From Candidatus Peribacteraceae bacterium (GTDB lineage Bacteria > Patescibacteriota > Gracilibacteria > Peribacterales > Peribacteraceae): a stretch of DNA of 64,000 bases. A program made the translations under genes and the position numbers. Shown here in pieces: positions 1-64,000 of the stretch (positions within the stretch are counted from its first letter, which is position 1; each line of letters opens with the position of its first letter). The notes below the pieces were generated by a model. It searched no databases. It was not told where the DNA came from and saw only the letters and a list, made by a program, of their open reading frames with translations. The DNA is taken from NCBI GenBank assembly GCA_028699155.1, contig JAQVVD010000004.1, positions 3,924-67,923 on the forward strand. The letters are read 5' to 3'.

Positions 1-294
1 GTAGTCGAGGAAAACAACCATACTGCCGTCTTCGGAATAACCAACCAGATCAGGCTGGAATTTGATGCCGTGCTGGTTGATGCGGACATCGATGCCGACC
101 TGGGCGATGTGCGGCACATCCCAGAGGAGCCGCGCGAGGATGCCCCACGTCAGCGGATGCGTGAGGTTGTTGCCGGTTTGCGTGAACGCGAATGAATTGA
201 AGAACCCATCGGGAACGTATTGAATGGCGGGCTCGAGGCGGCTGGCAATCTCATCGGCAATGGTGTCGCAATGCATGGTGCTGTTGGGCGGCAT
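1..294 (-). CDS. hypothetical protein; its 3' part runs off the left edge of the window
   Basis: Uninterrupted reverse-strand frame from ATG at 294-292 down to position 1 (98 codons, MPPNSTMHCDTIADEIASRLEPAIQYVPDGFF...FQPDLVGYSEDGSMVVFLDY). It is missing from the ORF track only because it has no stop inside the window. No family recognised. Confidence 0.4.
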   Translation of the reverse strand, partial: MPPNSTMHCDTIADEIASRLEPAIQYVPDGFFNSFAFTQTGNNLTHPLTWGILARLLWDVPHIAQVGIDVRINQHGIKFQPDLVGYSEDGSMVVFLDY

Positions 295-446
295 AACTTC
301 TGATTATGGGTGCAGATCATCCTGTCTTCTTGACGAATTGTACCAGATGGAATGAGCGTACGGACATTTGAGAGATTTGTGGTTGATGCAACGTGTACAG
401 CCACCAAAGGTGCTCATCCAAAGAATCACTTGCGCTCTCCTTGTGC

Positions 447-537
447 GCTATACTCATTCCCGTGTCTACTTTCGCCACCCTGCATCCCGTTCTACAAGCA
501 CTCATCGCCACGATAGTTACATGGGGTGTTACGGCGC
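447..537 (+). repeat. left copy of a 91-bp imperfect direct repeat (zupT promoter/5' end)
   Basis: Aligns without gaps to 4776-4866. The two copies share GCTATACTC, then a divergent 12 bp around the start codon, then 70 bp (468-537 vs 4797-4866) with 3 mismatches. Confidence 0.9.
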
Positions 538-563
538 GAGAAATTTCATCGTTTTGTAAATGA
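462..563 (+). pseudogene. truncated zupT-like 5' fragment (25 ZupT-like codons, then unrelated sequence and a stop)
   Basis: The frame from GTG at 462 reads VSTFATLHPVLQALIATIVTWGVTA, compared with MTTFATLHPVLQALIATIVTWGVTA for intact ZupT at 4791. Homology ends at 538 and a TGA stop lies at 561-563. Confidence 0.6.
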
Positions 564-750
564 AAGAAGGGAAAGGTATCTCGTACAAAATTGTTCTGTA
601 GAGAAACAGTACCGTATATCTGTCTATACAGGCAAAGATCAGATAAGCAGTATACTTGACTATTTCTGGTCGCTGCGTATCCTCTGCAATCCGTGAGAAT
701 TTTTGTATCACGGCGTTTCGCTGACCTTTCAAATCATCGGAGAAAGACTC

Positions 751-2055
751 ATGAATAAGATTGTTTCCCGTACATTCGCCGATGCGTTCTTCGCCATGAA
801 GGCTGACTCCAAGAATGCGATCTTCTTTGAAGGCGGTTCCTGCCGCATTGCCCAGCGACTTATGACTGATCCAAATTACATGCCTACTCAGACAGATTTT
901 CCGGAGTACGACCCCAGTTGTTGGTCGAACATTGAGGAAGACTGTTCAAGCCTGCGGAGTGAAATCACAGAATTCCTCACAGGAGATACGCCGCCAATTC
1001 CAGGGCAAAGAGACAAACCGTCTGAGCCAACTGAGGATACACCTCTTGCGAGACTCAAAACCTACGCAAAGACGTACTGGCAGCTCACCAGCGCGGATGT
1101 CGAACTCACGCATCTTTGCAATTGCCGCTGTCGGTTCTGCTATCTCGCATCTTACGAGAATAGTGGTTTGCGACTCGAGGAATTGCAACGAATTGGATCA
1201 GCACTGAAGGATGCAGGCGTGATCTTTACGTCGCTGACGGGCGGCGAACTCTTCTTGCGACCCGATGCAATGGACATCCTGCAGTTGTTTACGGATTTGA
1301 ATTTCATGCTGGAAATTAAATCCAATGGTACGCTGCTGGATGCCGCAAAAATCGAAACGCTGGCTCGATTGCCCATCTTCGACATGCAGATTTCGATCTA
1401 CGAAACCGCCGACGGATTCTCGGCAACAACACAGCGATCGTACCCCTTCACGCAAGTGACGGAAAGTATCAAACAGCTTGCCTCATCCGAGGTGCCATTG
1501 ACGCTATCGGTCACCGTCGGGAAACACAATGTGGACCGACTGGACGAAATCCACCATGCTCTCAAGCAGATTGCTGACATCGCCATTTTTTACTCGCCAT
1601 ACATCACTCCGCGACGTTCTGGGGCAGATGACGGAATTACATTCCGCCTTTCTACAACGGAAATGCAGGAAAAATTACTCCCGTTCCTGAGAAGGACAGG
1701 TAACTTTTCCAAAATGGAGCCGTACCGCGATTGCACCGCCTGTTTGCATCCGTGCACCGCAGGCATCACGCAGGTTGCCATTGATCCCTTGGGAAATCTG
1801 TATCCTTGCTTGGATCTCCCTGTCGTCATCGGCAACGTAAGGCATGGCGATGTCGACACGCTCCTGTCTTCCGCAACCCGGGGACAGGCAATGAGCAGAT
1901 TCCGGATGGCAGACATGGCTCAATGCCTTGAATGCGATGTCCGGGAGTACTGCGACAGTTGTGTAGGCATCTCACTTTTGGAGAACGGCACTCACACTCG
2001 GCCGGCTAGACACAAGTGCGATGTCGTTCGTTTCTTTACGTTGAACGAACCCTAA
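751..2055 (+). CDS. radical SAM / SPASM-domain enzyme (candidate peptide maturase)
   Basis: CX3CX2C cluster (LCNCRCRFCY), GGE-type SAM motif (LTGGELF), and a C-terminal SPASM-like pattern (CTAGITQVAIDPLGNLYPC ... CLECDVREYCDSC ... HKCD). I moved the start from the listed TTG at 703 to ATG at 751, which is preceded by GGAGA. About 125 aa of non-rSAM sequence lie N-terminal to the cluster. Confidence 0.85.
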   Translation: MNKIVSRTFADAFFAMKADSKNAIFFEGGSCRIAQRLMTDPNYMPTQTDFPEYDPSCWSNIEEDCSSLRSEITEFLTGDTPPIPGQRDKPSEPTEDTPLARLKTYAKTYWQLTSADVELTHLCNCRCRFCYLASYENSGLRLEELQRIGSALKDAGVIFTSLTGGELFLRPDAMDILQLFTDLNFMLEIKSNGTLLDAAKIETLARLPIFDMQISIYETADGFSATTQRSYPFTQVTESIKQLASSEVPLTLSVTVGKHNVDRLDEIHHALKQIADIAIFYSPYITPRRSGADDGITFRLSTTEMQEKLLPFLRRTGNFSKMEPYRDCTACLHPCTAGITQVAIDPLGNLYPCLDLPVVIGNVRHGDVDTLLSSATRGQAMSRFRMADMAQCLECDVREYCDSCVGISLLENGTHTRPARHKCDVVRFFTLNEP

Positions 2056-2073
2056 CCTGAAAGGAGGCTTCTC

Positions 2074-2166
2074 ATGAAGAAGTCTTTCTCCAAGACCCGT
2101 GTCACCAGAAACGCGGCACGCGTCTACGAATGCAACGGCAAGCAATCCAAAAACGCTTGCCGGTAG
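2074..2166 (+). CDS. 30-aa basic two-cysteine peptide MKKSFSKTRVTRNAARVYECNGKQSKNACR, candidate RiPP precursor
   Basis: It is below the ORF-track size cutoff. AAGGAGG at 2061-2067 lies 6 nt upstream of ATG 2074. The ORF starts 19 nt after the rSAM stop and is followed by an intrinsic terminator at 2270-2303. Confidence 0.55.
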   Translation: MKKSFSKTRVTRNAARVYECNGKQSKNACR

Positions 2167-2269
2167 ATTGACGACGGCCCTGCCATTGTCATGCCGAAGT
2201 AAGCTCTGATCATATGCTGACACTTAAACTCTAGCCGGCCTTAAGTGCGGCGCATGCAAGCAGAGCAAA

Positions 2270-2303
2270 GAGCGAGACCCCTGTGGTCTCGCTCCATTTT
2301 TTT
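2270..2303 (+). terminator. rho-independent terminator after the peptide gene
   Basis: Perfect 10-bp stem GAGCGAGACC / GGTCTCGCTC with a 5-nt loop, followed by CA and seven T (2297-2303). Confidence 0.7.
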
Positions 2304-2400
2304 ACGCTACAATATCCCCGCTGTGCAACTCACTCTCTTCAGCAAACAACGGCGTGAAAGTGTTTTAGAAACACTGGCGATCTGCAAGCGTCTTGTAGGG

Positions 2401-4146
2401 ATGATTTGGGACATGGACAAGCGCCTGCTCACCGCTGCTGTACTGAGTGCTCTCGTGCCGAGCATCGTGCCATTCGTAAACGCCTATATCTACAAACTTG
2501 TCATTGATGCAATCATTGCTGGTCTCAGTGACCCTGCTGCAATCAATATGCAGCATTTGGTCATGTTGCTCACCACGCGTGTGGCAACGTACTTTGTACA
2601 AGATGCTGCATTCAGTACGCAGGGTTATGTGGAACGGCTTCTGTGGACCAAATTCCCCATTTATTTGAACAAAAAGCTCTTCGGTCATATAGCCGAGCTG
2701 GATATCGAAAACTTTGAAGATCCAGCGTTTCGCGACCGCCTAGAGAAAGTGCGTGATTCTTGGTATCGACCGCAAAATCTCATCACGGGCATGCTTTTTG
2801 CGCTCCAGAGCCTCGTGCAGTTTCTAATCGCGTTCGTCGCGATGCTCACACTGAACTGGATGCTCGTGCTGCCCATTGCGCTGATTGCCATTCCTGAATT
2901 CCTCTATCGGCTCTATGAGTCGCAATCCGCCTGGTCGATTTGGGACTGGCATAGCCACCGCAAAAAGCGATATTCCTACTTGTCGCATATGCTGCAGGAT
3001 GCGCAAAGCATTAAAGAGATGCGCATTTTCCGGCTTGCCCCGCTGTTTGTGCAGCAAACAACGGCAGTGCAGGAAGAGTTTTATGAAGATAACAAAAGTC
3101 TTTCAATGAGAGCATACCTGTTTCGGCTCATTTTCAACGGGCTCTCGACAGTGGTCTTCGTCGGTATAGAAGTCTATGTCATTGTACTCGCCTTCGCGCG
3201 AAGGGTGACAGTCGGTGACATCAGCTTTTACACGCAGATCGTGAGCAACTTCCAGAACGGTTTGGGCGGGCTGCTGCGCAACATGAATGACGTCTTCGAA
3301 GCCAGCTTGTACGTGAAGAGCTTTTTTGAGGTTATGGACGCCCCCGCAGTTATGTCATCGGCGCAGAACGCCACCGTGCTAGAACTCACTCAATCGCCAT
3401 CCATCACCTTTGATCATGTGTCATTCCGGTACCCGGGAATGGATCACGAAGTTCTTAATGACTTCAATCTCGAAATTTCTCCCAGAGAGAAAGTGGCATT
3501 CGTCGGTGAAAACGGTGCGGGGAAGACAACTATCATCAAGCTTCTCGCCCGTTTCTACGATCCGACGAGCGGTCGAATTCTCGTGAATGGCACGGATCTC
3601 CGTGAGCTGGAGCTCGACAGCTGGCACAGACAACTGGCAATCCTGTTCCAGGACTTTAACCGGTACGAAGACACCGCGAAGCAAAACATCTACTTCGGCA
3701 ATGTGCTGCGCAATATGGACATGAAGGACATCGAAAAGGCAGCAGTCGACGCGGGTGCGAATGCCATGATCGATGCCCTAGAGAAGGGATACGACCAGAT
3801 GCTTGGTCGTATGTTCGAATCCGGCGAAGAACTATCCGTTGGGCAGTGGCAGAAAATCGCTCTTGCCCGGGCATATTACCGCAATGCACCCGTCCTCATT
3901 CTCGATGAACCAACTGCAGCCATCGATGCAAAAGCCGAGGCAGAGATCTTCACACGTGTCGAAGAACTAAGCAAAGACAAAACCGTCATCTTAATTTCAC
4001 ACCGCTTCTCTACCGTGCGCATGGCGGACCGCATCATTGTCATCAACGAGGGCAAGCTCTTCGAACAAGGATCGCATGCAGAGTTGATGCGGCAGAAAGG
4101 AGTGTATGCGGAACTCTTTAGCCTGCAGGCAAAAGGGTATCAATAG
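2401..4146 (+). CDS. ABC exporter, fused permease/ATPase half-transporter (MsbA/MdlB-like)
   Basis: N-terminal six-TM-type region, Walker A GENGAGKTT, signature LSVGQWQKIALARA, Walker B VLILDEPTAAID. The listed start at 2245 would read through the terminator, so I use the first ATG after it (2401). No C39 peptidase domain is present. Confidence 0.9.
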   Translation: MIWDMDKRLLTAAVLSALVPSIVPFVNAYIYKLVIDAIIAGLSDPAAINMQHLVMLLTTRVATYFVQDAAFSTQGYVERLLWTKFPIYLNKKLFGHIAELDIENFEDPAFRDRLEKVRDSWYRPQNLITGMLFALQSLVQFLIAFVAMLTLNWMLVLPIALIAIPEFLYRLYESQSAWSIWDWHSHRKKRYSYLSHMLQDAQSIKEMRIFRLAPLFVQQTTAVQEEFYEDNKSLSMRAYLFRLIFNGLSTVVFVGIEVYVIVLAFARRVTVGDISFYTQIVSNFQNGLGGLLRNMNDVFEASLYVKSFFEVMDAPAVMSSAQNATVLELTQSPSITFDHVSFRYPGMDHEVLNDFNLEISPREKVAFVGENGAGKTTIIKLLARFYDPTSGRILVNGTDLRELELDSWHRQLAILFQDFNRYEDTAKQNIYFGNVLRNMDMKDIEKAAVDAGANAMIDALEKGYDQMLGRMFESGEELSVGQWQKIALARAYYRNAPVLILDEPTAAIDAKAEAEIFTRVEELSKDKTVILISHRFSTVRMADRIIVINEGKLFEQGSHAELMRQKGVYAELFSLQAKGYQ

Positions 4147-4173
4147 CTTTCCACATTCGAAAACGCGTCACAT

Positions 4174-4695
4174 TCAAAGCGATTTCAACATCTCGATGGT
4201 CCGATCGCAGTACCCGCATTTTTCATAGAATGTATGTGCTCCCGTGTTCGGCGCAAAACATTCAACGCGAATGTGTATGCAGTTCTTTTCTTTGAGGAAT
4301 ACCTCCATTGCCGCCATCAGTTCTTTTCCCACGTTCTGTCCGCGATGCTCAGGGCTCACGACCAGTTCCACGATCCTTCCGCTCGTTTCCGGATATACTT
4401 CTATCTGATCTTCCGGCGATGTCACCTCAACCACTCCGGCAATGCCACCAAGGATGCCACCCTCTTGCTCTGCAACAAAGATTCTGCCGTTGTCTTTGGA
4501 AATGCGTCGCAGCAAACGCTCCACATACGTGGGTACATCGAATTTCTTTCCTGATTTGTTGAGTCGTAGAGGATCAAGACCGGCGACGTAATCCTGCAGG
4601 ACACGGATAAGATCTATGAGACCTTCTTTATCTTCGTTGATATATGCCCGTATTTCCACGTGGGGATTATAGCTATGAGATTTTCGTCTGTGCAT
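4174..4695 (-). CDS. GNAT family N-acetyltransferase
   Basis: 173 aa with an acetyl-CoA binding motif of the R/Q-x-x-G-x-G/A type (HRGQNVGKELM) and GNAT-like beta-alpha topology. Confidence 0.8.
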   Translation of the reverse strand: MHRRKSHSYNPHVEIRAYINEDKEGLIDLIRVLQDYVAGLDPLRLNKSGKKFDVPTYVERLLRRISKDNGRIFVAEQEGGILGGIAGVVEVTSPEDQIEVYPETSGRIVELVVSPEHRGQNVGKELMAAMEVFLKEKNCIHIRVECFAPNTGAHTFYEKCGYCDRTIEMLKSL

Positions 4696-4775
4696 CCAGA
4701 TAAGCCAAAATGCATCTTTAATCGGAACCTAGTCGAGCCGATTAGCGATGTATAAGCTCCTCTCAATGAGAGAAT

Positions 4776-4866
4776 GCTATACTCCCACCAATGACAACTT
4801 TCGCCACCCTGCATCCTGTTCTTCAGGCACTCATCGCCACGATAGTTACATGGGGTGTTACGGCGC
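4776..4866 (+). repeat. right copy of the 91-bp imperfect direct repeat (functional zupT promoter and first 25 codons)
   Basis: See 447-537. The three mismatches in the 70-bp core are all synonymous third-position changes (CCC/CCT, CTA/CTT, CAA/CAG). Confidence 0.9.
4778..4783 (+). promoter_or_regulatory. putative -10 box TATACT, 7 nt upstream of the zupT ATG (leaderless-type)
   Basis: TGCTATACT followed by 7 nt and then ATG at 4791, with no Shine-Dalgarno. The same arrangement occurs at 449-454 with GTG at 462. Confidence 0.35.
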
Positions 4867-5600
4867 TCGGTGCCAGCATGATCTTTGGTTTTCGAACGCT
4901 GAATCAGAAGGTCCTGGATGGAATGCTCGGGTTCGCCGCCGGAGTGATGATTGCTGCGAGTTTCTGGTCGCTCTTGGCTCCTGCAATAGAAATGTCTGAG
5001 GGGGGGCCTTTGCCGAAGTGGATACCTGCAGCATTGGGATTTGCGGCGGGTGGCGTATTCCTCAGGATTCTTGATAGGCTGATTCCGCACCTGCACCTGG
5101 GTTTCCCAAAGTCAGAAGCAGAAGGGCCTCACACACACCTGCACAAAACGACACTGCTCATTTTGGCGATTACGCTCCATAACATTCCGGAAGGGCTAGC
5201 CATAGGTGTCGCATTCGGTGCTCTGGCGAATGGCGGCGATGCGATCACTCTTGCAGGCGCTGTGGCGTTGGCGCTGGGCATAGGGATTCAAAATTTCCCG
5301 GAAGGATTTGCAGTAGCAGCTCCCTTGAAGCGAGAGGGAATGTCTACCGGAAAATGTATTTGGTACGGGCAGCTTTCTGCTGTTGTGGAACCGATCGCTG
5401 CTGTAATCGGCGCAGCAGCTGTCATTGTCATGCAGCCAATCCTACCGTATGCATTGGCTTTTGCTGCGGGAGCAATGATCTTCGTGGTGGTGGAAGAGGT
5501 CGTCCCAGAGAGCCAGCGCGCGGGGCACACGGATATCGCAACTGCATCTGCAATGCTCGGATTCCTCGTGATGATGACGCTAGATGTGGCATTGGGGTAG
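4791..5600 (+). CDS. zupT: ZIP family zinc/metal transporter
   Basis: 269 aa, about 8 TM segments, with ZIP signature segments (LHNIPEGLAIG, GIGIQNFPEGFAVA). Confidence 0.9.
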   Translation: MTTFATLHPVLQALIATIVTWGVTALGASMIFGFRTLNQKVLDGMLGFAAGVMIAASFWSLLAPAIEMSEGGPLPKWIPAALGFAAGGVFLRILDRLIPHLHLGFPKSEAEGPHTHLHKTTLLILAITLHNIPEGLAIGVAFGALANGGDAITLAGAVALALGIGIQNFPEGFAVAAPLKREGMSTGKCIWYGQLSAVVEPIAAVIGAAAVIVMQPILPYALAFAAGAMIFVVVEEVVPESQRAGHTDIATASAMLGFLVMMTLDVALG

Positions 5601-5631
5601 CCCTCTGTCTCTGCTGGTCTATGATTCGCCC

Positions 5632-6867
5632 TCACTCGTACCGCAGCGCATCGATCGGCTTGAGTTTGGCGGCCTGCCACGCCGGGAGAATGCCGAAGAA
5701 CACGCCGATCCCGATGGAGAAACCGAGCGCGAGCAGAATGGAATCGAAGGAAATGATGGCGCGCGTTTCCGCGTAGTTCGTCACGATCCAGGCTCCCAGG
5801 TAACTGATGAGCACTCCGATCGCGCCTCCCAGAACGCTCAGGACCATGGACTCCACCAGGAACTGCTGGAGAATGTCACGCTTCTTGGCGCCGATCGCCT
5901 TGCGGATGCCGATCTCGCGCGTGCGCTCCATCACAGAGACAAGCATGATATTCATCACGCCTATGCCTCCGACGATCAGGGAAATCGCCGCGATTCCCCC
6001 AAGGAGGAACGTGAATGTCTGGGTCACTTCATTCAGGGTTTCGACTGTATCGGACTGGTTTGCGATGTTGAAATCCTGATTGGCAATATTTGTGATGCGG
6101 TGCTGATTGCGCACAACGACCTCGATGAGAGCGGCCGTTTGGCTCATCTGATCCTGCCTCTCCACGGAAATATTGATGGAACTGAGCTTGTCCGTGCCCT
6201 GCACGCGCTGCTGCATCGTCGTGAGCGGAATCAGCGCGACTTCATTCTGGTTCGTGAATCCCTGCTGTCCTTTCTCCTCCATGATACCGATCACCGTGAA
6301 GATGTGCTGCTCGATGCGCATGTCCCTGCCAATGGGGCTCTCCGCCCCAAAGAGCGTCTCTGCCGCCTCCTGCCCCAGTACAACGACCTTCTCCCGTTTA
6401 TCGATGTGCCCCTGCGTGATGAATGACCCGAATTCCACGTTGAAATTCTTCACAACCGGATAGTCCGGCGTGACGCCGATGACACTCACCTGCATGTTCT
6501 TGTTCCCGACAATCGCCTGCATAGTTCCGGAAAGCTCTGGCGAAATTCCTATCAAGCCGCTCACGTTCTTCTCAATCGCGCTGACATCGTCCGACGAGAG
6601 CGTACTCGTGGAACTCCCCCCTCCCGCGCGGCGGAAGAGCGACCGCACATTCGTCTGCGAGGGGCTGCCGGGGCTGACCGTCAGGAGGTTCGTCCCCAAA
6701 CTCTCGATGCGTTCCGTGATCTGCTGCTGGGACCCCTGCCCTATGCCGACCATGAGTACCACGGATGCAACGCCGATGATCACGCCCAGCATCGTCAGTC
6801 CCGCGCGCAATTTGTTGCTGCGAATCGCATCGAGGGCGCTGCGGAGATTTTCGAGGAAATACAGCAT
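5632..6867 (-). CDS. ABC transporter permease, MacB/FtsX family
   Basis: 411 aa with an N-terminal TM, a large periplasmic MacB_PCD-like region and a C-terminal FtsX-type 3-TM bundle (ERTREIGIRKAIGA). It starts 4 nt after the stop of the ATPase gene. Confidence 0.9.
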   Translation of the reverse strand: MLYFLENLRSALDAIRSNKLRAGLTMLGVIIGVASVVLMVGIGQGSQQQITERIESLGTNLLTVSPGSPSQTNVRSLFRRAGGGSSTSTLSSDDVSAIEKNVSGLIGISPELSGTMQAIVGNKNMQVSVIGVTPDYPVVKNFNVEFGSFITQGHIDKREKVVVLGQEAAETLFGAESPIGRDMRIEQHIFTVIGIMEEKGQQGFTNQNEVALIPLTTMQQRVQGTDKLSSINISVERQDQMSQTAALIEVVVRNQHRITNIANQDFNIANQSDTVETLNEVTQTFTFLLGGIAAISLIVGGIGVMNIMLVSVMERTREIGIRKAIGAKKRDILQQFLVESMVLSVLGGAIGVLISYLGAWIVTNYAETRAIISFDSILLALGFSIGIGVFFGILPAWQAAKLKPIDALRYE

Positions 6868-6870
6868 AGA

Positions 6871-7563
6871 TCACTGCGTATGAATGAGGCCGTCCAGTAT
6901 GTGAATCGTTCGTCGCGCGTGCTCTGCCACATGCGGCTCATGCGTGACCATCACAATCGTCACGCCATTCGCACTCAGCTCATCCAGGAGCCCCATGATC
7001 TCTTCTCCAGTTTTGGAATCAAGCGCGCCTGTCGGCTCGTCTGCGAGAATGATCGCCGGATTGGTCACCAGTGCTCTCGCGATCGCTATGCGCTGCTTCT
7101 GCCCTCCGGAAAGCTCGTTCGGAAGATGGTGCATGCGATCCGCCAGTCCCACCGCCTTCAGAGCACTCTCCGCGTGCTCGATAGCCTCATGCCGATGCAC
7201 GCCCTGATAGAGCAGCGGCTGCATCACCTGTCGCAGCGCATTCATGCGCGGCAGCAGGTTGAACGCCTGGAATACGAACCCGATGCGCCTGCTGCGCACT
7301 TCCGCCTGCTCTCTCTCGGAGAGGTGGCTGACTTTCCTGCCCTCCAGGGTGTACGTCCCCGTGCTGGGCGTATCGAGCAGCCCGATGATATTCATGAGCG
7401 TCGATTTTCCGGAGCCGGACGGTCCCATGATCGCGATGAACTCGCCATCCTGAATGTGCAGGGAAACTCCTTTGAGCACCGTGAGTTCCTGGGTGCCCAG
7501 GACGTACGTCTTGGTGATGTCATGCAATTGGATCATGAGTCTGATGCGGGAATGCAGGATCAC
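6871..7563 (-). CDS. ABC transporter ATP-binding protein (MacB/LolD type)
   Basis: Walker A GPSGSGKST, signature LSGGQKQRIAIARAL, Walker B ILADEPTGALD. GTG at 7563 overlaps the adaptor stop as GTGA. An alternative ATG start at 7536 gives MIQLHDITKTY. Confidence 0.9.
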   Translation of the reverse strand: MILHSRIRLMIQLHDITKTYVLGTQELTVLKGVSLHIQDGEFIAIMGPSGSGKSTLMNIIGLLDTPSTGTYTLEGRKVSHLSEREQAEVRSRRIGFVFQAFNLLPRMNALRQVMQPLLYQGVHRHEAIEHAESALKAVGLADRMHHLPNELSGGQKQRIAIARALVTNPAIILADEPTGALDSKTGEEIMGLLDELSANGVTIVMVTHEPHVAEHARRTIHILDGLIHTQ

Positions 7564-9503
7564 ATGCGCGGAGGCCCTCCGCCCATTCCGCCCATCGGCA
7601 TCATGATGCCGCCACCCCTGTTCGTACTCTCTTCTCCAGACGTCTCTGCAGCATTGAGCGATACGCTAATCGACTGAATGCGAGTGCCTTCCTCTATGCC
7701 AGAGAGAATCTCCGTGTAAGAACCATTTGTGATTCCCGTCTCCACGGGAATGCTGGCGCCGTCTTCCCTGGTCACGAACGTGCGGTTCCCCTGCGTGCGC
7801 AGCGCAAGCGCGGGAACTGCGAGCGCATTCACGGCGGATGCCGTCTGGATTTCCACCGTTGCGGTCATTCCTGAGAGGATGGTGTACTGCTCGCTCGGCG
7901 CAAGCATAATCTCCACCTCGTACGAAACGACTCCCGACGTCTGGACCGGCGTCGTATCGATCAGATTGATCGTGCCTTCGAACGCCACATTCGGCACTGC
8001 GTCGAAGGTAATGAACGCCTTCTGCCCCTCTTTCACATTAACCACATCCACCTGATCGAGCTGCACGGTCACAATGAAGTACTCCGGGTTCTCGAGCACC
8101 ACGTACTTCGTCTCGCTCGCATCCGCCAGCAGGTTATCTCCGACCTGGAAATCTACGCGCCGGACGATGCCGTCGAACGGCGCCCTCAACTCGTAGTTCT
8201 CCAGAGCGCGGCGAGCTTTCTCCAGCGCGACCTGCTTCTGGGCCAATGCATTGCTCTGCTGACTAATCTGTATGTTGACACTCGTAGTCGTCTGCTTCAG
8301 ATTCGCCTGCCCGGCACTCAGTTTGTCATTCAGATTCTCTATTGTTCTCTGCGCGGAATCGGCGGTCGTCGTTCCATTCTCCTGCTGCGACCTGAGCACT
8401 TCCAGGTTGTTTTTCGCATCCTCGAGATCCTGGAATGCAGCACTCTTGCCGGGCTGCGTCAGCATGGCCTGCTGATCGCGCAGCGTATTGAGCAACGAGA
8501 GTGCCGCCGTTCTCTTGGTGTTGATCGTTGTTTTCCATTCATTGATATCTGCGTCTGTATACTGGGTTGAGGGCACGGCTGTCCTCAGGAAATCATAGGA
8601 AATATTCGTGAGATCAATGATTTTCTGCGCCATGGTTATCGCATCTTCCAGTGCGGACTCCAGCTGTTTCGTATCATCCACATCCTGGAGCGACCCGTAC
8701 TCTTCCCGCAGGGCATCGTACGTATTCGATGCGTCGTAGTACGCGAATTCCGTCTTATTTTTCAAATCATAATCCGTGAAGTAAAACGCGATTTCGAACG
8801 CCTTGTACCGTACCGCGCCGCGCACCACGGAATCGCCGCTGAGAATTGCGATGACGCTATCGAGGATTCCATCCGCACTCGCAATGGAGCTCTCGATGCT
8901 CGCCGCCAGATCATGTTGCGCTTTCTCATATGCCGCCTCCTTTTCCTTCACCGTGGTCTCTGCTTGCGCAATCAGGTCTTCCGCCTCCATCTGCTGCGAC
9001 GGGAGATCCCCGTTGGCTTCCTCCAACTGCCGCTGCAAATCACGTACGCTGTTTTCGGCAGTCAACAGTGTCTCATCACGGCTCGCCTGCAGATCCTGCA
9101 ACTTTAAATACGCATCATTGACCGAAAGTTGCGCCTGGCGGATGTCGGCGTTCGGATCCGTCTTGTCCAGTTCCGCTATGAGATCGTCCCGCTTGACCGT
9201 ATCCCCCGTTTTCACATGGACCTTCTCCACCTTGCCCTGCACGTTGAAGCGCAACTGCTGCTCATTGGCGAGCGTCACACTGCCCAATGCCTTAATGGAA
9301 AGCGTGATGTCCCTGCGCCCCACGGTGACGATTTCCCCGACAACCTCCTGGGCACTCGTACCGCTGTTGCCGAGGAAGTGATACCCCAGTACGAGAACGA
9401 GTGGCGTGGCGAACCCCAGCAGAACGCTGCTCCATGCAAGCTGCTGCGCGAGAGCCAGCAGGCGTCTGAAGTGGAGCCGTTGCAGGAATGACAGGAGGGT
9501 CAT
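7560..9503 (-). CDS. efflux periplasmic adaptor (HlyD/MacA family) with an unusually long coiled-coil hairpin
   Basis: 647 aa with an N-terminal TM anchor, lipoyl/barrel-sandwich segments (VKTGDTVKRDDLIAEL; APFDGIVRRVDFQVGD), about 300 aa of coiled coil between them, and a Gly/Met-rich tail GGGIMMPMGGMGGGPPRM. Confidence 0.8.
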   Translation of the reverse strand: MTLLSFLQRLHFRRLLALAQQLAWSSVLLGFATPLVLVLGYHFLGNSGTSAQEVVGEIVTVGRRDITLSIKALGSVTLANEQQLRFNVQGKVEKVHVKTGDTVKRDDLIAELDKTDPNADIRQAQLSVNDAYLKLQDLQASRDETLLTAENSVRDLQRQLEEANGDLPSQQMEAEDLIAQAETTVKEKEAAYEKAQHDLAASIESSIASADGILDSVIAILSGDSVVRGAVRYKAFEIAFYFTDYDLKNKTEFAYYDASNTYDALREEYGSLQDVDDTKQLESALEDAITMAQKIIDLTNISYDFLRTAVPSTQYTDADINEWKTTINTKRTAALSLLNTLRDQQAMLTQPGKSAAFQDLEDAKNNLEVLRSQQENGTTTADSAQRTIENLNDKLSAGQANLKQTTTSVNIQISQQSNALAQKQVALEKARRALENYELRAPFDGIVRRVDFQVGDNLLADASETKYVVLENPEYFIVTVQLDQVDVVNVKEGQKAFITFDAVPNVAFEGTINLIDTTPVQTSGVVSYEVEIMLAPSEQYTILSGMTATVEIQTASAVNALAVPALALRTQGNRTFVTREDGASIPVETGITNGSYTEILSGIEEGTRIQSISVSLNAAETSGEESTNRGGGIMMPMGGMGGGPPRM

Positions 9504-9525
9504 AGGGCAGATAGAGTATCGGATA

Positions 9526-9978
9526 CTATCGGGGGAGGGGTTCCTTTTCCTCTGATTCCGGGAATCTCATCACAACGCCATGCTCATCCGCGATATCCAT
9601 CAGGCGCTTGCCTGCAGACAGTTCCTGGCGCAACTCCTCTACAGACATGCCCATGCGCGCCGCCATGCTCTGCAGGAATTCCTGCTTTTCGGCTTCGTCC
9701 ATCCAGCGGGGAGGCAGGCGAAGCTCCACGTTCCGCTCCCGCGCGATTTCCATCATCGATTTCCCTTTGTCCAACTCCCCGCGCAGCTCCTCGCGTGACA
9801 GACCGAGCTGTTCTGCCATACCCGGGAACGGCCTGTCCTCCTGCGCATCACGATAGGCGCCGTGGTAAGAAGATGCATCCGTCTTGCTGCGCAAGTGCAG
9901 CGAACCCATAGCTAGGGCAAAGAGGAGGAATGCCGTGAGAATGCCGATCGCGAAGGAAGAGAGAGTGGCTGGTTCCAT
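9526..9978 (-). CDS. membrane-anchored hypothetical protein with two copies of a roughly 28-aa G(L/M)SxEELRxELxxGK..IA motif
   Basis: N-terminal TM helix. The internal repeats are GLSREELRGELDKGKSMMEIARERNVEL and GMSVEELRQELSAGKRLMDIADEHGVVM. It lies in the same operon as the efflux genes. Confidence 0.6.
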   Translation of the reverse strand: MEPATLSSFAIGILTAFLLFALAMGSLHLRSKTDASSYHGAYRDAQEDRPFPGMAEQLGLSREELRGELDKGKSMMEIARERNVELRLPPRWMDEAEKQEFLQSMAARMGMSVEELRQELSAGKRLMDIADEHGVVMRFPESEEKEPLPR

Positions 9979-9989
9979 AGAAAAAGGCG

Positions 9990-10436
9990 TTAATTCGTGC
10001 TGGTTGTTCCCGGCAATGCCTGCTGTAGCGCGCCCGTAGATGCTTCAGGTACATCACCCGTAGACCCGGATCCCGTTCCCGCCGAAGGGGCATCCGCCCT
10101 CCCTTGCCGCATCCCCGCAGGGAAATCCATTCCACGTTCTTCTGCAATTTCCGGCAGCGTCTTCCCTGCATCCAGCTCTGCCTGCAACTCCCCTACGTTC
10201 ATCCCAAACCGGTCTGCCATCATCTGCATGCGATTCTCATCCAACTGGCCATCTGCGGGGAATCTCGCAGCACCGGATCCAAACTGCCCCTGTGATTGGG
10301 CGATAGGCGCTCGACCTTGCTGTGGCGATGCCTGCGATGATGCGCCGAAGAATCGGTTCGCCCCGAAGAGCAGAGCGAGTACTACTACGCCTGTCGCTAC
10401 ACCAATGCCGTAGGAACGAACGTTGAATTGTTTCAT
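9990..10436 (-). CDS. membrane-anchored hypothetical protein, paralogous motif to 9526-9978
   Basis: N-terminal TM helix and one copy of the motif (GMNVGELQAELDAGKTLPEIAEERGMDF), with low-complexity Gly/Ser/Gln regions. Confidence 0.6.
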   Translation of the reverse strand: MKQFNVRSYGIGVATGVVVLALLFGANRFFGASSQASPQQGRAPIAQSQGQFGSGAARFPADGQLDENRMQMMADRFGMNVGELQAELDAGKTLPEIAEERGMDFPAGMRQGRADAPSAGTGSGSTGDVPEASTGALQQALPGTTSTN

Positions 10437-10654
10437 TGGTCATTCTGGGAAGAAAACAGACGCAGAAGTGCGCCTTGTTTTGTTTATACGCAGCAAGCGT
10501 GCATATTTTTTCAAAAACTGGTAGCTGACTCAGTGCGCTCACCGCACCGAATGATGCCTGGTACAGACAAATATCCTCGAGACTCTGCTTCCCAGAATGC
10601 CTTTGTATCGATAGAGTGCATCCAATTTTCCCCGAGATTTGACAACCGTACAGA

Positions 10655-12457
10655 ATGCATATCAGGAATATTGCCATCATCGCGCACGTCGACCACGGCA
10701 AAACGACGCTCGTGGACGCCCTGCTCACGCAGGGGGGCGCGTTTGCAACACACGAGCAGGTCGGGGAACTGATGATGGACTCCAATGAGCAGGAGAAGGA
10801 ACGCGGCATTACGATCTACGCGAAGAATACGTCCATCGTCTACCGGGACTGCAAAATCAATATCGTAGACACGCCCGGCCATGCCGATTTCGGCTCCGAA
10901 GTGGAACGAATCCTCCGGACGGTAGACTGCGTTCTGCTCCTCGTCGATGCGCAGGAAGGCCCCATGCCCCAGACGAAGTTCGTGCTGAAAAAATCTCTTG
11001 AACTGGGGCTGAAACCGATTGTTCTCATTAATAAAATTGATAAGCCTGCCGCACGATCGATCCGGGTAGTCGATGAGGTGTTCGACCTCTTCGTCACCCT
11101 GGGCGCAACAGATGAGCAGCTCAATTTCCCCTACCTCTTCAGCATCGCCAAACAGGGCATTGCGAAGCGGACACTGGAGGATGCATCGAACGATTTAAGC
11201 CCTCTGTTCGATCTAATCATGGCGCATGTGCCCGAGGCGGAGCGGAATATCGATGCACCGTTCCGCATGCAACCCAGCAGCCTTGGGTACGACAACTACC
11301 TGGGCAGATTGGCGATCGGACGCGTATTTGAAGGAATCGCCCGCGCCGGAGACACGGTCTATGTGAAACGCGCTGACGGAACATCCCGTACCGCGAAGAT
11401 CACGAAAGTATTCGTCGCACAGGGGCTCAAGCGCGTGGAGGTTACTGAGGCGCATGCGGGCGATATCGTGACGATCGCAGGTATTCCGGACATCTACGTA
11501 GGAGAGACAATGTCTACGGACCCCGATGCGCAGCCTCTTCCTGCCATCACTATCGATCCGCCGACGATCGCCATGCACTTCCTGGTCAATAATTCCCCGT
11601 TTGCCGGAAGGGAAGGGAAACTCGTGACGACTAGGCATATCCGCGCGCGGCTAGAGAAGGAGCAGGAAACGAACGTCGGGCTCAAGGTCGAGGAAGTCCC
11701 GGGCACGGATTCCTACAAGGTTTCCGGGAGGGGCGAACTGCACCTCTCCGTCCTCATAGAAGCAATGCGGCGGGAAGGTTTCGAACTGCAGGTCTCCCAG
11801 CCAGAGGTCATCTGCAGGGAGGAGAACGGCGTGAAACTAGAACCGATTGAACAAGTCATCGTGGATGTGCCCGAGACATTCACAGGCACGGTCATTGATA
11901 TGCTGGCTAAGCGCAAAGGCGAGATGGTAGACATGAAGACGCACGAAGGGAACACGCGCCTGGAGTACAAAGTCCCCACGCGCGGACTCCTGGGATTCCG
12001 CGGGGAATTCATCATCGAGACGCGCGGCGAGGGAATCCTCACGCACTCCTTCATTGCCTATGAACCGCACAAGGGCGTGCTGCCCGGCAAAACGCGGGGT
12101 TCCATGATCTCCATGGAAAACGGCGTTTCGGTCGCGTACGCGCTCTGGGGACTGCAGGAACGAGGCAGGCTCTTCATCACGCCTCAGACGAAGATTTACA
12201 GCGGCATGGTGATCGGCGAGAGCGCGAAGGGCGAAGACATGACAGTGAATCCCATGAAAGAGAAGAAGCTTACGAATGTGCGCGCTTCGGGCTCGGACGA
12301 TGCAATCGTCCTCACCCCTGTCCAGCCGCTCACGCTGGAACAGGCACTGGAATACATCGCAGAAGATGAGCTGGTGGAAGTCACGCCGACGAGCATCCGC
12401 CTGCGCAAGAAGTGCCTGAACGAACACGATCGGCGCCGGAGCCGGCGGAAAGAGTAG
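10655..12457 (+). CDS. typA: translational GTPase TypA/BipA
   Basis: 600 aa. G1 AHVDHGKTT, DTPGH, NKID, and EF-G-like domains III/V with a BipA-type C-terminus. Confidence 0.95.
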   Translation: MHIRNIAIIAHVDHGKTTLVDALLTQGGAFATHEQVGELMMDSNEQEKERGITIYAKNTSIVYRDCKINIVDTPGHADFGSEVERILRTVDCVLLLVDAQEGPMPQTKFVLKKSLELGLKPIVLINKIDKPAARSIRVVDEVFDLFVTLGATDEQLNFPYLFSIAKQGIAKRTLEDASNDLSPLFDLIMAHVPEAERNIDAPFRMQPSSLGYDNYLGRLAIGRVFEGIARAGDTVYVKRADGTSRTAKITKVFVAQGLKRVEVTEAHAGDIVTIAGIPDIYVGETMSTDPDAQPLPAITIDPPTIAMHFLVNNSPFAGREGKLVTTRHIRARLEKEQETNVGLKVEEVPGTDSYKVSGRGELHLSVLIEAMRREGFELQVSQPEVICREENGVKLEPIEQVIVDVPETFTGTVIDMLAKRKGEMVDMKTHEGNTRLEYKVPTRGLLGFRGEFIIETRGEGILTHSFIAYEPHKGVLPGKTRGSMISMENGVSVAYALWGLQERGRLFITPQTKIYSGMVIGESAKGEDMTVNPMKEKKLTNVRASGSDDAIVLTPVQPLTLEQALEYIAEDELVEVTPTSIRLRKKCLNEHDRRRSRRKE

Positions 12458-12590
12458 TCTCCATGAAGCAGCCGGTTTCTACTTTGGTGATATAAACCAC
12501 AGAACGGAGGGTCAGTCTACGGGGACATCCGTGCCTCTGCAGCACCCTCCTGCTATAGTCGCAGCGGTTTATCATTTTCATCCCCCCACT

Positions 12591-13013
12591 ATGGCAACAG
12601 ACCGAATGGCATTCGTCGCAGAGCTCAATAAAGACCTGGAGTGGGAATTCGCCTCTGCAATTCAGTACGTGCAGCATGCCGCCGTCATCACCGGCCCGGA
12701 GTACGATTCGATTGCCAAAGAACTCGTCGTGCACTCCAATGAGGAAATGGGGCACGCCGTGCAGCTTTCCACCCTGATTGCGGATCTGGGAGGCGTTCCG
12801 ACAATCGATGTGGAGCAGCGGAAGATCTCTGAAAATTCTGCGACCATGCTGGAGCAAGATCTGGAAGGAGAGGAACTCGCGATCTCGCGCTACAAGGAGC
12901 GCATTGCACAAGCGGAAGAACTGGGCGAGTACGGCGTGCGGCGCGTACTGGAAGACATCCTGATGGATGAAGAGGAGCACCGGCGCGACCTGGTCAGTTC
13001 GCTCGGAAGGTAA
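12591..13013 (+). CDS. ferritin-like (bacterioferritin/Dps-type) four-helix-bundle protein
   Basis: Di-iron type ligand pattern (EWEFASAIQY ... NEEMGHA ... EGEELA ... DEEEHRRD). I moved the start to ATG at 12591 (MATDRMAFVAELNKDLE). Confidence 0.8.
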   Translation: MATDRMAFVAELNKDLEWEFASAIQYVQHAAVITGPEYDSIAKELVVHSNEEMGHAVQLSTLIADLGGVPTIDVEQRKISENSATMLEQDLEGEELAISRYKERIAQAEELGEYGVRRVLEDILMDEEEHRRDLVSSLGR

Positions 13014-13169
13014 AGCATGACGGCTGAAAAAGCCGTATCGTTGCAAGCACTTTGCGACACCCGTTCGTAGCCCCGCCTACGCGGGGCGGAGAAGGGTGAT
13101 CTGCCTCGCAAAAACCACCAAGGAAAGATGGCGGGAAATGCACCGTTCGTATAGGATACTTGTCTACAC

Positions 13170-13562
13170 ATGAAGCACCTCTTCCTCTCCATCTTCGTAG
13201 CATCGCTCTTCTCCGGCAATTTCTGCCCGATGCGCGCCGTACACGTGCAAGCTGCAGATATGCCGGTTGTAATGCATCAGCAGATGGCACATGCGGCAAA
13301 CCACGAACCCTGCCAGCCGGAACCGGCGCAAACGTTCCAGAACGCTCCCTGCACGGGGAATGCGTGTTTCCTTGGCGAGTACGTTGCAGACCAAAGATCT
13401 TCCTCCCTCGCGAAGCAAACAGCGGAGCCCGCTGCATTTTCGGGCATCATCCCAGGCATGCTGCCAGCGGATACTCCGATGGATTTCCCTGTGATCGTTA
13501 CGCCGCCAGGGGGATCACTCCCCTCTTTGAGACACATCGCTACCATAGTGTTGCGCACGTAA
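13170..13562 (+). CDS. small secreted His/Met/Cys-containing protein (possible periplasmic copper-binding protein)
   Basis: Signal-peptide-like N-terminus MKHLFLSIFVASLFSG, followed by MPVVMHQQMAHAANHEPC. It sits immediately upstream of the copper genes. No family recognised. Confidence 0.45.
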   Translation: MKHLFLSIFVASLFSGNFCPMRAVHVQAADMPVVMHQQMAHAANHEPCQPEPAQTFQNAPCTGNACFLGEYVADQRSSSLAKQTAEPAAFSGIIPGMLPADTPMDFPVIVTPPGGSLPSLRHIATIVLRT

Positions 13563-13635
13563 AAAGAAGGTACGAACCATCTGCAGAGCCACGCAAGCGC
13601 GGTTCTCTGTTTGTATCTCTCTTCTTCTCTTCACT

Positions 13636-15183
13636 ATGGAACACACGTCAAAACACCTTGAACTCATTGAGCTCCGCATTGCGGGCATGCACTGCAGGAG
13701 CTGCGAAATCATCCTGGAACGCGCATTGAAAGGCATTCCAGGCGTGGCAAAATCGCACGTCAATTCTGCGAAAGGGACGGCAAAAATCTATGCAGATCCG
13801 ACCCAACTCCCTTCGATGGCAACGATTTCCGCTGCCATAGAGGAAGCCGGGTACAGCGTGGTAGCGCAGGACGCATCCGCAGGAACAGTACGCGGGAACC
13901 ACGCAGACACTTCAGAAATTTCCGGCACAAGGAAGTGGCTGGAAATCGGCGCAGCGCTCATCATCATTCTCGCGCTCTACCAGGTGCTCAAAGGGCTTGG
14001 CATCACGGATTTTGCCTCGTCTGTCAGCGGGACTGCGACGCTGGGCGGCGTCTTCCTGATCGGCATCGTCGCGGGTTTGAGCAGCTGCCTTGCCGTGACC
14101 GGCGGCCTCCTGCTCAGCGTGACCGGCAAATGGAACGAGTTGCACCCGGACCAGGACGGCTGGACCAAGTTCAAGCCGCTCCTCGCATTCAACATCGGGC
14201 GGCTCGCTTCGTACTTCGTTCTTGGCGGCGTTATCGGCTTGATCGGAACTTCCATCTCCTTAAGTCCGCAAGCCGGCGGATACCTGAGCATCGCTGTGGC
14301 ACTCGTGATGCTCTCGCTCGCCCTCTCGATGCTCAGAATCATTCCGAAAGGCAGCTGCCCCATACGGCCTCCCAAGCGGCTCGCTCACTGGATCGCCGAT
14401 ATGTCCGAGCATCCGCACCCGGCCGCACCGTTCTTTCTGGGGGGACTGACATTCTTCCTCCCGTGCGGCTTTACGCAATCATTGCAATTGGTCGCACTCG
14501 CATCAGGGAGCTTCACCATGGGTGCGCTGATCATGTTCTCCTTCGCTCTCGGCACACTCCCAGCGCTCCTGGGTTTAAGTGTGATCTCCGCAACGGCGAA
14601 AGGGACATACTCGCGCGTCTTCCTGCGCTTCGTGGGAACACTGGTGCTGCTGCTCTCGCTCTGGAACCTGCGCAGCGGCCTCACGCTCGTGGGTGTGGAT
14701 GCCGCAAGCCTGCTCTCTTTCGGGGAGAGCGCAACGGATGCCGCATACGCGAAGAATGCGGATCCCAATGTCACTATTGCAGCGAACGGGGACCAGATCA
14801 TCAACATGCGCGTAGACGGGTACGAATATACGCCGGATACCTTCACGGTAGAAGCGGGAAGAACTACATGGGTCTATGCCGATGCAGACCGCATTACCGG
14901 CTGCACGAGCATTCTCACCGTCCCAAAATTCGGGTTGCAGGCACGTCTCCAGCAGGGAGAACAGGTGCGCCTTGGCCCCATCAGGAACCCGACTTCCGAC
15001 TTCTTCATCACCTGTTCCATGGGAATGGTGAGCGCGAGGGTACGGGTCATACAACCGGGCGTACCCGGCAGTCAGGCTGTGAATCTTCCGCTTGTGGAAC
15101 AGGCGTCGGCGCAGGAAGATCCGTTTGATGCACCACGCCCGTCCTGCGGCAGCAGTGGCGGATGCGGTTGCGGAGGGGCATAA
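13636..15183 (+). CDS. heavy-metal-associated (HMA) domain / TauE-SafE (UreH-like) membrane domain / cupredoxin-like domain fusion protein
   Basis: N-terminal GMHCRSC metal-binding motif, about 7 TM helices in the middle, and a C-terminal beta-rich region with ITCSMGM typical of cupredoxin_1-like domains. The tail is Cys-rich ([12 protein letters not shown]). Confidence 0.8.
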
Positions 15184-15202
15184 TTCTTTTTCCCACCAAA
15201 CC

Positions 15203-17521
15203 ATGCATACAGAACATGTGAATCTCTCCATCACCGGCATGCACTGTGCGAGTTGCGCACTGCTCATTACCAAGAATCTGCAAAGCAAGAAAGGCGTCCA
15301 GGACGCCAACGTGAATTTCGCGGCAGGCAAAGCGCACGTACGCTACGACTCGGGTACGATCGATGCACAGGCGCTCGTCACCGCGGTGAAAGAAGCCGGG
15401 TACAGTGCGTTCATCGCCAACGAGCAGGATCGGGAAGCCGAACAGGCACGGCGCGATGAGGAAATCCGTTCCTACAGGAATAAGTTTCTCTGGGGCCTGC
15501 TCTTTAGCGGCCCGCTCCTCTTCATGATGATCCTTCCGCTGCTCCCGGAGAGCGCGATGGAACGCATCGGTCCCTGGATGGGCATCGCATCATTCCTGCT
15601 CGCGACACCAGTCCAGTTCTGGCTCGGAGCGGGGTTCTACCGCGGAGCGTGGTCGAGCCTGAAGGTACGGACATTCTCCATGGACAGCCTGATCGCGATC
15701 GGCACCTCCACCGCATACTTCTACAGCGTCGCCAATTTCATGCTCCAGGGATTCGATGCGGGCACAGCCCTCTTTGAAGCGGAGAACCTCTACTTTGAAG
15801 TTGCGGCGATGCTCATTACCTTCGTGCTCCTCGGCAAGTGGCTGGAAACGCGTGCAAAGGGGCACACCGGCGCCGCAATCCAGAAACTCATGGGATTGCA
15901 GGCGAAGACTGCGCGCGTGCAGCGCGGCAAGGACATCGTGGAGGTCCCTATGGAGGCAGTCGTCGTGGGAGACATCGTGATCGTACGCCCGGGGGAGAAA
16001 GTCCCCGTGGACGGAATGATCACCAAAGGATTTTCGTCCTTCGATGAATCCATGCTCACGGGAGAGAGCATTCCCGTGGAGAAGAAGGAAGGAGACAGAG
16101 TCTTCGGCGCTACGATGAACGGGCACGGCAGCCTGGAATTCCGCGCGGAGAAAGTGGGTGCCGATACCGCGCTCGCGCGCATCATCCGCTTCGTGGAAGA
16201 AGCGCAGGGTTCCCGCGCGCCGATTCAGGCATTCGCAGACTGGGTATCCAGCTGGTTCGTGCCGACCGTCATCGGCATTGCAGTCCTCACGTTCGCCATC
16301 TGGATGCTACTGGGAGCGGGGCTCTCCTTCTCGCTCCTCGCATTCGTCTCGGTCATTGTGATCGCCTGCCCGTGCGCGCTGGGTCTCGCAACGCCCACAG
16401 GCATCATGGTGGCAACAGGAAAAGGCGCGGAACTCGGCATTCTCATCCGCGGAGGAGAACCGCTGCAAGCTGCGGAACACATCGACACGATCATCTTCGA
16501 TAAAACCGGCACGCTCACGAAAGGAAAGCCGGAAGTGACTGACATACTGGCATTCCAGGGAAAGGAAAATGAACTGCTGCGCATTGCGGCGTCGCTCGAA
16601 ATGGGATCGGAACATTCGCTCGCGGAAAGCATCGTGCAAGCGGCGAAAGAGCGCCATCTGGAGCTCTGGCCGCATGAGAAGTTCGCTGCGATCCCGGGCC
16701 ACGGCATCGAAGGTACGCTGGAGGGAAAGCACTACTTCCTTGGAAACCGCAAATTGATGCAGCGCGAGGGCATTGACTTCACCAGCGCAGAGAAACAATT
16801 GCAACAACTGGAAGAGACAGGGAAAACAGCCATGCTCCTCGCTTCCGGCAAGCAGCTGCTCGGCATCGTCGCCGTCGCCGATACGATCAAAGAGACGACA
16901 AAAGATGCAGTGGAAGCACTGAAGCACCTTGGCATTACCGTCTACATGATCACCGGCGACAATGCGCGCACCGCGCGTGCGATTGCGCTGCAGGCCGGCA
17001 TAGAGCACGTCCTTGCGGAAGTCCTGCCGGAAGAGAAGGCGCTGCAGGTGAAACGCCTGCAGGAGAAAAGCAGGAAGGTGGCGATGGTCGGCGACGGCAT
17101 CAACGACAGCCCCGCGCTTGCACAGGCAGACCTGGGCATTGCCATGGGCAGCGGAACGGATATCGCGATGGAAACAGGCGGCATCGTACTGGTGCGCAAC
17201 GATCTGCGGGATGTGGTTACCGCAATCCGCTTGAGCCGCGCTTCCATGAACAAGATCAAGCAGAACATGTTCTTTGCTCTCTTCTACAATGTCATCGGCA
17301 TCCCGATTGCTGCGCGCGTTTTCGCCCCCCTCGGTATTGTCCTGCGGCCGGAACTCGCGGGGTTCGCCATGGCACTGAGCTCCGTCTCCGTGGTCACCAA
17401 TGCGCTCCTGCTGCGTGGATTTAACCCTACGCGCAGGAACTGGCTCTCAAACATCGCACCGATCGTGATGGTGATCGGCTTTACGGTGCTCTTTCTCTTC
17501 TTCGCGTTCGTCAGTTCATAG
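15203..17521 (+). CDS. copA: copper-translocating P1B-type ATPase
   Basis: HMA motif GMHCASC, TGES, CPC ([11 protein letters not shown]), [18 protein letters not shown] moved the start to ATG at 15203, because the listed ORF start at 15092 overlaps the previous gene. Confidence 0.95.
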
Positions 17522-17545
17522 GAAGCAGATTCTTTGCAGAGAGAA

Positions 17546-17573
17546 GAAGAACCGGCACGCCTGCCGGTTCTTC
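17546..17573. terminator. bidirectional hairpin between convergent copA and the MATE gene
   Basis: Perfect 12-bp stem GAAGAACCGGCA / TGCCGGTTCTTC with a 4-nt loop, followed by TTT on the + strand. Confidence 0.5.
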
Positions 17574-17574
17574 T

Positions 17575-18999
17575 TTAGAGCACTGTCGCTTCATCTGCCG
17601 CCGCCGTTTCGAACACTTGCTCCTTCATCTCGCTCTCACCGGTAAGCGGCTTGGCCTTTTTCCAACCGCTATACGGCAGATAGGCCAGCGTGATCACTGC
17701 AGAAAGCACATTCGTCGCAGCGAACCCCCACCAGATGCCCGCCTCATGGAGAGAGGTGTGCTTCGAAAGTATGTACGCCAGCGGGAATTGAATGACCCAG
17801 AGGGACACTAGGGAAAGCACCATGGAAGCAACCGTATTGCCTGCACCGCGCAGCGCCCCATAGAGCACCTGCTGCAAGCCCATGAAACCGAATGTCAGTG
17901 CGATAATCCGCAGAAACCTGCTCCCCATCTCGATCACTTCCTGATCATCGGGGATGAAGAAGGCGATGGACGGTCGCGCGAAGAGAAAGAAGGCGATGCC
18001 AAGGACAGAGAGGAGCAAGAAGCTGATCGTCGCACTCATTCTTGCTGTCTGGACCGCGCGTTCCCGTTTGCCTGCGCCGATATTCTGTCCGACCAGCGCA
18101 GATGTCGCCATGGAGAATCCCATTGCGGGAATGATAACGAAGCTGAAGATGCGCCCTCCGATCCCGTACGATGCCATCACGACCGTTCCGAAGCTCGCGA
18201 CGAGGAATACCATGACTGCCATTCCAAGCGCACGCATGGATTGCTCAACAGATGCGGGGAACCCCAGGCGCACCATTTGCCAGAGGAGCGGGAAATCCGG
18301 CGTGAAGTCATGCCACTGGAAGTGGATGCCGTAGCGGCCGCTCAGGAGGAAGAGGAGACCGATCACCGTTGCCACGGTCTGGGTTCCTACGGTCGCTATG
18401 GCTGCTCCGGTCACGCCGTACGCAGGCACGGGCCCGTAGCCCATGATGAAGAGCGGATCGAGCAGGAAGTTGAGGATAACGGTAGACAGCACGATGTACA
18501 TGGGAAGCTTCGCGCTCCCAACACCCTGCATGAGTGACTGGAAAACGAAGAAACCGAACATCATCGGCAATCCGATGAAGGAGATGCGCATGTAGGATGT
18601 TGCAGAGGGCAACACGTCCGGCGGAGCGCCCATCAGGCGGAGAATCGGCTCGGAAACGCCGTACCCGAGCAGCGCCAGCGGCAGAGCGATGATCGCAACC
18701 ATGATGATCGTCTGCGTTGCTACGTGATTCACCTGTGCGGTATCCCCCTTCCCCTTGTTCTGCGCGACAAGGATCGTCCCGGCGATGGCAAGGCCTCCGC
18801 CCATGGAAATGAGCAGAAAGATGATCGGGAAACTCAGGGAAACGGAGGCAACGGCGGCCGCACCGACTTTCCCCACCCAGTACGTATCCGTGAACTGGTA
18901 CGCGGTCTGCAGGAGGTTTGAAAGAACAATAGGAAAGGAGAGCGCGAAGAGCACCCGAACGATTGAGCCTTCCGTCAGTGATGGACGTGCTGATCGCAT
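17575..18999 (-). CDS. MATE family efflux transporter
   Basis: 474 aa, 12 TM helices, with a typical MATE N-terminus (LFALSFPIVLSNLLQTAYQFTDTYWVGKVG). Confidence 0.9.
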   Translation of the reverse strand: MRSARPSLTEGSIVRVLFALSFPIVLSNLLQTAYQFTDTYWVGKVGAAAVASVSLSFPIIFLLISMGGGLAIAGTILVAQNKGKGDTAQVNHVATQTIIMVAIIALPLALLGYGVSEPILRLMGAPPDVLPSATSYMRISFIGLPMMFGFFVFQSLMQGVGSAKLPMYIVLSTVILNFLLDPLFIMGYGPVPAYGVTGAAIATVGTQTVATVIGLLFLLSGRYGIHFQWHDFTPDFPLLWQMVRLGFPASVEQSMRALGMAVMVFLVASFGTVVMASYGIGGRIFSFVIIPAMGFSMATSALVGQNIGAGKRERAVQTARMSATISFLLLSVLGIAFFLFARPSIAFFIPDDQEVIEMGSRFLRIIALTFGFMGLQQVLYGALRGAGNTVASMVLSLVSLWVIQFPLAYILSKHTSLHEAGIWWGFAATNVLSAVITLAYLPYSGWKKAKPLTGESEMKEQVFETAAADEATVL

Positions 19000-19125
19000 G
19001 CTTTTTTTCAGTGAATGAGTGCGGATTGTAGCAGAATTCCGATATGAACAAATACGAGTACTTCTGGCATCACGAGAGCCGAAGTGAATGTGTACACAAT
19101 AGTTTACTAACTTAGTTTAATATTG

Positions 19126-19131
19126 TATAAT
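19126..19131 (+). promoter_or_regulatory. putative -10 box TATAAT, 7 nt upstream of GTG at 19139
   Basis: The sequence TTGTATAATATAATTCGTG lies in an AT-rich intergenic region, with no SD. Confidence 0.35.
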
Positions 19132-19138
19132 ATAATTC

Positions 19139-20155
19139 GTGAACATAGAAAAACCACAACTAGATGGAGGGAAGGAACAAGCAGATAAGACACCGGCAAG
19201 CCGAGAAGGAGCACTGCCCCCTCCAGATACGGCACAACAGGTGGAGCAACTGCTCACAGAAAAATTAAGTACGCGTCTTACGCGAGAACTTGCAGGAATT
19301 GCTACGGTTCGGATTCTTGAAGAGCCCAAGAAGGAGGGCGAACGACCGCGGGAGATTCTGCAAATTGATATTACAAATCGCGAGAAATGGCAGTCCCCTG
19401 AATGCCAGCGCAAGTTCCTGCCGCTCATCGGTGTGATTCTCCAGCAAACGTTCTTCCCGGAGAAAGATCCAAATGATTGGACTCCCGACGGATTAGTCCG
19501 AGAATACCACGACTGTGATCCGGATTTCACAGACCGCATTATCCTGCTTACGAATGGACAACGAGTCACGGGGTTTTCGATGGTAAAAAAATGCAACAAT
19601 ACACAAACGGACAATATTCCTGTTGTTGCTCTACAACTTAGATCTGTCGAAGCAGGTAAACGGTACAAAGGCACAGGAGCGCACCTCATTCATTTAATAC
19701 GACAAACATATCCTGATGCAATAATTATTTCCGCTACACATACGCCAGCAGCTGTTACTGCAACAAAACGCCATGCCGATGCGAGTGGAGAGCCTTTCTA
19801 TTTCTGTGGGTATCGCAATGGCGACTCGTCATTAATCAATACCCCAGCAGAGGAACATACCATCACTGAAGCGGAGGAAAGCTATCGGGATATGCTGCGT
19901 GTCGACTACGGCGGTTTGGACGAAGAAGAGCAGAAAGGAATTCCGCCACACTGTGTAAACTATGGAGAAGGTTCAATCTCTTGGACAGATGATCATCAGT
20001 GGAAACCGGGGGATACCAGCCCTATTGCAGCGACATTCAATCAACTGCGAAAATCAGTCTTTGACCAAGGCAGACAACAGGAAGGTATTTATGGAATGGC
20101 TACCGTACTACCAAAAAATTTCCTTACGAAGAAAGTTCCACCACAGGCGGAATAG
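19139..20155 (+). CDS. hypothetical protein (possible GNAT-like fold in the central part)
   Basis: 338 aa with a GTG start. The central segment VALQLRSVEAGKRYKGTGAHLIHLI resembles the R-x-x-G-x-G/A CoA-binding motif. Its 3' end overlaps the convergent decarboxylase gene by 32 bp. Confidence 0.5.
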   Translation: MNIEKPQLDGGKEQADKTPASREGALPPPDTAQQVEQLLTEKLSTRLTRELAGIATVRILEEPKKEGERPREILQIDITNREKWQSPECQRKFLPLIGVILQQTFFPEKDPNDWTPDGLVREYHDCDPDFTDRIILLTNGQRVTGFSMVKKCNNTQTDNIPVVALQLRSVEAGKRYKGTGAHLIHLIRQTYPDAIIISATHTPAAVTATKRHADASGEPFYFCGYRNGDSSLINTPAEEHTITEAEESYRDMLRVDYGGLDEEEQKGIPPHCVNYGEGSISWTDDHQWKPGDTSPIAATFNQLRKSVFDQGRQQEGIYGMATVLPKNFLTKKVPPQAE

Positions 20156-21407
20156 CCCGAATGAAATTCTGCGCAAGCGCATAAGTGTATGCCCCCTGGT
20201 AGGGCAAGCAGATGGTATCGCCTTCTTGCACATCGCTGCAGTGGAGGTAGTACCCCCACAGGTCATCAGGCGTACAGAGGGAACCGTAGAGGAAGAATGG
20301 AACCTCGCGCTCGGCACTGAAATGCGTGAGATTAAAGACGGGTGAGTAGTAGAAGTACTGGTACTTCTCCCAGCCGATCATATTGGTACCGGCATCCGTA
20401 ATCCCCATCCAGTCTTCTTTCTTATCAATGAGCGTCAGCAGAAGATGCATGCTGTTATTGGAGAGGAGCCTCCCCGGCTCTGCGTAGAGTTCTGCGTGTG
20501 GGAATGTGGTGCGCACTGCATCTTGATAGACCGCGGAAACTGCGCTGGCAAAATCCTGCATCGGGATAATCTGCGGCGGAATCACCCGTGGCTTGATGCG
20601 ATCGGCACGAATGTCTTGCAAAACTTTGGCGCTGGCATGCATGCGCTCCAGCTTGTCATTCCACGGATACGTGCATTCAAGCAGATCCTCCGGGTAGAGA
20701 CCTCCCCCCATATCTATGTATGTACATTCTGCACGCTCTTCCGGTGAAAAGTGCTCCCGTGCGTACGCACACACTTCCTGGATCGTGCGGACATATCGAT
20801 CTGGATTCCCATTGAAACTCGTATGGAAGTGCACTCCGGAAAAATCAAGTGATGCGTGCCGCTTCGCGGCATCGTAGAAAGGGCGCAACTGCGTAAGCGG
20901 CTGACCAAACTTGGTCCACCCGTGCTGATGATCGGTCACGACACGCAACCCGCAACGAACCTTCACTCCCCTCTCCTTCGCCATCCTCCCAAGCAATTCA
21001 AGCTCCCGCATGCTTTCCAGGTTCACCGTAATACGTCCCGGGTGGTCTACAACGTACGCGAACTCTTTTTCCGTTTTCGCCGGACCCGTGAGGAGTATCT
21101 GCTCAGCACCTGCAGCAAGCGCAAACGCAAGTTCCCGCGTGCTGGACGCATCCAGGCCACCACCTGCGGAGACAATGGTTTTGAGCAATCCGGCGTATGA
21201 ATTGCTCTTCATGGCAAAGAACGGATGAAGAGTGACGCCTTCGTGCGCGAATGCATCTGTTACTTTCTTATAGCTTGATAGGACCTCCGCCTCTTCGTAC
21301 ACAAAGAGCGGTTCCCCTGGAATTTTTTTCAGAGGAAGCAGTTTCTCCCGGAGCGCGGGAACGCTCTCTAGTCTGCGACGAGCCGCATCTGCAAGTGGCG
21401 ATTTCAT
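20124..21407 (-). CDS. PLP-dependent decarboxylase, Orn/DAP/Arg decarboxylase family (alanine racemase-like fold)
   Basis: PLP-lysine context FFAMKSN, GGGL phosphate-binding loop, EPGR motif, and C-terminal GSLCTPDD. ATG at 21407 forms an ATGA overlap with the upstream stop at 21404-21406. Confidence 0.85.
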   Translation of the reverse strand: MKSPLADAARRRLESVPALREKLLPLKKIPGEPLFVYEEAEVLSSYKKVTDAFAHEGVTLHPFFAMKSNSYAGLLKTIVSAGGGLDASSTRELAFALAAGAEQILLTGPAKTEKEFAYVVDHPGRITVNLESMRELELLGRMAKERGVKVRCGLRVVTDHQHGWTKFGQPLTQLRPFYDAAKRHASLDFSGVHFHTSFNGNPDRYVRTIQEVCAYAREHFSPEERAECTYIDMGGGLYPEDLLECTYPWNDKLERMHASAKVLQDIRADRIKPRVIPPQIIPMQDFASAVSAVYQDAVRTTFPHAELYAEPGRLLSNNSMHLLLTLIDKKEDWMGITDAGTNMIGWEKYQYFYYSPVFNLTHFSAEREVPFFLYGSLCTPDDLWGYYLHCSDVQEGDTICLPYQGAYTYALAQNFIRAIPPVVELSS

Positions 21408-22729
21408 GCGGGATGAGGGGACGGTGCACCAAGGATAGAGCATTCGATCGTTTGAAGCAGCTCCGCCCCATTGGAATTCATAGTCGGGACACCTTTGCCA
21501 TCGATATCGAACAGAGGAAAATTTGTGAAGAGCGCGGCGAGATTATAGAGACACGATACGGGAGAGGTGGCGGGAAGTGCGGCGTAGAAGAGCCCCTCAT
21601 TCTTACCGGAGAAAGCGCCGCGACCGGTTGGCTTCCACGTGCCGTTGCCCCAATGGTAGAACCCGACTGGCGGGATCGTAACATTCTTGTACCCCTTCGG
21701 CATGCGCTGAATCAGATAATCAAACTCAATGTACGATCCTCTGAATACCGTATCGGGGACGGTTGTCAGATTTGCTCCAAGGCGCTTGCCGGCGAGAGCC
21801 CTGCGAAATTCGGCGAAGAAATCGAGTCCGTGCAGTAATTCCGGCTGTACAGCAAGCTCCGGCGTGGAAGAGGACATGCGCGGATTGCATTCGAGTACGA
21901 CCACGGAACGATCTGATGCAATCAGATCGACATTCGCAACTCCACGAAATCCGGCTGTGCGCATTGCATTCGCCAAACGGAGAAGCACATCTTCAATTGT
22001 CCGAATCATTGCGGCGGGCACATCGCAGCGAGGTATCCAATGCACTCCCAGAAACTCTTGCAGTGGCGGTTCCGGTGCAAAACACTGCAACCGAAGCGCG
22101 GAAACAATCGTATCCGCACGCCCGATGAGCAGCGTCACACCGAGTGGCATGCCTTCCGTGAATGCCCTACAGAGGAGGGGCAGATACGCCTGAAACTTCG
22201 CAAGATACGCTTCCAATTCCTGTGCATTGGAGACGACTGTGTGCTCGATCGGGGGAAGAAGTGCAGGATGTTGCAGGACAACCGGAAATACTGATACACC
22301 GGATGCGTCTTCCGGCTTGCGCAGTATCCGTGTCATGGGAGTCGGCAGCCCGTTCCTCTCCAGGAACTTCTGAAAAAAGAGTTTCTCCTCGAATGTCTCC
22401 TGATAGGACCACGCCGTTTGCAGCAGCCTGATGCCATTCTGCCGCGCCCACGATTCTATGAACGGAGATGAGCGGTGTGAAAGGAAAAGTTCATCCGATC
22501 CATTCGCCCTCATCGCATCCAGGATATTCGTATGGCGAATTACCTCCTCGTCGTTTGAGAAAAGGTCCAAAGGCTTGTCTGCATCCAAAAAACATACCTG
22601 AACCTGCGGGAAATGCTCGCGTACAAACATGGCACTCACGCTCTTTTCTGTCGTGAGGAACAGCACATGCTCTGCGGCTTCTTTGGAAAAGAGGCATTCT
22701 ATCCCGTCAATGCACGCAATGCGTTTCAT
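21404..22729 (-). CDS. ATP-grasp domain protein (carboxylate-amine ligase type)
   Basis: 441 aa with the ATP-grasp hallmark FRGVANVDLI...VVVLECNPRMSS and a K-x-x-F-x-x-F-L...G-x-P-x-P segment (EKLFFQKFLERNGLPTP). ATGA overlap with the upstream gene. Confidence 0.75.
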   Translation of the reverse strand: MKRIACIDGIECLFSKEAAEHVLFLTTEKSVSAMFVREHFPQVQVCFLDADKPLDLFSNDEEVIRHTNILDAMRANGSDELFLSHRSSPFIESWARQNGIRLLQTAWSYQETFEEKLFFQKFLERNGLPTPMTRILRKPEDASGVSVFPVVLQHPALLPPIEHTVVSNAQELEAYLAKFQAYLPLLCRAFTEGMPLGVTLLIGRADTIVSALRLQCFAPEPPLQEFLGVHWIPRCDVPAAMIRTIEDVLLRLANAMRTAGFRGVANVDLIASDRSVVVLECNPRMSSSTPELAVQPELLHGLDFFAEFRRALAGKRLGANLTTVPDTVFRGSYIEFDYLIQRMPKGYKNVTIPPVGFYHWGNGTWKPTGRGAFSGKNEGLFYAALPATSPVSCLYNLAALFTNFPLFDIDGKGVPTMNSNGAELLQTIECSILGAPSPHPA

Positions 22730-23859
22730 GAGGTTTTTTGTGGTTGTTCGAAATAGTCGCAGACCACATTTGCGATACGCGTGACATCGGATTCTTCCAT
22801 GGACGGGGTAAGCGGAAGAACCATGATAGACGAGCCGAAGGTACGCAGGTCTTCCGGAAGTTCTTGCACGCCGCTTAAGTCCCAGAGCTGATCAAGCAGA
22901 ACATGCCGCTTCGCGGCATACATCACCAATTCATGTGCGGAAGCCAACGGTACGGAAATGAAATAGTAACAAACTTGTCCGCGGGCAACCGGGGAAAGAT
23001 CGTAGAAACGCATGCCCTTCGGACTTCGGCGACACAACACTTCATCATACGCCCCCCACAGGGCTGCGCGTTTCTCCGCAATGCGCTCATAGCGAAGGTG
23101 CTCGTAGAGCATACGATCCCATGGGAATGCGGCATGGGGAACAGTGGAAATTCCAATGGCATCGTTATGCAGCAAAAATACCCGCTCTGATGCATGCGCT
23201 AACCATGTGATGCCTGTAAGGCGATGCATCCGTAAAATCCACTGCTTCAGGAAAAATAGCAAAGAAGCCTTGATGCTGTACCAACTGATGCATCTGATGC
23301 GCCTGGCATCTACAGAAAACCCCGGCGGGCAAACGAGATGGGAAACCATGTACGGGGTACATTTCCGTGCACTGTCGATGTAAAAATGGTTCGGATGCAA
23401 AACAGTCAGCGGATGGAGGGGGAGAAGGGAGTGTGCCATGTCACTGATGAGCAGCGCGTCCCCGCGCAGAAAACGCACCCAATCCGTCTTCTTGTGCAAC
23501 AGCGTTTCTTTCCCCAGTACATTGTAAATCAGGACAACCCGCGGATGTTCCGACTGTAGTTTCTGCATAAAATCCACCGGATCGGCATCGAGTGTTTCCG
23601 GATCGATCTTGTAGAACGCCAGGTTGAAATGTCGGCGAAAATATTCGGATGTTTCCTGGCAGTACAATGAAGGAAGAAGCAGGGTTTCCTTCTGGAATGC
23701 GAAGTGCTGAACCAAGTATCCAAACGCATCTACGAACGAAAGGAAGGACACTATGCGCCGTCCGGGCATTTTGCTCTGACGCCGCAGCCTATAGAAGCGC
23801 AGCGGGAATAGATACGTTGCAGTCAGGACAATCCTTGGCATAGTTTCAGAGGGATACAC
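22726..23859 (-). CDS. DegT/DnrJ/EryC1-like PLP-dependent enzyme (aminotransferase fold), tentative
   Basis: The segments LLLPSLYCQETSEYF...FYKIDPETLDADP...VVLIYNVLG...LLISDMAHSL follow the layout of the DegT family. The lysine motif is not clear. The start is uncertain (23859, 23841 or 23769). Confidence 0.5.
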   Translation of the reverse strand: MYPSETMPRIVLTATYLFPLRFYRLRRQSKMPGRRIVSFLSFVDAFGYLVQHFAFQKETLLLPSLYCQETSEYFRRHFNLAFYKIDPETLDADPVDFMQKLQSEHPRVVLIYNVLGKETLLHKKTDWVRFLRGDALLISDMAHSLLPLHPLTVLHPNHFYIDSARKCTPYMVSHLVCPPGFSVDARRIRCISWYSIKASLLFFLKQWILRMHRLTGITWLAHASERVFLLHNDAIGISTVPHAAFPWDRMLYEHLRYERIAEKRAALWGAYDEVLCRRSPKGMRFYDLSPVARGQVCYYFISVPLASAHELVMYAAKRHVLLDQLWDLSGVQELPEDLRTFGSSIMVLPLTPSMEESDVTRIANVVCDYFEQPQKTS

Positions 23860-24919
23860 GGAGAGGATACCCTACTGAGATGTATCCGTCCTGGACGCGG
23901 AATCCGCCGGTGGCAGGATCATCGTCAAAATCCATATTTCCGCTGTCGATATCTGCAACATCGACCTCAAATGCGAGCGCAATATGTGCCGCGGTTGTCA
24001 GGGAAACATTCGACTCGTACATGCAGCCGATAAGAACGATCTTATCGTGTTCTTTCGCATAGCGAATGATGCGCTCCGCATTCAATAAGCCGCCGCACTT
24101 CATGAGTTTCACATTCACACCTGCTGCGTAGTCCCCATCGAGAAGTTGTTTGACGCCTGCGAAACGCACTGCTGCTTCATCTGCGACAACGGGGATACTC
24201 TGCATATGGTGGAGCGTGCGCAATCCCTCGAGATCTGCTGCCGAAACGGGCTGTTCAATCAGCACTATGCCTGAATCTTTTAACGCATTCAGGCATTCCA
24301 CTGCTTCAGCCATTGCATACCCCTGATTTGCATCGAGAAGCAAGGAGCCGTCTGGGGGGAGAAGGGCGAGAGACTTCTGTATCTTGCGCAAATCCGTAGC
24401 CAAATCCGTACCGCACTTCATCTTGATTGACCGAAACCCCTCGTCTAAACGGCGCCGTACTTCCTCTGCCGTCGCTCTCTCCTCCAGAATTCCGATGGTC
24501 ACTGTTGCGGGGCACGCGGAACGTATGGGAGGCAATACATCCGTAAAAGACAACAAATTCTGCTGGAGAAGCAATGAGCATAGTGCTTCCTCAGCAGCGG
24601 ATTGTGCAGATGGGGAATCTGCAAATGCCTCTTCGAGGTATGCGTGCACTCCATAGAGAGATCCGGGAGTTGCCAATGCCTCAGAATGTAAACGTTCTTG
24701 GAGGCTCTCCAAAGCCATTTCCAGCGTTTCACCAGTGACCTCCGGATCAGGTGACCCCGACCCGATGCCGACTCTGCCTTCCACATCGCACAGACGAACG
24801 AAAACAACATCCGCCGTCTCCACCGTTTCATACGCGATGGAAAACGGTTCGCGAAAATGCATGGTATGCCTATGAACCTGTATATCCTCTACCGGAGCAA
24901 GGAAAGGAAGGTCACGCAT
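23846..24919 (-). CDS. enolase-superfamily dipeptide epimerase (L-Ala-D/L-Glu epimerase / MLE subgroup)
   Basis: KxK motif (SIKMKCG), metal ligands in LLLDANQGY, LIEQPV and VVADEA, and a second catalytic Lys in VNVKLMKCGG. I moved the start to ATG at 24919 (MRDLPFLAPVEDIQV). Confidence 0.85.
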   Translation of the reverse strand: MRDLPFLAPVEDIQVHRHTMHFREPFSIAYETVETADVVFVRLCDVEGRVGIGSGSPDPEVTGETLEMALESLQERLHSEALATPGSLYGVHAYLEEAFADSPSAQSAAEEALCSLLLQQNLLSFTDVLPPIRSACPATVTIGILEERATAEEVRRRLDEGFRSIKMKCGTDLATDLRKIQKSLALLPPDGSLLLDANQGYAMAEAVECLNALKDSGIVLIEQPVSAADLEGLRTLHHMQSIPVVADEAAVRFAGVKQLLDGDYAAGVNVKLMKCGGLLNAERIIRYAKEHDKIVLIGCMYESNVSLTTAAHIALAFEVDVADIDSGNMDFDDDPATGGFRVQDGYISVGYPLRVSL

Positions 24920-26309
24920 CGAGAGCCTGGAAGTCTTCAAGTTCCTCGGAAAAAATGGATTGTAACCGAGGCAGAATTTCCTCAGGGAGGTTCGGCGAGG
25001 CATTCACGCCAAGATACTGACGCCTCAGACGCTTCTCTTCTTTCTCGATCTTTGGTTGCACCTCCCTGACAAAGCGTTCAATACTTGCTCCTTTCTGGTT
25101 CATGCGCTTCGCAAGTAAGAAGGCCAGCCCAAGCTCTTCCTGCGAACCGTATACCGGATTCTGGGGATCGTACTCAAAGAACGTTTTGTAGATGTCAGCA
25201 TGTTGCTCCGCAAAAAGATTTTTGGAAAAACCGATCTGCTTGGCATCCACACCACAACCCGCACACAGTGCATAGATATATCCGCACTTCGTGCATTTCT
25301 GGCACCAACGGGAATGCTCCGCCGCGGAGGAATCCGCCATGCATGACATTTGGTATGTACCAATTCTCGGGTAGCGATGATGGAGGATGGCAGTGATGGC
25401 AAGCTCATAGAGCGGCTCCATTAAACTGATGACTTCTATTTTCCTGCCAAGGAGCAACGTTGCCAGCAACGTCTGCTGCGAGAGCCAGTTGCTATGCTGA
25501 TCATATCCCGCCTTGTAAGTGCGCACTCCTTCCCGGTCGATGAAGATGTCATTGCAGGACTGCTCGTTCCCCGGGAACGTGTACTGCGCGTTGAGCGCAT
25601 ATGCAAAGGGAAGCGTAAGCAGTGCTGCGTACTCGGTTGTATGCAGTCCCCAGCCCAACTCCGTTTTGAGACCCCAGTACGTCCCGTAACGAAAGATGCC
25701 GGGGCCGAACTCAACGACGTGTATCGTCGTACCGAATTCCTTCTGGAATTTCTCGATCAGCCCTTTCTTATGCTCATACTCAAACATGTGGGACGGCTCG
25801 ATGAAGAGCACCGGAATCGGCTCCATCCCCAACTCCCGGCTGAGAGCAAAACTGAGCAGGCTCTCTTTCCCGAACGAAAACGGGATGATCGCACGAACAG
25901 GCGTATCTTTTCGTTTGATGAAATCGACCGAAGCGGGCGTTGCGATTTTGTTATTCGCAAATGACCAATTCGTATTGAAGAAATCCTTTATGTACGCAAG
26001 AGAGGATGCTTCATCCGATTGTGCGGAAGACGGCATATCATAGATGCCATTCTTGAAGAGGAATGTTTCCGCTGCCGGGCGGTTGGTGCGCATCTGCACG
26101 GTACGAACACCGAGCATCTGCGGCAGAAAAAGCGTGGTGCTATACGCCAGGTTGTCGCGGAGTATCTCCTTACGATCCTGCGGGTACTGTTCCCAGATTC
26201 CAGGAGGGTAGCGAATGGGAAACGCCTCCTCATTCACCAGGATATCTATCCCCTCGTCGGTGATACGTGCGTCGATTGTGAGCGATGTAGGGATCGGATG
26301 CGCAGCCAT
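24912..26309 (-). CDS. PP-loop-like (adenine nucleotide alpha-hydrolase-like) protein with a C-terminal Cys cluster, function unknown
   Basis: 465 aa. IIPFSFGKESLLSF resembles the SGGKDS PP-loop, and the Cys cluster is WCQKCTKCGYIYALCAGCG. The family assignment is tentative. Confidence 0.55.
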   Translation of the reverse strand: MAAHPIPTSLTIDARITDEGIDILVNEEAFPIRYPPGIWEQYPQDRKEILRDNLAYSTTLFLPQMLGVRTVQMRTNRPAAETFLFKNGIYDMPSSAQSDEASSLAYIKDFFNTNWSFANNKIATPASVDFIKRKDTPVRAIIPFSFGKESLLSFALSRELGMEPIPVLFIEPSHMFEYEHKKGLIEKFQKEFGTTIHVVEFGPGIFRYGTYWGLKTELGWGLHTTEYAALLTLPFAYALNAQYTFPGNEQSCNDIFIDREGVRTYKAGYDQHSNWLSQQTLLATLLLGRKIEVISLMEPLYELAITAILHHRYPRIGTYQMSCMADSSAAEHSRWCQKCTKCGYIYALCAGCGVDAKQIGFSKNLFAEQHADIYKTFFEYDPQNPVYGSQEELGLAFLLAKRMNQKGASIERFVREVQPKIEKEEKRLRRQYLGVNASPNLPEEILPRLQSIFSEELEDFQALDA

Positions 26310-26350
26310 GTCTCAAGCACAGGGAGAAGGATAGAAGCAGCGGATGAACA

Positions 26351-28741
26351 TCAGGAAGCGATTTGTTCCACTCGTGTGCCGCGAACCCATGCCGGCGTCT
26401 CACGCTTGTACCATTCCACGGCACTCCAGATGATGCTCTCCAGGAGTTCTCCGTAATCATACCCTGCGAGCTTTGCTGCCGAAGGCAAAAAGTCCGTGGG
26501 TTCGATTCCCGGATTCGGGTTGAGTTCCAGTACGAACGGATTCCCTTCCCGGTCTATGCGCATCTCGATCTCCGCGTAATCTCTGCAATCGAAAATCGAG
26601 AACATATCGAGTGCGATCTCGCTCACCAACTTATCGAGTTTCGGCGGGATTTTTGCAGGCTTCTCCACGCGAATCGACTTGAGGATATCCTGGTACTTTT
26701 CCGTCATGAGTTCCCATGTGTAAATATGCCAATGCCCTTCGGGCATTTTATCGAATACGGAACGTATCAGCGGGAGCACTTCCGCCTCATCCCCGTTCCC
26801 GAGCACGCACGCATCTATCTCATCGCCTTCAATATATTCTTCGATCAGAGCCGGCTGCCGCATATCCTGGACAATCGTCCTGAGCTGTTTCTTCAGTTCG
26901 CGCTCATTTGTGACCACCGAGCAGAGACCGATGCCATAGTAGTTATCCGCAAGCGCGGGTTTGACCATCAGCGGGAATTCAAGATTGGGATTAATCTTCT
27001 CTCCGATCTCTTCAATATAATCCCACTCGGGAGTAGGGATATTATGATAATCGAGCATCTTCTTCACATCGATTTTGTCCAACGCAGCGGCAATGGTCGC
27101 AGAACTGGATCCACTGAAAGGCAGGTGCAGCATTTCGAGCAATGCCGCGATATGCACGCCGAGGAACGGCGCATTGGGATCTGCTTCGCAGAGATTCAGC
27201 ACGAAATTGAAGTTCGCATCCTGTATCTTGCGAATGGGTATCGGCATCTGGCTCACGTCGATGAGATCAGCATGGTATCCGCGTTCCATCAGCATACTGC
27301 GCACGCTCTCCCCTGCGGGAGAATTTGAGAGAATGCCGATGTACATGCTGCGCATATCCTTCAAATTTGAAGATCGCAATTTGGCAAGTCGCGATGCTTC
27401 GATGATTTGGCTGCGGACAACCGATGCGGTGTCGAGTGCATGTTCGCGGCTTGTTTTGCCAAGGGAAGAATCCCTGTGGAATTTCGTCACATTGAATTCT
27501 ATTCTTCCCATAATCCGCTCAAGAGCAGCTTGCGCCTGCTGGTGCGTCTTCCCGCTTGCAACAACCCACCCGGCATTCTCGTATCCCTCAGGAGGCACGA
27601 GAACGGCATCACCCACCTTTTTGGTGAGGGATAAATGGATAAGACTGGGCGATTTCAAAATATCTTTCGGATAGGAAATGCCGCTCACAATCCCGGAATA
27701 CGGAGGAATGAAATACTCGCATGCGACGCATTCCCTTCGCGTCTTCTTCTCTCGCTGCACATACACCCCGCATGCAACCTGCAACCCAATGTCCACCAGG
27801 TTTTCATCTTGTGAATGTTTCACGTACAAATAGATGTCATCTCCTCCCATACGTGAGCCGACTTCGACAATCTTGGGACCCTGCGGAGTCGTCTTGATCT
27901 CAATATGCGCCAGGCTATCCGCCACGCCCAACGCTATCATCGCCGACTCGGCGAGCTTGATTACCGCTTTCTCCGTCTCCTCATCCAAACGCGCGGGGGC
28001 ACAATCCCCTCTCTCCACGAAATATGGCAATTTCATAGGATATTTTTCATTGATCCCGATTGTATGAGGAATACCGTACTGCGCGTAACACTCTACGCTG
28101 ACCTCCATTCCCTCCATGTATTCTTCGTACAGAAACATACCCTCGTTGTACTTGAAGATCGGGTTGAACTGCTCAGTGCAGTTGAGCAGCAGATACCGCA
28201 GTGTCACTTCTGCTTCCTTGACGTTGTTCACGAGTACCACAAACTCGCTGTCCGCACCCCATGCCGGCTTCATGACAGCGGGGAACCCGATGCGCTCAAT
28301 CGCCTTCTGCAAATCGCGCTTACTGCGCACCATGTGAAACATGGGAATACCGAGACCCGTCTCCTGCAAACGCTTACGCATGGCGAATTTGTTACGCGTT
28401 ACCACCGCTGTTTTGTAGGTGTTACCTGGCAGATTGAGTTTTTCACAAATGCGCCCGAGGAGAGGCACATCGTCCTCCCAGAATGTGATCGCCCCATCAA
28501 ACTTCACGTGGGGATTGTGACGGAGAAACGCTTCAATTTTCTTGATGCACTCCTCATGATTGAACGTATCTGCTTCGATGAAATAATCGACAATGTGCTG
28601 CTTGCGCTGGTCTGGAGCTTTGTCGAGCAGAACAATTGTCATGCCGAGTTTCCTGGCTCTTTCGATCGTGAATCGCTTCTTCTTGCCTCCGGAATTTACG
28701 AACAGCACTGTTTTTCCTGCAAGGCCACTCTTCGTGTTCAT
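26351..28741 (-). CDS. double ATP-grasp ligase (N-terminal L-amino-acid-ligase-like domain plus C-terminal D-Ala-D-Ala-ligase-like domain)
   Basis: 796 aa from ATG at 28741. The N half contains FPAVMKPAWGADSEFV...HIEIKTTPQGPKIVEVGSRMGG. The C half contains LEMLHLPFSGSSSATIAAALDKIDVKKML...PLMVKPALADNYYGI...YAEIEMRIDREGNPFVLELNPNPG. Confidence 0.8.
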   Translation of the reverse strand: MNTKSGLAGKTVLFVNSGGKKKRFTIERARKLGMTIVLLDKAPDQRKQHIVDYFIEADTFNHEECIKKIEAFLRHNPHVKFDGAITFWEDDVPLLGRICEKLNLPGNTYKTAVVTRNKFAMRKRLQETGLGIPMFHMVRSKRDLQKAIERIGFPAVMKPAWGADSEFVVLVNNVKEAEVTLRYLLLNCTEQFNPIFKYNEGMFLYEEYMEGMEVSVECYAQYGIPHTIGINEKYPMKLPYFVERGDCAPARLDEETEKAVIKLAESAMIALGVADSLAHIEIKTTPQGPKIVEVGSRMGGDDIYLYVKHSQDENLVDIGLQVACGVYVQREKKTRRECVACEYFIPPYSGIVSGISYPKDILKSPSLIHLSLTKKVGDAVLVPPEGYENAGWVVASGKTHQQAQAALERIMGRIEFNVTKFHRDSSLGKTSREHALDTASVVRSQIIEASRLAKLRSSNLKDMRSMYIGILSNSPAGESVRSMLMERGYHADLIDVSQMPIPIRKIQDANFNFVLNLCEADPNAPFLGVHIAALLEMLHLPFSGSSSATIAAALDKIDVKKMLDYHNIPTPEWDYIEEIGEKINPNLEFPLMVKPALADNYYGIGLCSVVTNERELKKQLRTIVQDMRQPALIEEYIEGDEIDACVLGNGDEAEVLPLIRSVFDKMPEGHWHIYTWELMTEKYQDILKSIRVEKPAKIPPKLDKLVSEIALDMFSIFDCRDYAEIEMRIDREGNPFVLELNPNPGIEPTDFLPSAAKLAGYDYGELLESIIWSAVEWYKRETPAWVRGTRVEQIAS

Positions 28742-28844
28742 GGGGAAACGTGCAATGGGAAAATAGAAGTAAATGTGCGCAGAGCGTACGCCTGCTATAC
28801 CCAGACGCAAGAGGCATTCTCATGACGAATGACACTGATGCATA

Positions 28845-31166
28845 CTACTTCACATACGTCGTTGAATTCACCGAAAGCTGACCAATATCCACCCACCCGA
28901 TGGTGGTGATTCCGTCGCTCCACTCAATGGTGCCAATTGCCGTTGGATCGCTGAGCGACTGCAGTGACGCCTGCAGAATAGACGTACCCGGATTCATCTG
29001 CGGAGTCACGATGAACCCCCGCAATTCCAGATCAATGGATCCTCCGCTCTGGATAACGGTGCCGATCTGCGACGATGCGAGGTTATCGCACGTGACCGAG
29101 ATGGACCCTGTGTATGCTGACGCCGCACACTCGTGCGTCTTCGTCGGGTCCAATGCATTCAGCAACTTGAAGCTCCCTGCGAGGAATTGGACATTCGTCG
29201 CATTGACCGTAAAGACGATGCGCTGGAATTCTACCTCATTACGGCCATCGGGCATGTTGTCGTTCTGCGCCGCAGTGAAGCGGAACTTTCCAAAGGAACG
29301 GGTGCCAGTCGGCACAGAGGATTGGTCCGGATCGCTATTCGCATTCTGGATCGACAGTATTTTTGCGAATACCACTGTATGCGTCGGTCCGATAATGTCC
29401 TGATCAGCCCCGGGCACAGACCTCCCCAGGAATACTTCGCCTTCCTCAATCGTATCGCCGTCATTGAACGTGAGGTCTTCCTGTGAATTTACGCCTTCCG
29501 CCTGCACCGCCTGGATCGCAGGATCCGCCTCCATGCGAACCGCTGCGCTCGCACCGCTCGTCCCGCCCTGCTCTTCCGACTTCACGACGCCGCGCACGAT
29601 GTACGTGACTTCCTGATCACGAGGTACGACGAATGACGTGCTCGCGCAGAACTGGCCGGAAACGACCGGGCTGCAATTGGTTGTCCACGCAGTCGCAATC
29701 GGGAACGTCCCCCCGGCCGCATAGAGGAGCAGTTGCGAGAAGACCGTTTCCTCCGCATGCAGTTTCACCGTTTTGACGCGCACATCTTCCCCGTTCGCAC
29801 GGAACGTGATCCTCAGGAGGTCATCCGTTGTTTTCCCTGCAAGTAATTGCCGACTTCCAACGGGTTGCGAAGCCGCCGTCACATACAAGTTGCCGCGGCC
29901 GACGATCTGAAATAACGGGGCAGACGGGAACGTGTACACGCCGATCCAGCAAATTGAGGTCTCCGCACAATCGGCTCCGTCCAGTTCGATGCCCGTGAGG
30001 TCGCGACCATCCGCCATACCGATGCCCTGTACAAAGCGCGCATTATCCAGAGCAAACTCAACCCCAAAACTGCCCGAACTGATCCCTGCCTGGAAATCTG
30101 CAACCAGTTCCACGCGCACGGCAGCTCCCTCCGGCACAGCGATGGCGATACTGCTGAATGAAACGGTGCTGCTGCCTGGAGACGCCGTTCCTGCAAGTGC
30201 ATCTGCAATGCCATCCCCGTCACTATCCGCGTACACGCGGAAATTCGTTGCGGCAGAGAGCGTTCCTGCCTTCGCCCGGAACACGAGGTTTGTCATAATC
30301 ACATCCTGCCTGCCTGCAATCGCGTCAAAAGCGAGCAGCGTCACGTCTTTCTCGCCCGGCGAAACGGTCGTGACGCTCACAGGCCGCTGCTCGATGCGCA
30401 ACGCGCCATGCTGCACTGTCTCTTCGACAATCACACAAATCTTGCTGCATCCATCTCCGTTCTCCAGATTGCCGTCGTCACACTGCTCCCCGAATTCCAG
30501 GATGCCATTGCCGCACACGGGCGTCGCCTGCTGCGCCTGGCTTGCATCCTGCGATGAAGAAGAGGACGCAGGCAGCATGCTGCTGACATCCTGCAGCTCC
30601 TCTCCCAGCGCGACGATGAGGTACGCCATGTCGCTGCGCGTGAGCTTGTAACTTCCGTCCTGCGGGAAGTATTCGAAGAGACCCCGCTCCGCGGCAACCT
30701 CAAAGTACGGCACGTACCAGTACTCCGGCGCATACACGTCGGGCGGCGTGGGAACATTCCATGCCCGTTCCGCCATCTTGAGCGCCTCCGCGAGGTTGAC
30801 CGTCTGCGCGCCGTGGAACGTCCCATCGGGATACCCGCCGATGATGCCGCGCTGTTTCGCCGTGCATGCGTGCGACCAGAACCACTGTGACTCTCCCGTA
30901 AAATCCGCAAAACACCTGTCATTGTACACGTTGTACGATTCCGTTCCGTACACCGCGAGCATCAGAATTTTCAGAAATTCCGCGCGGTTGATTGCAATGT
31001 CCGGGCGATAGATTCCATGTCCATACCCCTGGACGATGCCAAGTTCTGCGATCTGCTCTATGTACTGCTCGTGCGGATGGCTGACCGTGTCTATGAAACG
31101 TCCCGCCTGTGCCACAGGAACGAGAAAAAAGAATGTGAAAAGGAGAAGTGTGACTCGTATGCGCAT
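28845..31166 (-). CDS. SLH-domain cell-surface protein with a cysteine-rich repeat and a long beta-rich region
   Basis: Signal peptide MRIRVTLLLFTFFFLVPVAQA, SLH repeats (RPDIAINRAEFLKIL; GYPDGTFHGAQTVNLAEALKM), and CGNGILEFGEQCDDGNLENGDGCSKIC (myxococcal-type Cys-rich repeat). I moved the start to ATG at 31166. Confidence 0.85.
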   Translation of the reverse strand: MRIRVTLLLFTFFFLVPVAQAGRFIDTVSHPHEQYIEQIAELGIVQGYGHGIYRPDIAINRAEFLKILMLAVYGTESYNVYNDRCFADFTGESQWFWSHACTAKQRGIIGGYPDGTFHGAQTVNLAEALKMAERAWNVPTPPDVYAPEYWYVPYFEVAAERGLFEYFPQDGSYKLTRSDMAYLIVALGEELQDVSSMLPASSSSSQDASQAQQATPVCGNGILEFGEQCDDGNLENGDGCSKICVIVEETVQHGALRIEQRPVSVTTVSPGEKDVTLLAFDAIAGRQDVIMTNLVFRAKAGTLSAATNFRVYADSDGDGIADALAGTASPGSSTVSFSSIAIAVPEGAAVRVELVADFQAGISSGSFGVEFALDNARFVQGIGMADGRDLTGIELDGADCAETSICWIGVYTFPSAPLFQIVGRGNLYVTAASQPVGSRQLLAGKTTDDLLRITFRANGEDVRVKTVKLHAEETVFSQLLLYAAGGTFPIATAWTTNCSPVVSGQFCASTSFVVPRDQEVTYIVRGVVKSEEQGGTSGASAAVRMEADPAIQAVQAEGVNSQEDLTFNDGDTIEEGEVFLGRSVPGADQDIIGPTHTVVFAKILSIQNANSDPDQSSVPTGTRSFGKFRFTAAQNDNMPDGRNEVEFQRIVFTVNATNVQFLAGSFKLLNALDPTKTHECAASAYTGSISVTCDNLASSQIGTVIQSGGSIDLELRGFIVTPQMNPGTSILQASLQSLSDPTAIGTIEWSDGITTIGWVDIGQLSVNSTTYVK

Positions 31167-31238
31167 GCATACATTGTATGCAAATGCGCGCAATTGCCGC
31201 ATTGTTAAATTGTAAAATTGTTCAATTACTACTCACGA

Positions 31239-31643
31239 TCAGCCCATCTGCTGCGCGTACTCTGCGTCGGACTGCCGCTGTTCCTCCTCCTGACGTTCCG
31301 CTTCCTCGATCATCTGTTCTGGCGACTGTTGCTGATCCGCAGTGACGATCTGTTCCTGCTCCTCTTCCTTACGCGTCTTCGTCTCGGCATACAGAGGGCG
31401 GTGCTCTTCATCGCGCGCGGCGCGCTCCTGCCGCTTCTTCTCCTCATCTTGTTTCCCGGCCAGGCCCTGCCGGAGTTCCTGCAGGTGCTGCGCTGCTTCC
31501 TGTCCCGTCACTGTGCGCCCCTGCGTACGCTCCAACTCACGACGAAGCGCCTCTGTCTCCCCTCTGTCAGCCCGCGTGAACTGATCGGAGGAAGAGGACG
31601 AAATTTCTGTACCGAATTTCTTCTCATCATCACGTCGCGCCAT
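31239..31643 (-). CDS. highly charged E/R/Q-rich hypothetical protein
   Basis: 134 aa, low complexity. The opposite-strand ORF (31218-31661) looks like its Leu/Arg-rich shadow. Confidence 0.5.
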   Translation of the reverse strand: MARRDDEKKFGTEISSSSSDQFTRADRGETEALRRELERTQGRTVTGQEAAQHLQELRQGLAGKQDEEKKRQERAARDEEHRPLYAETKTRKEEEQEQIVTADQQQSPEQMIEEAERQEEEQRQSDAEYAQQMG

Positions 31644-31703
31644 GCGCCAAGTATACCATGAAGCAGTGGAGAAACCGGGTGGAACGTGTTACAACATGTC
31701 TGC

Positions 31704-31780
31704 GCCTCCATAGCTCAATTGGATAGAGCGTCGGTCTTCGGAACCGAAGGTTGCAGGTTCGAACCCTGCTGGAGGCACCA
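31704..31780 (+). tRNA. tRNA-Arg (anticodon TCG), CCA encoded
   Basis: Cloverleaf read by hand: acceptor GCCTCCA/TGGAGGC, D arm GCTC-AATTGGATA-GAGC, anticodon arm TCGGT-CTTCGGA-ACCGA (TCG at positions 34-36, G37), variable AGGTT, T arm GCAGG-TTCGAAC-CCTGC, discriminator A, then CCA. Confidence 0.9.
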
Positions 31781-31792
31781 TGTACGCATAGC

Positions 31793-31823
31793 AAAACACC
31801 TGCCCGATGGGCAGGTGTTTTTT
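31793..31823 (+). terminator. rho-independent terminator after tRNA-Arg
   Basis: Stem AAAACACCTGCCC / GGGCAGGTGTTTT with loop GAT, running into a T tract. Confidence 0.75.
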
Positions 31824-31842
31824 GCAACCCCACTTGTGTGCA

Positions 31843-31941
31843 CTATCTGCGCTTCTTCGTGGCCTTCTTCTTGGTTGCCTTCTTCTTCGTGGCCTTCTTC
31901 TTGGTTGCCTTCTTCTTCGTGGCCTTCTTTTTGACTGGCAT
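31843..31941 (-). CDS. possible 32-aa lysine-rich peptide MPV(KKKAT)x5 KKRR
   Basis: This is the last Met of the listed 88-aa ORF, and only this C-terminal part looks like real sequence. No SD is present. It is encoded by the 15-bp tandem repeat. Confidence 0.3.
   Translation of the reverse strand: MPVKKKATKKKATKKKATKKKATKKKATKKRR
31852..31926. repeat. tandem repeat, 5 x 15 bp (alternating CTTCTTCGTGGCCTT / CTTCTTGGTTGCCTT, i.e. 2.5 x 30 bp)
   Basis: Read directly from the sequence. It encodes KKKAT repeats on the minus strand. Confidence 0.9.
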
Positions 31942-32148
31942 TGGAGGAAAGGGGAACAAAAGTAAAGTTACTTCGGATTGTACTTCTCTTCTCATATTAC
32001 AAAAGATTTTTCGAGCAGCGATACTTGCAACATTGTGTTCTTTTGAACTTATACAAAGAATTGCATGCGCGTTTTTCCTTTTGCTACAGAGGAAAAAACG
32101 CATACGCATTTTTTGTGTTTCTCAAAAAATTCCGCACAAAATTTTTTT

Positions 32149-33360
32149 TTAGAATTGTTGGAACATGTGTCCGAGTTTTTCTTTTTTCGTCTTCAGATAT
32201 TTTCTCTGCCGTTCATTCTTCGCAAGGAACTCGATCGGAATCTGTTCCGCAATGTGAATGCCGTACCCCTCGAGTCCGATCACTTTCTTGGGATTGTTCG
32301 TGAGCAAACGTACGTGCCCCACTCCCAGATCTTTCAGAATCTGCGCCCCGATCCCGTAGTCGCGCAAATCAGCCGGCAGTCCCAGCATCTCGTTGGCTTC
32401 CACCGTGTCATACCCCTGTTGCTGCAATTCATACGCGCGCACTTTATTCGCAAGACCGATTCCCCTCCCCTCCTGCCGGAGGTACAGGAGCACGCCCTGC
32501 CCGTGCTCGCTGATCACCTGCATCGCGCGATGGAGCTGCTGTCCGCAATCACAGTGGAGTGACTGCAACACGTCACCGGTGAGGCATTCCGAATGCACGC
32601 GAACGAGGCTCGGTACCAGCGGCTGGATCTCCCCCATTACGAGCGCCACGTGTTCGCCACCCGTGAGCATGTCACTGTAGACGCACATGCGCCACGTGCC
32701 CGTTTCCGTCTCTAAGAACGTTTCCGCCTCCCTGCGAACATGCGCCTCGCTCCGACGCCGATACGCGATAATATCGGCGATGGATACAATCGGCAGATCC
32801 CACTGCTCCGCGAATTTCTGGAGCGCGGGCAGCCGCATCATCGTCCCGTCATCGTGCATCAGCTCGCTGATCACCGCTCCCTCGCGCAAGCCCGCCAGTT
32901 TGCAGAGATCGACGGATGCCTCCGTATGACCCGCTCTGCGCAACACTCCGCCTTCCGCAGCGCGCAGCGGGAACACGTGCCCCGGCCTGCACAAGTCCTG
33001 TGGCTTCGCTACAGGATTGATCGCAACCGCAACCGTGCGCGCGCGGTCATGCGCAGATATGCCGGTGGTCACGCCATCCGACGCTTCGATGCTCACTGTG
33101 AACTGCGTGCGCAGCCGCGCCGTATTGTTGGGCACCATCGGCGGCAAATCCAATTGGTTCGCAATGGCATTGCTGAGCGCCAGGCAGAGCACTCCTCCCG
33201 TGTGGCGAATCAGGAACGCCACCCGCTCCTCCGTCACGCACTCTGCTGCCATGACCAAATCTCCTTCGTTCTCGCGCTCCTGATCATCGACGACGATGAG
33301 CATGCGCCCCGCCCGGAGCGCTGCGATTGCATCCTGAATGGAAGAGAATTGTGCCGCCAT
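32149..33360 (-). CDS. ribBA: bifunctional 3,4-dihydroxy-2-butanone-4-phosphate synthase / GTP cyclohydrolase II
   Basis: DHBP synthase N half ([19 protein letters not shown]) and GCH II C half ([21 protein letters not shown]). I moved the start to ATG at 33360 ([11 protein letters not shown]). The listed N-terminal extension overlaps the upstream gene. Confidence 0.93.
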
Positions 33361-33415
33361 GGACGGTGGAGTGTAGCACGTTTGCCGGAAGAGAAAGACG
33401 CAGAACCTTCTTTTC

Positions 33416-34810
33416 TTACTCTCGCAGGAGAATGGTGTACGTCTGCGATGTGGACTTCCCCGTCTTCCTGCCGATAGCGACGTAGTACGTTCCCGGAGGA
33501 TACAGGTAGTACTGGTTGCACTGCGGCATCGTGAAACCGAACAGATCCACGTCATGCATGGCATACACGATACAGGTGAGATTCGTCGTGTTGCTCGTCT
33601 CAACCTTGAGATGCTGCGCTTCGCTGCCCGCAATGGAAAACCTGTACCAATCGACGAAGTTATTCGGCGGGAGCGTGGCGGTTCTGGCCGTGTTGCGCGG
33701 CAAGAGCTGCGCCTCAATGAATCCGTCATTGCCATCACCCGCCGCCTCAGCTACTGCCACGGTGAACGTGGTATCTGGCTCTGTCGGCTGCAATTGCAAC
33801 TGGTACGCGCCGGGGCTCAGCGTGGTAAGCAGTTCGCACTTGCCGCCATTCTGCACCCCCAGGTAATACTGCTCGCTGAATCCATCGTCTTCCATCAAGT
33901 AGAGCGTGCACTGGATTTTGCCCGTCTGCCCCGCCTGGAGAGATGCGATCGTGGCAATCGTCATCTGATTGCTGAGACTGAAGCGGAAGGAGTACGTCTG
34001 CTTTCCGGAAAATTTGCCCCGCTCTTCGAACGGGAATGTCACATCACGGGAGATTGGCACAACCGCCGGAGAGTTCTCCGCCATCTGCTCCTCTGTAGCG
34101 GGTTCGCTGCTCGCTTGTTCTCCTCCTTCCTCCTCCTGCATTGATTCCTCCTCGATCTGCTGGCGCTCCTCACGGATCTCGGCGTGCTGCGCGTTGTAAA
34201 TCATTGCCGCGGCCTCGCCACGCTTGAGTGCCCGCTCGGGGAAATAGCGGGACGTATCCTGGCCTGCAATCGGCAGGATACCGACGACATGTGCATTGAA
34301 CAGGTACTTGATATACCAGGCAGATGTGGACACATCGACGAACTGCACAACCGAACGATCAAGTTCCGTCACGTTCGGCACGGGGAGACCGAACACTTCC
34401 TGGATCATCTTGAGCGCTTCAACGCGGTTCACGCTCTGCGACGGTCTGAAGGTGCCGTCGCTGTACCCGGCAACGTACCGCATTGCCGCAGCATCACAGA
34501 CGAACGACTCGTACCAACTGCCCGGGATCACGTCCGGAAAACAGCCTACGCTGGTGGGATCGGGCTGCTTCCCCTGTGCCAGATAGAGCATCTTGAGCAT
34601 CTCTGCCCTGTTGACATCGCGATCCGGGTAGAAGTTCCCGTCAGGATTTCCGCCGATCACTCCCGAGGCAACCAGCTGTTCTATGGAATCCCGGTACACA
34701 TGCCCAGAGGGCACGTCGGGGAACGCCGCAGCCAGGACCGTCGTGCACACGAGCAATCCGGCAGCGGCAATTGCGAATGAGAGTTTCCATTTACAGAACA
34801 TGATTGTCAT
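33416..34810 (-). CDS. SLH-domain surface protein with a C-terminal PPC-like beta domain
   Basis: Signal/TM sequence [29 protein letters not shown] and three SLH-like repeats ([18 protein letters not shown]...[13 protein letters not shown]). The C-terminal segment [29 protein letters not shown] resembles a pre-peptidase C-terminal domain. Confidence 0.8.
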
Positions 34811-34860
34811 GAGGAAAAGGGCAAACCGATCGTACCCTGAAACCGCGCAGGCACAATGCC

Positions 34861-35328
34861 TCAAGACTGCAAGCGTTTTAGTTGTGCAAGCGAATGTAAG
34901 ACGGCGAATGCGCACTCCCTCCCCTTCTCCGGTCTCGCTCTGGCCTGTGCGATGTCGGTGACATGCAGTACGCCGTATGCGAACGGCATGCCGTATTCCA
35001 GTTGCACATCCATCATGCCCCGCGCGACTGCGCGGGAGAGATGCTCTGCGTGTTTCGTCTCTCCCTGGACGACGATTCCCAGACCGATGATGGCATCGGC
35101 CGATCTGTTGCGCGCAATGGCGGTGCCAATGAGCGGCACTTCCGATGAGCCGAATACGGGGAAGAGCGAGATGTTCCCCTCTGGGATTCCCGCTGCCAGC
35201 AATGCGTCTTTCGCTGTAACCACCATCGCTGCCACTTCCTCCTCGTAGTAGAGCGCATGCACGATTGCCACGCGCCAGGCGGGATCAACGCCGCCAGGTA
35301 GCCGGAAGTCGATGGAATTCTTCTTCAT
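34861..35328 (-). CDS. ribH: 6,7-dimethyl-8-ribityllumazine synthase
   Basis: 155 aa from ATG at 35328, with VFGSSEVPL and GIVVQGETKHAEH motifs. It forms an ATGA overlap with the ribE stop. Confidence 0.9.
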   Translation of the reverse strand: MKKNSIDFRLPGGVDPAWRVAIVHALYYEEEVAAMVVTAKDALLAAGIPEGNISLFPVFGSSEVPLIGTAIARNRSADAIIGLGIVVQGETKHAEHLSRAVARGMMDVQLEYGMPFAYGVLHVTDIAQARARPEKGRECAFAVLHSLAQLKRLQS

Positions 35329-35897
35329 GCTGCGGGCGGGGAAAGGCGTTCCCTGACTGCGCGAACCAGAATATCGGTTTCCACATTCACGAGATCGCCC
35401 TCCTTCAGTTCGCCCAGCGTGGTCTCTCTGATCGTATGCGGAATGAGTGCAACGGCGCATGCATTACCCCGGATGTCTGCAACCGTGAGCGAGACGCCGT
35501 CAATTGCAACGGAGCCCTTCAGGAAGACGTACTCCACGAGTGTGTCCGGCAACGTTATCGTGAGGACTCCTGCTCTGAACTCCTGCACTGTCGCGACCCC
35601 CTCCACATGCCCCTGCACGATGTGCCCCTCGAACCGCCCCTGCGCAGAGAGCGCCCGTTCGAGATTGACCACATCGCCTGCCTGCAAACTTCCGAGCTTC
35701 GTCCTCTCCCACGTTTCGGGCACGACATCGAATGTCATGCTCTGCGCATCGCATGCGATGACAGAGAGACACGCGCCGGAAACGCAGATGCTGCTGCCAA
35801 TGCGGATATCGGTGAACGCATCCGGCCTGGAAATGCGCAAGCCGCCTTCGGTTTTCTCCTTCACAATGCCGGTAGCTTCGATGACGCCTGTGAACAC
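35325..35897 (-). CDS. ribE: riboflavin synthase (alpha chain)
   Basis: Two Lum-binding repeats beginning VFTGVIEATG, then GSSICVSGACLSV and GSVAIDGVSLTV. The likely start is GTG at 35897, 6 nt downstream of a TATACT box. The listed ATG at 35963 would add 22 atypical residues. Confidence 0.85.
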   Translation of the reverse strand: MFTGVIEATGIVKEKTEGGLRISRPDAFTDIRIGSSICVSGACLSVIACDAQSMTFDVVPETWERTKLGSLQAGDVVNLERALSAQGRFEGHIVQGHVEGVATVQEFRAGVLTITLPDTLVEYVFLKGSVAIDGVSLTVADIRGNACAVALIPHTIRETTLGELKEGDLVNVETDILVRAVRERLSPPAA

Positions 35898-35962
35898 GGC
35901 TGCAGTATACAACAGATCGATGCGAGGAAGCCTGAAGACTCCACTTTCTTTCGGCTCTCCCA

Positions 35963-37219
35963 TTACGTCGGCAGCCCTCTGGCGCCAGGAGGGGCGTCAT
36001 GGGTGAACGCGTAGGTGAGCGCCTCCTCCATCGTCGGCACACGGCGGTCTCCGTTCTGGCCATGATAGAGTGAATCCGAGAGCATCGTATCCCGCTGGGA
36101 ACCGGTGAAAAGCACGCCATCCGTCCTCCCCTCCCACGTCTCCGCAAGATCGCGCGCGATGCAGTACGCTCCGCCCTCCTGCATGCCTGTTTCAGGGTAC
36201 TTGCACTTCCCGGGCTTCAGGCACGAAACACAGTAGCGCATTGCCGCACGCATGTTCTCGATCGTCGGCGAAGTGAGCGGCGTATCGAGACGGCGCGCGG
36301 GATAGTCGGTGGGACTGCGCGCGTCCTCTATCGTCCGTACTGCCGGATCGAGATATTTGGAACGGATTGTTTCATCGGGCATGCCCGATTCCTGCGTGAG
36401 CAGGCAACGCGTCCCCATCACTACACCCTGGTACCCCATTCCCAGAGCACGGCTGATCTGATCGCGGTACCCGATGCCTCCGCCGAGCAGCACGGGCGTA
36501 TCCGGCGTGAGTTCTCGGATCTCATCACGAATGCGCTGCGGATCATGCATCTGCGCATCGTTCACGAATTCCAGCTTTGGTTGTCCAAGATGCCCTCCTG
36601 CATACTGCGGCAGCTCCACGTAGAAGAAATCGGGTGCGCGCCCGCCCTTCTTGTGCGCTGCGCGCAGCACGAGCTCTGCTGCAGTTCGCGAGGAAACAAT
36701 GACGCCATAGAGCACATGTTTCGCATCCGCCTGCGCAAAACGCTCCGGCGCCCACCGCGGCAGCCCCGCTCCGATCTTCACGAGATCGATCCCCCCTGAA
36801 GCAATGATCGCATCAACCGTTCCATGGCTGTCTTCCAGGATATCCATCACATTCGCTGCAACGATTTCGTTGGGGAATTCCTCCCGGATCCCGGCGATCT
36901 GCCGCGCAAGGAGAATGCGGCTCTCCTCGTGGAACTGCAGTCTGCGCTCCTCCTTTCCTTCCGCCAATTTCTCCGGGCGCAGACGCAGGGGGAATCCCGA
37001 TGCGGCGGCAGTCAGCGTGCCTATGCCACCGAACCTCGTAACCGCCCGCACTGCGGCGGGACCGGAGAACCCTGTGCCCATCCCTCCCATGACCATCGGC
37101 CATGGAACCTTCCCTGTGAGAAGCTCTTCTTTCAGGTAGGCGCATTTATCCTCCGGGTTTGAGAAGGCGTTTGCGCGCAGTGATGCAGGTATTTCCGGCA
37201 CAGGGGAGGAAGGTAGCAT
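35963..37219 (-). CDS. nitronate monooxygenase / NPD-like FMN-dependent TIM-barrel oxidoreductase
   Basis: GGMGTGFSGPAAV, GGIDLVKIGAGLP, and LLGGGIGYRDQISRALGMGYQGVVMGT, with a C-terminal Cys-containing extension. I moved the start to ATG at 37219. Confidence 0.7.
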   Translation of the reverse strand: MLPSSPVPEIPASLRANAFSNPEDKCAYLKEELLTGKVPWPMVMGGMGTGFSGPAAVRAVTRFGGIGTLTAAASGFPLRLRPEKLAEGKEERRLQFHEESRILLARQIAGIREEFPNEIVAANVMDILEDSHGTVDAIIASGGIDLVKIGAGLPRWAPERFAQADAKHVLYGVIVSSRTAAELVLRAAHKKGGRAPDFFYVELPQYAGGHLGQPKLEFVNDAQMHDPQRIRDEIRELTPDTPVLLGGGIGYRDQISRALGMGYQGVVMGTRCLLTQESGMPDETIRSKYLDPAVRTIEDARSPTDYPARRLDTPLTSPTIENMRAAMRYCVSCLKPGKCKYPETGMQEGGAYCIARDLAETWEGRTDGVLFTGSQRDTMLSDSLYHGQNGDRRVPTMEEALTYAFTHDAPPGARGLPT

Positions 37220-37417
37220 ACCACACCAGAGTGTACACGTGCCCTCTGCAGAAAATTCTGTTTTCCCAAGATGGATCACATTCCTCTTCTCCCCCCGCAC
37301 CCAGACCCTGGACAAGGGAAGATTTTTTTGGTACGCTCCGTGCTCGCTGCGCGCGCATGTGCGCGGCATTTTTGTTTGCCTTCAAAAAAGAAACCTGCCT
37401 CTCTCCCCATCTATCGC

Positions 37418-40336
37418 ATGTCTTCTGACTCTATCATCGTAAAAGGAGCAAAGATGCACAACCTGCAAAATATTGATGTACAGATTCCACGGAACAAACT
37501 CACCGTTGTAACCGGTCTGTCTGGTTCCGGCAAGTCATCGCTCGCCTTCGATACGATCTTTGCGGAAGGGCAGCGCCGGTACGTGGAAAGCCTGAGCGCG
37601 TATGCCCGCCAGTTCATTGCACAGATGGAAAAGCCGGAAGTAGAGAGCATTGATGGCCTGAGCCCCGCCATCAGCATCGATCAGAAAACCGCCGCACGAA
37701 ACCCGCGTTCCACGGTCGGCACCGTGACAGAGATTTACGATTACATGCGCCTGCTCTGGGCGAAGGTGGGCAAGGTGCACTGCCCGATCTGCGGCAAGCT
37801 GCTCTCCAAGCAATCCTCCAGCGGAATCGTGGATACAATCGCCTCTCTCCCGAAGGGGACGAAAGTGTTCCTCCTTGCTCCTATTGTGAGCGATCGAAAA
37901 GGTGAACATACCAAAGTATTCGATGCGATCAAGCGCGAGGGATTCGTGCGCATGCGCATCGATGGAACGATCGTCACTGCCGACGAAGAGATTCGGCTGG
38001 ACCCGAAGAAGAAGCACACGATTGAGATCGTGGTTGACCGCCTGGCTGTACGGGAACTGCAGGCTGAGGAAGGCAAAGCAAACCCGAACCGTTCGCGCCT
38101 GGCCGACTCGGTGGAACTGAGCCTGAAGAAAGGAGAGGGCACCATGATCGTACTCAATGCAGATACGAATGAGGAAACACGTTTCTCTGAGAACTTCGCC
38201 TGCGATGAGCACCCGGACCAGGGCATACCGCAGATCGAGCCACGGAGTTTTTCCTTCAACTCTCCGCACGGCGCCTGCAGCACATGCCACGGACTCGGCA
38301 CGATCCTGCAAATCGACCATGATTCCATCATACCGAATCCACGGCTCTCTCTGGCAGAGGGAGCGATCCATCCCTGGGCGACAAGTTCGAGCCGAATGAG
38401 CTTCATGATGCGGCTACTGGAGGCTCTTTCAAAGAAACTCGGATTCAGCATGAATGCGCCGTGGAAAACACTCTCGCCAGAGGTGCAATCAGTCATCTTA
38501 CATGGTCATGACGAACCGATGGAAATGTCCTGGGAGAGCACGAGTTTCGACGGGACGTACCAAACGAAGTACGAAGGCGTCATCCCCAACCTGGAACGCA
38601 GGCACAACGAAACCGATTCGAGCTACGTGCGTTCGCAGATTGAGGAGTACATGCTGGAATTGCCTTGTCCGGATTGCCAGGGACGGCGCCTGAAGAAAGA
38701 GATTCTCGCAGTCACAGTGGGTGAGAAGAATATTGTTGATGTGACGAATATGAGCGTGGAAGATGCGCAGAAATTCTTCTATGCATTGATACCGGAAGAA
38801 TGGCGCGAAAAATTTGAAGGCAACTGCGAAGCGGCCGAAGGTATCGCGCCGCTGAACGCGTACGATTTCACGATCGTCCGCAAGGTGCTCCGCGAGGTGA
38901 TCGTACGGCTCTCGTTCCTGATGAACGTTGGCTTAAAGTACCTGACGCTCTCGCGCTCCGCCGCAACGCTTTCCGGCGGAGAAGCGCAGCGCATCCGCCT
39001 GGCGACGCAAATCGGCTCCGCGCTGCAGGGAGTGCTCTACGTCCTGGATGAACCGAGCATCGGCCTGCATCAACGGGATAATGCGCGACTCATTGAGACG
39101 CTCACGCGCCTGCGCGACCTCGGGAACACCGTGATCGTCGTGGAGCATGATGAGGAGACGATGCGTGCTGCAGACTACCTGCTGGAAATCGGACCGGGCG
39201 CCGGCAAGTACGGAGGGAAAGTCACCGCACAGGGAACGGCGCAGGAGCTGATAAAAAATCCTCAATCTGTCACAGGACAGTACCTGAGCGGGAAGAAATC
39301 ACTCCCCGTTCCCAAAACCCGCCGCAAGGGCACCGGCACCTGCATTACGATCCACGACGCACACCTCCATAATTTACAACACATTGACGTGTCGCTTCCT
39401 CTGGGAACGTTCATAGGAATAACCGGCGTATCAGGATCCGGAAAATCGAGCCTGATTCACGGCATTCTGGCTCCCGAACTCCTGAAGCAACTCAATAAGG
39501 CGCACTCCAAGCCGCAGAATGTCGGAGGCTTCACAGGACTGGAACACCTGGATAAGGCAATCGTCATCGACCAGTCCCCCATCGGGAGAACGCCCCGCAG
39601 CAATCCGGCAACGTACACGGGCATCTTCACGGACATCCGCGACCTCTTCTCCTCGACGCCGGAGGCGAAACTGCGCGGATACAAGCCGGGGCGATTCAGC
39701 TTCAATGTGAAAGGCGGTCGTTGCGAGGAATGCGAGGGCGACGGTCTCAAACGCATAGAGATGCACTTCCTCCCGGACGTGTACGTCACCTGCGAATCCT
39801 GCAAGGGACAGCGCTACAACCGGGAAACGCTGGAAGTGACCTACAAGGGGAAGAATATTGCGAACGTGCTCGATATCACCGTGCGGGAAGCCCTGGAATT
39901 CTTCTCCGCGATCCCCACGCTCAAGAAGAAACTCCAGACGCTGGAAGATGTAGGCTTGGGGTACATCCATCTGGGACAGAGCGCCACGACGCTCTCCGGA
40001 GGAGAAGCGCAGCGCGTCAAACTCGCAACGGAGCTGATGCGGCGTGCGACGGGCAGGACATTCTACATTCTGGATGAGCCTACGACCGGACTGCACTTCG
40101 ATGATATCCACAAGCTTCTCACCGTGCTGCAACGCCTGGTGGATAAGGGCAATACGGTTCTGGTGATTGAACACAATCTGGACGTCGTGAAGGCTGTGGA
40201 TTTCGTGCTGGACCTGGGACCGGACGGAGGAGGCGGCGGCGGGAGAATAGTTGCCATGGGCACACCGGAAGAGGTTGCACAGACGAAAGGAAGCTATACC
40301 GGAGAGTACCTGAATGCAGTGCTTGCGAAGAAGTAG
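37418..40336 (+). CDS. uvrA: excinuclease ABC subunit A
   Basis: 972 aa from ATG at 37418, with two ABC modules ([14 protein letters not shown]; [10 protein letters not shown]), zinc-finger CxxC pairs, and [18 protein letters not shown] signatures. Confidence 0.95.
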
Positions 40337-40396
40337 CGACAACGCAGGAACTTCATTCTTGGCTTCGCCGCACTCTCTCTCTACAATGCCGTACGC

Positions 40397-41386
40397 ATGT
40401 TCCTGCTGCACACGGAAATTTTTTGGTGGGATCTTCTCCTCCTTCTCCTTCTCTCTTTCTCGTTGAGCGGCATTTTCGCGTGCGAAATCTGGCGCAGGAG
40501 ACACAGGGAAAAGCGGTTCCGAAGAGTCGGCGTTCGTTGCGTCGAGCTTCTGGCGCTCCTGGGCCTTGCGCTCCTCGTCTACGGATCATTCGTTGAACCG
40601 CACATCCTGACTACGACGAAATTCTCCGTACCTTTCGGCGCATCGGAATCCCTGCGCATCGTCGTCATCGGTGATTTGCATGTCGGCCCGTACACGGGAA
40701 ACGGAAAAGTCGAACGTGCAGTAGAGCGCGCAAACCAGCTGTTGCCCGATTTCGTGTTCCTGACGGGAGATTTTATCCTCGGGAACAACAGTGACCTGAG
40801 CTTACTCGATCCGCTCGGGGACCTCCGCACAACGCAGGGCGTGTACGCGGTACTCGGCAACCATGACGCGGGATTCGTTACCAACATGCTGCAACAGAGA
40901 ATGCGCAAAGATGACCAGAGTGAAGCAGTCGCCACGAAACTGGCAGCATTGGGCGCCACAGTCCTGCGGAACACGCACGCCGTCGTGCATACCGGCGATA
41001 CTGCAATCGCTATCGCAGGAGTGGAGGATATATGGGCAAACAGGCATAACCTCGCGGCGGCACTCAGCGGCATACCGGAGAAAGCGCCGGTCATACTCCT
41101 CTCGCACAATCCGGATAGCATCCTGCACCCGCAGATCGATGCCGTTGATCTCGTCGTGAGCGGGCATACGCATGGGGGGCAAATGCGGCTGCCGCTCCTG
41201 GGATCACTGGCACGCATGCCGACTGAACTCGGACGGGATTTCGACCATGGTCTCTTTCCGTTCCCGGCTTCCGCGAAAGATGAAGGATCCCTCTTCATTA
41301 CAAGAGGGGTAGGCGTATCGGGCCCGCGCGCGCGCCTGTTCGCCTGGCCGGAAGTCGCGCTGCTCACAACGACGGCTGCGAGGTGA
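40397..41386 (+). CDS. membrane-anchored metallophosphoesterase (YkuE/calcineurin-like)
   Basis: N-terminal TM helices, then GDLHVG, LTGDF, LGNHD and SGHTHGGQ motifs. Confidence 0.85.
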   Translation: MFLLHTEIFWWDLLLLLLLSFSLSGIFACEIWRRRHREKRFRRVGVRCVELLALLGLALLVYGSFVEPHILTTTKFSVPFGASESLRIVVIGDLHVGPYTGNGKVERAVERANQLLPDFVFLTGDFILGNNSDLSLLDPLGDLRTTQGVYAVLGNHDAGFVTNMLQQRMRKDDQSEAVATKLAALGATVLRNTHAVVHTGDTAIAIAGVEDIWANRHNLAAALSGIPEKAPVILLSHNPDSILHPQIDAVDLVVSGHTHGGQMRLPLLGSLARMPTELGRDFDHGLFPFPASAKDEGSLFITRGVGVSGPRARLFAWPEVALLTTTAAR

Positions 41387-41944
41387 TTATTCCTCCCTCC
41401 ACTTGATGGAACAGCCGATGGCATTCGCTTCGTGCACCTTTGGCTCTTTGCCGTGCACAAGCGCAAAAATTGCATCGTACAGATTCCTCTCGGATACTGC
41501 TTCCGCATGTTCCCAGTTATCGTCCACGCGCCCTTTGTACTGAAGCATTCTCTCACGATCGAACGCGAAGCAGTGCGGCGTGCAGAGCGCACCGTACTCG
41601 CGCGCCACCTCCTGCGATTCGTCGAAACAGTAGGGACATGGAAACCCTTTCTCCTGGTAACGGACCTTCATCTGCTGAAAAGAATCTTCCGGATACTGGG
41701 AAGCATCATTGCTGTTGATGAGAATGAACTGCACGCCTTCCTCGTCGAATTCCCGCGCCAGTTGCACAATGCGATCCTCATATGCCTGCGCGTACGGACA
41801 GTGGTTGCATGTGAAAATCACGACGAGCACGGGGTCTTTGATCTTCTTCGTATCAATGAACAGGCCGTCCGCAGATGGGAGGGCGAAGTGCGGCATGGGA
41901 TCGCCGATCGCAAGGGCCGATGAATTGTCATTGATGAGGACCAT
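41387..41944 (-). CDS. thioredoxin-fold protein (AhpC/TSA-redoxin like)
   Basis: 185 aa with VVIFTCNHCPYAQAY, a CxxC-type motif, in a thioredoxin-like layout. Confidence 0.8.
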   Translation of the reverse strand: MVLINDNSSALAIGDPMPHFALPSADGLFIDTKKIKDPVLVVIFTCNHCPYAQAYEDRIVQLAREFDEEGVQFILINSNDASQYPEDSFQQMKVRYQEKGFPCPYCFDESQEVAREYGALCTPHCFAFDRERMLQYKGRVDDNWEHAEAVSERNLYDAIFALVHGKEPKVHEANAIGCSIKWREE

Positions 41945-42180
41945 GTCTGAAAGGAGTAAAAGAAGGCAAAAGACGCAGAGGATTGAAAAGAATCCTTATG
42001 ATACCATTTTGCCCGGTAAAGAACAGTTGTCCTTTGCTTCTCCTGACTCTTCTTCCTTCTCCCCCTTGTCAGACATCGCCGCACCGAATGCGGAGACGGC
42101 AATTTTTGCGAATGTGCAAGCGTACATTCTCCTGGCGCTTCCTACGGCGGATAGAACTGTTTTTTCTGCGGAATAGAGGG

Positions 42181-42186
42181 TATACT
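42181..42186 (+). promoter_or_regulatory. putative -10 box TATACT, 11 nt upstream of ATG at 42198
   Basis: The sequence is GGGTATACTCTGCCATCTGGATG, with no SD. Confidence 0.3.
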
Positions 42187-42197
42187 CTGCCATCTGG

Positions 42198-44951
42198 ATG
42201 CAGTGGAATGAATTTCAATCATACATCCGGCACTTTGCTTATCAGGATCAGGAACGCCTGAAGGAAGCATTCTACTTTGGAGAAAAGGCACACGAAGGAC
42301 AGGTGCGATTCTCAGGGGAACCGTACTTTAACCACCCGATTGCAGTCGCAAAAACACTCGCAGATATGGGGGCAGATGCGGATACGCTGATCGCAGCGCT
42401 CCTGCACGACACAGTGGAAGATACGTCGCTCACCCTGAAGAAAATTGATGAAAAATTCGACGGAAAAGTGGCGTCACTCATTGACGGGGTAACCAAATTA
42501 TACGCAGAAGATCTGCAGGACCATAAAGAAATCCGGACGCTTGATGAGAAGATAGAAACACTCCGGAAGATGTTCACCTTCCTGGAGAAGGACGTGCGCA
42601 TCATGGTCATCAAACTCGCAGACAGGCTGCACAATATGCAGACAATCGAATTTTTCCCGAAGGAGAAACAGCAGACGTACGCGCAAGACACGCTGGATAT
42701 CTACGTGAAAATTGCCGAGCGTCTCAGTATGCTGGACATGCGTGAAGAGCTGGAATACCTGTGCCTCGCGGTGTTGGAACCCGCACTGCTCAAATCGCTG
42801 GTAGAACTGCGCAGTACGCATGAGCAGCAAGCGCAGCAAGTGATCCGTACCATGCAAGAGAAAATTGGCGGTTTCGTGCGCAATCCGCCTGTACGCATCG
42901 AGTTCGCACAGAAACCCTGGCATAAACTCCGCCTGCAGTTGGAGGCAGGAGGAGGACCGGTAACGGGAATATCCGATCTGGGGATGTTCTTCATCTGCAA
43001 AGACAACAACGCCTGTTACCAGGCACTCGGCATCCTCCACCAGCTGTGGCCGCGTGAACAGCTCTCGTTCCAGGATTTTATCAATGCCCCCATGGTGAAC
43101 GGCTACCAGGGATTGCATACCACCGTCATTCTTGAGAATGGCATGCGCATTCGCTGCAAGATCCGTTCTGAGGAAATGCAAACGTACGCACATCGCGGGA
43201 TTACGACAAAATGTTTCGACAGCAAAGCAACCGGTCTCCTGGAATATTTGCCTTGGACCAAGCACATCTCCACCCTCTCACAAGACACTACGGACAAAAG
43301 CCAGGAATTCTGGGAGAGCCTGCAGAGCGACATCTTGGGGGAATCGATCATCGTTCACAGCAGTGACAGCCAAACTATTATGCTCCCGGAGGGCGCGACT
43401 GTTTTGGATGGAGCTTTCTACTGCTACGGCAATAACGCACTCTCGCTCAAAAGCATCATGATGGACGGAAAGGACGTGCCGCTCTACACGCCGCTGCAGA
43501 ATGGCGCATCTCTCGCTATCGAAGTCAGCAGGAAGAAAACCGTCAACCACGATTGGCTACGATACGCGAACACCGGATTGGCAACCGCCAATATCCGAAC
43601 CGCACTCTCCTCCCGATCTGCCGCAAAGAAAATACAATTGGGACGACAACTGCTGCAAGACGTCTTCTGCAAGAAGCATAAGGGATTCATCGAAGAATTT
43701 GACGCAAAGAGTCTCGTCAATGGAACCGCCTCTCTGGGATACAAGACGCTCGAGGATGCATACATTGCCATTGCAGACGGCCACCTGGATCCTACGTCCC
43801 TCTTCGAAGTGCTCTTCCAACAGAAGAAGACGCGCGCTGTTACGCCTCAGTACGAACGCTGTGTCGTGGATTTCTCCGTCAATCTGGCTGATGCGGCATC
43901 TGTTGATGGAGTTATGAGTACATGGAAGAGGCACAATGCCGCGATGAAGAAGATGCGATTCAAACCTCTCGCGAATGCACGAAGATTCGTACACTGGTCT
44001 CTGCTGCTCACCCCTCCCGAGCAACAAGAGATCATTTCGGAACTGCAAGCCGCAGGAGCGACGAACATATCGCTGCAAAAAGCATATGAGCAGCGCAAGT
44101 TCCTGTACCTACTCCTCGGTACGACGATGCTGTGGGGGCTCGACCCTGTTGTCGCACATCGTCTCCTTGCAACTGTGATTACTCCATTGGACCTCACACT
44201 CCTGCGTTTTCTTGCGTTCTTTGCATCAACGGCGTGCTTCTACTTCATACAGTCCCGCCTGGCACAACAGAAATTCAAACCGCTCACCTTGCGGGATCGC
44301 TGGCTCTTCCTCTCCGCCATATCTCTCTTTGCTACAGCGCTCGGCACGTACTTCGCATTGTGGTACATCTCTCCTACGCAGTACATCCTCTTCATTCTGG
44401 CGGGCACAACCGTTCCGTCGGTGCTCGATGCTCTGTTCCATGGCACGAAGAAAAAAATGCCCGTCGCCGCATTCGCGGCACTGTCGCTCACGATCCTCGC
44501 CATGATGGCCATGCAGGGTACATCGCTCGTTGGCGTCGCATCTGCGGTCCTGGCATCCTTGGGCTTCACGCTCTACTCACTGTTCAACAAGTACTATCAA
44601 CTGCACACCGCCCGCGTGCAGGCACGGTACGCCGCATTCCTCTTCTGGCTCGCCTCCATCCTATTGCCCCTCTCACTTCTGCTCATTCCGTGGACACATA
44701 TCTCAACGCTTTCTCTGCCCGTCATTCTCGGCAGCGTCGCCTTCCTCCTCCTTTTCACCACCGTACCGTACGGCCTTTTCTACGCGCTCCTCCTTCAGAA
44801 AGATACATACAAGCTCGGTGAAGTACTCCTCCTCACGGCTGTACCGACCGTCGTTGCCGAATCGGTTCTCTCGCATTCGCTCTATCCGCTCATCACGCTC
44901 CCCATTCTCCTCGGGGTTTTCGCGCAGCAATGGCGGTCGGCAAAAGAATAG
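42198..44951 (+). CDS. long RelA/SpoT homolog (HD hydrolase, synthetase-like, TGS, ACT-like) fused to a C-terminal EamA/DMT-type 10-TM domain
   Basis: HD motifs HPIAVA...LLHDTVEDT...ADRLHNM, a synthetase-fold segment (CYQALGILHQLWP...NGYQGLHTTV), TGS (IMLPEGATVLDGAFY), and an ACT-like region. From aa 633 (nt 44094) onward there are about 10 hydrophobic helices with EamA-like repeats. Confidence 0.85.
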   Translation: MQWNEFQSYIRHFAYQDQERLKEAFYFGEKAHEGQVRFSGEPYFNHPIAVAKTLADMGADADTLIAALLHDTVEDTSLTLKKIDEKFDGKVASLIDGVTKLYAEDLQDHKEIRTLDEKIETLRKMFTFLEKDVRIMVIKLADRLHNMQTIEFFPKEKQQTYAQDTLDIYVKIAERLSMLDMREELEYLCLAVLEPALLKSLVELRSTHEQQAQQVIRTMQEKIGGFVRNPPVRIEFAQKPWHKLRLQLEAGGGPVTGISDLGMFFICKDNNACYQALGILHQLWPREQLSFQDFINAPMVNGYQGLHTTVILENGMRIRCKIRSEEMQTYAHRGITTKCFDSKATGLLEYLPWTKHISTLSQDTTDKSQEFWESLQSDILGESIIVHSSDSQTIMLPEGATVLDGAFYCYGNNALSLKSIMMDGKDVPLYTPLQNGASLAIEVSRKKTVNHDWLRYANTGLATANIRTALSSRSAAKKIQLGRQLLQDVFCKKHKGFIEEFDAKSLVNGTASLGYKTLEDAYIAIADGHLDPTSLFEVLFQQKKTRAVTPQYERCVVDFSVNLADAASVDGVMSTWKRHNAAMKKMRFKPLANARRFVHWSLLLTPPEQQEIISELQAAGATNISLQKAYEQRKFLYLLLGTTMLWGLDPVVAHRLLATVITPLDLTLLRFLAFFASTACFYFIQSRLAQQKFKPLTLRDRWLFLSAISLFATALGTYFALWYISPTQYILFILAGTTVPSVLDALFHGTKKKMPVAAFAALSLTILAMMAMQGTSLVGVASAVLASLGFTLYSLFNKYYQLHTARVQARYAAFLFWLASILLPLSLLLIPWTHISTLSLPVILGSVAFLLLFTTVPYGLFYALLLQKDTYKLGEVLLLTAVPTVVAESVLSHSLYPLITLPILLGVFAQQWRSAKE

Positions 44952-44980
44952 GAATACATGCCGCGACATCGGTATACACA

Positions 44981-46048
44981 CTATTTTTCGACTCGGTCGA
45001 GATTCATGAATACTGTTTCCCAACTGATGCCAAGATCGACACGCGCCTGTTTCCCCGGCTGATCGGGACAATCAACGAAAGTAGGCAGAGGCTTGCCCTT
45101 CAAGCAATACGCATGCGCCCCCTCGCCAAATACTTCGCTGAACCGGTGCATCATGAGACTCCGCGTACTGATAATGGGACTCTCTATTGGCTGCCACTTT
45201 CCGCTATTGACTCGCGCTCCTTGTATTCTGAAAATCTTTGCGATCAAGTACCGTATCTTATTGCGGCGCTCCCGATTGATATTCTCACGAATATGATCGA
45301 ACAGTTCCGTGCGCGCGCACGAGGCAAACCTGCGGTTTCGATACTCTTTGGGAGCAACGCTCACATTGTCGATGCACGCCGCAATGGCGGGATTGCTCTG
45401 GATTTCGCTCGCTATCTTCAGGGATCGATCGCGATCATGCGCATAGAATGCACGCGTATGATCCGGACGGATCAACGGAGTCACCGGCGCCGTTTCCGCA
45501 TCATCCGGAGGCAGTTGAATATGGATATCGGAAACGAAACGAAAGTCACGGAGCGCGAGCGATTGGGGATCGCGGATACGCCCGCCCGCATGAGCAAACA
45601 CGAAGAGCGGGTCTGCAATTCTCCGCTCGACCTCCTCCGGAGGAAGTTCCTCAAAAAATCCCCCTGCATTCGGGAGCGTTCTGGCAAGTTCGCGAAGAGA
45701 AGACGGATCACCCAGCGCAATAGCGGCGTAGAACGCATCGGCAACCTGCCGCCGGATGCTCAGGATCCGATGGCGCTCGGCAAGCTCCGGCGCATACGCC
45801 ACATCGGCAATGACTTCTGCACGCATATCCTGTACATCGGTACACTCGATTTTCCCCTGATCATGTAACTGGCGGAGCACTCCCATCAGTCCCTCGCCTG
45901 CATCGGAAGCAGACACACCAATACCGGACCCGGACCCGTCGGATTGCGGTTCGAGCTCTTCGAGCGCATCTCTGATAATAGCATCCACATCATGGGGCAG
46001 CGCATCTCCATTGGTCAGACCGTTGCTATGCTCGTTGCCTTCTGACAT
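44981..46048 (-). CDS. hypothetical protein
   Basis: 355 aa with an acidic N-terminus. No motif recognised. I prefer it over the Arg-rich opposite-strand ORF 44930-45868. Confidence 0.55.
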   Translation of the reverse strand: MSEGNEHSNGLTNGDALPHDVDAIIRDALEELEPQSDGSGSGIGVSASDAGEGLMGVLRQLHDQGKIECTDVQDMRAEVIADVAYAPELAERHRILSIRRQVADAFYAAIALGDPSSLRELARTLPNAGGFFEELPPEEVERRIADPLFVFAHAGGRIRDPQSLALRDFRFVSDIHIQLPPDDAETAPVTPLIRPDHTRAFYAHDRDRSLKIASEIQSNPAIAACIDNVSVAPKEYRNRRFASCARTELFDHIRENINRERRNKIRYLIAKIFRIQGARVNSGKWQPIESPIISTRSLMMHRFSEVFGEGAHAYCLKGKPLPTFVDCPDQPGKQARVDLGISWETVFMNLDRVEK

Positions 46049-46184
46049 GAGAAGTGGTGACTGAGCAAAATAAACTTAATAGTATATTATGCAATATATT
46101 CTAATAATCAACAAATTTTTAGAGATTCTCGCGTAAAAAGGCACATAGGAAATTGATCTAATCTCTGTATCTACGTAGATCTCT

Positions 46185-46685
46185 CTACTCCGTCTGGATG
46201 CTCTGTTCAAGTCGCTCTCCCCCGTAGGCAGCACCCGCAGACAGTATCTCGAACGTACGGTTTTCCATGGCTCCGACAGTACCATTGACGGTTTCCGCTA
46301 TCGCACCCGCATCAAGATGATAGTTGCCTTTCTTCACCATCCTCTGGACCACTTCAGTGGCAAAGGGCTTGGATACGGCACCCACCACTCTTTCACGTAA
46401 TTCTTGTGGAGTCGCAATAGAACGAAGTCCGCTGCGGCAATGGTCAAATATGGACTGTAGTCCACCGCATTTTTGCGCCACATCATCAAACAGAGCGCCC
46501 GCCGTGGAGCGCAAGATCCCCCCGATGCTGAGTGTGAGCACTCTGATGCGATTACGAGCTTCCTGCTGCCCATCGCACTGATTCTCCAACGTACGAGCGA
46601 TAGCGCCTATCAGTGCTTTTGACTGCGTAGCGCGTCGTCTCGCCGTTTCGTATTCTAATTCAGGCATACAATCGGAATTGAACAC
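46185..46685 (-). CDS. hypothetical protein
   Basis: 166 aa. No motif recognised. It is preceded and followed by AT-rich spacers. Confidence 0.5.
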   Translation of the reverse strand: MFNSDCMPELEYETARRRATQSKALIGAIARTLENQCDGQQEARNRIRVLTLSIGGILRSTAGALFDDVAQKCGGLQSIFDHCRSGLRSIATPQELRERVVGAVSKPFATEVVQRMVKKGNYHLDAGAIAETVNGTVGAMENRTFEILSAGAAYGGERLEQSIQTE

Positions 46686-46766
46686 CTAGCATTCTCTCTG
46701 TCGGAATACGCTTGTCAATTACATTGAATGATATTTATGAGATAGAACACACAACAGTACAGCACA

Positions 46767-48149
46767 TCATTCCTTCGCGCAGAAATGGGCAGGGAACGCA
46801 TCCCCGAGCAGCCTCCATAAAATATCGCGCACCGTGGCGACGCTGCTGATCGACGCCCGCTCATACATGGAGTGCGCGCCGCTGCCTCTGTAGGGAAGAT
46901 CGAACACGACTGTCGGCTCACGGAGGCCCAAATCACCGTAGTGCTCCCTGAAGAATCCATGGAATAAATTGGAATCCGCATTGGAACTCCCCCCCACGAT
47001 GAGCGGGTCATTATCGGGATGGGCCACTTCTCTGGCCACAGATTTCGTGCGTTCGATCACCGGATGCGACGGGTCCGTAAAGAACGGCAGATAACTGGTG
47101 TGCTCGTCATCCTTCCACAGGCGCAGCTGCACTTGATTTCTCTGCCAGCCGATGGCAGTGAATGTGCGCTGGAGAAGCCGGCGTTGGCGCAGAATCTCCT
47201 GGTTGATTGCTCCCGCAACGCCAAACGGCGCTTCCGGATCTTCCTTGCCAGGCACGAGGAGCACCGTGTACGCAAACTCTCCGCGCGAAGGCGGCGATGC
47301 CTCCTCGCGCCCATCCGCGGATACAGCCGTATCGATTGCCTCTTCTCTCCCCAGAATCACATGTTCCCGCATATGCTCGGTAGAACTCAGGAATCTATCC
47401 AACTGCCCCAGGCAACGAATGGCATTGGGAGACCCGACGGCAGAATGCCCCTGCGCTCCTTCTGTGATTCTGATATCCCCCCCGACTTTCAGAGCGCCTC
47501 TCCGACCCACTACTATGCGTTGGCGCATATCTCTGTCTACCGCGGTACGCGGCTCGACCTCGGGCGAAAGACACACATGGTATCCCCTGCGCTGTTCAAG
47601 AATCCATTCGGCCAAACGTTGCTGGCCGCCGGAACACCTCTCTTCGTCCGGGAGGAACGCAATGTCCACATGCATGCCCGGCGGCGGCGGGAAGTATCTG
47701 CCGATATCCATGGCAAGCATGACGCCCGCTTTCATGTCATACGCACCTGATCCAAGCAAATCATCGCCTTCGATGCGCGGCGTATAACGGTCCGGCCACG
47801 GGTCTGTCCATTTCCCGCGATCTTTTCGCGAAGGGAACAACGTACTGGACTGATTCCGTTCCTCGGTCTCTGTCCCGTACACCGTATCGATATGGCTGTG
47901 GAGCAGCACGGAACACCGGGCTTGCTCGATGGGACAGCCCAACTCTGCGACCAACGTCGGGCATCCTCCTGTCTCCAGTTCATGCAGTGTGATTCCTTTC
48001 CGTTCGATCCGATTGCGGATATAGCGTATGATTTCCTGTTGCCCTTCAGAATCAACGGAAGGAATTCGTAGAAGTTCCAGCACTGTTTCCTGCTGCCAAT
48101 CTGTGAGCGTCCTCTGCATTTCTGCTGCCATAAGCAGTATACCGTACAA
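46767..48149 (-). CDS. M20 family metallopeptidase (ArgE/DapE/ACY1-like)
   Basis: LHSHIDTVY, GSGAYDMKAG and LPDEERCSGG metal-ligand motifs in the canonical order. Confidence 0.85.
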   Translation of the reverse strand: MYGILLMAAEMQRTLTDWQQETVLELLRIPSVDSEGQQEIIRYIRNRIERKGITLHELETGGCPTLVAELGCPIEQARCSVLLHSHIDTVYGTETEERNQSSTLFPSRKDRGKWTDPWPDRYTPRIEGDDLLGSGAYDMKAGVMLAMDIGRYFPPPPGMHVDIAFLPDEERCSGGQQRLAEWILEQRRGYHVCLSPEVEPRTAVDRDMRQRIVVGRRGALKVGGDIRITEGAQGHSAVGSPNAIRCLGQLDRFLSSTEHMREHVILGREEAIDTAVSADGREEASPPSRGEFAYTVLLVPGKEDPEAPFGVAGAINQEILRQRRLLQRTFTAIGWQRNQVQLRLWKDDEHTSYLPFFTDPSHPVIERTKSVAREVAHPDNDPLIVGGSSNADSNLFHGFFREHYGDLGLREPTVVFDLPYRGSGAHSMYERASISSVATVRDILWRLLGDAFPAHFCAKE

Positions 48150-48263
48150 CTATTGTTAGATTGATGCAACTATCCAGGAACGGTTCCCGCAACCAACGCT
48201 TTCCCCGCGAATAGGAGACTTCCCATTGGCGAGTAGTCAGCTCTCCGACTACACTACTGCGCA

Positions 48264-51200
48264 GTGTTCGATCCGGTAGATCCCAAACAGGCATTGCCAA
48301 AAATGGAGCTCGGCATCCTCCAGTACTGGAAGGAGGAAGATATCTTCCAGCGCAGCATCAAGCAGCGGTCTTCCGTACAGGGTCGCGCCTGGCACGATGC
48401 GAAATCAGCCAGTCCGGAGGATACGTTCTCCTTCTACGACGGTCCGCCGTTCGCCACGGGGCTCCCACACTACGGGCATCTGCTGGCCGGAACGATCAAG
48501 GATGTGATCCCGCGCTACCAGACGATGTGCGGCAAAGTGGTGCAGCGTCGGTTCGGCTGGGATTGCCACGGCCTGCCCGTGGAGAACCTGATTGAGAAGG
48601 AACACGGCATAGAGGGGCGTAAGCAGATTGAGGAGATGGGCGTGGGCAAATTCAACGAACTCTGCTGCAGCTCCGTACAACGCTTCACGAAAGAGTGGCA
48701 GGAAGTTGTGGAGCGTATGGGGCGCTGGGTGGATATGAACTGGGACTACCGCACCATGGACCCTGACTACATGGAAAGCATCTGGTGGGTCTTCAAGCAG
48801 CTCTACGATAAGGGATTGGTCTACGAAGGGCACAAGCCCATGCACATCTGCCCCCGCTGCGTGACTCCCCTCTCCAACTTCGAGGTGACGCAGGGCTACA
48901 AGGAAATCACCGATACGTCGGTGACGGTGAAATTTGAATTAGTAGATGAACCGGGCACATTCGTACTGGCATGGACGACAACGCCATGGACACTGCCGGG
49001 GAACCTGTTTCTTGCTGTCGGTCCAAAGATCCAGTACGCCAAAGTTGCATTTGAGGGGAACCACTACATCCTTGCAAAGTCAGCTGTTGAAAAAATATTC
49101 AAAGGGAAGGAATACAAAGTGCAAGGAAACATGGCAGCAAATACGCTCGCCGGAAAACACTTTAAGCCCTTGTTCCCGTACTTCGTTGAGACCTACAAGA
49201 AAGAGAAAAATACATTCCGAATCGTTACTGCAGATTTCGTTGCAACGGATGAAGGCACCGGCATCGTTCACATTGCTCCGGGATTCGGCGAGGATGACTT
49301 TCGCATCGGCGAACGCGAGAAGGTGGATGTCCTGCAGCACGTCACGATGGATGGCAAATTCGTGCCGGAGGTGACGGACTTTGCGGGAATGGATGTGAAG
49401 CCGATTGATGATCCGGGCAAGACCGACCGCAAGGTGGTCGAGTGGCTGGAGAAACACGGGCTCCTCTTTTCCAAAGAGCCCTACCGCCACAGCTATCCGC
49501 ACTGTTGGCGGTGTGACAGCCCGCTGCTCAACTACGCCACCAGCTCATGGTTCGTGAGTATCGAGAAGATCAAGGAGAAGCTCCTGAGCAACAATGCCAA
49601 GACGGAGTGGATCCCGGCGCATCTGCGCGACGGCCGATTCGGCAAGTGGCTGGAGGGTGCGCGCGACTGGGCGATCAGCCGCAACCGCTACTGGGGTACG
49701 CCGCTGCCAATCTGGCGCAATGAAGAAACCGGAGACGTGGAAGTGCTTGGGAGCCGCGATGATTTAATGGCACACGCGCCGGAGCGGTTCACCAAGGTGA
49801 CAATCGTTCGCCACGGCGAGAGCGAGGGAAACTTAACCCCTATCTACCAGGCGATTGAGCCCGGAACCAACCTGACAAAGCAGGGGAAGGAGCAGGCGAA
49901 GGCAACGGCGAAACTGCTCGCAGGCAGAGATCAGAAGTCAAAAATCAGAAGTCAGGTTCCTGTGGACATCATCTACTGCTCCCCGCTCGCACGCACGCAG
50001 CAGACTGCGCAGACCATCGCGAAGGAAACGGGAGCGGAGATCATTGTGGATGACCGCCTGCGCGAGGTGAACTTCGGGGAGTATGAGGGCAAGACCGTGG
50101 ACTTTAACGACCTCGCATTCGTGAAAGCGCGTCGAGCCCATAAGCTGCAGGAAAAGAGCCCGGAGAGCATCTACCATTTTCCGGGCATGGAAACGTGGAA
50201 TGACGTGCAGAAACGCCTCTCGTCTTTCATGGTGGAAATGCTCCCCCGGCACCGCGGCAAGCATGTGGTTGTCGTGACGCACGCGGACGTGGTACAGAAT
50301 GCCAAGCACTTCTTCACCAGGGAGGACCCGCTCAAGATCTCGCACCAGCCGTACCCGAGCTACGCGGAACCGCGCGTGTTCTTCTGGGATCATGAACGCA
50401 ATGCCCAGATGGACCTGCACAAGGATACGGTGGATGGAATCCTTTGGAATGGGAGCGGAAGTACAAATGGTGTGGAGGCACTGTTTGTCCGCCATGGCGA
50501 AACCGACTGGAACAAGGAGAAGAAAATCCAGGGAAAGCAGGATACTTTGCTGAATAAGACAGGAAGGGAACAAGCTAGGAAACTTGCAAAGACACTCGCG
50601 AAAGAACACTTCGATGCCATCATTTCATCCGACCTTAAACGAGCTGCAGAAACTGCCGATATTCTCTCCGAAGAATTGGGTATGCCGGTTGATGCGCGTT
50701 GGGATGAACTCCGTGAACGAAGTTTCGGCGATTGGGAGGGTAAAAAACGCGACGAAATTGATGCGACCATCCCCGGACAGTTCGCGGTGCAAGATATGCA
50801 TTTCCCGAATGGGGAAACAATCAATGCATTCTTTTCGCGCATCCGCTTAGCACAACAGAAACTGCTCAAGGCGTATGCCGGTAAACGCGTACTCGTTGTC
50901 GCACATGGCGGCGTACTCAAAGCCATTGAGGTACTCAACGGATTGAAGTCCCTGGAAAAAGTACAGACAAGCTTCACAGAAAATACTGCATCTGTTCATG
51001 TCTCACTGCATCCCCCGTTCAAGCGCATCCCGGAAGTCCTGGATTGCTGGTTTGAGTCGGGTGCGATGCCCTACGCGCAATCGCACTTCCCATTCGACCA
51101 TGCGGGTGAAGAGCTGCCGCCCGGTTTCCCGGCGGACTTCATCGCGGAAGGAGTCGACCAGACCCGCGGATGGTTCTACACCCTCATGGTGCTCTCCTCC

Positions 51201-52628
51201 GCGCTGTTCAATGAACCTGCATTCAGGCACTGCGTCGTAAATGGCATCGTGCTGGCAGAGGACGGTAAGAAGATGAGCAAGCGCCTCAAAAACTACCCGG
51301 AACCCACGGAGATCGTGGAGAAGTACGGCGCAGATGCGATTCGGTTCACGCTGATGAGCTCACCCGCGGTGCGCGGAGAAGACCTGCGCATGAGCGAGAA
51401 ACTGGTCGCGGAGAGCCTCCGCAACGTCCTGCTGCCCCTGTGGAACACCTACAGCTTCTTCGTGACGTACGCGAATGCGGCAACATTCGAGCCGGTTGCT
51501 ACGCGCAAGGCATCCGCACATCCGCTGGACCGGTGGATCCTCGCGGAAGTGCAGGATCTGGTGAACCGGATGACGGAGCAGCTCGACCGGTACGAACTCT
51601 CCGCGACGTGCGCCGAGCTGCACGACACGATCGATGCGCTTACCAACTGGTACGTGCGCCTCTCCCGCCGCCGCTTTGCGGGGAAGACCGCACTGGAAGA
51701 AGGTGAGAGCGCAAGCGCGATCCAGCAGATTGACGGAGCGGAAGAGGACCGCCTGGATGCGCTGCGTACGCTGTACGATGTCCTCATCAGCCTCACGCAG
51801 CTGCTCGCACCGTTCTGCCCGTTCATCACGGATGCGATCTATCTGAACCTCGTGCCGGAGGAGCACGTTTCCGTGCACCTCACGGACTGGCCGGAGGCGA
51901 GAGCGCTCAGGAAGGAAGAGCTTGCGCTTCTTCAGAAGACGCGGCTCCTCAGGACGATCGTCTCGCTCGGTCTCTCCATCCGCAGCGAGCAGAAGATCAA
52001 GGCGCGCCAGCCGCTCGCATCCGCCACCGTCGCCGTGCCTCCGGCACTGGCGAAAAATGCGGCGCTCTCCGATGAGGATGTGCAGCTGCTCAGGAACGAA
52101 CTGAATGTGAAACACCTGACGTTCACGGAAGACCCCGGTTCCCTCGCCACCGCAGTGGCGCTGGTGGACGCGCGCAAAGCCGGCCCGCGGCTGGGCGCGC
52201 GGGTGCAGGAAGTGATCAAAGCCGGAAAGGCAGGAGAGTTCACACAGCAGGAAGACGGCTCCGTCCTCGTCCTTGATGAAGTGTTCTCCCCCGATGAAGT
52301 ACAGATCGTGTATCGCGGCGAGGAAGGCAGAAATGCCGCTGCGAACCACGGCATCGTCGTGAGCATAGAGACAACGCTCACCGAGGACCTGAGACTGGAA
52401 GGGCTCGCGCGCGATGTGATTCGCGCGGTACAGCGCCTGCGCAAGGAAGCCGGACTGGAATTCACCGACACGATCACGCTGGCAATCGATGGCGCAGAGG
52501 AGCTGATGCAGACGCACGGCGATCTTATTGCCCATGAAACGCGCGCCCGATTGGGAGAGAATTCCGGCGGGAAGCACACTGTGGATTTAGAAGGACAGGC
52601 AGTGACAGTGCGGTTTGAGAAAAAATAG
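48264..52628 (+). CDS. ileS: isoleucine--tRNA ligase (type 2) with two inserted histidine-phosphatase (PGAM-like) domains
   Basis: 1454 aa with a GTG start. HIGH motif (PHYGHLLAG), editing CP1 (TTPWTLPGN, GTGIVHIAPGFGEDD), KMSKR at aa 1002-1006, and a type-2 C-terminus. aa 511-705 and 737-915 carry RHG...H phosphatase motifs. Confidence 0.9.
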   Translation: MFDPVDPKQALPKMELGILQYWKEEDIFQRSIKQRSSVQGRAWHDAKSASPEDTFSFYDGPPFATGLPHYGHLLAGTIKDVIPRYQTMCGKVVQRRFGWDCHGLPVENLIEKEHGIEGRKQIEEMGVGKFNELCCSSVQRFTKEWQEVVERMGRWVDMNWDYRTMDPDYMESIWWVFKQLYDKGLVYEGHKPMHICPRCVTPLSNFEVTQGYKEITDTSVTVKFELVDEPGTFVLAWTTTPWTLPGNLFLAVGPKIQYAKVAFEGNHYILAKSAVEKIFKGKEYKVQGNMAANTLAGKHFKPLFPYFVETYKKEKNTFRIVTADFVATDEGTGIVHIAPGFGEDDFRIGEREKVDVLQHVTMDGKFVPEVTDFAGMDVKPIDDPGKTDRKVVEWLEKHGLLFSKEPYRHSYPHCWRCDSPLLNYATSSWFVSIEKIKEKLLSNNAKTEWIPAHLRDGRFGKWLEGARDWAISRNRYWGTPLPIWRNEETGDVEVLGSRDDLMAHAPERFTKVTIVRHGESEGNLTPIYQAIEPGTNLTKQGKEQAKATAKLLAGRDQKSKIRSQVPVDIIYCSPLARTQQTAQTIAKETGAEIIVDDRLREVNFGEYEGKTVDFNDLAFVKARRAHKLQEKSPESIYHFPGMETWNDVQKRLSSFMVEMLPRHRGKHVVVVTHADVVQNAKHFFTREDPLKISHQPYPSYAEPRVFFWDHERNAQMDLHKDTVDGILWNGSGSTNGVEALFVRHGETDWNKEKKIQGKQDTLLNKTGREQARKLAKTLAKEHFDAIISSDLKRAAETADILSEELGMPVDARWDELRERSFGDWEGKKRDEIDATIPGQFAVQDMHFPNGETINAFFSRIRLAQQKLLKAYAGKRVLVVAHGGVLKAIEVLNGLKSLEKVQTSFTENTASVHVSLHPPFKRIPEVLDCWFESGAMPYAQSHFPFDHAGEELPPGFPADFIAEGVDQTRGWFYTLMVLSSALFNEPAFRHCVVNGIVLAEDGKKMSKRLKNYPEPTEIVEKYGADAIRFTLMSSPAVRGEDLRMSEKLVAESLRNVLLPLWNTYSFFVTYANAATFEPVATRKASAHPLDRWILAEVQDLVNRMTEQLDRYELSATCAELHDTIDALTNWYVRLSRRRFAGKTALEEGESASAIQQIDGAEEDRLDALRTLYDVLISLTQLLAPFCPFITDAIYLNLVPEEHVSVHLTDWPEARALRKEELALLQKTRLLRTIVSLGLSIRSEQKIKARQPLASATVAVPPALAKNAALSDEDVQLLRNELNVKHLTFTEDPGSLATAVALVDARKAGPRLGARVQEVIKAGKAGEFTQQEDGSVLVLDEVFSPDEVQIVYRGEEGRNAAANHGIVVSIETTLTEDLRLEGLARDVIRAVQRLRKEAGLEFTDTITLAIDGAEELMQTHGDLIAHETRARLGENSGGKHTVDLEGQAVTVRFEKK

Positions 52629-52652
52629 AGGAATTGCTGCGAAGCCATGTAA

Positions 52653-52700
52653 CAATTTAACAATTTAACAATTTCGCAATGTAGCAATGTCACAATGCAC
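52653..52700 (+). repeat. six CAAT motifs at exact 8-bp spacing (aaCAATtt x3, then cgCAATgt, agCAATgt, caCAATgc), the last containing the ATG at 52695
   Basis: Read directly from the sequence. CAAT starts at 52653, 52661, 52669, 52677, 52685 and 52693. Confidence 0.85.
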
Positions 52701-53120
52701 CATGTTTCCAGTAGAGTACCCACGATGTCTTCCGACTCCCGCACGCCCCTCTGGCTCGTCATTCTCCTCAGGTTCCTCCTGAACGTGGCGCTGGTATGGC
52801 TGCTCACGGTGAAATTCAGCCAGTACTTCGTGCTCACGGGGGACTTCGGCTCCATCATCGTCATCGGATCGCTGCTGACACTGCTCAACCTCTTCGTGCG
52901 GCCGTTCCTGAATGCCGTCACGCTGCCGCTAAGGCTGTTTGCCACACTGCTCGCGCTCGTGATCGTGCACGGCGCTTTCCTCTTCATCACGCTGCGCATC
53001 ACGGGAATGATGGATCCGGAAGTGCTCACGTTCTCCATCGGCGGAGGCATCGCCGGCTGGATCGCAGTTGCCTTGGTGCTCGGCACAGGCAACTGGATCA
53101 TGAAACTAGCAGTCAATTAG
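52695..53120 (+). CDS. small 4-TM membrane protein (phage holin family IV / DUF360-like)
   Basis: 141 aa with a hydrophobic layout and segments (FVRPFLNAVTLPLRLFATLLALVIV) resembling YvlD/DUF360 proteins. An alternative start lies at 52725. Confidence 0.55.
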   Translation: MHHVSSRVPTMSSDSRTPLWLVILLRFLLNVALVWLLTVKFSQYFVLTGDFGSIIVIGSLLTLLNLFVRPFLNAVTLPLRLFATLLALVIVHGAFLFITLRITGMMDPEVLTFSIGGGIAGWIAVALVLGTGNWIMKLAVN

Positions 53121-53242
53121 AAGCCAGAGACCAGAAATAAGATAACAGAGGCCAGAGATCAGAGAACAGTAGATGCAAAATGTACTAATGCATGCATTGA
53201 ACACGCATACTGACCTCTGATCTCTGTTCTCTGATTTCTACT

Positions 53243-53476
53243 CTAGAACTCCCGTTCGATGAACTCATGCAGGATTTTGCTGATCCCCTTGATCGCGGCG
53301 ATCTTGGGCATGTGGTTGTAGGAGGAAACAATCTGGAACGTCTCATCGGACTTCTTGTAGCCGAAGACGATGAACCCCGGAACGCCGAGATTCTTGAGGA
53401 AGTCTTCGACTTTCTTCTGAATAGTGACGTCGCTTGGATCTGCCATAGGAAACGTGTGGAACAGGTAGGGATTCAT
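53243..53476 (-). CDS. hypothetical small protein
   Basis: 77 aa from ATG at 53476 (MNPYLFHTFPMADPSD...). No family recognised. Confidence 0.4.
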   Translation of the reverse strand: MNPYLFHTFPMADPSDVTIQKKVEDFLKNLGVPGFIVFGYKKSDETFQIVSSYNHMPKIAAIKGISKILHEFIEREF

Positions 53477-53510
53477 TCTACCCGAAGTGAATGGAATCTC
53501 CACGCAGATC

Positions 53511-53807
53511 TCACGTATCTGCTTCCTGCCATTGCTCCGAGAACAGCTTCGTGAGACGCGCACGGAACGGATCTATCGCCCCTTTGAGCACCCGCACATT
53601 CACCGGATCCTGCCGCACATCAATGGCGATGACGTCGGCATTGCTCGGATCATCTGTACGCTTCTTCCCCATGAATTCCGCCCTCCCCTGCGATTCGTAC
53701 GCATTGCCCGCAATGTCGCCATTTGCCCCCTGAATGTGGATCCATACATGGAACGGCGCATCGTCCATCATATCCCCACCATACGCCCGCATAGGCACTG
53801 CGCACAT
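53511..53807 (-). CDS. hypothetical small protein
   Basis: 98 aa on the same strand and tightly spaced with its neighbours. No family recognised. Confidence 0.4.
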   Translation of the reverse strand: MCAVPMRAYGGDMMDDAPFHVWIHIQGANGDIAGNAYESQGRAEFMGKKRTDDPSNADVIAIDVRQDPVNVRVLKGAIDPFRARLTKLFSEQWQEADT

Positions 53808-53826
53808 ACCAAGACACGGAGATTCT

Positions 53827-54096
53827 TCATGCTTTGACTACCAGCGTGCCTTCGTGCACCGGCTCGTTCACCTTCATGCCGATTGCCTGACCTTTCTTGG
53901 CGGCAATGACCGACTCATGATCCATCTGGAGCGACGAAACCTCCTGGCACAGCTCATGGTCTCCACGCTTGAAGCACACGGTTTCACCGACTTTGAGCGG
54001 CGCAGCCAGTTCTACAACCGCCACACCGATGTGATCGTAGTAGTGCGTCACTTTCCCGATGATTTTTTCCTTCTTGCCTGCTGCCGTTGGGGACAT
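53827..54096 (-). CDS. small EF-Tu-domain-2-like beta-barrel protein (translation elongation factor-like protein)
   Basis: 89 aa from ATG at 54096. IGKVTHYYDHIGVAVVELAAPLKVGETV...GQAIGMKV resembles the stand-alone EF-Tu domain II family. Confidence 0.55.
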   Translation of the reverse strand: MSPTAAGKKEKIIGKVTHYYDHIGVAVVELAAPLKVGETVCFKRGDHELCQEVSSLQMDHESVIAAKKGQAIGMKVNEPVHEGTLVVKA

Positions 54097-54286
54097 AGGG
54101 AGAAATGGGAAGGAAGTAAAGGCAACTTTGCATGTTACACTCCTCCCCATGCGTTGGAAATAGCATTGAGCAAACTGTTGCTTCGCGCCTGCCGTGCTAT
54201 CGCACGTACTTCCAGTTCACGATTGGGCAAACCCCTTCCTGCATAGAAACAATACAGTGCATTCCGCTGCCATTGACAGTGTGCCT

Positions 54287-55036
54287 CTAAGCCCGCGCAG
54301 CATACCGCCACGCCATCTCGAAGATCTGCCGCTGCGTCTCCGCGACCTCCCTGCTCTCGATGATCACACCGAACACGTCCTGTGGTCCTTTTCCGAAGGA
54401 AATGATGGCAACGCAGCTATCGTAGATGTTGATCTCGTTGTTGAAGTTGAATTCTCTGGCGGGGACCAGCCGTATCTCGCGCAGGCTCTGCCTATCCAGC
54501 CCCCGCACCCGCTTGCCCGCCGCGTCATTCGGAGCGATGCCGCGCAGATGGATGCCGCGCTTCACGCGCTGCGCCACGTACTCCTGATCATAATCGGGCC
54601 AGTTGGCCCGCACGATGGCGGAGTTGGCGAAGTTGAGGAGTTCGGTGCGCGCCGTGAGCGTGTGCTCGTACACGTGGCGCACCCCCTCCCACCCCTGGAA
54701 AAACCGCACGTTCGGTTTGCGATCCTCCGCGCTCTGCAGAGAGCGCAACTCCGGCAGTACCTGTTCCAGCGTTTCCGCATGCTTGCGCGCCTCCAGGCTC
54801 AGGTACTCCGGCGCGACCGGCGCGTACCACTTCGCCCTGCGCTTCTTCACCACTGTAAAAAGTCCGCGCTGCACCAGATCTTCCAGCACGGTGTACGCAG
54901 TGACGCGGTTCATCTGCGCCCTGCGCGCATACTCGGAAGCCGGTGCGGACCCAAGTGCCAAGCCGGAGAGGTAGAGCGCCGCTTCCTTGGGATTGAATCC
55001 GACGGACTGCAGGATGTGCTGGAGATCATGCTTCAT
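54287..55036 (-). CDS. TrmB family transcriptional regulator
   Basis: N-terminal winged HTH (LQSVGFNPKEAALYLSGLALGSAPASEYARRAQMNRVTAYTVLEDLVQRGL) plus a TrmB-type C-terminal domain. Confidence 0.85.
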   Translation of the reverse strand: MKHDLQHILQSVGFNPKEAALYLSGLALGSAPASEYARRAQMNRVTAYTVLEDLVQRGLFTVVKKRRAKWYAPVAPEYLSLEARKHAETLEQVLPELRSLQSAEDRKPNVRFFQGWEGVRHVYEHTLTARTELLNFANSAIVRANWPDYDQEYVAQRVKRGIHLRGIAPNDAAGKRVRGLDRQSLREIRLVPAREFNFNNEINIYDSCVAIISFGKGPQDVFGVIIESREVAETQRQIFEMAWRYAARA

Positions 55037-55248
55037 ACGCTCTTAAGAGGAAGTGACGCAGAAAATTCTGCCTGCATATTCATGAATTCTGCAAGTAGTT
55101 ATTTTTTGTAACAGTAATTTGCTCCATGTCATTCTCTCGAAAAGAGACTCTAGAGAAAACAATAACTTGTCGTTAGTTTTCTTAACTGTTACAGATGAGC
55201 GACAGCCATGCCTGTTGACTTGCACAGCGAAATAAGAAGAATGCTGCC

Positions 55249-55623
55249 ATGCCTGAATCCCCCGCCACAGAACATTCTGTCTTCACGATCCGCCTTGCCG
55301 GCCTGCAACGCCGCTGCTCCTTGGAAGATGCTGTACACCTGATCGGCGAGGCGAGCGGCATCGCACCCGAACGCAGAGATAGTGATGCCGATCGCGCACG
55401 CGCAGCTATTCGCGAGGAACTGCGGCACGTCATCTTCCGCAATACATTCACCGGCATAGAGGATGCGTGCCCGGAACCCCGGTTCTACACAGAACCTGTT
55501 CTCTGCTCCGTGCGCGGCGTTCTCTGCACAACAACAGAACATGAGAAGGCGTTCTCGAACGAAGCAGCAATAGAACCTGTTTCTGCCAGACAAACATTTG
55601 AGGCGGCATGCACCGCCGCGTAA
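55249..55623 (+). CDS. hypothetical protein
   Basis: 124 aa starting MPESPATEHS. No family recognised. Confidence 0.4.
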   Translation: MPESPATEHSVFTIRLAGLQRRCSLEDAVHLIGEASGIAPERRDSDADRARAAIREELRHVIFRNTFTGIEDACPEPRFYTEPVLCSVRGVLCTTTEHEKAFSNEAAIEPVSARQTFEAACTAA

Positions 55624-55643
55624 TTCTTTCCCCAACCCCTTCT

Positions 55644-55955
55644 ATGTCAGCCATCGAAACACCGCAGGAAACAATTCCCCGGTTCGAAGCGCCGGAAACG
55701 CCCGAAGAGACCACCGTACTCATCCGCATATTGGAAGGCAACGATGCCGCCTGGCAACAACTGATGCAGGTGAAGCATGAAGATCCCAGGCGGTATGAGG
55801 AGATTCAGGCACTCATGGCACGAGCGAAGGCAGAGGACGTCTCCGCAAAAGAGCAGCAGCAGGCTGCCGAGCGGGTGCTGCGCATCTCGGGAATGCTCCG
55901 GGAACAGGTGCGCAGAGGACCCTTTGGGAGGCTACGCGGCGCGGTAGGGCTGTAG
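55644..55955 (+). CDS. hypothetical protein
   Basis: 103 aa from ATG at 55644 (MSAIETPQETIPRF...). Helical and charged. Confidence 0.4.
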   Translation: MSAIETPQETIPRFEAPETPEETTVLIRILEGNDAAWQQLMQVKHEDPRRYEEIQALMARAKAEDVSAKEQQQAAERVLRISGMLREQVRRGPFGRLRGAVGL

Positions 55956-56108
55956 GAATTGCCATACAACGGACGCGTGCTCTACGAACCGACGGATGAG
56001 ACTGTCGCTCTGTATGCAAATACCCCGCACATCTTTCGGGAAAAATACAGGTGGGAACTGGCTGCATATCTCGTAAAGAAAAAACGGGCGTTGCATGGAA
56101 CAGCCTAG

Positions 56109-56114
56109 TATACT
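56109..56114 (+). promoter_or_regulatory. putative -10 box TATACT, 8 nt upstream of ATG at 56123
   Basis: The sequence is CTAGTATACTGCGTCGCTATG, with no SD. Confidence 0.3.
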
Positions 56115-56122
56115 GCGTCGCT

Positions 56123-56980
56123 ATGCCAGAGTCCCCCTCCCAACTCTCACACCCGGAAGCGGCGAAAGATCCGCTCCGGGCATCAAAGGAACTGCTTACC
56201 CAGGCCTCCGGGGCACTCCGCAGCGTTGTCTCGCAATTCGGCGTTGACTGGCCGAGACTTGCGGCAGCCTTCCCTCACGAGGGTTTGACGGAGAATCATT
56301 CTACGCTCACCGCATATGAGCCTCCTGCGGAGGACGCACACGAAGGTGTGTCACTGAAACTCGTCATGCAGAAAGAAGAAAGCGCTTTCCTCTGCAGCGT
56401 AGAGAGAGGATGCACGCGTTGCGGGGATGAAGCTGGCACGGAAAGAACGCACGTATTCAAATCAGGCATCACACTCGAACAGTGTGCCGGGCTTGCCATC
56501 GACTTCACTGATGAAAGCGGTGACGCAGAAGCGGTGCAGTGGGGCAAACTCCACGCGTACCGCAGGCAGCAGCGCGCGCTTCTGGAACAGGAGGCTGCAG
56601 CCATATATGCAAACATACACCCTGTGCAGACACTCATGGAACAGATGAAACAGGAGTTCGCTTCCGCCATCCCGATCCCGGGTTTCGGTCGCATCATGGG
56701 CCAGAAAACGCTGCATCCGAAAAAGGGAGGCGCGCCGACGATCGATGCTTCTCTGGAACCGCGCATCAACCCTTCGCTCATCGCGCGGAAAGCACTGGAA
56801 CAGATGCTCCAGAGTCATGCAAACGCCCTGCAGGCAGCGGCCGCTATTCTGGAAAAGAATCTGGGCACGCTGCAGGCAAGAATCGCAGAATTACAGAAGC
56901 AAGAACCTGCTGCCATGCAGGTCCCCGCAGAGAACGTGCCAGACGCTCCTGCCCTCCAAACGAAGCAGGAATACGCGTAG
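56123..56980 (+). CDS. hypothetical protein
   Basis: 285 aa from ATG at 56123 (MPESPSQLSHPEAAKD...), with a coiled-coil-like C-terminus. Confidence 0.5.
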   Translation: MPESPSQLSHPEAAKDPLRASKELLTQASGALRSVVSQFGVDWPRLAAAFPHEGLTENHSTLTAYEPPAEDAHEGVSLKLVMQKEESAFLCSVERGCTRCGDEAGTERTHVFKSGITLEQCAGLAIDFTDESGDAEAVQWGKLHAYRRQQRALLEQEAAAIYANIHPVQTLMEQMKQEFASAIPIPGFGRIMGQKTLHPKKGGAPTIDASLEPRINPSLIARKALEQMLQSHANALQAAAAILEKNLGTLQARIAELQKQEPAAMQVPAENVPDAPALQTKQEYA

Positions 56981-57029
56981 TAAAAATCCTGAAGGCGCAT
57001 CTAGCAGCAGCCTTCCTGAGCCACGGTCA

Positions 57030-57428
57030 TCAGTTATTCATGAAAGGCGCATCTCCTCCTGACAGAGGATCAGACAGGAATGAGGATCGATGTTCCCACA
57101 GCATGCGTGAGAACCTACTCTTGGGTTGAGCCCGCGCTGCTCCCTCCTGCTGCCGACGCATCCTCTCCTCCGTGGTTTCCTCTCCCCGCTCATCTTCGAA
57201 ATTCTCCTCCAGCACAATGAATGCATCCTGGAGCACCTGCAACGCCCTCGCCCTCTGGTCGACGACAATCTCATCAACATAGAGCACGCAGGAAAACTCG
57301 GATTTCTGTCCGGAGAACGCACGATCGAATGCGATGCCATTCCGCCGGAGTGCTTCCTTCGCTTTCGATGCGACGTACGATCCGTCGTTGTCCTGCACCA
57401 GAAGCAGCAGGGATTCTCTCTTGGACAT
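57030..57428 (-). CDS. small hypothetical protein
   Basis: 132 aa (MSKRESLLLLVQDNDGSYVASKAKEALRRNGIAFD...). Only the C-terminal third of the listed 459-aa ORF looks protein-like. Confidence 0.5.
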   Translation of the reverse strand: MSKRESLLLLVQDNDGSYVASKAKEALRRNGIAFDRAFSGQKSEFSCVLYVDEIVVDQRARALQVLQDAFIVLEENFEDERGEETTEERMRRQQEGAARAQPKSRFSRMLWEHRSSFLSDPLSGGDAPFMNN

Positions 57429-57674
57429 CTCTGCGATTGTATTTTTATTACAAAATATATCAAGTAATATGCAATGATTGTAGAATCGTTTACAGAAGCC
57501 GATGGAATCGTAGAGAGCCGAGAAGAGTACTCCTTTTATAGGATTGCGGAAGAAGACGGTGATGCGGCTCACACTCATCTCGTTCATCCCCGCAGACAGA
57601 GATGCGGACGGACCGCGTGCCTCCGGCGGTGCCGGATACCTTCCTTTCCGCTCCCAAGAGCGTATGATGCATCT

Positions 57675-58265
57675 ATGCCTGATTTTCTTCAGAAGAACTT
57701 CGCCCTGGTACTCGCGTTTGTTCTGCCGATGCTGCTCATCGTGCTGGTTGCCCTGAGTACGTATCTGCCGTCGCTCTTCCTCTCCACCGATTACAATTTC
57801 CTCTACGCATCCTGTACGAACGGGAGGGACCCCTACCCCTACCGGTGCGATGACTACCTCCAGAGGCGCTTCACCGTTACGGATGGAAGGTTGTCCGTGC
57901 ACACGGTCGACGGAACGGTGGATACAGACAAAGACGGAGTCCCCGATTCCAACGATCAGTACACCGAACGCATTTTCTTCCATGACACGGCAAAGAACGA
58001 GAGCAGGGAGATCACGCTCGCGGAAGCGCAGGCAATGACGCTGAACACTCTGCTCACATCGCCCGACGGCGTGACGGTTTCGAGCCACTATGACCGGGGA
58101 GGGGGCGATTTCTTCCTCTTCTTCGGCGGGAGGTCCTCCTACGGATACTCCCTCACGAAAGGGAGAGCCAGAAGCAAGCTCAACCTCATCAACAACGATG
58201 ACCAGTACTACTACCAGAATAATTTTCACTTCCTCGGGTGGGTGACCCCCGGCAGGAATTCGTAA
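57675..58265 (+). CDS. membrane-anchored hypothetical protein
   Basis: 196 aa from ATG at 57675, with an N-terminal TM (FALVLAFVLPMLLIVLVALSTYL) and a DTDKDGVPDSND calcium-binding-like segment. Confidence 0.55.
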   Translation: MPDFLQKNFALVLAFVLPMLLIVLVALSTYLPSLFLSTDYNFLYASCTNGRDPYPYRCDDYLQRRFTVTDGRLSVHTVDGTVDTDKDGVPDSNDQYTERIFFHDTAKNESREITLAEAQAMTLNTLLTSPDGVTVSSHYDRGGGDFFLFFGGRSSYGYSLTKGRARSKLNLINNDDQYYYQNNFHFLGWVTPGRNS

Positions 58266-58284
58266 CAACATTCCCCAACTTCCT

Positions 58285-59259
58285 ATGGAAAAAGAAGCGC
58301 TGCTCCAGGAACTCGCTGCCAAGGTACGCTCGGGGGAACTCCGTCCGGATGAGGTGCTGCACCGCCTGAAACTCTCCCCGGCACGGAAGGAGAAAACAGA
58401 GGCCGTCACGCGGTTCTCCGTTGCGAAGATGCTCTACATCATCGGTGCGACCATCGTGGTCATCGGCATCCTCTTCTTCGTGTCGCAGATCTGGAGCGAT
58501 ATCGGCGCATTCGGACGCATCATCGTGACGCTGGGCCTGGGGCTCCTCCTCACGGCGCTGGGATCCATGCTCCTTACCAAGAAACCGCAGGACACCATCG
58601 GAACCGTATTCCATGCCATCGGGGGCATGCTGATTCCGGGTGGCGCTCTGGTGACGCTCTCGGAACTGAGCGTGGAAACGTTCTCCGTCTGGCCGGTGGC
58701 GATCACGTTCGGCGTGATCTTCGGGTTCTACCTCGCGCTCAACGCAATCCATAAGAGCCCCGTCCTCACCTTCTTCGCCATCGCGAACGGAACGGCATTC
58801 ACGTATCTGCTGGTGGAAGCGATTGTCTCCGGCTCCTTCAATCAGCACGAGGATCTGTACGCGTACCTCACGATGGTGATCGGCATCAGTTACCTGCTGC
58901 TTGCGCACGCCTTCCGGGACGGCTGGAACAGCGTGCTCCTGGGCGTGCTCTCCTTCTTCGGCATCACGGGATTCCTGGGGGCGGGCTACTCACAGGTGTT
59001 CGATTCCGTCCCGTGGCAGCTGCTCTACTTCCTCCTCGTGGGGGGAGGTTTCGCTCTGGCCGTGTACTCCAGGAATCGCAGCATCCTGGTGATGAGCACG
59101 GTCTTCCTGATCGCGCATGTGTCGTACATCACGAGCGAGTACTTCGCGGATTCAATCGGCTGGCCGATCTCGCTCGTGCTGCTGGGATTCTTCTTCGTCG
59201 GCCTGGGGTATGCCTCCATCACGATCAATAGGCGGTACATTGCGGGAGGGAAGGCCTAA
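58285..59259 (+). CDS. multi-pass membrane protein, unknown function
   Basis: 324 aa with a soluble roughly 45-aa N-terminus followed by about 8 TM helices. Confidence 0.7.
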   Translation: MEKEALLQELAAKVRSGELRPDEVLHRLKLSPARKEKTEAVTRFSVAKMLYIIGATIVVIGILFFVSQIWSDIGAFGRIIVTLGLGLLLTALGSMLLTKKPQDTIGTVFHAIGGMLIPGGALVTLSELSVETFSVWPVAITFGVIFGFYLALNAIHKSPVLTFFAIANGTAFTYLLVEAIVSGSFNQHEDLYAYLTMVIGISYLLLAHAFRDGWNSVLLGVLSFFGITGFLGAGYSQVFDSVPWQLLYFLLVGGGFALAVYSRNRSILVMSTVFLIAHVSYITSEYFADSIGWPISLVLLGFFFVGLGYASITINRRYIAGGKA

Positions 59260-59280
59260 GGCGAGAAGTGTTTGTGAGGG

Positions 59281-59687
59281 TGGTGGAGATGCCGGGAATT
59301 GAACCCGGGTCCAACGTGTCGTGCACCGTGCCAGTACTGATATGCCCTTCTCAATTCTCTCCTGCCCTAAGAGAAGGGCAAAGATGGGCGGGAGAGGGTT
59401 GATGCTGTATACGGAGCACTGTCGCATCAGGCAGTGCTACGTCTCGCTGATGACGTCTCTTCCGCTTACGCGAGAATGGGCGGAGAGACGTGTTCCCGGT
59501 AATGGGGAACTTATGCAAGGACAGGGACGAGCTGCGGAAGGCGAACCTTACCAGCAATCTCGCGTGCCTTTGCAAGGATACCGTTTTCGGCATCTATAGT
59601 GTGCAGCATGTGGGTAACGGGAACCGCTGCCATCCCGATCAGAAGCAAACAATGACGAGTGTCACGCTGTCGAAGCCTGTCATCCCC
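59281..59687 (-). ncRNA. ssrA: tmRNA (ssrA)
   Basis: 5' GGGGATGACAGGCTTCGAC and 3' CCGGGTTCAATTCCCGGCATCTCCACCA form a tRNA-Ala-like acceptor with a G3:U pair. There is an internal tag ORF GCC...TAA at 59591-59511. Confidence 0.85.
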
Positions 59688-59720
59688 GAAGATGTAAACG
59701 ACCGAGCACCGAAGTATACC

Positions 59721-59889
59721 AGAAATAGCTGAGTCCTGCCCGGCGAAGTTCCGAAGGAACGAAGTCGGGTCATCCCCACTGGAAAAGGTTTCTACAAAGT
59801 TAGAAAAACAAGAAACAGCTGAGTCCTGCCCGGCGAAGTTCCGAAGGAACGAAGTCGGGTCATCCCCACTGGAAAAGGTTTCTACAAAG
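59721..59889. repeat. two tandem 79-bp direct repeats (59721-59799 and 59811-59889, 1 mismatch) separated by 11 bp
   Basis: Read directly from the sequence. Each unit contains the imperfect hairpin CCCGGCGAAGTTCC-GAA-GGAACGAAGTCGGG and the string CGAAGTCGGGTCATCCCC. Confidence 0.9.
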
Positions 59890-60137
59890 GAAATCTGTGC
59901 TGTGAACGATCGAAACGAAGGCTCCGTATCCTAGCATATTCCACATGGAAATGCGACGCTCTTCTGTCAATTTCTATTTCTGAAACGGCACTTGCGTGCG
60001 GGACTGATGTGCATACAATTCGCGCGACGCTGCTTTCTTGAGCAACCGATTTCCATCGCTTGCAGCGAGAAAATGCGTCGCCGGAAGCCTACCAGGTTTC
60101 CGGCAATTTTAGTATTCTCATGTTATTAAAATTCTGG

Positions 60138-60143
60138 TACTAT
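60138..60143 (+). promoter_or_regulatory. putative extended -10 box (TGGTACTAT), 8 nt upstream of ATG at 60152
   Basis: The sequence is CTGGTACTATCTGCCCGTATG, with no SD. Confidence 0.3.
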
Positions 60144-60151
60144 CTGCCCGT

Positions 60152-60409
60152 ATGGCAGATTCCAGCAAGAAAGTGGCAGAGGCAATCGGGCACACGCTCG
60201 CTCATGTGCAGGACGGCGTGGACTTCTTCATCGACTGGGGATTCAAGGCGCTCAAGAAAGTCGGCAAGGAGAAGTTCGTGCCGCAGAAGGATGAGAACCA
60301 GTACCTCCGCACGACCAAGAAAGTGAGCAGGAACGTTCTCACATTCCTGGGAGAAGCCGGCGACTCCTTCTACAAAAAGTATCAGGAGCTCAAAGCGAAG
60401 AAGCAGTGA
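60152..60409 (+). CDS. small hypothetical protein
   Basis: 85 aa, Lys-rich and helical. No family recognised. Confidence 0.5.
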   Translation: MADSSKKVAEAIGHTLAHVQDGVDFFIDWGFKALKKVGKEKFVPQKDENQYLRTTKKVSRNVLTFLGEAGDSFYKKYQELKAKKQ

Positions 60410-60424
60410 CGCTCGTGGCGCCGC

Positions 60425-61213
60425 TTACGCGTTCGTGGGAGTTTCAGCCGCAAGATTCTGTACCGCCTTCCTGACGTACGTATCAAGCATCGAGGGTCCC
60501 GCAGGATCGCCTGGTTCCTCGGGCCGCGCATCGAGACCGGAGAGCTGCACCGCCATATGCACGCTCGTTCCGAATTTTCCGGAAGGCCCTTCTGCTCCGT
60601 CTTCAAACACATCGGTGAACCTTGCGGAGAGCAATCTACCGCGTCCATTCACTTTCTCCAATGCCTCATCGCTGCGCGGATCCGGCACATCGGTCGGGTC
60701 GAAACCCTGCCCTTCATCCCAGCTCACAACATGCATCTTCCCCTCTTCGTCTATCCAGTACCGGACGCCGATCATCCTGCGGGGATCGCGGTTGCCGTGC
60801 CTGGCATGGTTGATGAGCGTCTCCTCCATCGCAAGATTGAGCCCGAAGAGAATTTTGTGGATCGTTGCCCGACGCACCGATTCGACATGCTGCGCAGTCC
60901 TCTCCAGCGACTCCTGTCCGTTGCCCTCATGCAACCGGTCGAGTGAACGCGACACCTGCTCGAGCGGCAGCCCTCCATTCAGGAGAAAACGCCGGGCGCA
61001 CGCCAGTACTTCATCCTGTACGGCGTGAATGGATGCCGACACGCTCTGTGCGAGAATCTCCACCTCATTCTCGTGCGCTTCGCCCGCCGCCACCTGCTGC
61101 ACAGCCTGCTGCACCTCCTGCGTCTGCAGCGCGTACTCGCTCTCGCTCATGGGACCGATGCGACAGGTGCGCACTTCGTGGTCATCCGGCTGGATCGGCG
61201 TATTCGGGTTCAT
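60425..61213 (-). CDS. HATPase_c-type ATP-binding protein (RsbW/SpoIIAB-like anti-sigma kinase fold) with an unknown N-terminal half
   Basis: 262 aa from ATG at 61213. The C-terminal half has an N-box-like EETLINHARHGN, VVSWDEGQGFDP (G1-like) and NGRGRLL (G2-like). Confidence 0.55.
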   Translation of the reverse strand: MNPNTPIQPDDHEVRTCRIGPMSESEYALQTQEVQQAVQQVAAGEAHENEVEILAQSVSASIHAVQDEVLACARRFLLNGGLPLEQVSRSLDRLHEGNGQESLERTAQHVESVRRATIHKILFGLNLAMEETLINHARHGNRDPRRMIGVRYWIDEEGKMHVVSWDEGQGFDPTDVPDPRSDEALEKVNGRGRLLSARFTDVFEDGAEGPSGKFGTSVHMAVQLSGLDARPEEPGDPAGPSMLDTYVRKAVQNLAAETPTNA

Positions 61214-61382
61214 ACGGTAATGCAGTAACTTAGAATGGCTTACATGAGGGCTCCCTGCAAGCATGAGGAGCGGGAATATTCCCATGGGAACGGGAACGGC
61301 TCTACGGAGTCGAACGAAAAGTGGCAGCGAAACTACTGGAGGCACGGAAAAGATTGCTATACTCAGCCGCGTTCACTCTCCT

Positions 61383-63239
61383 ATGCCGCCTATCCTCACA
61401 GACGATATCCGCCAGGCGTACCTCGACTTCTTCCGGTCGAAAGGCCACGCCATCATCCCCGGCGCGCCGCTCGTGCCGGAGAACGACCCGACTGTGCTCT
61501 TCACGACAGCGGGCATGCACCCGCTCGTGCCGTACCTGATGGGAGAGAAACATCCTGCAGGCACGCGGCTTGCGAACGTCCAACGGTGCGTGCGCACGCA
61601 GGATATTGATGAAGTGGGCGATGCATCCCACCTCACGATGTTCGAGATGCTGGGGAACTGGTCGCTGGGCGATTACTTTAAGGAGGGGGCGATCCAGATG
61701 AGCTTTGAATTCCTTACCAAGGTGCTGGAATTGCCAGTGGAGAAACTGGCTGTGACCTGTTTCGAAGGTGATACGGACGCGCCGAAGGATGAGGATTCCG
61801 CAGGCATATGGAAAGCGGCCGGGATTCCGGAGGAACGCATCGGATTCCTGCCGAAAGCCAAGAACTGGTGGGGTCCCGCGGGGCAGACCGGCCCCTGCGG
61901 CCCGGATACGGAGATGTTCTACTGGATGGGCAAATCGAAACTCCCCCCGGCGGGCAGCAATCCTGCGAACGATGAGGCGAACTGGCTGGAGATCTGGAAC
62001 GACGTCTTCATGCAGTACGGCAAGAAGGAGGATGGGACGTTCGAGCCGCTCGCGCAGCAGAACGTGGATACCGGCATGGGCCTCGAGCGCGTAGCCGCCG
62101 TGATGCAGGCCCCGTCGGTCACGACCGACGGGGCAGGGCGTATCACAGTCTACGAAACCGACAGGATGAAGCCGATTCTGGATGCAGTGAGCTCCATCGC
62201 CGACCAGAAGGATGTGGCAATGCGCCATCCGCGCATCATCGTGGACCACATCAAAGCGTCGGTGTTCATCATCGCCGATGGCGTCAAACCTTCGAATGTG
62301 GATCAGGGATACGTGCTGCGCCGCCTGATTCGCCGCGCAATCCGTTCGGCCAGGCAGCTTCGCATTGAACACGACGGAACATTCTCGCCGGGCATCGCGC
62401 GCGCGGTGATTGCGCAGTACGCCCACGCGTACCCGCATTTGAAGGCGCGGGAACAGGAGATCTTAAGCGCGCTCCAGACCGAGGAGCAACAGTTCGTCAA
62501 AGCGCTGCAGGAAGGAATGAAACAGTTCGAGAGAGCCACTGCAGGAGCCGGATCACAGATCGACGGCACGACGGCATTCCACCTCTACGATACCTACGGA
62601 TTCCCGCTGGAACTCACCCGGGAAATGGCAGCGGAACAGGGCATGACTGTGGATGAACCTGCCTTCAGGAAGGCATTCGAGGAACACCAGAAGCTCTCCC
62701 GCGCGGGCGCGGAAGCCAGATTCAAAGGAGGATTGGCGGATAACAGCGCAGAGACGACCAAGCTGCACACCGCAACGCACCTACTGGATGCCGCTCTGCG
62801 CGAGGTGCTGGGCGATCATGTGTACCAGAAGGGCTCAAACATCACTGCGGAACGTTTGCGGTTCGATTTCTCCCACGAGGAGAAGATGACGCCCGAGCAG
62901 ATTGCGGAGGTAGAGCGGTTGGTAAATGAAGCAATCAGGGCGGACCTGCCGATTGCGTACCACGTCACGACGGTGGAAGGCGCCAAGAAGGAAGGAGCGA
63001 TCGGCGTCTTCGACGAACGGTACGGCAGCGAAGTGAAGGTCTACGTCGTCGGGGAAGGGAAGAACGTCTTCAGCCGGGAAATCTGCGGCGGCCCGCATGT
63101 GGCGCGCACCGGCATGCTCGGCTCGCTCAAGATCCAGAAGGAAGAGAGCTCCTCCGCGGGAGTGCGGCGCATCAAAGCGGTGGTTGCGGGAGGACCTGCG
63201 GAAATCGAGGTAGCAACAGAAATGGAAAATGGTAAATGA
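61383..63239 (+). CDS. alaS: alanine--tRNA ligase, short form ending after the editing domain
   Basis: 618 aa from ATG at 61383, with class II motifs (FFRSKGH, FTTAGM, FEMLGNWS), an editing-domain HxxxH (TATHLLDAAL) and CGGPHV. No C-Ala/DHHA1-like C-terminal domain is present. Confidence 0.9.
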   Translation: MPPILTDDIRQAYLDFFRSKGHAIIPGAPLVPENDPTVLFTTAGMHPLVPYLMGEKHPAGTRLANVQRCVRTQDIDEVGDASHLTMFEMLGNWSLGDYFKEGAIQMSFEFLTKVLELPVEKLAVTCFEGDTDAPKDEDSAGIWKAAGIPEERIGFLPKAKNWWGPAGQTGPCGPDTEMFYWMGKSKLPPAGSNPANDEANWLEIWNDVFMQYGKKEDGTFEPLAQQNVDTGMGLERVAAVMQAPSVTTDGAGRITVYETDRMKPILDAVSSIADQKDVAMRHPRIIVDHIKASVFIIADGVKPSNVDQGYVLRRLIRRAIRSARQLRIEHDGTFSPGIARAVIAQYAHAYPHLKAREQEILSALQTEEQQFVKALQEGMKQFERATAGAGSQIDGTTAFHLYDTYGFPLELTREMAAEQGMTVDEPAFRKAFEEHQKLSRAGAEARFKGGLADNSAETTKLHTATHLLDAALREVLGDHVYQKGSNITAERLRFDFSHEEKMTPEQIAEVERLVNEAIRADLPIAYHVTTVEGAKKEGAIGVFDERYGSEVKVYVVGEGKNVFSREICGGPHVARTGMLGSLKIQKEESSSAGVRRIKAVVAGGPAEIEVATEMENGK

Positions 63240-63241
63240 AA

Positions 63242-63284
63242 AATTGAAAATGGATTTGTTTCCAAGAATTTTCCATTTTCAATT
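63242..63284 (+). terminator. hairpin after alaS (13-bp perfect stem, 17-nt loop)
   Basis: AATTGAAAATGGA pairs with TCCATTTTCAATT. The large loop and AT-rich stem make efficient intrinsic termination uncertain. Confidence 0.4.
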
Positions 63285-63317
63285 ATCAATTTTCCATTTT
63301 GTTCTACACTCTTCCCC

Positions 63318-64000
63318 ATGAGCAGAGCGGCTCACTTCCTCGCAGTGGCATTCCTCCTGCTTGCAGCGCCCCTGGGCGCGCAGGCGAAGGAGGAGACCGT
63401 CTGGAGTTTTCTGGGAGAAAATGTGCCGGGGCAGTGGGAAGTGAAAGGGCTGGATCCTGTCCCCTCCCCCACGCCCGAGGGCCTGCTCATCCAGACGAAT
63501 CAACTCGGCCGGATGCAGCGCACACTCAAGCTGCCGCACCCGATTGAATGGATCGCGATCGACTATGTGAGCCCAGCCCCGACGGAAGCGCTCCTCATCT
63601 CCCGCAGCGAAACAGGCGAATTCACGGAATTGCCATTTCTCTTTGAGCAGGCGATAGAGCCGGGTACCGTGCTGCTGGATGTTTCGACGTACAGAAACTG
63701 GAATCCAACCACTGCGGAGATCGGGCTGGTCTTCCCGGAGAACACACAGCTGCTCATCCGCACAATCAGCTTCTCTTCTTCCACGCTGCAGGAAAAAGCG
63801 ATCATGGCTCTGCGCTCTTTCTGGCAGTTCGATCAGTACACGCCCCGCACGATCAACTTCCTCTGGGGACCGCGCATCGCGCTCAATCCGGGGGAACTCG
63901 GGCTCATGTATGCATATTCCCCTCCGCACACCCCCTCTGTGAACTGGCTCTTCTACATCCTGTTGCTCGGAACGGCAATCGCGCTGGTCTTCCGCGTATG
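63318..64000 (+). CDS. secreted/membrane hypothetical protein; its 3' end runs off the right edge
   Basis: ATG at 63318 opens a signal peptide (MSRAAHFLAVAFLLLAAPLGAQA), and the frame stays open to the end of the window, finishing in a TM helix (NWLFYILLLGTAIALVF). It is absent from the ORF track because no stop lies in the window. Confidence 0.6.
   Translation, partial: MSRAAHFLAVAFLLLAAPLGAQAKEETVWSFLGENVPGQWEVKGLDPVPSPTPEGLLIQTNQLGRMQRTLKLPHPIEWIAIDYVSPAPTEALLISRSETGEFTELPFLFEQAIEPGTVLLDVSTYRNWNPTTAEIGLVFPENTQLLIRTISFSSSTLQEKAIMALRSFWQFDQYTPRTINFLWGPRIALNPGELGLMYAYSPPHTPSVNWLFYILLLGTAIALVFRV

What the first reader, a model, noticed from the sequence alone, without database searches (positions are those of the whole stretch)
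751..4695. Candidate new RiPP locus: radical SAM/SPASM enzyme + 30-aa two-Cys peptide + ABC exporter + GNAT
The rSAM enzyme has the CX3CX2C cluster plus a SPASM-type auxiliary-cluster region and about 125 aa of extra N-terminal sequence that could be a peptide-recognition domain. This is the architecture of sactipeptide, ranthipeptide and related maturases. A short SD-led ORF (MKKSFSKTRVTRNAARVYECNGKQSKNACR) starts 19 nt after its stop. It is followed by a half-size ABC exporter and a convergent GNAT that could serve for N-acetylation or immunity. The peptide is very basic (9 K/R in 30 residues). Its C-terminal CNGKQSKNAC segment has two Cys 8 residues apart, and I do not recognise it as a known precursor family. 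No leader peptidase (C39 or other) is visible.
Basis: partly seen in the sequence, partly recalled or inferred. Interest (0 to 1): 0.8.

Follow-up and report, generated by a model that had tools for sequence, protein, structure and literature searches.

The report
Undescribed radical-SAM modified-peptide system of CPR bacteria
A radical SAM enzyme with a built-in peptide-recognition domain sits next to a tiny, very basic, cysteine-containing peptide gene, and this pair recurs in more than 40 genomes, mostly ultra-small CPR (Patescibacteria) bacteria, so it is a real and so far unnamed ribosomal-peptide modification system whose chemistry and role are unknown.

Summary
Window 751-2055 encodes an RRE + radical SAM + SPASM enzyme. 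Window 2074-2166 encodes a Shine-Dalgarno-led 30-aa peptide, and 2323-4146 a half-size ABC exporter with no peptidase domain.

The peptide is not a chance ORF. In 42 of 48 related loci a small ORF next to the enzyme carries the invariant motif C-x2-K-x-S-K-x(2-5)-C. Of the other six, four lack the flanking sequence and two carry a frameshifted copy. Substitutions fall mostly on third codon positions.

The enzyme scores far below the cut-off of every NCBIfam radical SAM family. Its closest solved structures are the peptide maturases CteB, SuiB and SkfB. Neither the enzyme family nor the peptide family has a name or model in the libraries searched.

The ABC exporter is the conserved third gene only in the Peribacteria clade. 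Most other lineages carry an uncharacterised ~150-aa P-loop protein in its place. The GNAT is not conserved anywhere.

In this window the block has 50% GC against 56% for the rest. It is bracketed by a 91-nt duplication of the start of zupT, so it looks acquired.

Most likely mechanism: the enzyme recognises the peptide's leader and makes a radical-mediated crosslink in the Cys-Lys-Ser-Lys-Cys core, and the product is exported. A thioether is favoured but not shown. This is a new family within a known kind of system.

The parts
656..683 (+). Promoter-like site upstream of the rSAM gene (TTGACT-16-TATCCT).
   Evidence: Consensus scan only, 9/12 matches, and no more sites than in shuffled sequence. 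Weak evidence.
751..2055 (+). RRE + radical SAM + SPASM peptide maturase, 434 aa. Residues ~1-77 form an RRE-like domain, 81-94 a disordered linker and ~110-330 the rSAM barrel with C123-x3-C127-x2-C130. The SPASM region carries 7 invariant Cys: 335, 353, 392, 395, 401, 404, 423.
   Evidence: Pfam. NCBIfam hits all below cut-off. Invariant residues in 23 homologs. AF2 model pLDDT 88. Foldseek top hits CteB, SuiB, SkfB and TigE over ~465 columns. N-terminal domain model pLDDT 92.7, with top hits on RRE proteins.
2059..2067 (+). Shine-Dalgarno sequence GAAAGGAGG for the peptide gene, ending 6 nt before the ATG.
   Evidence: Read from the sequence. Invariant in 7 close relatives even though the start codon varies among ATG, GTG and TTG.
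2074..2166 (+). Precursor peptide, 30 aa. Basic leader MKKSFSKTRVTRNAARVYE and core CNGKQSKNACR, with invariant C20, K23, S25 and K26 plus a downstream Cys.
   Evidence: Conserved ORF next to the rSAM gene in 42/48 loci. Alignment of 25 distinct peptides. Third-position-biased substitutions. 30 unnamed clusters in the protein database. No Pfam or NCBIfam model.
2173..2252 (+). Structured 3' UTR of the peptide gene: a hairpin right after the stop (2173-2190) and a stem-loop (2215-2252) around an invariant block TAAACTCTAGCCGGCCTTA (~2224-2243).
   Evidence: Alignment of close relatives. RNAalifold finds 9 of 36 pairs with compensatory changes. No Rfam family. Function inferred, possibly mRNA stability or processing.
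2270..2304 (+). Intrinsic terminator: 10-bp stem with 7 G-C pairs, a 5-nt loop and a T7 run. It closes the rSAM-peptide transcription unit.
   Evidence: Terminator scan. The stem is kept in 5 relatives with A-U to G-C compensatory changes.
2323..4146 (+). Half-size ABC exporter (transmembrane domain + nucleotide-binding domain, ~607 aa) with no C39 peptidase domain. The start is inferred: GTG 2323 by homology, with ATG 2401 as an alternative.
   Evidence: Pfam ABC_membrane + ABC_tran. MsbA/HlyB-like but below all NCBIfam cut-offs. Orthologs at 74-91% identity always follow the peptide gene in L002, L003, L015-L018 and L035/36.
4174..4695 (-). GNAT acetyltransferase. It is a neighbour inside the same low-GC block but not a conserved member of the system.
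   Evidence: Pfam Acetyltransf_1. No homolog in any of the 48 related loci. GC 0.483.
447..537 (+). Left copy of a 91-nt direct repeat: a decayed duplicate of the zupT promoter and first ~24 codons. It marks the left edge of the inserted block.
   Evidence: the repeat finder family D1, 89% identity. Its translation VSTFATLHPVLQALIATIVTWGVTA matches the ZupT N-terminus.
4776..4866 (+). Right copy of the 91-nt direct repeat, which is the 5' end of the intact ZIP/ZupT gene (4791-5600). It marks the right edge of the block.
   Evidence: Pfam Zip; ZupT 127 bits, below the cut-off of 252. Block 538-4775 has GC 0.499 against 0.558 for the rest of the window.

Best explanation
This is a ribosomally synthesised, post-translationally modified peptide (RiPP) system of a family that has not been described.

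Proposed mechanism:
1. The rSAM gene and the 30-aa precursor gene are transcribed together and end at a strong terminator.
2. The enzyme's N-terminal RRE domain binds the basic leader, whose conserved motif is [YF]-x-[KRP]-x-[RK]-[VI], as an added beta-strand.
3. The radical SAM core, helped by two auxiliary Fe-S clusters in the SPASM domain, abstracts a hydrogen atom in the core C-x2-K-x-S-K-x2-C. It then closes one or more intramolecular crosslinks. The most likely product is a Cys-sulfur-to-carbon thioether, as in sactipeptides and ranthipeptides.
4. In this Peribacteria clade the product is exported by the dedicated half-size ABC transporter encoded immediately downstream.

Shown here: the domain architecture, the conserved enzyme-peptide pairing, purifying selection on the peptide, and linkage of the exporter within the clade.

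Inferred: leader binding, the type of crosslink, export, and the biological role. The role could be a cationic antimicrobial or a factor for interaction with the host cell.

The GNAT is a bystander. In this genome the whole block looks horizontally acquired.
For: Architecture:
- Radical_SAM + SPASM domains.
- CX3CX2C and 7 SPASM Cys invariant in 23 homologs.
- AF2 model with pLDDT 88. Its best PDB matches, aligned over the full length, are the peptide maturases CteB (2.6e-16), SuiB, SkfB and TigE.
- The best sequence match in the PDB is SkfB at 1.4e-20.

RRE:
- The isolated N-terminal model (pLDDT 92.7) has three strands then helices.
- Its top Foldseek hits are TbiB1 with bound leader (probability 0.91), the CteB N-terminus, lasso B1 (6JX3) and ThcOx.

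Peptide:
- It lies next to the enzyme in 42/48 loci, which range from 24 to 64% GC.
- C, K, S and K are invariant.
- The pairing survives a gene-order permutation in L023, which reads peptide, P-loop, rSAM.
- Variable columns fall 3/3/13 on codon positions 1/2/3.

Transcription unit: invariant SD sequence and a conserved terminator with compensatory changes.

Exporter: orthologs at 74-91% identity follow the peptide gene in all 9 relatives of the clade whose sequence extends that far.

Thioether preference:
- Only 7 SPASM-region Cys are conserved. From memory of the CteB structure paper, this pattern fits an open site on auxiliary cluster I that binds a substrate Cys.
- Most of the nearest characterised enzymes by HMM or fold form thioethers: AlbA, PapB, StsB, SkfB and CteB.
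- The core has invariant Cys residues and no conserved aromatic residue.
Against: - No experiment supports any step, and the modification is unknown.
- All family-level HMM scores are 4- to 12-fold below their cut-offs, so chemistry cannot be transferred by homology.
- SuiB, which makes a Lys-Trp C-C bond, matches the fold as well as CteB does. MftC, a decarboxylase and C-C crosslinker, is the top HMM hit.
- The RRE assignment rests on weak Foldseek statistics (E 0.05, TM 0.46-0.53). No sequence-level match to PqqD or an RRE was found.
- No leader peptidase is present.
- Most family members have no exporter at all. They carry a cytosolic-looking P-loop protein instead, which fits an intracellular role as well as a secreted one.
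- In L035/L036 the rSAM gene is truncated by an AbiJ-like gene, yet the peptide core and the ABC gene remain intact. The peptide-plus-exporter pair may therefore persist without modification, or that locus may simply be decaying.
Confidence: 0.8

Rival explanations
1. The system is the same (RRE-rSAM-SPASM enzyme acting on this peptide) but the chemistry is not a thioether. Candidates are a C-C or C-N crosslink involving the invariant Lys residues, epimerisation, or oxidation of the invariant Ser or Cys. The two Cys residues might instead form a disulfide or bind the cluster.
For: K23, S25 and K26 are as invariant as the Cys. SuiB, a Lys-Trp crosslinker, and the epimerase YydG/EpeE are among the structural and sequence matches. 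MftC is the top NCBIfam hit. No family cut-off is reached, so the chemistry is open.
Against: The core has no conserved aromatic residue to serve as a streptide- or cyclophane-type partner, since His is replaced by Gln or Lys. Most of the closest characterised enzymes form thioethers. The number of Cys in the core varies from 2 to 3 along with the number of loops, as expected if each Cys makes one bridge.
Confidence: 0.35
2. The modified peptide is not a secreted natural product. It acts inside the cell, for example as a cofactor precursor, a metal-binding peptide or a regulator working with the P-loop partner. The ABC transporter in this clade would then be a secondary addition or serve another purpose.
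For: 28 loci pair the enzyme and peptide with a ~150-aa P-loop protein and have no exporter or protease. That trio stays together even when its order is permuted. The system is spread across many reduced-genome CPR lineages. The top HMM hit is a cofactor maturase, MftC.
Against: In the window's clade the P-loop gene is absent and a dedicated ABC exporter always follows the peptide gene. Known peptide-derived cofactor pathways need further enzymes, and none is conserved here. The pair is patchy and mobile: genomic contexts differ even among closely related copies, and one copy lies on a plasmid-like contig. That is typical of accessory traits, not core cofactors.
Confidence: 0.25
3. The GNAT is a functional member of the locus, acting in N-acetylation of the peptide or in self-immunity.
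For: It lies inside the same low-GC block bounded by the 91-nt repeats, and its own GC of 0.483 resembles the block's. It is convergent with the ABC gene and 28 nt from it.
Against: No GNAT occurs in any of the 48 related loci, including nine with the orthologous ABC gene. The gene after the ABC differs in each subgroup. Its best NCBIfam matches are generic RimI- and AAC(6')-like and all fall below their cut-offs.
Confidence: 0.08
4. The small ORF is a chance or non-substrate ORF, and the rSAM enzyme acts on something else.
For: Short ORFs are abundant by chance. No experimental link exists.
Against: The amino-acid motif is conserved across loci of 24-64% GC, the SD sequence is conserved, substitutions are biased to third positions, and the motif occurs only once in the window. 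The enzyme also carries an RRE-like domain.
Confidence: 0.02

Closest known systems
Sactipeptide maturases with an N-terminal RRE (CteB, AlbA, SkfB, StsB)
   Same: They share the three-domain layout of RRE + radical SAM + SPASM. CteB is the best structural match and SkfB the best PDB sequence match. The precursor is a small Cys-containing peptide encoded next to the enzyme. An ABC exporter is present in the locus.
   Different: HMM scores are far below the family cut-offs: AlbA 68 vs 850, StsB 65 vs 625, SkfB 55 vs 300. The precursor is unrelated, very basic (9 K/R in 30 residues) and has only 2-3 Cys inside a K-x-S-K motif. No protease is present. The enzyme gene precedes the precursor gene. 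The family is centred on CPR bacteria.
Ranthipeptide systems (PapB / SCIFF family)
   Same: A rSAM/SPASM enzyme that makes Cys thioethers within short Cys-x(n)-acceptor motifs near the C-terminus of a small precursor. antiSMASH-type rules would probably label this locus as such (my expectation, not tested).
   Different: PapB scores 65 bits against a cut-off of 340. The precursor has no C-x3-D/N repeats and no six-Cys pattern.
Streptide system (SuiB/StrB with SuiA/StrA)
   Same: SuiB matches the fold as well as CteB does, including the RRE. The precursor is short and Lys-containing and is encoded beside an exporter gene.
   Different: No Trp or other aromatic partner is conserved in the core. 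There is no sequence-family membership.
Mycofactocin maturase MftC with MftA
   Same: It is the top NCBIfam hit, at 76 bits over residues 117-403. The precursor is a small peptide.
   Different: The cut-off is 265 bits. The peptide does not end in the Val-Tyr that MftC modifies. No MftB, D, E or F genes are present. Here the RRE is fused to the enzyme, whereas in mycofactocin it is a separate protein, MftB (from general knowledge).

Membership tests
Radical SAM / SPASM RiPP maturases (RRE-dependent) | CX3CX2C radical SAM cluster motif | tested here: met
   C123, C127 and C130 are invariant in 23 homologs. Pfam Radical_SAM scores 53 bits against a cut-off of 29.5.
Radical SAM / SPASM RiPP maturases (RRE-dependent) | C-terminal SPASM domain with the 7-Cys auxiliary-cluster motif | tested here: met
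   Pfam SPASM scores 28 bits against a cut-off of 21.5. C335, G348, C353, C392, C395, C401, C404 and C423 are invariant. The spacing is CX2CX5CX2C, where the canonical form is ...CX3C.
Radical SAM / SPASM RiPP maturases (RRE-dependent) | RiPP recognition element (PqqD-like winged helix: three strands plus three helices) that binds the leader | tested here: inconclusive
   The predicted fold has strands 4-8, 12-17 and 23-27 and helices 29-39 and 55-76, at pLDDT 92.7. The top Foldseek hits are RRE proteins (TbiB1 probability 0.91, CteB N-terminus, lasso B1, ThcOx), but E is 0.05 or worse and TM is 0.46-0.53. There is no sequence-level hit. Only two long helices are predicted. Binding was not tested.
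Radical SAM / SPASM RiPP maturases (RRE-dependent) | Conserved precursor peptide gene co-located with the enzyme gene | tested here: met
   42/48 loci carry it, with an invariant core motif and purifying selection.
Sactipeptides | Cys sulfur to alpha-carbon thioether bridges in the mature peptide | not testable with these tools
   This needs MS/MS or NMR of the modified peptide.
Sactipeptides | Enzyme belongs to a curated sactisynthase family (AlbA, StsB, SkfB, ...) | tested here: not met
   AlbA 68 vs 850, StsB 65 vs 625, SkfB 55 vs 300 bits.
Ranthipeptides (PapB/SCIFF) | PapB-family enzyme and a Cys-rich precursor with C-x(n)-Asp/Asn/Thr acceptor repeats | tested here: not met
   PapB scores 65 bits against 340. 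The core is C-x2-K-x-S-K-x2-C with no acidic acceptor.
Mycofactocin (MftC/MftA) | MftC equivalog score, precursor ending in Val-Tyr, and mftB/D/E/F neighbours | tested here: not met
   76 bits against 265. The peptide ends in ...NACR. The neighbours are an ABC exporter and a GNAT.
Anaerobic sulfatase maturases (anSME) | No RRE, acts on a sulfatase C/S-x-P/A-x-R motif, and a sulfatase gene in the genome neighbourhood | tested here: not met
   anSME structures rank below the RRE-bearing maturases CteB, SuiB, SkfB and TigE and align only ~370 columns. anSME is not among the top 25 NCBIfam hits. No sulfatase gene is adjacent.
Peptidase-containing ABC transporters (PCAT, C39) | N-terminal C39 papain-like peptidase domain and a double-Gly leader | tested here: not met
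   Pfam finds only ABC_membrane and ABC_tran. Alignments to the bacteriocin_ABC and NHLM models start after their peptidase regions. The peptides have no conserved GG/GA site before the core.

The most novel reading that the evidence does not exclude
The enzyme-peptide pair is a CPR-wide accessory module whose usual third component is a novel ~150-aa P-loop NTPase, not an exporter or a protease. On this reading the rSAM-modified cationic peptide carries a new type of crosslink involving the invariant Lys/Ser residues. It would act in the episymbiont-host relationship, or inside the cell together with the NTPase, and not as a conventional bacteriocin. That would make it both a new RiPP class by chemistry and the first characterised RiPP of the Candidate Phyla Radiation.
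Probability: 0.25. Interest if true: 0.85.

Novelty: new variant of a known kind. Interest (0 to 1): 0.62.

Why it matters
CPR/Patescibacteria make up a large part of bacterial diversity. They have tiny genomes and live attached to host cells, and almost nothing is known about the molecules they make. In the paper library I searched, I found no paper describing a radical SAM RiPP from them.

This system gives a compact, directly testable two-gene unit with 25 distinct natural precursor variants already aligned here. Co-expression could reveal a new peptide crosslink. The very basic product could be an antimicrobial or a host-interaction factor.

The family is small and sharply separated from other rSAM-SPASM proteins. 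About 20 clusters at 50% identity score above 338 bits, and scores then fall quickly to about 226 bits and below. A dedicated HMM pair for the enzyme and the peptide would annotate it cleanly.

Tried and rejected
- **Known-family assignment.** I searched Pfam, NCBIfam and PADLOC for the enzyme, the peptide (short and long forms), the N-terminal domain and the P-loop partner. Apart from the generic Radical_SAM and SPASM domains, nothing passed a curated cut-off. The pVip (viperin) hits cover the generic rSAM core only.
- **Sequence-level RRE detection.** Pfam at E<=10 and a PDB profile search of the N-terminal alignment gave no meaningful hit. Only the predicted fold supports an RRE.
- **Known RNA family in the conserved 3' UTR.** No Rfam match at E<=1.
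- **Second peptide copy, rSAM paralog or P-loop partner elsewhere in the 64-kb window.** None found.
- **Link between the P-loop partner and the STAND/TPR NTPase next to the pair in L012.** hhalign matched only the Walker A stretch, E 0.24. Rejected as evidence of homology.
- **Histidine kinase as a conserved neighbour.** The blast cluster c3 appears in 5 loci, but it is generic domain-level similarity at varying positions. I did not pursue it.
- **Literature.** Five searches combining CPR taxon names with radical SAM, RiPP, SPASM, ranthipeptide or sactipeptide found no description of this system. The CPR graspetide paper (PMC8939145) and the conflict-systems paper (PMC7159879) describe different systems.
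I repeated it with a 44-aa member first.

Full report
**1. What is in the window**

- ORF 751-2055 (+) encodes a 434-aa protein. Its ATG at 751 coincides with the N-termini of its homologs. The TTG at 703 listed by the ORF finder is an unsupported extension.
- The stop is TAA at 2053-2055. GAAAGGAGG lies at 2059-2067, and ATG 2074 opens the 30-codon ORF MKKSFSKTRVTRNAARVYECNGKQSKNACR (2074-2166).
- A strong intrinsic terminator follows at 2270-2294. It has 10 pairs, 7 of them G-C, and a T7 tail.
- Next is a 607-633-aa half-size ABC exporter ending at 4146. Orthologs align from residue 27 of the GTG-2245 ORF, so the start is probably GTG 2323.
- A convergent GNAT lies at 4174-4695.

**2. The enzyme**

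- Pfam finds Radical_SAM (residues 118-269) and SPASM (335-396), both above threshold.
- Against NCBIfam it matches 60 radical SAM families, none near its cut-off. The best are peptide or cofactor-peptide maturases: MftC 76 vs 265, ScmE 74 vs 400, AlbA 68 vs 850, WgkB 68 vs 650, PapB 65 vs 340, StsB 65 vs 625.
- A profile of 23 homologs finds SkfB as the best solved relative, at 1.4e-20.
- Invariant residues include C123/C127/C130 and seven SPASM-region cysteines: C335, C353, C392, C395, C401, C404 and C423. An eighth cysteine, near residue 328, is not conserved.
- The AlphaFold model is confident (pLDDT 88, pTM 0.88). Its best PDB matches, aligned over ~465 columns and so including the N-terminal domain, are CteB (sactipeptide thioether synthase), SuiB (streptide), SkfB and TigE. 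Enzymes without an RRE, such as anSME, PqqE, MoaA and viperin, rank lower and align only the core.
- Modelled alone, residues 1-77 give three strands followed by helices at pLDDT 92.7. The top structural matches are leader-binding RRE proteins: TbiB1 in complex with its leader (probability 0.91), the CteB N-terminus, lasso-peptide B1 and ThcOx.
- These matches are consistent in kind but statistically weak (E 0.05 or worse, TM ~0.5), and no sequence-level RRE match exists. I therefore call the RRE probable, not proven.

**3. The family and the peptide**

- A protein search finds about 57 full-length homologs at 34-79% identity. All cover the N-terminal domain. Where they are named, they come from Patescibacteria/CPR lineages.
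- In the 50%-identity representative library, roughly 20 clusters score above 338 bits. Scores then fall quickly to about 226 bits and below for generic rSAM-SPASM proteins that match only positions ~90-428. The family is small and sharply bounded.
- I fetched 13 genome loci and 35 metagenome loci. They come from Peribacteria/Peregrinibacteria, Saccharibacteria, Paceibacterota, other Patescibacteria MAGs, and two MAGs labelled Bacteroidota and Rhodospirillales.
- In 41 of them a small ORF with its own SD sequence follows the enzyme gene directly and carries C-x2-K-x-S-K-x(2-5)-C. With L023, described below, that makes 42 of 48 loci with the motif at the expected place.
- Of the other six loci, four end before the site and two (L006/L022, the same MAG) have a 1-nt insertion that frameshifts an otherwise typical copy.
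- The strict motif occurs once in the whole 64-kb window in six frames. In the 48 loci together it gives 44 hits in 666,608 translated residues: one per locus at the expected place plus one further hit each in L017 and L018. I inspected the L017 one and it is a chance antisense hit.
- In L023 the gene order is permuted to peptide, P-loop gene, rSAM, and the three genes stay together.
- An alignment of 25 distinct peptides shows invariant C, K, S and K.
  - The leader is basic, with a recurring [YF]-x-[KRP]-x-[RK]-[VI] segment.
  - The commonest long core is C-[SAG]-S-K-[HQ]-S-K-A-G-A-G-C-K-x-x-[KR]-N-x-[PS]-C-R.
  - The window's form, C-N-G-K-Q-S-K-N-A-C-R, looks like the long form with the middle Cys loop deleted.
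- Among close relatives the SD sequence is invariant while the start codon varies among ATG, GTG and TTG. Variable columns fall 3/3/13 on codon positions 1/2/3. Window versus L016 differs at 9 synonymous and 1 non-synonymous codons. The ORF is therefore translated and under purifying selection.
- The peptide family exists in the large protein database as 30 clusters. None has a name beyond 'hypothetical protein' and none has a Pfam domain. NCBIfam and Pfam have no model for it.

**4. Partners**

I clustered the neighbouring ORFs across all loci.
- In 28 loci the peptide gene is followed by a ~150-aa P-loop protein with Walker A G-x-x-D-x-G-K-[TS] and Walker B h-h-h-D-E-x-E.
- That protein matches no Pfam, NCBIfam, PADLOC or PDB family beyond the P-loop itself.
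- In the window's clade (L002, L003, L015-L018, L035/36) the P-loop gene is absent. An orthologous ABC exporter at 74-91% identity takes its place. The closest relative, L001/L014, ends before that gene.
- The window has no P-loop homolog anywhere.
- The ABC protein has no C39 peptidase domain, and no protease is conserved in any locus.
- The GNAT has no counterpart in any related locus, and the gene after the ABC differs in every subgroup. The GNAT should be dropped from the model.

**5. Transcript anatomy**

- The terminator after the peptide gene is conserved in five relatives with compensatory A-U to G-C changes.
- Upstream of it lie a short hairpin directly after the stop codon and a stem-loop built around an invariant block, TAAACTCTAGCCGGCCTTA.
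- No Rfam family matches.
- This structured 3' UTR probably stabilises or processes the precursor mRNA. That is an inference.

**6. Genomic setting**

- The block 538-4775 has 49.9% GC against 55.8% for the rest of the window.
- It is bracketed by a 91-nt direct repeat, 447-537 and 4776-4866, at 89% identity. The right copy is the start of an intact ZIP/ZupT gene. The left copy is a decayed duplicate of the same start, without its ATG.
- Relatives with 79-93% identical genes have entirely different flanking genes:
  - rRNA/tRNA methyltransferase genes in L001;
  - a large membrane protein in L002;
  - LigA and an AbiJ-like gene in L035.
- A 30%-identical enzyme-peptide pair sits on a 63.5%-GC contig of a Rhodospirillales MAG, next to a Rep3 replication initiator, a DDE transposase and a STAND/TPR NTPase.
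- The module is therefore mobile and accessory.

**7. How it most likely works**

- Shown: the architecture, the conserved pairing, selection on the peptide, the shared transcription unit, and clade-specific linkage to an exporter.
- Inferred: the RRE binds the basic leader; the rSAM active site, with the SPASM clusters, abstracts a hydrogen atom in the C-x2-K-x-S-K-x2-C core and closes a crosslink; the ABC protein exports the product.
- I favour a Cys thioether at about 45-50%, for three reasons.
  - Most of the nearest characterised enzymes form thioethers.
  - Only seven SPASM-region cysteines are conserved. From my recollection of the CteB structure paper, this fits an open site on auxiliary cluster I for a substrate cysteine.
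  - The core has no conserved aromatic residue.
- The equally invariant Lys-x-Ser-Lys leaves other chemistries open.
- The role is open too. It could be a cationic antimicrobial, a host-interaction factor, or, given the P-loop partner and the lack of an exporter in most lineages, something intracellular.

**8. Comparison with known systems and novelty**

- It works like an RRE-dependent rSAM/SPASM RiPP pathway, as in sactipeptides, ranthipeptides and streptide.
- It is not a member of any curated family. Every family-level test I could run failed, and the precursor is unrelated to known ones.
- I found no description of it in five literature searches. The two CPR- or SPASM-related papers I opened concern other systems.
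- I rate it a new variant of a known kind.

**9. Verdict**

Interest is 0.62. This is a clean, testable, undescribed RiPP family from a poorly explored part of the bacterial tree, but the general logic is familiar and the chemistry is still unknown.

Noticed in passing
window 447-537 and 4776-4866: A 91-nt direct repeat (89% identity) duplicates the promoter and first ~24 codons of the ZIP/ZupT gene. It brackets the 4.3-kb rSAM-peptide-ABC-GNAT block, which has 49.9% GC against 55.8% elsewhere. It looks like the scar of an insertion at the 5' end of zupT, but the block contains no integrase or transposase.
   Followed up: partly
window 2173-2304 (also L002, L003, L016, L035): The peptide gene has a structured, conserved 3' UTR: a hairpin after the stop, a stem-loop around an invariant block TAAACTCTAGCCGGCCTTA, and a terminator with compensatory changes. 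GGCCTT[AG]AG also follows the peptide gene in the 56%-identity clade (L005/L020). No Rfam family matches.
   Followed up: partly
L005-L011, L020-L048 (e.g. L008 7480-7923): A ~150-aa P-loop NTPase with no family assignment follows the peptide gene in 28 loci. It stays with the pair in L023, where the order is permuted to peptide (from 3326), P-loop gene (3510-3962), rSAM (3989-5278). It is absent from the window.
   Followed up: partly
L035 3042-4570 and L036: In a close relative (ABC 91% identical) the rSAM gene is reduced to residues 276-434. An AbiJ_NTD4 + DUF7014 (abortive-infection-like) gene sits where the 5' part should be. The peptide's leader has diverged (RIARKPLSPYG against RVTRNAARVYE) while the core CNGKHSKNACR and the ABC gene are intact.
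   Followed up: partly
L012 (Rhodospirillales MAG contig, 63.5% GC), 269-8633: A distant enzyme-peptide pair (30% identity; peptide MKTYTKGTVVVVKGVTTCSSKQSKAGAGCKG) lies outside CPR, on a contig with a Rep3 initiator and a DDE transposase. An 833-aa STAND/TPR NTPase follows it. This suggests plasmid-borne horizontal transfer.
   Followed up: partly
L006 7281-7407 and L022: The peptide gene carries a 1-nt insertion (AAA-G-CAT) that splits a typical long-form precursor across two frames. It is either a sequencing error or a pseudogene.
   Followed up: no
window 5632-9503 (-): A MacB-type tripartite efflux set lies just beyond zupT: an FtsX/MacB_PCD permease (5632-6867), an ABC ATPase (6871-7563) and a 647-aa HlyD-like adaptor (7560-9503). 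A BipA/TypA GTPase follows at 10655-12457. This set is not conserved next to the system in other loci.
   Followed up: partly
window 304-429 (-): A 41-aa ORF with three Cys (MILWMSTFGGCTRCINHKSLKCPYAHSIWYNSSRRQDDLHP) lies between the left-flank gene and the left repeat copy. I did not examine it and it may be a chance ORF.
   Followed up: no

Follow-up and report, generated by a model that had tools for sequence, protein, structure and literature searches.

Results

The window (the whole stretch of DNA analysed, 64,000 nucleotides from a Peribacteraceae genome; Peregrinibacteria, CPR) carries six genes, g1 to g6, on its minus strand at 20124-28741. The first-pass annotation had placed six open reading frames here, all of which are present at these coordinates, and each of the six enzyme classes that it had named was verified by Pfam, PDB, profile or fold. 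The genes and flanking features are as follows.

28742..28844, minus strand: spacer of 103 nt between the stop of the SLH gene and the g1 ATG
26351-28741, minus strand: g1, 796 aa (ATG at 28741), LAL fused to a Ddl-like ATP-grasp ligase
24912-26309, minus strand: g2, 465 aa, QueC-like PP-loop ATPase
23846-24919, minus strand: g3, 357 aa, predicted dipeptide epimerase
22726-23841 (or 22726-23859 with a GTG start), minus strand: g4, 371 aa from ATG 23841, DegT-like PLP enzyme
21404-22729, minus strand: g5, 441 aa, single ATP-grasp ligase
20124-21407, minus strand: g6, 427 aa, PLP decarboxylase
19139..20155, plus strand: GNAT-like protein, 338 aa, possible accessory gene convergent with the operon

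Read from the sequence, the junctions comprise ATGA start/stop overlaps at g4/g5 (22726-22729) and g5/g6 (21404-21407), an 8-nt overlap at g2/g3 (ATGCGTGA, 24912-24919) and a 41-nt gap between g1 and g2. A fourth overlap previously proposed, at g3/g4 (23846-23859), exists only with the GTG start of g4 at 23859; the alternative ATG at 23841, 4 nt past the g3 stop, fits the homologue alignment and an independent gene call better, and the two genes are tightly packed with either start. Upstream of the operon, the 103-nt spacer is the one sizeable gap; a search of its minus strand for a sigma-70-like promoter gave no match, and transcription may proceed by read-through from the SLH gene.

Linkage of these genes in relatives is strongly conserved. 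In a survey of 80 related species-level loci, g1 adjoins g2 in 35, and the full six-gene set occurs in 6 loci, labelled Falkow-, Jackson- and Buchananbacteria, Parcubacteria and Saccharibacteria plus one TPA-labelled contig, at 22-56% amino acid identity. Since the same genes occur in the same order in genomes so distant, the arrangement is far beyond chance, and g1-g6 is a real, packed six-gene operon. Its composition varies in a regular manner: g5 accompanies g6 in 16 loci (a contig end interrupts both of the loci in which g5 stands alone), g3 accompanies g4 in 14, and g4 is absent from many clusters that retain g1, g2, g5 and g6. Thus, g1 and g2 form the core, and g3+g4 and g5+g6 are optional pairs, each gained or lost together. 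The operon is conserved across many lineages and phyla of the CPR/Patescibacteria, which are ultra-small bacteria, with simpler relatives in DPANN archaea, and the g2 family is essentially limited to CPR and DPANN. The pathway is nevertheless accessory and not core, because a database of 1.84 billion representatives contains only 178 g2-family clusters at E≤1e-30, a survey of 185,579 species genomes gave no more than 156 relatives, and GC falls to 0.52-0.54 across 18-30 kb of the window against 0.56-0.60 in the flanks.

The g1 protein exceeds the Pfam cut-offs for ATPgrasp_N, ATP-grasp_4, LAL_C2 and Dala_Dala_lig_C. An L-amino-acid ligase (LAL) makes up its N-terminal half (aa ~1-440, bases 27422-28741), which in PDB sequence searches matches the LAL BL00235 (3vot, 2.7e-37) and also BacD. 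The C-terminal half (aa ~476-775, within bases 26351-27316) consists of a Ddl-like ATP-grasp domain that matches Ddl 3r23 (1.1e-23). In the 3r23 alignment, YAEIEM of g1 stands opposite YARVDM and the Mg/substrate loop reads ELNPNPGIEPTDFLP, so that the residues which we take, in our own numbering, to be Arg255, Asp257 and Ser281 of E. coli DdlB are replaced. The g1 protein also lies under every Ddl NCBIfam cut-off (best Ddl score 168.7 versus 243).

The g2 protein, which had no match in Pfam, is a QueC-like PP-loop ATPase with a Cys cluster and a distant homologue of MurL. The family alignment shows an invariant PP-loop-like motif (F146-G147-K148-x-S150) and an invariant C323/C336/C339/C342 cluster; the AF2 model (pLDDT 91.4) has QueC, QatC, Cap9 and TtuA as top Foldseek matches; NCBIfam MurL matches the C-terminus at 5e-11 (41.7 bits versus a cut-off of 700); and hhalign against the MurL-family protein P0091 gives a probability of 99.1 and E 1.6e-18 over 278 columns that take in the PP-loop and Cys motifs. 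The first-pass annotation had recognised the fold and the cluster but missed the kinship with MurL, an ATP-dependent C-terminal peptide epimerase. As a MurL homologue, g2 is most likely the second, ATP-driven epimerase of the operon, predicted to activate (AMP-forming) and epimerise the C-terminal carboxylate of a peptide. It could instead be an amidoligase, since PP-loop enzymes such as QueC and asparagine synthetase also catalyse amidation and the kinship with MurL is only distant.

By its alignment, g3 is a dipeptide epimerase of the enolase superfamily (MLE subgroup) with complete catalytic motifs. It matches Pfam MR_MLE_C (1.5e-38), its best PDB matches are dipeptide epimerases (3jva, 5.8e-44; 3rit; Bacillus subtilis YkfB, 1jpm), and it retains KxK, the Asp/Glu/Asp metal ligands, the second Lys and DxD, with DLDSG kept across the whole family. 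The position of YkfB Arg24, which presumably binds the Glu side chain, is Glu31 in g3; of the 21 family sequences aligned, 20 have Glu there and one has Gln. The score against the NCBIfam L-Ala-D/L-Glu epimerase is 150 versus a cut-off of 500.

The single g4 sequence gave no match in Pfam or NCBIfam, and its assignment as a divergent DegT/DnrJ/EryC1-like fold-type-I PLP enzyme, probably an aminotransferase, is made solely from the family profile and the fold. The profile matches sugar aminotransferases in the PDB (7n63, 3.3e-05) and, in a 5.8-billion-protein database, picks up PF01041 proteins (1e-15 to 1e-9), and the AF2 model (pLDDT 90.2) resembles ArnB-like 4lc3 (2e-13), WecE, DesV and DesI at TM ~0.6. 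Within the family, D134, S157 and R159 show no variation and K160 reaches at least 90% conservation; g4 retains the candidate PLP Asp and Lys. DegT-like enzymes usually act on keto-sugars, a preference that fits a purely peptidic product badly.

The last pair consists of a ligase and a decarboxylase. The g5 protein is a single ATP-grasp ligase of a distinct family (Pfam ATP-grasp_3, 27.8 bits versus a cut-off of 23.2) whose profile matches the ATP-grasp domains of carbamoyl-phosphate synthetase (2.1e-10) and in which E280-C-N-P-R284 is invariant; with the two halves of g1, it brings the operon to three ATP-grasp ligase domains. The g6 protein is a fold-type-III PLP decarboxylase of the DAP/Orn/Lys family (Pfam Orn_Arg_deC_N, 5.6e-26). 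Its match to lysA TIGR01048 (6e-39) scores 133.7 versus the LysA cut-off of 297.9, its second-best NCBIfam match is the exosortase-A-associated decarboxylase (1e-24), and its PDB matches include DAP decarboxylase (2p3e, 1.6e-18), BtrK (3e-15), N-citrylornithine decarboxylase and D-Orn/D-Lys decarboxylase. The PLP Lys (AMKSN), HFH, GGG, EPGR and the catalytic Cys (SLCTPDD) all align, and the PLP Lys and catalytic Cys are invariant in the family. DAP and D-Orn/D-Lys decarboxylases, the families closest to g6, act at D-centres. Its other near relative BtrK acts at an L-centre, which counts against a D-centre step for g6.

As for the neighbouring genes, the 338-aa GNAT-like gene overlaps the 3′ end of g6 by 32 nt. 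Its product had no Pfam match and aligns with open reading frames within or beside clusters L006 (11217-12143) and L019 (13377-14354), which themselves match Acetyltransf_1 weakly; because it is present in only 3 clusters, its membership of the operon is uncertain. Elsewhere, at least 9 clusters have SET-domain proteins within or beside them, 8 contain FemAB-like GNATs, and in two archaeal loci a lysine-2,3-aminomutase is fused to a Ddl-like ligase and adjoins g2 paralogues; none of these SET, FemAB-like and aminomutase genes occurs in the window.

Discussion

We think it fairly probable that this accessory CPR operon builds a short peptide or pseudopeptide independently of ribosome and NRPS, by a logic in which residues are ligated and the new C-terminus is then epimerised. 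The product would most likely contain a D-residue and probably be cationic; we infer both product and destination, as well as the substrates and the order of the steps, and the product could be a free metabolite, a component of the envelope or something else. The LAL half of g1 would join two L-amino acids and g3 would invert the C-terminal residue of the free dipeptide. The Ddl-like half and g5 would then add more residues through acyl-phosphates (ATP to ADP + Pi), and g2, acting in the way proposed for MurL, would adenylate the alpha-carboxylate of the new C-terminus (ATP to AMP + PPi), which may drive the L-to-D inversion one way. Finally, g6 would remove the terminal alpha-carboxylate to leave an amine end, and g4 would make or modify an amino building block. 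Involvement of a Lys/Orn/DAP-like cationic residue is suggested by the Glu of g3 at the YkfB Arg24 position, by the family of g6, and by the SET proteins, FemAB-like GNATs and aminomutase fusions at the clusters. The earlier proposal of a D-residue-containing peptide or pseudopeptide with an amine end thus gains support, as three ligase domains, epimerisation and terminal decarboxylation would all fit it.

Two published systems favour this reading. A LAL followed by an enolase-type dipeptide epimerase yields L-X-D-Y dipeptides in vitro in an engineered cascade (PMC13338154), and in the MurD2/MurL system a ligase adds L-Glu, which MurL inverts with ATP (PMC8788868). The pairing of a ligase with a MurL-type epimerase in the operon mirrors MurD2/MurL and supports the proposed pathway. 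The first-pass annotation had named two possible refutations, and its interpretation survives both. Lack of conserved linkage in relatives is contradicted by the survey of loci. Orthology to a characterised pathway was checked, and every best NCBIfam match falls far under its curated cut-off; by these cut-offs, the operon is a variant of ATP-grasp peptide pathways without characterised orthologues.

An unlikely alternative is that the operon makes or remodels a peptidoglycan-type stem peptide or cross-bridge, replacing or supplementing racemases and Mur ligases: L-Ala-D-Glu could come from the LAL and the dipeptide epimerase, a C-terminal D-residue from the Ddl-like ligase and the MurL-like epimerase, and Lys from peptide-bound DAP through the LysA-like enzyme. 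Four of the six best-named relatives are indeed peptidoglycan enzymes (Ddl, MurL, L-Ala-D/L-Glu epimerase and LysA), and in one Microgenomates relative an S66 LD-carboxypeptidase-family gene follows g2 and Ddl-like genes. However, all four matches lie far under orthologue cut-offs, the Ddl substrate residues are replaced in g1, and g3 reverses the charge at the YkfB Arg24 position. Moreover, Mur ligases, MraY and MurG do not recur around the cluster in the 33 loci surveyed and are missing from the window genes scanned, the distribution is rare and patchy, and related systems occur in DPANN archaea. Besides, Peribacteria genomes are reported to hold all peptidoglycan-synthesis genes (PMC4736985).

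Quite unlikely, too, is the decoration of a surface glycan, in which g4 would provide an amino sugar and the ATP-grasp ligases would form amides between a sugar amine or uronate and either amino acids or a decarboxylated amine, as in amidated capsular or O-antigen sugars or in sets of exosortase-associated decarboxylase and FemAB-like proteins. The closest folds to g4 (nucleotide-sugar aminotransferases), the second-best NCBIfam match of g6, the FemAB-like GNATs and the heavy investment of Peribacteria in amino sugars agree with it, but the genes that recur beside the cluster include no glycosyltransferase, nucleotidyltransferase, flippase or polymerase, many clusters dispense with g4, and the DxD kept by g3 is typical of enzymes binding free dipeptides. 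The SLH surface protein gene (Pfam) directly upstream of g1, from which an envelope decoration had first been argued, is limited to the Peribacteraceae genome of the window (locus L001 has the identical sequence); among the relatives, only the nearest shows a weak SLH-gene match nearby, on the opposite strand, and neither the SLH nor the MATE neighbour is conserved beside clusters of other lineages, so the positional argument falls with it.

Tailoring of proteins or ribosomal peptides, by RimK-like C-terminal extension followed by epimerisation or decarboxylation together with SET-type lysine methylation, seems very improbable. RimK-type and other ATP-grasp enzymes do extend protein C-termini, weak RimK matches appear in Pfam and NCBIfam, and the SET-domain proteins that recur beside the cluster are normally protein lysine methyltransferases. 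Against this, the packed operon has no short precursor-like open reading frame, the substrates of the LAL and dipeptide-epimerase families are free amino acids and dipeptides, and the conserved neighbours of the cluster include neither a protease nor an exporter. A QueC-like anti-phage defence module, analogous to the QatC and Cap9 among the structural neighbours of g2, is effectively refuted, as none of 7 proteins matches PADLOC, the partners are metabolic enzymes, and QatA, QatB, QatD and CBASS genes are absent in Pfam and NCBIfam searches.

The proposed peptide pathway departs from each of its closest known systems. Like MurD2/MurL of Xanthomonas and Micromonospora, it places a MurL-type enzyme directly after an ATP-dependent ligase, but the partner of g2 is an ATP-grasp fusion and not a Mur ligase, no UDP-MurNAc genes lie near the operon, and the g2 family has its own, CPR and DPANN range. 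With the LAL pathways (BacD/bacilysin, TabS/tabtoxin, RizA, BL00235) it shares a clear LAL with LAL_C2 and peptide bonds made without ribosome or NRPS, whereas the LAL of g1 is fused to a second ligase, the operon couples it with a third ligase, a decarboxylase and two epimerases, and the warhead-forming genes of those pathways are missing. The g3 protein has the full catalytic set of YkfB/YcjG, known members of which are assigned to murein-peptide recycling, yet sits in a biosynthetic operon.

The analogy drawn earlier with BtrJ/BtrK (butirosin) holds in part, and extends to FslA/FslC (rhizoferrin): in both, an amide is first formed by a ligase, after which a PLP enzyme resembling DAP decarboxylase removes the carboxylate of the amino acid so attached. 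The g6 protein is related to BtrK and N-citrylornithine decarboxylase, and g5 and g6 likewise travel as a pair. The acyl carrier protein (BtrI) and an NIS synthetase are absent from the operon, and g5 belongs to a separate ATP-grasp family. The mycosporine analogy stands only for the pair of ATP-grasp and Ddl-like enzymes (MysC and MysD), which jointly form amide or imine bonds; the 4-deoxygadusol core genes (DDGS/EEVS, O-methyltransferase) were not detected among the window genes scanned, and in g1 the two ligases are fused.

Results

Six tightly packed genes make up the operon

Six consecutive ORFs occupy positions 20124-28741 of the minus strand.

Genes of the operon and their predicted products
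26351-28741 (-): g1, predicted double ATP-grasp protein, L-amino-acid ligase (LAL) half plus Ddl-like half
24912-26309 (-): g2, predicted MurL-like PP-loop protein
23846-24919 (-): g3, predicted dipeptide epimerase
22726-23841 (-): g4, predicted DegT-like enzyme
21404-22729 (-): g5, ATP-grasp enzyme
20124-21407 (-): g6, predicted PLP decarboxylase

Direct reading of the junctions revealed an ATGA common to g4 and g5 (22726-22729), another common to g5 and g6 (21404-21407) and an 8-nt overlap between g2 and g3 (ATGCGTGA, 24912-24919). The gap between g1 and g2 is 41 nt long, and 103 nt lie between the stop of the SLH-domain gene and the g1 start. A scan for promoters and terminators found no convincing internal example of either in the operon, promoter-like matches being rarer than in shuffled sequences; a weak hairpin at 20136-20152, with a T-rich tail to about 20126, overlaps the 3′ end of g6. 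Because the junctions are as read and no convincing internal terminator or promoter interrupts them, the packed six-gene operon described in the first-pass annotation stands. The exception is the 14-nt overlap that it gave to g3 and g4. This overlap depends on a GTG start at 23859, whereas the ATG at 23841, 4 nt beyond the g3 stop, agrees better with homologue N-termini and with an independent gene call on a public contig and is therefore preferred. GC content is 0.52-0.54 over the operon and its immediate neighbours (18000-30000) versus 0.56-0.60 on both sides, a dip compatible with an acquired accessory island.

Predicted activities of the ligases and epimerases

The 796-aa g1 protein contains two ATP-grasp modules. 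Its N-terminal half scores above the Pfam cut-offs for ATPgrasp_N (38.7 bits), ATP-grasp_4 (73.9 bits) and LAL_C2 (47.9 bits) and matches the characterised LALs BL00235 (3vot, 2.7e-37) and BacD (1.9e-14), as expected of a putative L-amino-acid ligase; the best NCBIfam match of this half is a family named for argininosuccinate lyase. In one homologous locus (L087:1657-9343, on a 359-kb contig), an insert of about 8 kb parts g1 from g2-g6 and encodes a Lyase_1 protein (argininosuccinate/adenylosuccinate-lyase family), an amidohydrolase, a GNAT protein, a class I/II aminotransferase and PEPCK. The C-terminal half of g1 matches Dala_Dala_lig_C (6.6e-31) and the Ddl structure 3r23 (1.1e-23), yet it falls below every curated Ddl cut-off (best, NF002378 with 168.7 vs 243 bits; TIGR01205, 127 vs 245.65). 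On alignment, the YARVDM of 3r23 becomes YAEIEM and the segment following NxxPG reads IEPTDF; the Mg ligands of the ATP-grasp fold, E and N, are retained and the segment past the Mg-binding E-x-N is altered. The replaced positions are those that we take to be Arg255, Asp257 and Ser281 of E. coli DdlB. With the cut-offs missed and D-Ala-binding and catalytic residues replaced, a D-Ala-D-Ala ligase was rejected, and this half is most readily described as a predicted Ddl-type ligase with another substrate.

Identifying g2 and g4 required family profiles and predicted folds, since single-sequence Pfam and NCBIfam searches gave no usable match. As a single sequence, g2 (465 aa) matches no Pfam family apart from a sub-threshold PAPS_reduct, and its match to the MurL equivalog NF041275 reaches 41.7 bits vs a cut-off of 700 (5e-11), over the C-terminal 164 residues only. 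A search of PDB sequences with the g2 profile returned nothing significant; members of the g2 family do carry a precomputed PF26298 annotation. Within a 17-sequence alignment, an F-G-K-x-S motif and four Cys are invariant. The AlphaFold model (pLDDT 91.4) has as its nearest solved folds in Foldseek QueC (2pg3, 1e-05), 3bl5, QatC, Cap9 and TtuA, of which QueC, QatC, Cap9 and TtuA are all PP-loop ATPases with Cys clusters. In modelled fold, motif and Cys cluster, g2 thus corresponds to a predicted QueC-like PP-loop ATP pyrophosphatase. Profile-profile alignment with hhalign against P0091, a MurL-family protein, gave a probability of 99.1 (E 1.6e-18, 278 columns), aligned FSFGKES of g2 with GGGKDS of P0091 and revealed an SC...WCxxCxKC cluster common to both. 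Homology spanning the PP-loop core and the Cys-rich C-terminal region makes g2 a predicted member of the MurL superfamily. The Mur-type ligase partner (MurD2) is absent beside g2 in the window and does not recur in the 33 surveyed loci.

The best PDB matches of g3 are 3jva (5.8e-44), 3rit and B. subtilis YkfB (1jpm). Aligned to these three, g3 presents the motifs IKMKCG, LDANQ, IEQP, ADE, KLMKCGG and ADIDSG, so that KxK, the D/E/D metal ligands, the second catalytic Lys and DxD are all present, and DLDSG is kept throughout the family; g3 is accordingly a predicted dipeptide epimerase of the enolase superfamily. The position of YkfB Arg24, which presumably holds the gamma-carboxylate of the substrate Glu, is Glu31 in g3, with Glu in 20 of the 21 aligned family sequences and Gln in the remaining one. 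Orthology with L-Ala-D/L-Glu epimerases was rejected, given this replacement and scores below the equivalog cut-offs (NF041118, 150.1 vs 500; NF011708, 71.6 vs 343). Because the position is reversed in the g3 family, it argues against L-Ala-D/L-Glu and for a substrate with a cationic side chain, as far as one residue of presumed role may indicate.

Predicted activities of g4, g5 and g6

The single g4 sequence does not match PF01041, or any other Pfam family at a threshold as loose as E<=10, and has no NCBIfam match. Its family profile finds DegT-type aminotransferase chains in the PDB and PF01041 proteins (1e-15 to 1e-9) in a database of 5.8 billion proteins. Foldseek places the g4 model (pLDDT 90.2) nearest to ArnB-like 4lc3 (2e-13), WecE, DesV, DesI and ArnB. 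Asp134 is invariant and K160, 26 residues downstream, is at least 90% conserved, a spacing that we take to resemble that of ArnB. The modelled fold points to the DegT/DnrJ/EryC1 superfamily, and g4 is predicted to be a fold-type-I PLP enzyme nearest to sugar aminotransferases. The ATP-grasp enzyme g5 forms a family of its own, related to the grasp modules of carbamoyl-phosphate synthetase.

For g6, PF02784 scored 91.8 against a cut-off of 23.4, and the C-terminal sheet domain came just below threshold (20.6 vs 23). The catalytic motifs (PLP Lys, His, Gly-rich loop, EPGR and Cys) all align with 2p3e, the Lys and Cys being invariant in 21 homologues, in keeping with a predicted fold-type-III PLP decarboxylase of the Orn/DAP/Arg group. 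Its nearest relatives are DAP decarboxylases, BtrK, N-citrylornithine decarboxylase and D-Orn/D-Lys decarboxylase. Diaminopimelate decarboxylase LysA itself was rejected: the equivalog TIGR01048 scored 133.7 vs a cut-off of 297.9, and the acidic residue following the catalytic Cys, which we take to be part of a LysA CE[ST] motif, is absent, the residues there being C-T-P in g6 and C-[TMLQAD]-[PMAS] in the family.

A core pair is inherited with two optional pairs

At E<=1e-30, the g2 family proper amounts to 178 clusters in a set of 1.84 billion representatives; at E<=1e-3 the count, MurL-like proteins included, is 1347. Homologues bear the names of Patescibacteria (CPR), Peribacteraceae, Peregrinibacteria and other CPR groups, the closest, at 71% identity, being from Peribacteraceae and Patescibacteria MAGs, which places the window in the Peregrinibacteria. 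The g2 profile, run against a single genome for each of 185,579 species, detected 156 relatives, from which 80 loci were taken, almost all of them from CPR or DPANN archaea. Several CPR-type clusters (L009, L014, L016, L010, L072 and others) carry the labels Bdellovibrionota, Acidobacteriaceae, Gammaproteobacteria, Vicinamibacterales or Methanosarcinales, which may reflect mis-binning, auto-labelling or real horizontal transfer.

To count linkage, the window proteins, followed by family HMMs, were used as queries against the ORFs of each locus. The double ATP-grasp g1 adjoins g2 in 35 of the 80 loci. The complete set of six is present in 6 loci, the labels being Falkowbacteria, Jacksonbacteria, Saccharibacteria, Parcubacteria and Buchananbacteria, plus one contig labelled TPA. 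As for the remaining genes, g5 and g6 are found jointly in 16 loci (g5 alone in 2, both truncated by a contig end; g6 alone in 4), and g3 and g4 jointly in 14 (g3 alone in 7, g4 alone in 1). Gene order is kept at amino-acid identities of 22-56%. These counts define a core, g1 and g2, to which g3+g4 and g5+g6 are added as optional pairs. A simpler relative, with two divergent g2 paralogues and one to four single-domain Ddl-like ligases, is found in loci of Gottesmanbacteria and DPANN. Public homologues are all annotated as hypothetical, and a published description of the six-gene cluster was not found in the literature on MurL/MurD2, on ATP-grasp, PP-loop and LAL systems, on glutamate racemase in CPR or on Peribacteria.

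Neighbouring and accessory genes

Neighbours were surveyed by clustering flanking ORFs all-against-all and by a census of Pfam domains in 141 flanking ORFs of 33 loci; in neither survey did a Mur ligase, MraY, a glycosyltransferase or a transporter recur beside the cluster. The only recurrent accessories in the Pfam census were SET (7 ORFs) and FemAB-like GNAT (4 ORFs) proteins. At least 9 distinct loci, drawn from several CPR lineages, have inside or next to the cluster a small SET-domain protein, a type that normally methylates lysines of proteins, and FemAB-like GNAT proteins (PF13480, Acetyltransf_6; about 300-350 aa) accompany 8 clusters.

Accessory genes in homologous loci of other genomes (locus:coordinates)
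L051:6733-7203: SET protein, between g1 and g2
L033:11351-11764: SET protein, directly past g2
L013:12205-12624 and L015:12431-13189: SET proteins, past g6
L070:6631-7362, L049:10705-11508 and others: SET proteins, inside or directly beside the cluster
L021:8476-9390: FemAB-like GNAT, between g2 and g6
L083:12762-13823, L049:9757-10707, L015:8857-9930, L012, L011, L033 and L056: FemAB-like GNAT

In one cluster from Jacksonbacteria, an LPG_synthase_C-like gene separates g1 from g2. Two archaeal (DPANN-type) loci, L050:5753-7918 (-) and L063:6482-8536 (+), encode a lysine-2,3-aminomutase (radical SAM plus LAM_C) fused to a Ddl-like ATP-grasp and adjoining two MurL-like paralogues, which suggests a beta-lysine-containing product there. 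SET, FemAB-like and aminomutase genes are all absent from the window, in which a convergent 338-aa gene (19139-20155) resembles GNAT-like ORFs of two other clusters.

The SLH and MATE neighbours were rejected as parts of the system: phmmer matched the MATE exporter only in the window's own sequence, and the SLH protein there and, weakly and on the opposite strand, in the closest relative. Contexts in other phyla differ. The recurrence of SecA, LysRS and SerRS in Gottesmanbacteria-type loci looks like lineage synteny. These loci (L022-L048, e.g. L023:9161-9832 (-)) carry a convergent or tandem pair of MurL-like paralogues together with Ddl-like ligases; beside this simpler system, a spermidine-synthase-like methyltransferase occurs in 12 loci, and on a Microgenomates contig (L086:12427-14053) a gene of the S66 LD-carboxypeptidase family comes next. 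The methyltransferase and S66 neighbours may also reflect lineage synteny rather than function.

Discussion

The operon is best classed with the ATP-grasp, NRPS-independent type of peptide synthesis. It works like MurD2/MurL, the LAL dipeptide pathways and BtrJ/BtrK-type pairs and is a member of none of them, because their defining features were tested for and are lacking. MurD2/MurL is defined by a Mur-type ligase and a UDP-MurNAc-peptide substrate, whereas the operon has no Mur ligase beside g2. The pairing of ligase and decarboxylase resembles that of BtrJ/BtrK, in which, however, the acyl carrier protein BtrI tethers the amino acid; the operon has no such carrier, an ACP-sized gene being absent in or beside it and carrier-protein families absent from the 25 listed recurrent neighbour families.

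What might such an operon make? Judging by the enzyme classes, their complete sets of catalytic residues, the close packing of the genes and their co-inheritance in modules, we favour, as the probable general scheme, an assembly line that ligates and then inverts the new C-terminus. The LAL half of g1 would make a dipeptide and g3 would invert its C-terminal residue; the combination of a LAL with an enolase-superfamily epimerase has been demonstrated to give L-X-D-Y dipeptides in vitro (PMC13338154). The Ddl-like half and g5 could then lengthen the chain, and g2 might adenylate and invert a later C-terminus, by analogy with MurD2/MurL, where alpha-carboxylate adenylation has been proposed as the MurL mechanism (PMC8788868). 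Finally, g6 would take off the terminal carboxylate, and g4 may supply or alter an amino building block. Relatives of g6 specific for D-centres (DAP and D-Orn/D-Lys decarboxylases) would fit decarboxylation following epimerisation, although BtrK, also near g6, acts on an L-centre. A Lys or diamine theme is circumstantially indicated by Glu31 of g3, by the relatives of g6 and by the SET, aminomutase, lysyl-transferase-like and FemAB-like accessories.

A tie to peptidoglycan is suggested instead by how the nearest families are named and by the S66 peptidase of one relative. Against this, every family score is sub-threshold, the specificity residues of both the Ddl half and the epimerase have changed, no Mur genes lie nearby, the system is rare and patchily distributed and has archaeal relatives, and a complete canonical peptidoglycan pathway has been reported for Peribacteria (PMC4736985). 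Decoration of a surface glycan is likewise suggested, by the DegT-like fold of g4, an exosortase-type decarboxylase match and the FemAB-like genes of some relatives; no glycan machinery is linked, however, and many clusters do without g4. Protein tailoring is unlikely, as is anti-phage defence, which was dropped after PADLOC returned no match for any of the seven proteins searched.

Beyond the ligate-and-invert scheme itself lies a bolder and rather doubtful proposition: CPR and DPANN might share an unrecognised general route to D-peptides, in which stand-alone ATP-grasp ligases are paired one-to-one with ATP-using MurL-type epimerases, and to which the version in the window adds a D-centre-specific decarboxylase, giving a cationic, protease-resistant pseudopeptide of Lys/diamine type. 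If so, this product could serve the envelope of these episymbionts or their interaction with hosts. CPR are held to be metabolically minimal, yet many lineages retain this ATP-costly multi-enzyme pathway, which implies a selected product. Should the logic be right, MurL-type ATP-driven epimerisation would be a modular tool for making D-peptides, beside NRPS E-domains and radical-SAM epimerases, and would not be confined to the peptidoglycan of a few Proteobacteria and Actinobacteria. For roughly 180 hypothetical-protein clusters from uncultured episymbionts, the scheme provides a defined, testable function, and the stand-alone ligase, epimerases and decarboxylase offer a compact natural set for biocatalytic D-peptide synthesis.

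Other features of the window

Within an isoleucyl-tRNA synthetase ORF (48264-52628 (+), 1454 aa), a pair of histidine-phosphatase (His_Phos_1) stretches at about aa 740-888 (7.1e-84) separates the catalytic domain from the anticodon-binding domain, an unusual case of insertion or fusion. The segment 703-4146 (+) encodes a radical SAM/SPASM enzyme and, after it, an ABC exporter that combines transmembrane and ATPase domains, a pair typical of peptide-maturation (RiPP-like) loci. Genes for SLH-domain surface proteins at 28845-31202 (-), the product of which also has a Cys-rich DUF4215/myxococcal repeat, and at 33416-34915 (-) flank a RibBA gene (32149-33738), and two copies of a 20-nt sequence, at 31859-31878 and 31889-31908, lie 30 nt apart.

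Follow-up and report, generated by a model that had tools for sequence, protein, structure and literature searches.

A RelA/SpoT homolog with a degenerate synthetase site fused to a DMT/EamA-fold membrane domain in Peregrinibacteria/Peribacteria

The gene described here lies in a 64,000-nucleotide stretch of Candidatus Peribacteraceae DNA (the window, meaning the whole of the DNA analyzed) and is best read as encoding a putative membrane-anchored ppGpp hydrolase with an apparently dead synthetase site, to which a transporter-type domain is fused without a linker. The 917-aa protein, hereafter RSH-DMT, is composed, in order, of an HD domain, a pseudo-synthetase (pseudo-SYNTH), a Core, a TGS-like domain, a helical domain, an ACT/RRM domain, and a ten-helix DMT/EamA-fold domain. 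Nutrient sensing by SpoT-type hydrolases is a long-standing open question, and a design of this kind could couple growth control directly to transport or sensing at the membrane. Full-text literature searches and the RSH census papers yielded no published account of the architecture; the suggestion in a preliminary description of this DNA that it is undescribed survived both. The features are as follows:

42072..42131, + strand: probable remnant of a NUDIX hydrolase gene, 3' end (aligned locally with the C-terminus of the NUDIX protein in the closest relative)
42198..44951, + strand: RSH-DMT fusion gene, complete, 917 aa, stop codon at 44949-44951 (ORF list and full-length homologs)
42267..42731, + strand: predicted HD (p)ppGpp-hydrolase domain, aa 24-178 (Pfam HD_4, E 1.4e-40)
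42780..43217, + strand: pseudo-synthetase domain, aa ~195-340, fold kept and catalytic residues replaced (partial Pfam RelA_SpoT match)
42903..42992, + strand: degenerate ATP/phosphate-binding motifs G1 and G2 (motif alignment)
43146..43169, + strand: replaced catalytic strand RIRCKIRS, aa 317-324 (P-L-E-V-Q-I-R-T in Rel)
43227..43337, + strand: Core helix-turn-helix, aa 344-380, between pseudo-SYNTH and TGS (AF2 helices 344-350, 352-363, and 368-380)
43344..43526, + strand: TGS-like beta-grasp, aa 383-443 (AF2 strands and helix)
43554..43817, + strand: alpha-helical (AH/HEL) domain, aa 453-540 (Pfam RelA_AH_RIS at 457-551)
43854..44081, + strand: ACT/RRM-like beta-alpha-beta-beta-alpha-beta domain, aa 553-628, running straight into TM1 (AF2)
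44082..44945, + strand: DMT/EamA-fold membrane domain, aa 629-916, ten TM helices (5+5) (AF2)

The single open reading frame is present exactly as first described, and the motifs quoted at that time (AQKPWHK, DLGMFF, RCKIRS, NGYQGLHT, and DRLHNM) are all found in its translation. Its start codon is backed by the family N-terminus MQW.EF.SH, in which W3 is at least 90% conserved, and the frame is open through nt 44090. The same continuous architecture is common to at least 176 full-length relatives of ~900 aa, whose independent sequences come from JGI, ENA, NCBI, and Logan assemblies; those that are named come from Peregrinibacteria/Peribacteria (CPR), and the gene is conserved throughout the uncultured Peribacteria. 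More than 120 clusters (90% identity) of 890-975 aa align with 89-100% of the query covered (at least 93% for most) and with 39-55% identity, and at least 85 clusters (50% identity) have the DMT-clade domain within proteins of more than 800 aa. The source labels of these relatives are generic, i.e., ‘HD domain-containing protein’, ‘hypothetical protein’, RelA/SpoT, GTP diphosphokinase, or ppGpp-hydrolase. A genome scan with the full-length alignment, which was swamped by canonical Rel and is not a census of fusions, contained two full-length fusions among its best 80 loci, both from Peribacterales.

Across the family, the junction between the ACT domain and TM1 is nearly devoid of indels, with a near-invariant L-W-G-x-D-P at aa 645-650. 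Because the relatives align straight across it, a stop or frameshift hidden near 44090, raised at the outset as a possible refutation, is excluded and the fusion is real. The probability that the frame falsely unites two neighboring genes, one for an RSH and one for an EamA transporter, through a fault of sequencing or assembly around nt 44090 is negligible, considering the number of independent continuous proteins, the junction alignment, and the lack of a standalone version among the matches. A natural split, with a standalone DMT protein beside an RSH, was searched for among the short matches and not found; those examined are truncated gene calls, three of which (P0167, P0181, and P0203) keep the ACT tail, while P0135 starts 12 nt from its contig end. 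Standalone relatives of the DMT clade were also undetectable by phmmer among 1.84 billion representative proteins (112 matches), and the clade appears to occur essentially only in the RSH fusion, attached by its N-terminus.

The HD domain is the most conserved part of the protein, with 29% of its columns at least 90% conserved. Its predicted catalytic and Mn-binding residues (R37, H46, H70, D71, E74, D75, D142, R143, H145, N146, and T149) are invariant in all 120 closest relatives in a 121-sequence MAFFT alignment, and the Rel-numbered residues H53, H77, D78, E81, D82, D144, and N148 are all present in the window protein, in agreement with the original claim that the hydrolase motifs are intact. 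The full set also occurs in 48 of 56 more distant fusion proteins; among the others, two are N-terminally truncated, one carries N148T, and five have lost most HD residues. This degree of invariance argues for selection for catalysis and not for binding alone. For this domain, the matches among long-RSH (p)ppGpp hydrolases are by far the closer ones, at E 1e-69 to 1e-45, with MESH1 and (p)ppApp hydrolases at only 1e-10 to 1e-7. The five members with lost HD residues count against the hydrolase reading, as does the phenylalanine found at the K45 position in the window protein.

By contrast with the HD domain, the synthetase fold has been kept and its catalytic residues have been replaced. Pfam RelA_SpoT (PF04607) matches aa 257-338 with an E value of 2.5e-14 and 53.9 bits (cut-off 27), covering profile positions 22-105 of 113 only, and the combined HD and SYNTH region reaches a TM score of 0.83 to the catalytic fragments of S. 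aureus Rel and RelSeq. G1 reads FAQKPWHKLRLQ (aa 236-247) as opposed to GRPKHIYSIYRK in Rel, and G2 reads SDLGMFF (aa 259-265) as opposed to YDLLAVR. In Rel numbering, R241 is replaced by E in 111 of 120 relatives (A in the window), S247 by K or R in the family, K251 by Q in 101 of 120, and R269 by V or A in the family (F in the window); the D264 column is not conserved. On the catalytic strand, E324 is changed to R in 118 of 120, and V325 to C and Q326 to K in every one of the 120. Overall, the catalytic Glu is present in none of the 176 family members (120 close and 56 distant), and a basic motif, R-[VI]-R-C-K-I-R-T, is conserved in its place; an RCKR-type strand was found in 118 of the 120 close and 35 of the 56 distant fusion proteins. 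The window protein has A237, K239 (kept), K243, Q247, D260, F264, R319, and K321 as equivalents of Rel synthetase residues, and lacks the set that marks a synthetase-competent RSH (R241, K243, S247, K251, D264/R269, E324, and Q326).

HMMER alignments to the Rel proteins of M. tuberculosis and B. subtilis, together with the MAFFT alignment, placed the three degenerate motifs where they had initially been assigned, and the careful alignment that could have restored the site upheld its loss instead. Within pseudo-SYNTH, 22% of columns are at least 90% conserved, all of them inside aa 273-340, a segment whose conservation nearly equals that of HD. The guanine-side residues Y303 and H307 (Y308/H312 in Rel) are kept. 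Judged from its sequence, pseudo-SYNTH is a conserved pseudo-enzyme that has lost its ATP-side motifs as well as the catalytic Glu.

Residues of the Core that are at least 90% conserved include W353, S368, F371, W372, L375, D378, I379, and L380. In the TGS-like domain, the tRNA-CCA-sensing His is replaced by Y410 in the window protein, and the column of B. subtilis H420 holds F in 99, Y in 42, L in 26, I in four, and M in one of the 176 family members. The RelA_AH_RIS match spans profile positions 4-94 of 185 only, and the RIS/zinc-finger domain (ZFD) is absent; the distance from the end of TGS to TM1 has a family-wide median of 184 aa. A linker of 12 residues (aa 541-552), unconserved and modeled with low pLDDT, joins the last AH helix to the first ACT strand, and the ACT/RRM domain itself is the least conserved of all (19% identity to the window). 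Both TGS and ACT domains were recovered only at the level of fold, with Pfam TGS matching only 6 of 53 relatives, but the ‘full’ long-RSH layout ascribed to aa 1-630 was wrong: the complete regulatory C-terminal region (TGS, helical, ZFD/RIS, and ACT/RRM) is not found in RSH-DMT, which has lost ZFD/RIS and has a TGS without the tRNA-sensing His. The protein also scores below the cut-off of TIGR00691 in NCBIfam (385.6 vs. 499.2 bits). The elements through which canonical Rel/RelA sense the ribosome and uncharged tRNA, ZFD/RIS and the TGS His, are therefore deleted or replaced.

The C-terminal 288 aa form ten long helices in two AlphaFold models, with pLDDT 91.3 and pTM 0.90 for the domain alone and pLDDT 86.6 for the full-length protein, and both termini of the domain are placed in the cytoplasm by the positive-inside rule. 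In Foldseek, the top 36 PDB matches are all DMT-fold transporters (TM 0.59-0.71), and the highest-ranked include TPT (5Y78), SLC35B1 with ADP, and Vrg4. Approximately ten TM helices with EamA-like repeats had been proposed; the ten helices and the DMT fold were borne out, but the window protein itself has no Pfam EamA match at E<=10 in its C-terminal 285-317 aa, where only a spurious Suv3 match appeared. Pfam EamA is matched in 27 of 53 relatives at E<=0.01 (best 4.3e-9), covering the first or the second half of the domain, and only some of these matches exceed the 28.2-bit cut-off. A comparison of the two halves by hhalign was not significant (probability 1.8%); the internal repeat is supported instead by the EamA matches to either half in relatives. 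The best PDB profile match of the C-terminal alignment is YddG (5I20; E 0.11). Conservation is modest, with 28% identity to the window and 12 of 288 columns at least 90% conserved, and yet several polar or charged intramembrane residues (D649, R670, Y718, Y729, R810, and Y858) are near-invariant. Most of the 12 conserved columns are judged to fit the generic EamA pattern; by our own reading, so do L-W-G-x-D-P in TM1 and R670 in TM2.

Several known systems share parts of this design. The best full-length structural match is A. baumannii SpoT (AbSpoT, 7QPR; Tamman et al., 2022, PMC9974481). It represents SpoT[Hs], the Moraxellaceae type of long RSH that acts as a monofunctional hydrolase, as complementation and in vitro assays have proven for AbSpoT. 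SpoT[Hs] is unresponsive to starved ribosomes, and in AbSpoT the C-terminal region, including the RRM, tunes hydrolysis allosterically through the Core (PMC9974481). Like AbSpoT, RSH-DMT is a long RSH with an intact HD, a kept but seemingly dead pseudo-SYNTH, a Core, TGS and helical domains, and a C-terminal RRM/ACT, and the sequence pattern of the type (HD residues intact, SYNTH residues lost, pseudo-SYNTH conserved) is present. Unlike AbSpoT, it has no ZFD, a domain that matters in AbSpoT; its pseudo-SYNTH keeps Y308/H312 and gains the R-x-R-C-K-I-R strand; and, whereas AbSpoT is soluble, the patescibacterial protein bears a 10-TM DMT domain on its RRM. By sequence, the Rel proteins of Mycobacterium (E 4e-69) and Bacillus (1.5e-67) are nearer to it than AbSpoT is (2e-45), and its synthetase loss was probably independent of that in AbSpoT. 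The Peregrinibacteria matches and the closeness to Rel argue, indirectly, against membership in the SpoT clade of Beta/Gammaproteobacteria.

The best sequence matches are the bifunctional Rel enzymes of B. subtilis (6YXA), S. equisimilis (1VJ7), and M. tuberculosis (5XNX/8FR8), with which RSH-DMT shares identical HD residues and a catalytic region at TM ~0.8. Rel makes (p)ppGpp on starved ribosomes by means of TGS H420, the ZFD, and the RRM, the first two of which are replaced or missing here. As in DMT/EamA (PF00892) transporters, e.g., YddG (5I20), plastid TPT (5Y78), and SLC35, the membrane domain has ten TM helices in two 5-TM repeats; unlike them, it is very divergent and always attached to an RSH enzyme. 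Plant CRSH/Rsh4, an RSH fused to an EF-hand Ca2+ sensor (Atkinson et al., 2011, PMC3153485), likewise carries a new sensor domain at the long-RSH C-terminus in place of canonical regulatory domains. In CRSH, however, a soluble Ca2+-binding domain controls the synthetase, whereas RSH-DMT has an integral-membrane transporter fold beside a predicted hydrolase.

From the perspective of function, we give about an even chance to a (p)ppGpp hydrolase of the SpoT[Hs] kind, monofunctional and built permanently into the cytoplasmic membrane, with the transporter-type domain as its regulatory input. The DMT domain probably takes over this role from ribosome-based control. Its ligand-bound or transport-cycle state would move TM1 and the attached RRM, and, by analogy with A. 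baumannii SpoT, this movement could change how the RRM, pseudo-SYNTH, and Core pack together and thereby HD activity. Alarmone degradation would then track a metabolite carried across the membrane, through its availability or its flux. This metabolite is plausibly an amino acid, since Peribacteria must import most of these; they can make nucleotides but, for the most part, not amino acids (PMC4736985). The pseudo-SYNTH would probably serve as an allosteric or guanine-nucleotide-binding scaffold, and a separate synthetase elsewhere in the genome would presumably make the alarmone. Growth control tied to uptake at the membrane would fit the lifestyle of CPR bacteria, which have small genomes, are probably symbiotic, and import amino acids.

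SpoT-type hydrolases are known to take input from soluble proteins that act as their partners, for example ACP, YtfK, Rsd, and DarB. DarB, ACP, and YtfK are named in the abstract of a preprint (bioRxiv 10.1101/2025.08.07.669093), and the other known input is intramolecular allostery (PMC9974481). With a candidate sensor fused and with synthetase activity, ZFD/RIS, and the TGS His removed, the regulatory path of RSH-DMT would therefore lie within one polypeptide. A more specific proposal, which we regard as possible though doubtful, is that control by ribosome and tRNA has been replaced in Peribacteria by a membrane ‘transceptor’, in which the DMT domain reports the supply of imported nutrients to the hydrolase via a rigid RRM. 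If true, this would give alarmone signaling a new input logic and make RSH-DMT the first long RSH under the control of an integral-membrane domain.

It is unlikely, but less so than the other alternatives, that the DMT domain is a passive anchor, neither transporting nor sensing any longer, whose one task is to keep the (p)ppGpp hydrolase, constitutively active, at the membrane, for instance close to where uptake or cell-envelope synthesis takes place or with limited access to ribosomes. The ACT/RRM and DMT domains are the fastest-evolving parts, with few conserved DMT columns and, in the window, a divergence too great for Pfam EamA; together with the flexible, unconserved linker at aa 541-552, they are as compatible with a simple tether as with a coupled sensor. 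A tether would nevertheless require only one or two helices, and every member keeps the full ten-helix, two-repeat fold at high model confidence; the near-invariant intramembrane residues listed above persist, and the ACT junction is of fixed length.

The reverse logic, in which a working DMT transporter is gated by the binding or turnover of (p)ppGpp or another guanine nucleotide in HD/pseudo-SYNTH, appears less probable still. The conserved guanine-side residues and the basic cluster do suggest nucleotide binding without catalysis, the ACT-TM1 junction is rigid, and the five members that lost HD residues keep the whole architecture, as would fit a regulatory role independent of catalysis. 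Against this stands the HD set, invariant in the close relatives and complete in most of the distant ones, which indicates selection for catalysis beyond binding.

Among all ORFs of at least 60 aa in the 64-kb window, no second RSH or SAS was detected with B. subtilis Rel and the family profile as queries; the lack of a synthetase in the window counts against the hydrolase reading. A promoter and terminator scan around the gene performed no better than shuffles, and a riboswitch review naming both EamA and ppGpp proved irrelevant, as it links them only via different ykkC subtypes. An intact, co-oriented NUDIX gene lies 6-82 nt upstream of RSH-DMT in five of nine neighborhoods. Its subfamily could not be assigned from NCBIfam, where all scores fall far below cut-offs, or from the PDB, where the best matches are uncharacterized Nudix proteins.

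A different substrate has a small probability, whereby HD acts on another nucleotide such as (p)ppApp, pGpp, or an NADPH-like 3'-phosphate (as MESH1 does), or else on host alarmone or nucleotides imported via the DMT domain, possibly in concert with the upstream NUDIX enzyme in synthetase-free genomes. Besides the synthetase-free window and the NUDIX neighbor, this idea draws on the phosphorylated or nucleotide substrates carried by the transporters that the DMT domain matches best in structure (TPT, SLC35B1, and Vrg4) and on the presence of MESH1 and a (p)ppApp hydrolase among the PDB matches of HD. Conversely, HD is far nearer to the long-RSH hydrolases, the Foldseek ranking is shallow, sequence links the DMT domain only to EamA and YddG, and Peribacteria are reported to make their own nucleotides (PMC4736985). 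The NUDIX gene is also dispensable, having been lost in L087, in L088, and in the window, where the probable remnant upstream of RSH-DMT aligns in one frame only with a score of 46 against a shuffle maximum of 39 (0 of 300 shuffles).

The RSH-DMT gene, in which a RelA/SpoT homolog (RSH) part is fused to a membrane domain of the DMT/EamA fold, is a single open reading frame, and every peptide string quoted in the preliminary description was found in its translation. Pfam matches and a full-length AlphaFold model (53-sequence alignment, pLDDT 86.6, pTM 0.75) give the following layout.

42198..44951, + strand: RSH-DMT fusion gene, single ORF, 917 aa
aa 24-178: HD_4 (Pfam, E 1.4e-40)
aa 257-338: RelA_SpoT (Pfam, E 2.5e-14, profile positions 22-105 of 113 only)
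aa 344-380: Core helix-turn-helix (AlphaFold model)
aa 383-443: TGS-type beta-grasp (AlphaFold model)
aa 453-540: helical domain (AlphaFold model)
aa 457-551: RelA_AH_RIS (Pfam, profile positions 4-94 of 185)
between helical domain and ACT/RRM: low-confidence linker, 12 residues (AlphaFold model)
aa 553-628: ACT/RRM unit, beta-alpha-beta-beta-alpha-beta (AlphaFold model)
aa 629 to 916: ten long helices (AlphaFold model)

The reading frame is open across nt 44090, as seen on inspection of the DNA around the junction. When 5.8 billion protein clusters were searched by word index, at least 120 clusters, 886-975 aa in length, showed 39-55% identity to the window protein and query coverage of 89-100% (most at least 93%); their named source organisms are Candidatus Peregrinibacteria, Peribacteria, Peribacteraceae or Patescibacteria. 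With the same continuous architecture in all of these, the chance that a frameshift or assembly error joined the parts is negligible, and the proposed fusion is genuine. The C-terminal 288 aa matched only 112 proteins at E<=1e-3 in an exhaustive HMMER search of 1.84 billion 50%-identity representatives, nearly all of them ~900 aa long with the DMT domain at residues ~630-910. Among the short matches examined, three still carry the ACT-domain tail and one begins 12 nt from a contig end; these are therefore truncated gene calls, and no standalone relatives of this DMT clade are detectable among the 1.84 billion representatives. A species-representative genome scan gave, among the matches listed, full-length alignments at only two loci, both in Peribacterales MAGs, the remainder being canonical Rel with the alignment confined to aa ~1-550. 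A further DMT-domain match, P0124 (410 aa), begins with an EF-G/LepA-type-like piece followed by the ACT tail and DMT domain; either the assembly is chimeric here or the protein is a fusion of another kind.

In a hydropathy scan, hydrophobic segments of the window protein form an unbroken series between aa ~650 and 910. Modelled separately from a 25-sequence alignment, aa 630-917 form ten helices at pLDDT 91.3 and pTM 0.90; the top 36 Foldseek matches of this model in the PDB are all DMT-fold transporters, beyond which scores drop to noise. Matches include the triose-phosphate/phosphate translocator 5Y78 (TM 0.71), YddG 5I20 (TM 0.59, with the highest identity among the listed DMT matches, 19%), SLC35B1, Vrg4, CMP-sialic acid transporter, LicB and PfCRT; this model-based ranking is shallow and no guide to the transported substrate. 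YddG is also the best PDB profile match of the C-terminal domain, at an E of only 0.11. At a threshold of E<=10, Pfam has no match in the C-terminal ~285 aa of the window protein, but 27 of 53 relatives give an EamA match (best E 4.3e-9), spanning nearly all of the 135-position profile and falling on the first half of the domain in some and the second half in others. Modelled helices, DMT-fold matches and EamA hits in relatives thus uphold the earlier assignment of an EamA/DMT-type domain with about 10 TM helices; the EamA-like repeats also reported are recognizable on either half in relatives but not by Pfam in the window protein itself.

Attachment of a cytoplasmic enzyme at the DMT N-terminus requires that terminus to be cytoplasmic, and the loop charges, read from the sequence alongside the model, fit a placement of both termini on that side. 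Near-invariant residues in the family alignment (window protein numbering) are W646, G647, D649 and P650 in TM1, R670 in TM2, and Y718, L721, Y729, F790, R810, P857 and Y858. Over window positions 44000-45000 GC skew reaches strongly negative values (down to -0.27), and AT skew is negative over the DMT-coding part, which is attributed to the Leu/Phe/Ser-rich codon usage of TM segments and to no separate feature.

For the catalytic sites, B. subtilis Rel residues 28-502, rebuilt from a numbered HMMER alignment, were aligned with 120 family members (Rel numbering throughout). The hydrolase residues R44, H53, H77, D78, E81, D82, D144, R145, H147, N148 and T151 are invariant in all 120, whereas the synthetase residues are replaced: R241 by Glu in 111/120 (Ala in the window protein), S247 by Lys or Arg, K251 by Gln in 101/120, R269 by Val or Ala (Phe in the window protein), E324 by Arg in 118/120, and V325 by Cys and Q326 by Lys in every member; the D264 column is without conservation. 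Not one of 176 proteins, comprising the 120 and 56 more divergent fusion proteins from the DMT-domain HMMER search, has Glu at position 324. The intact HD site described from the window sequence is thus shared by all 120, and the loss of the synthetase Glu by all 176. Some synthetase features are kept: the guanine-stacking Y308 (120/120), H312 (118/120) and the N-G-Y-x-G-L-H-T-T block, together with a near-invariant new strand, R-[VI]-R-C-K-I-R-T. In this pseudo-SYNTH domain (a synthetase fold without catalytic residues), 32 of 146 columns are at least 90% conserved, every one within aa 273-340 of the window protein; the ATP-side half has thus been freed from constraint, with the acceptor-side half kept and made more basic. 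Such conservation marks a domain under constraint and not in decay, and we infer a non-catalytic role, regulatory or nucleotide-binding, parallel to that shown for the A. baumannii SpoT pseudo-SYNTH (PMC9974481). In the relatives P0143, P0144, P0164, P0174 and P0179 (e.g. L082:361-3132) most HD catalytic residues are gone along with those of the synthetase site, but the architecture is whole and the proteins are full-length; these may be regulatory paralogues inactive at both sites.

The preliminary description had credited aa 1-630 with the full long-RSH layout. HD, SYNTH fold, TGS-type and ACT domains are indeed present, but the model leaves no space for a ZFD/RIS domain, in agreement with the partial RelA_AH_RIS match; the NCBIfam spoT_relA model scores 385.6 bits, under its cut-off of 499.2. 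The family median from TGS end to TM1 is 184 aa, and the ACT-to-TM1 junction is essentially indel-free. The column of B. subtilis Rel H420, the TGS histidine with which Rel/RelA detect the CCA end of tRNA, holds F in 99, Y in 42, L in 26, I in 4 and M in 1 of 176. The missing ZFD/RIS, the replaced histidine and the dead synthetase together suggest that control through the ribosome and tRNA has been lost.

The protein thus has an HD domain with intact catalytic residues and a dead but constrained pseudo-SYNTH, has lost the elements that read ribosome and tRNA, and carries an RRM/ACT unit attached covalently and without linker to a DMT-fold domain unique to the family. In A. baumannii SpoT, hydrolysis shifts 3- to 35-fold when RRM/ZFD/Core contacts are strengthened or weakened (PMC9974481). 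By analogy, TM1 and the RRM would relay the conformation or ligand occupancy of the DMT domain to the Core and HD domains, and alarmone degradation would then track a nutrient signal arising at the membrane. The most plausible candidates for this signal are amino acids, since Peribacteria synthesize nucleotides but few amino acids (PMC4736985). We give about an even chance to this reading as a whole, a predicted HD hydrolase with a dead pseudo-SYNTH whose activity would be coupled to DMT state. That the DMT domain serves only as an anchor is rather unlikely, and the reverse arrangement, in which the RSH part regulates the transporter, more unlikely still.

The functionally closest known enzyme is the monofunctional long-RSH hydrolase of Moraxellaceae, SpoT[Hs], whose structure 7QPR also gives the best match over the full length. 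The window protein probably lies outside the SpoT[Hs] clade; it is closer in sequence to Rel, lacks the ZFD and carries a membrane domain. Two RSH census papers describe no long RSH with membrane-spanning domains, and full-text literature searches turned up nothing combining RSH, SpoT or ppGpp with EamA, transmembrane domains, Peregrinibacteria or Patescibacteria, in keeping with the earlier remark that no description of this architecture was known. Public databases label the family generically, as 'HD domain-containing protein', 'hypothetical protein', RelA/SpoT or GTP diphosphokinase. Long RSH hydrolases are known; the novelty would lie in an integral-membrane regulatory or effector module on a predicted one. 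The architecture is robustly established and would surprise a specialist; in these uncultured organisms its function is a prediction from sequence and models.

Opposite-strand genes border the RSH-DMT gene on both sides, with a redoxin upstream and a conserved 355-aa gene without assigned function downstream, and no second RSH is encoded within the 64-kb window. Because the nine neighbourhoods examined largely share the order UvrA, (Metallophos), Redoxin, RSH-DMT, unknown, unknown, M20 peptidase, IleRS::His_Phos (upstream members are missing from some), adjacency alone has little functional weight. In five of the nine, among them those of the two closest relatives, a small co-oriented NUDIX hydrolase gene lies 6-82 nt upstream; in a sixth it is one gene away. 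NCBIfam and PDB comparisons tied this NUDIX enzyme to no characterized subfamily. Intact copies (~130-165 aa) in relatives' neighbourhoods are as follows.

L086:5515-5994: NUDIX gene
L083:9477-9950: NUDIX gene
L084:9442-9918: NUDIX gene
L085:9575-9964: NUDIX gene
L001:7810-8304: NUDIX gene

In the window this gene is deleted, leaving a probable C-terminal remnant of the last ~20 codons (IFANVQAYIL...) at ~42072-42131 (+). The NUDIX neighbour may take part in the breakdown of alarmone or nucleotides. It is improbable that the RSH-DMT protein acts on a different substrate, or that it salvages imported nucleotides, perhaps together with the NUDIX enzyme.

The 355-aa ORF at 44981-46048 (-) has no Pfam match and is convergent with the RSH-DMT gene. 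A convergent gene of similar size occupies this position in all nine neighbourhoods, its 3' end often overlapping RSH-DMT by 4-20 nt; orthology is judged by position and size only. The isoleucyl-tRNA synthetase at 48264-52628 (+; 1454 aa) has two His_Phos_1 domains inserted between the two halves of its catalytic tRNA-synt_1 domain (Pfam, E 7e-84, two stretches), an insertion that recurs in IleRS throughout the nine related neighbourhoods (L001, L083-L088 and the P0005 place) and unusual in placing phosphatase domains on an aaRS. The mechanically called UvrA ORF at 37271-40336 (+) is 1021 aa against 949-975 aa in relatives, and its true start is probably an internal Met at about residue 50.
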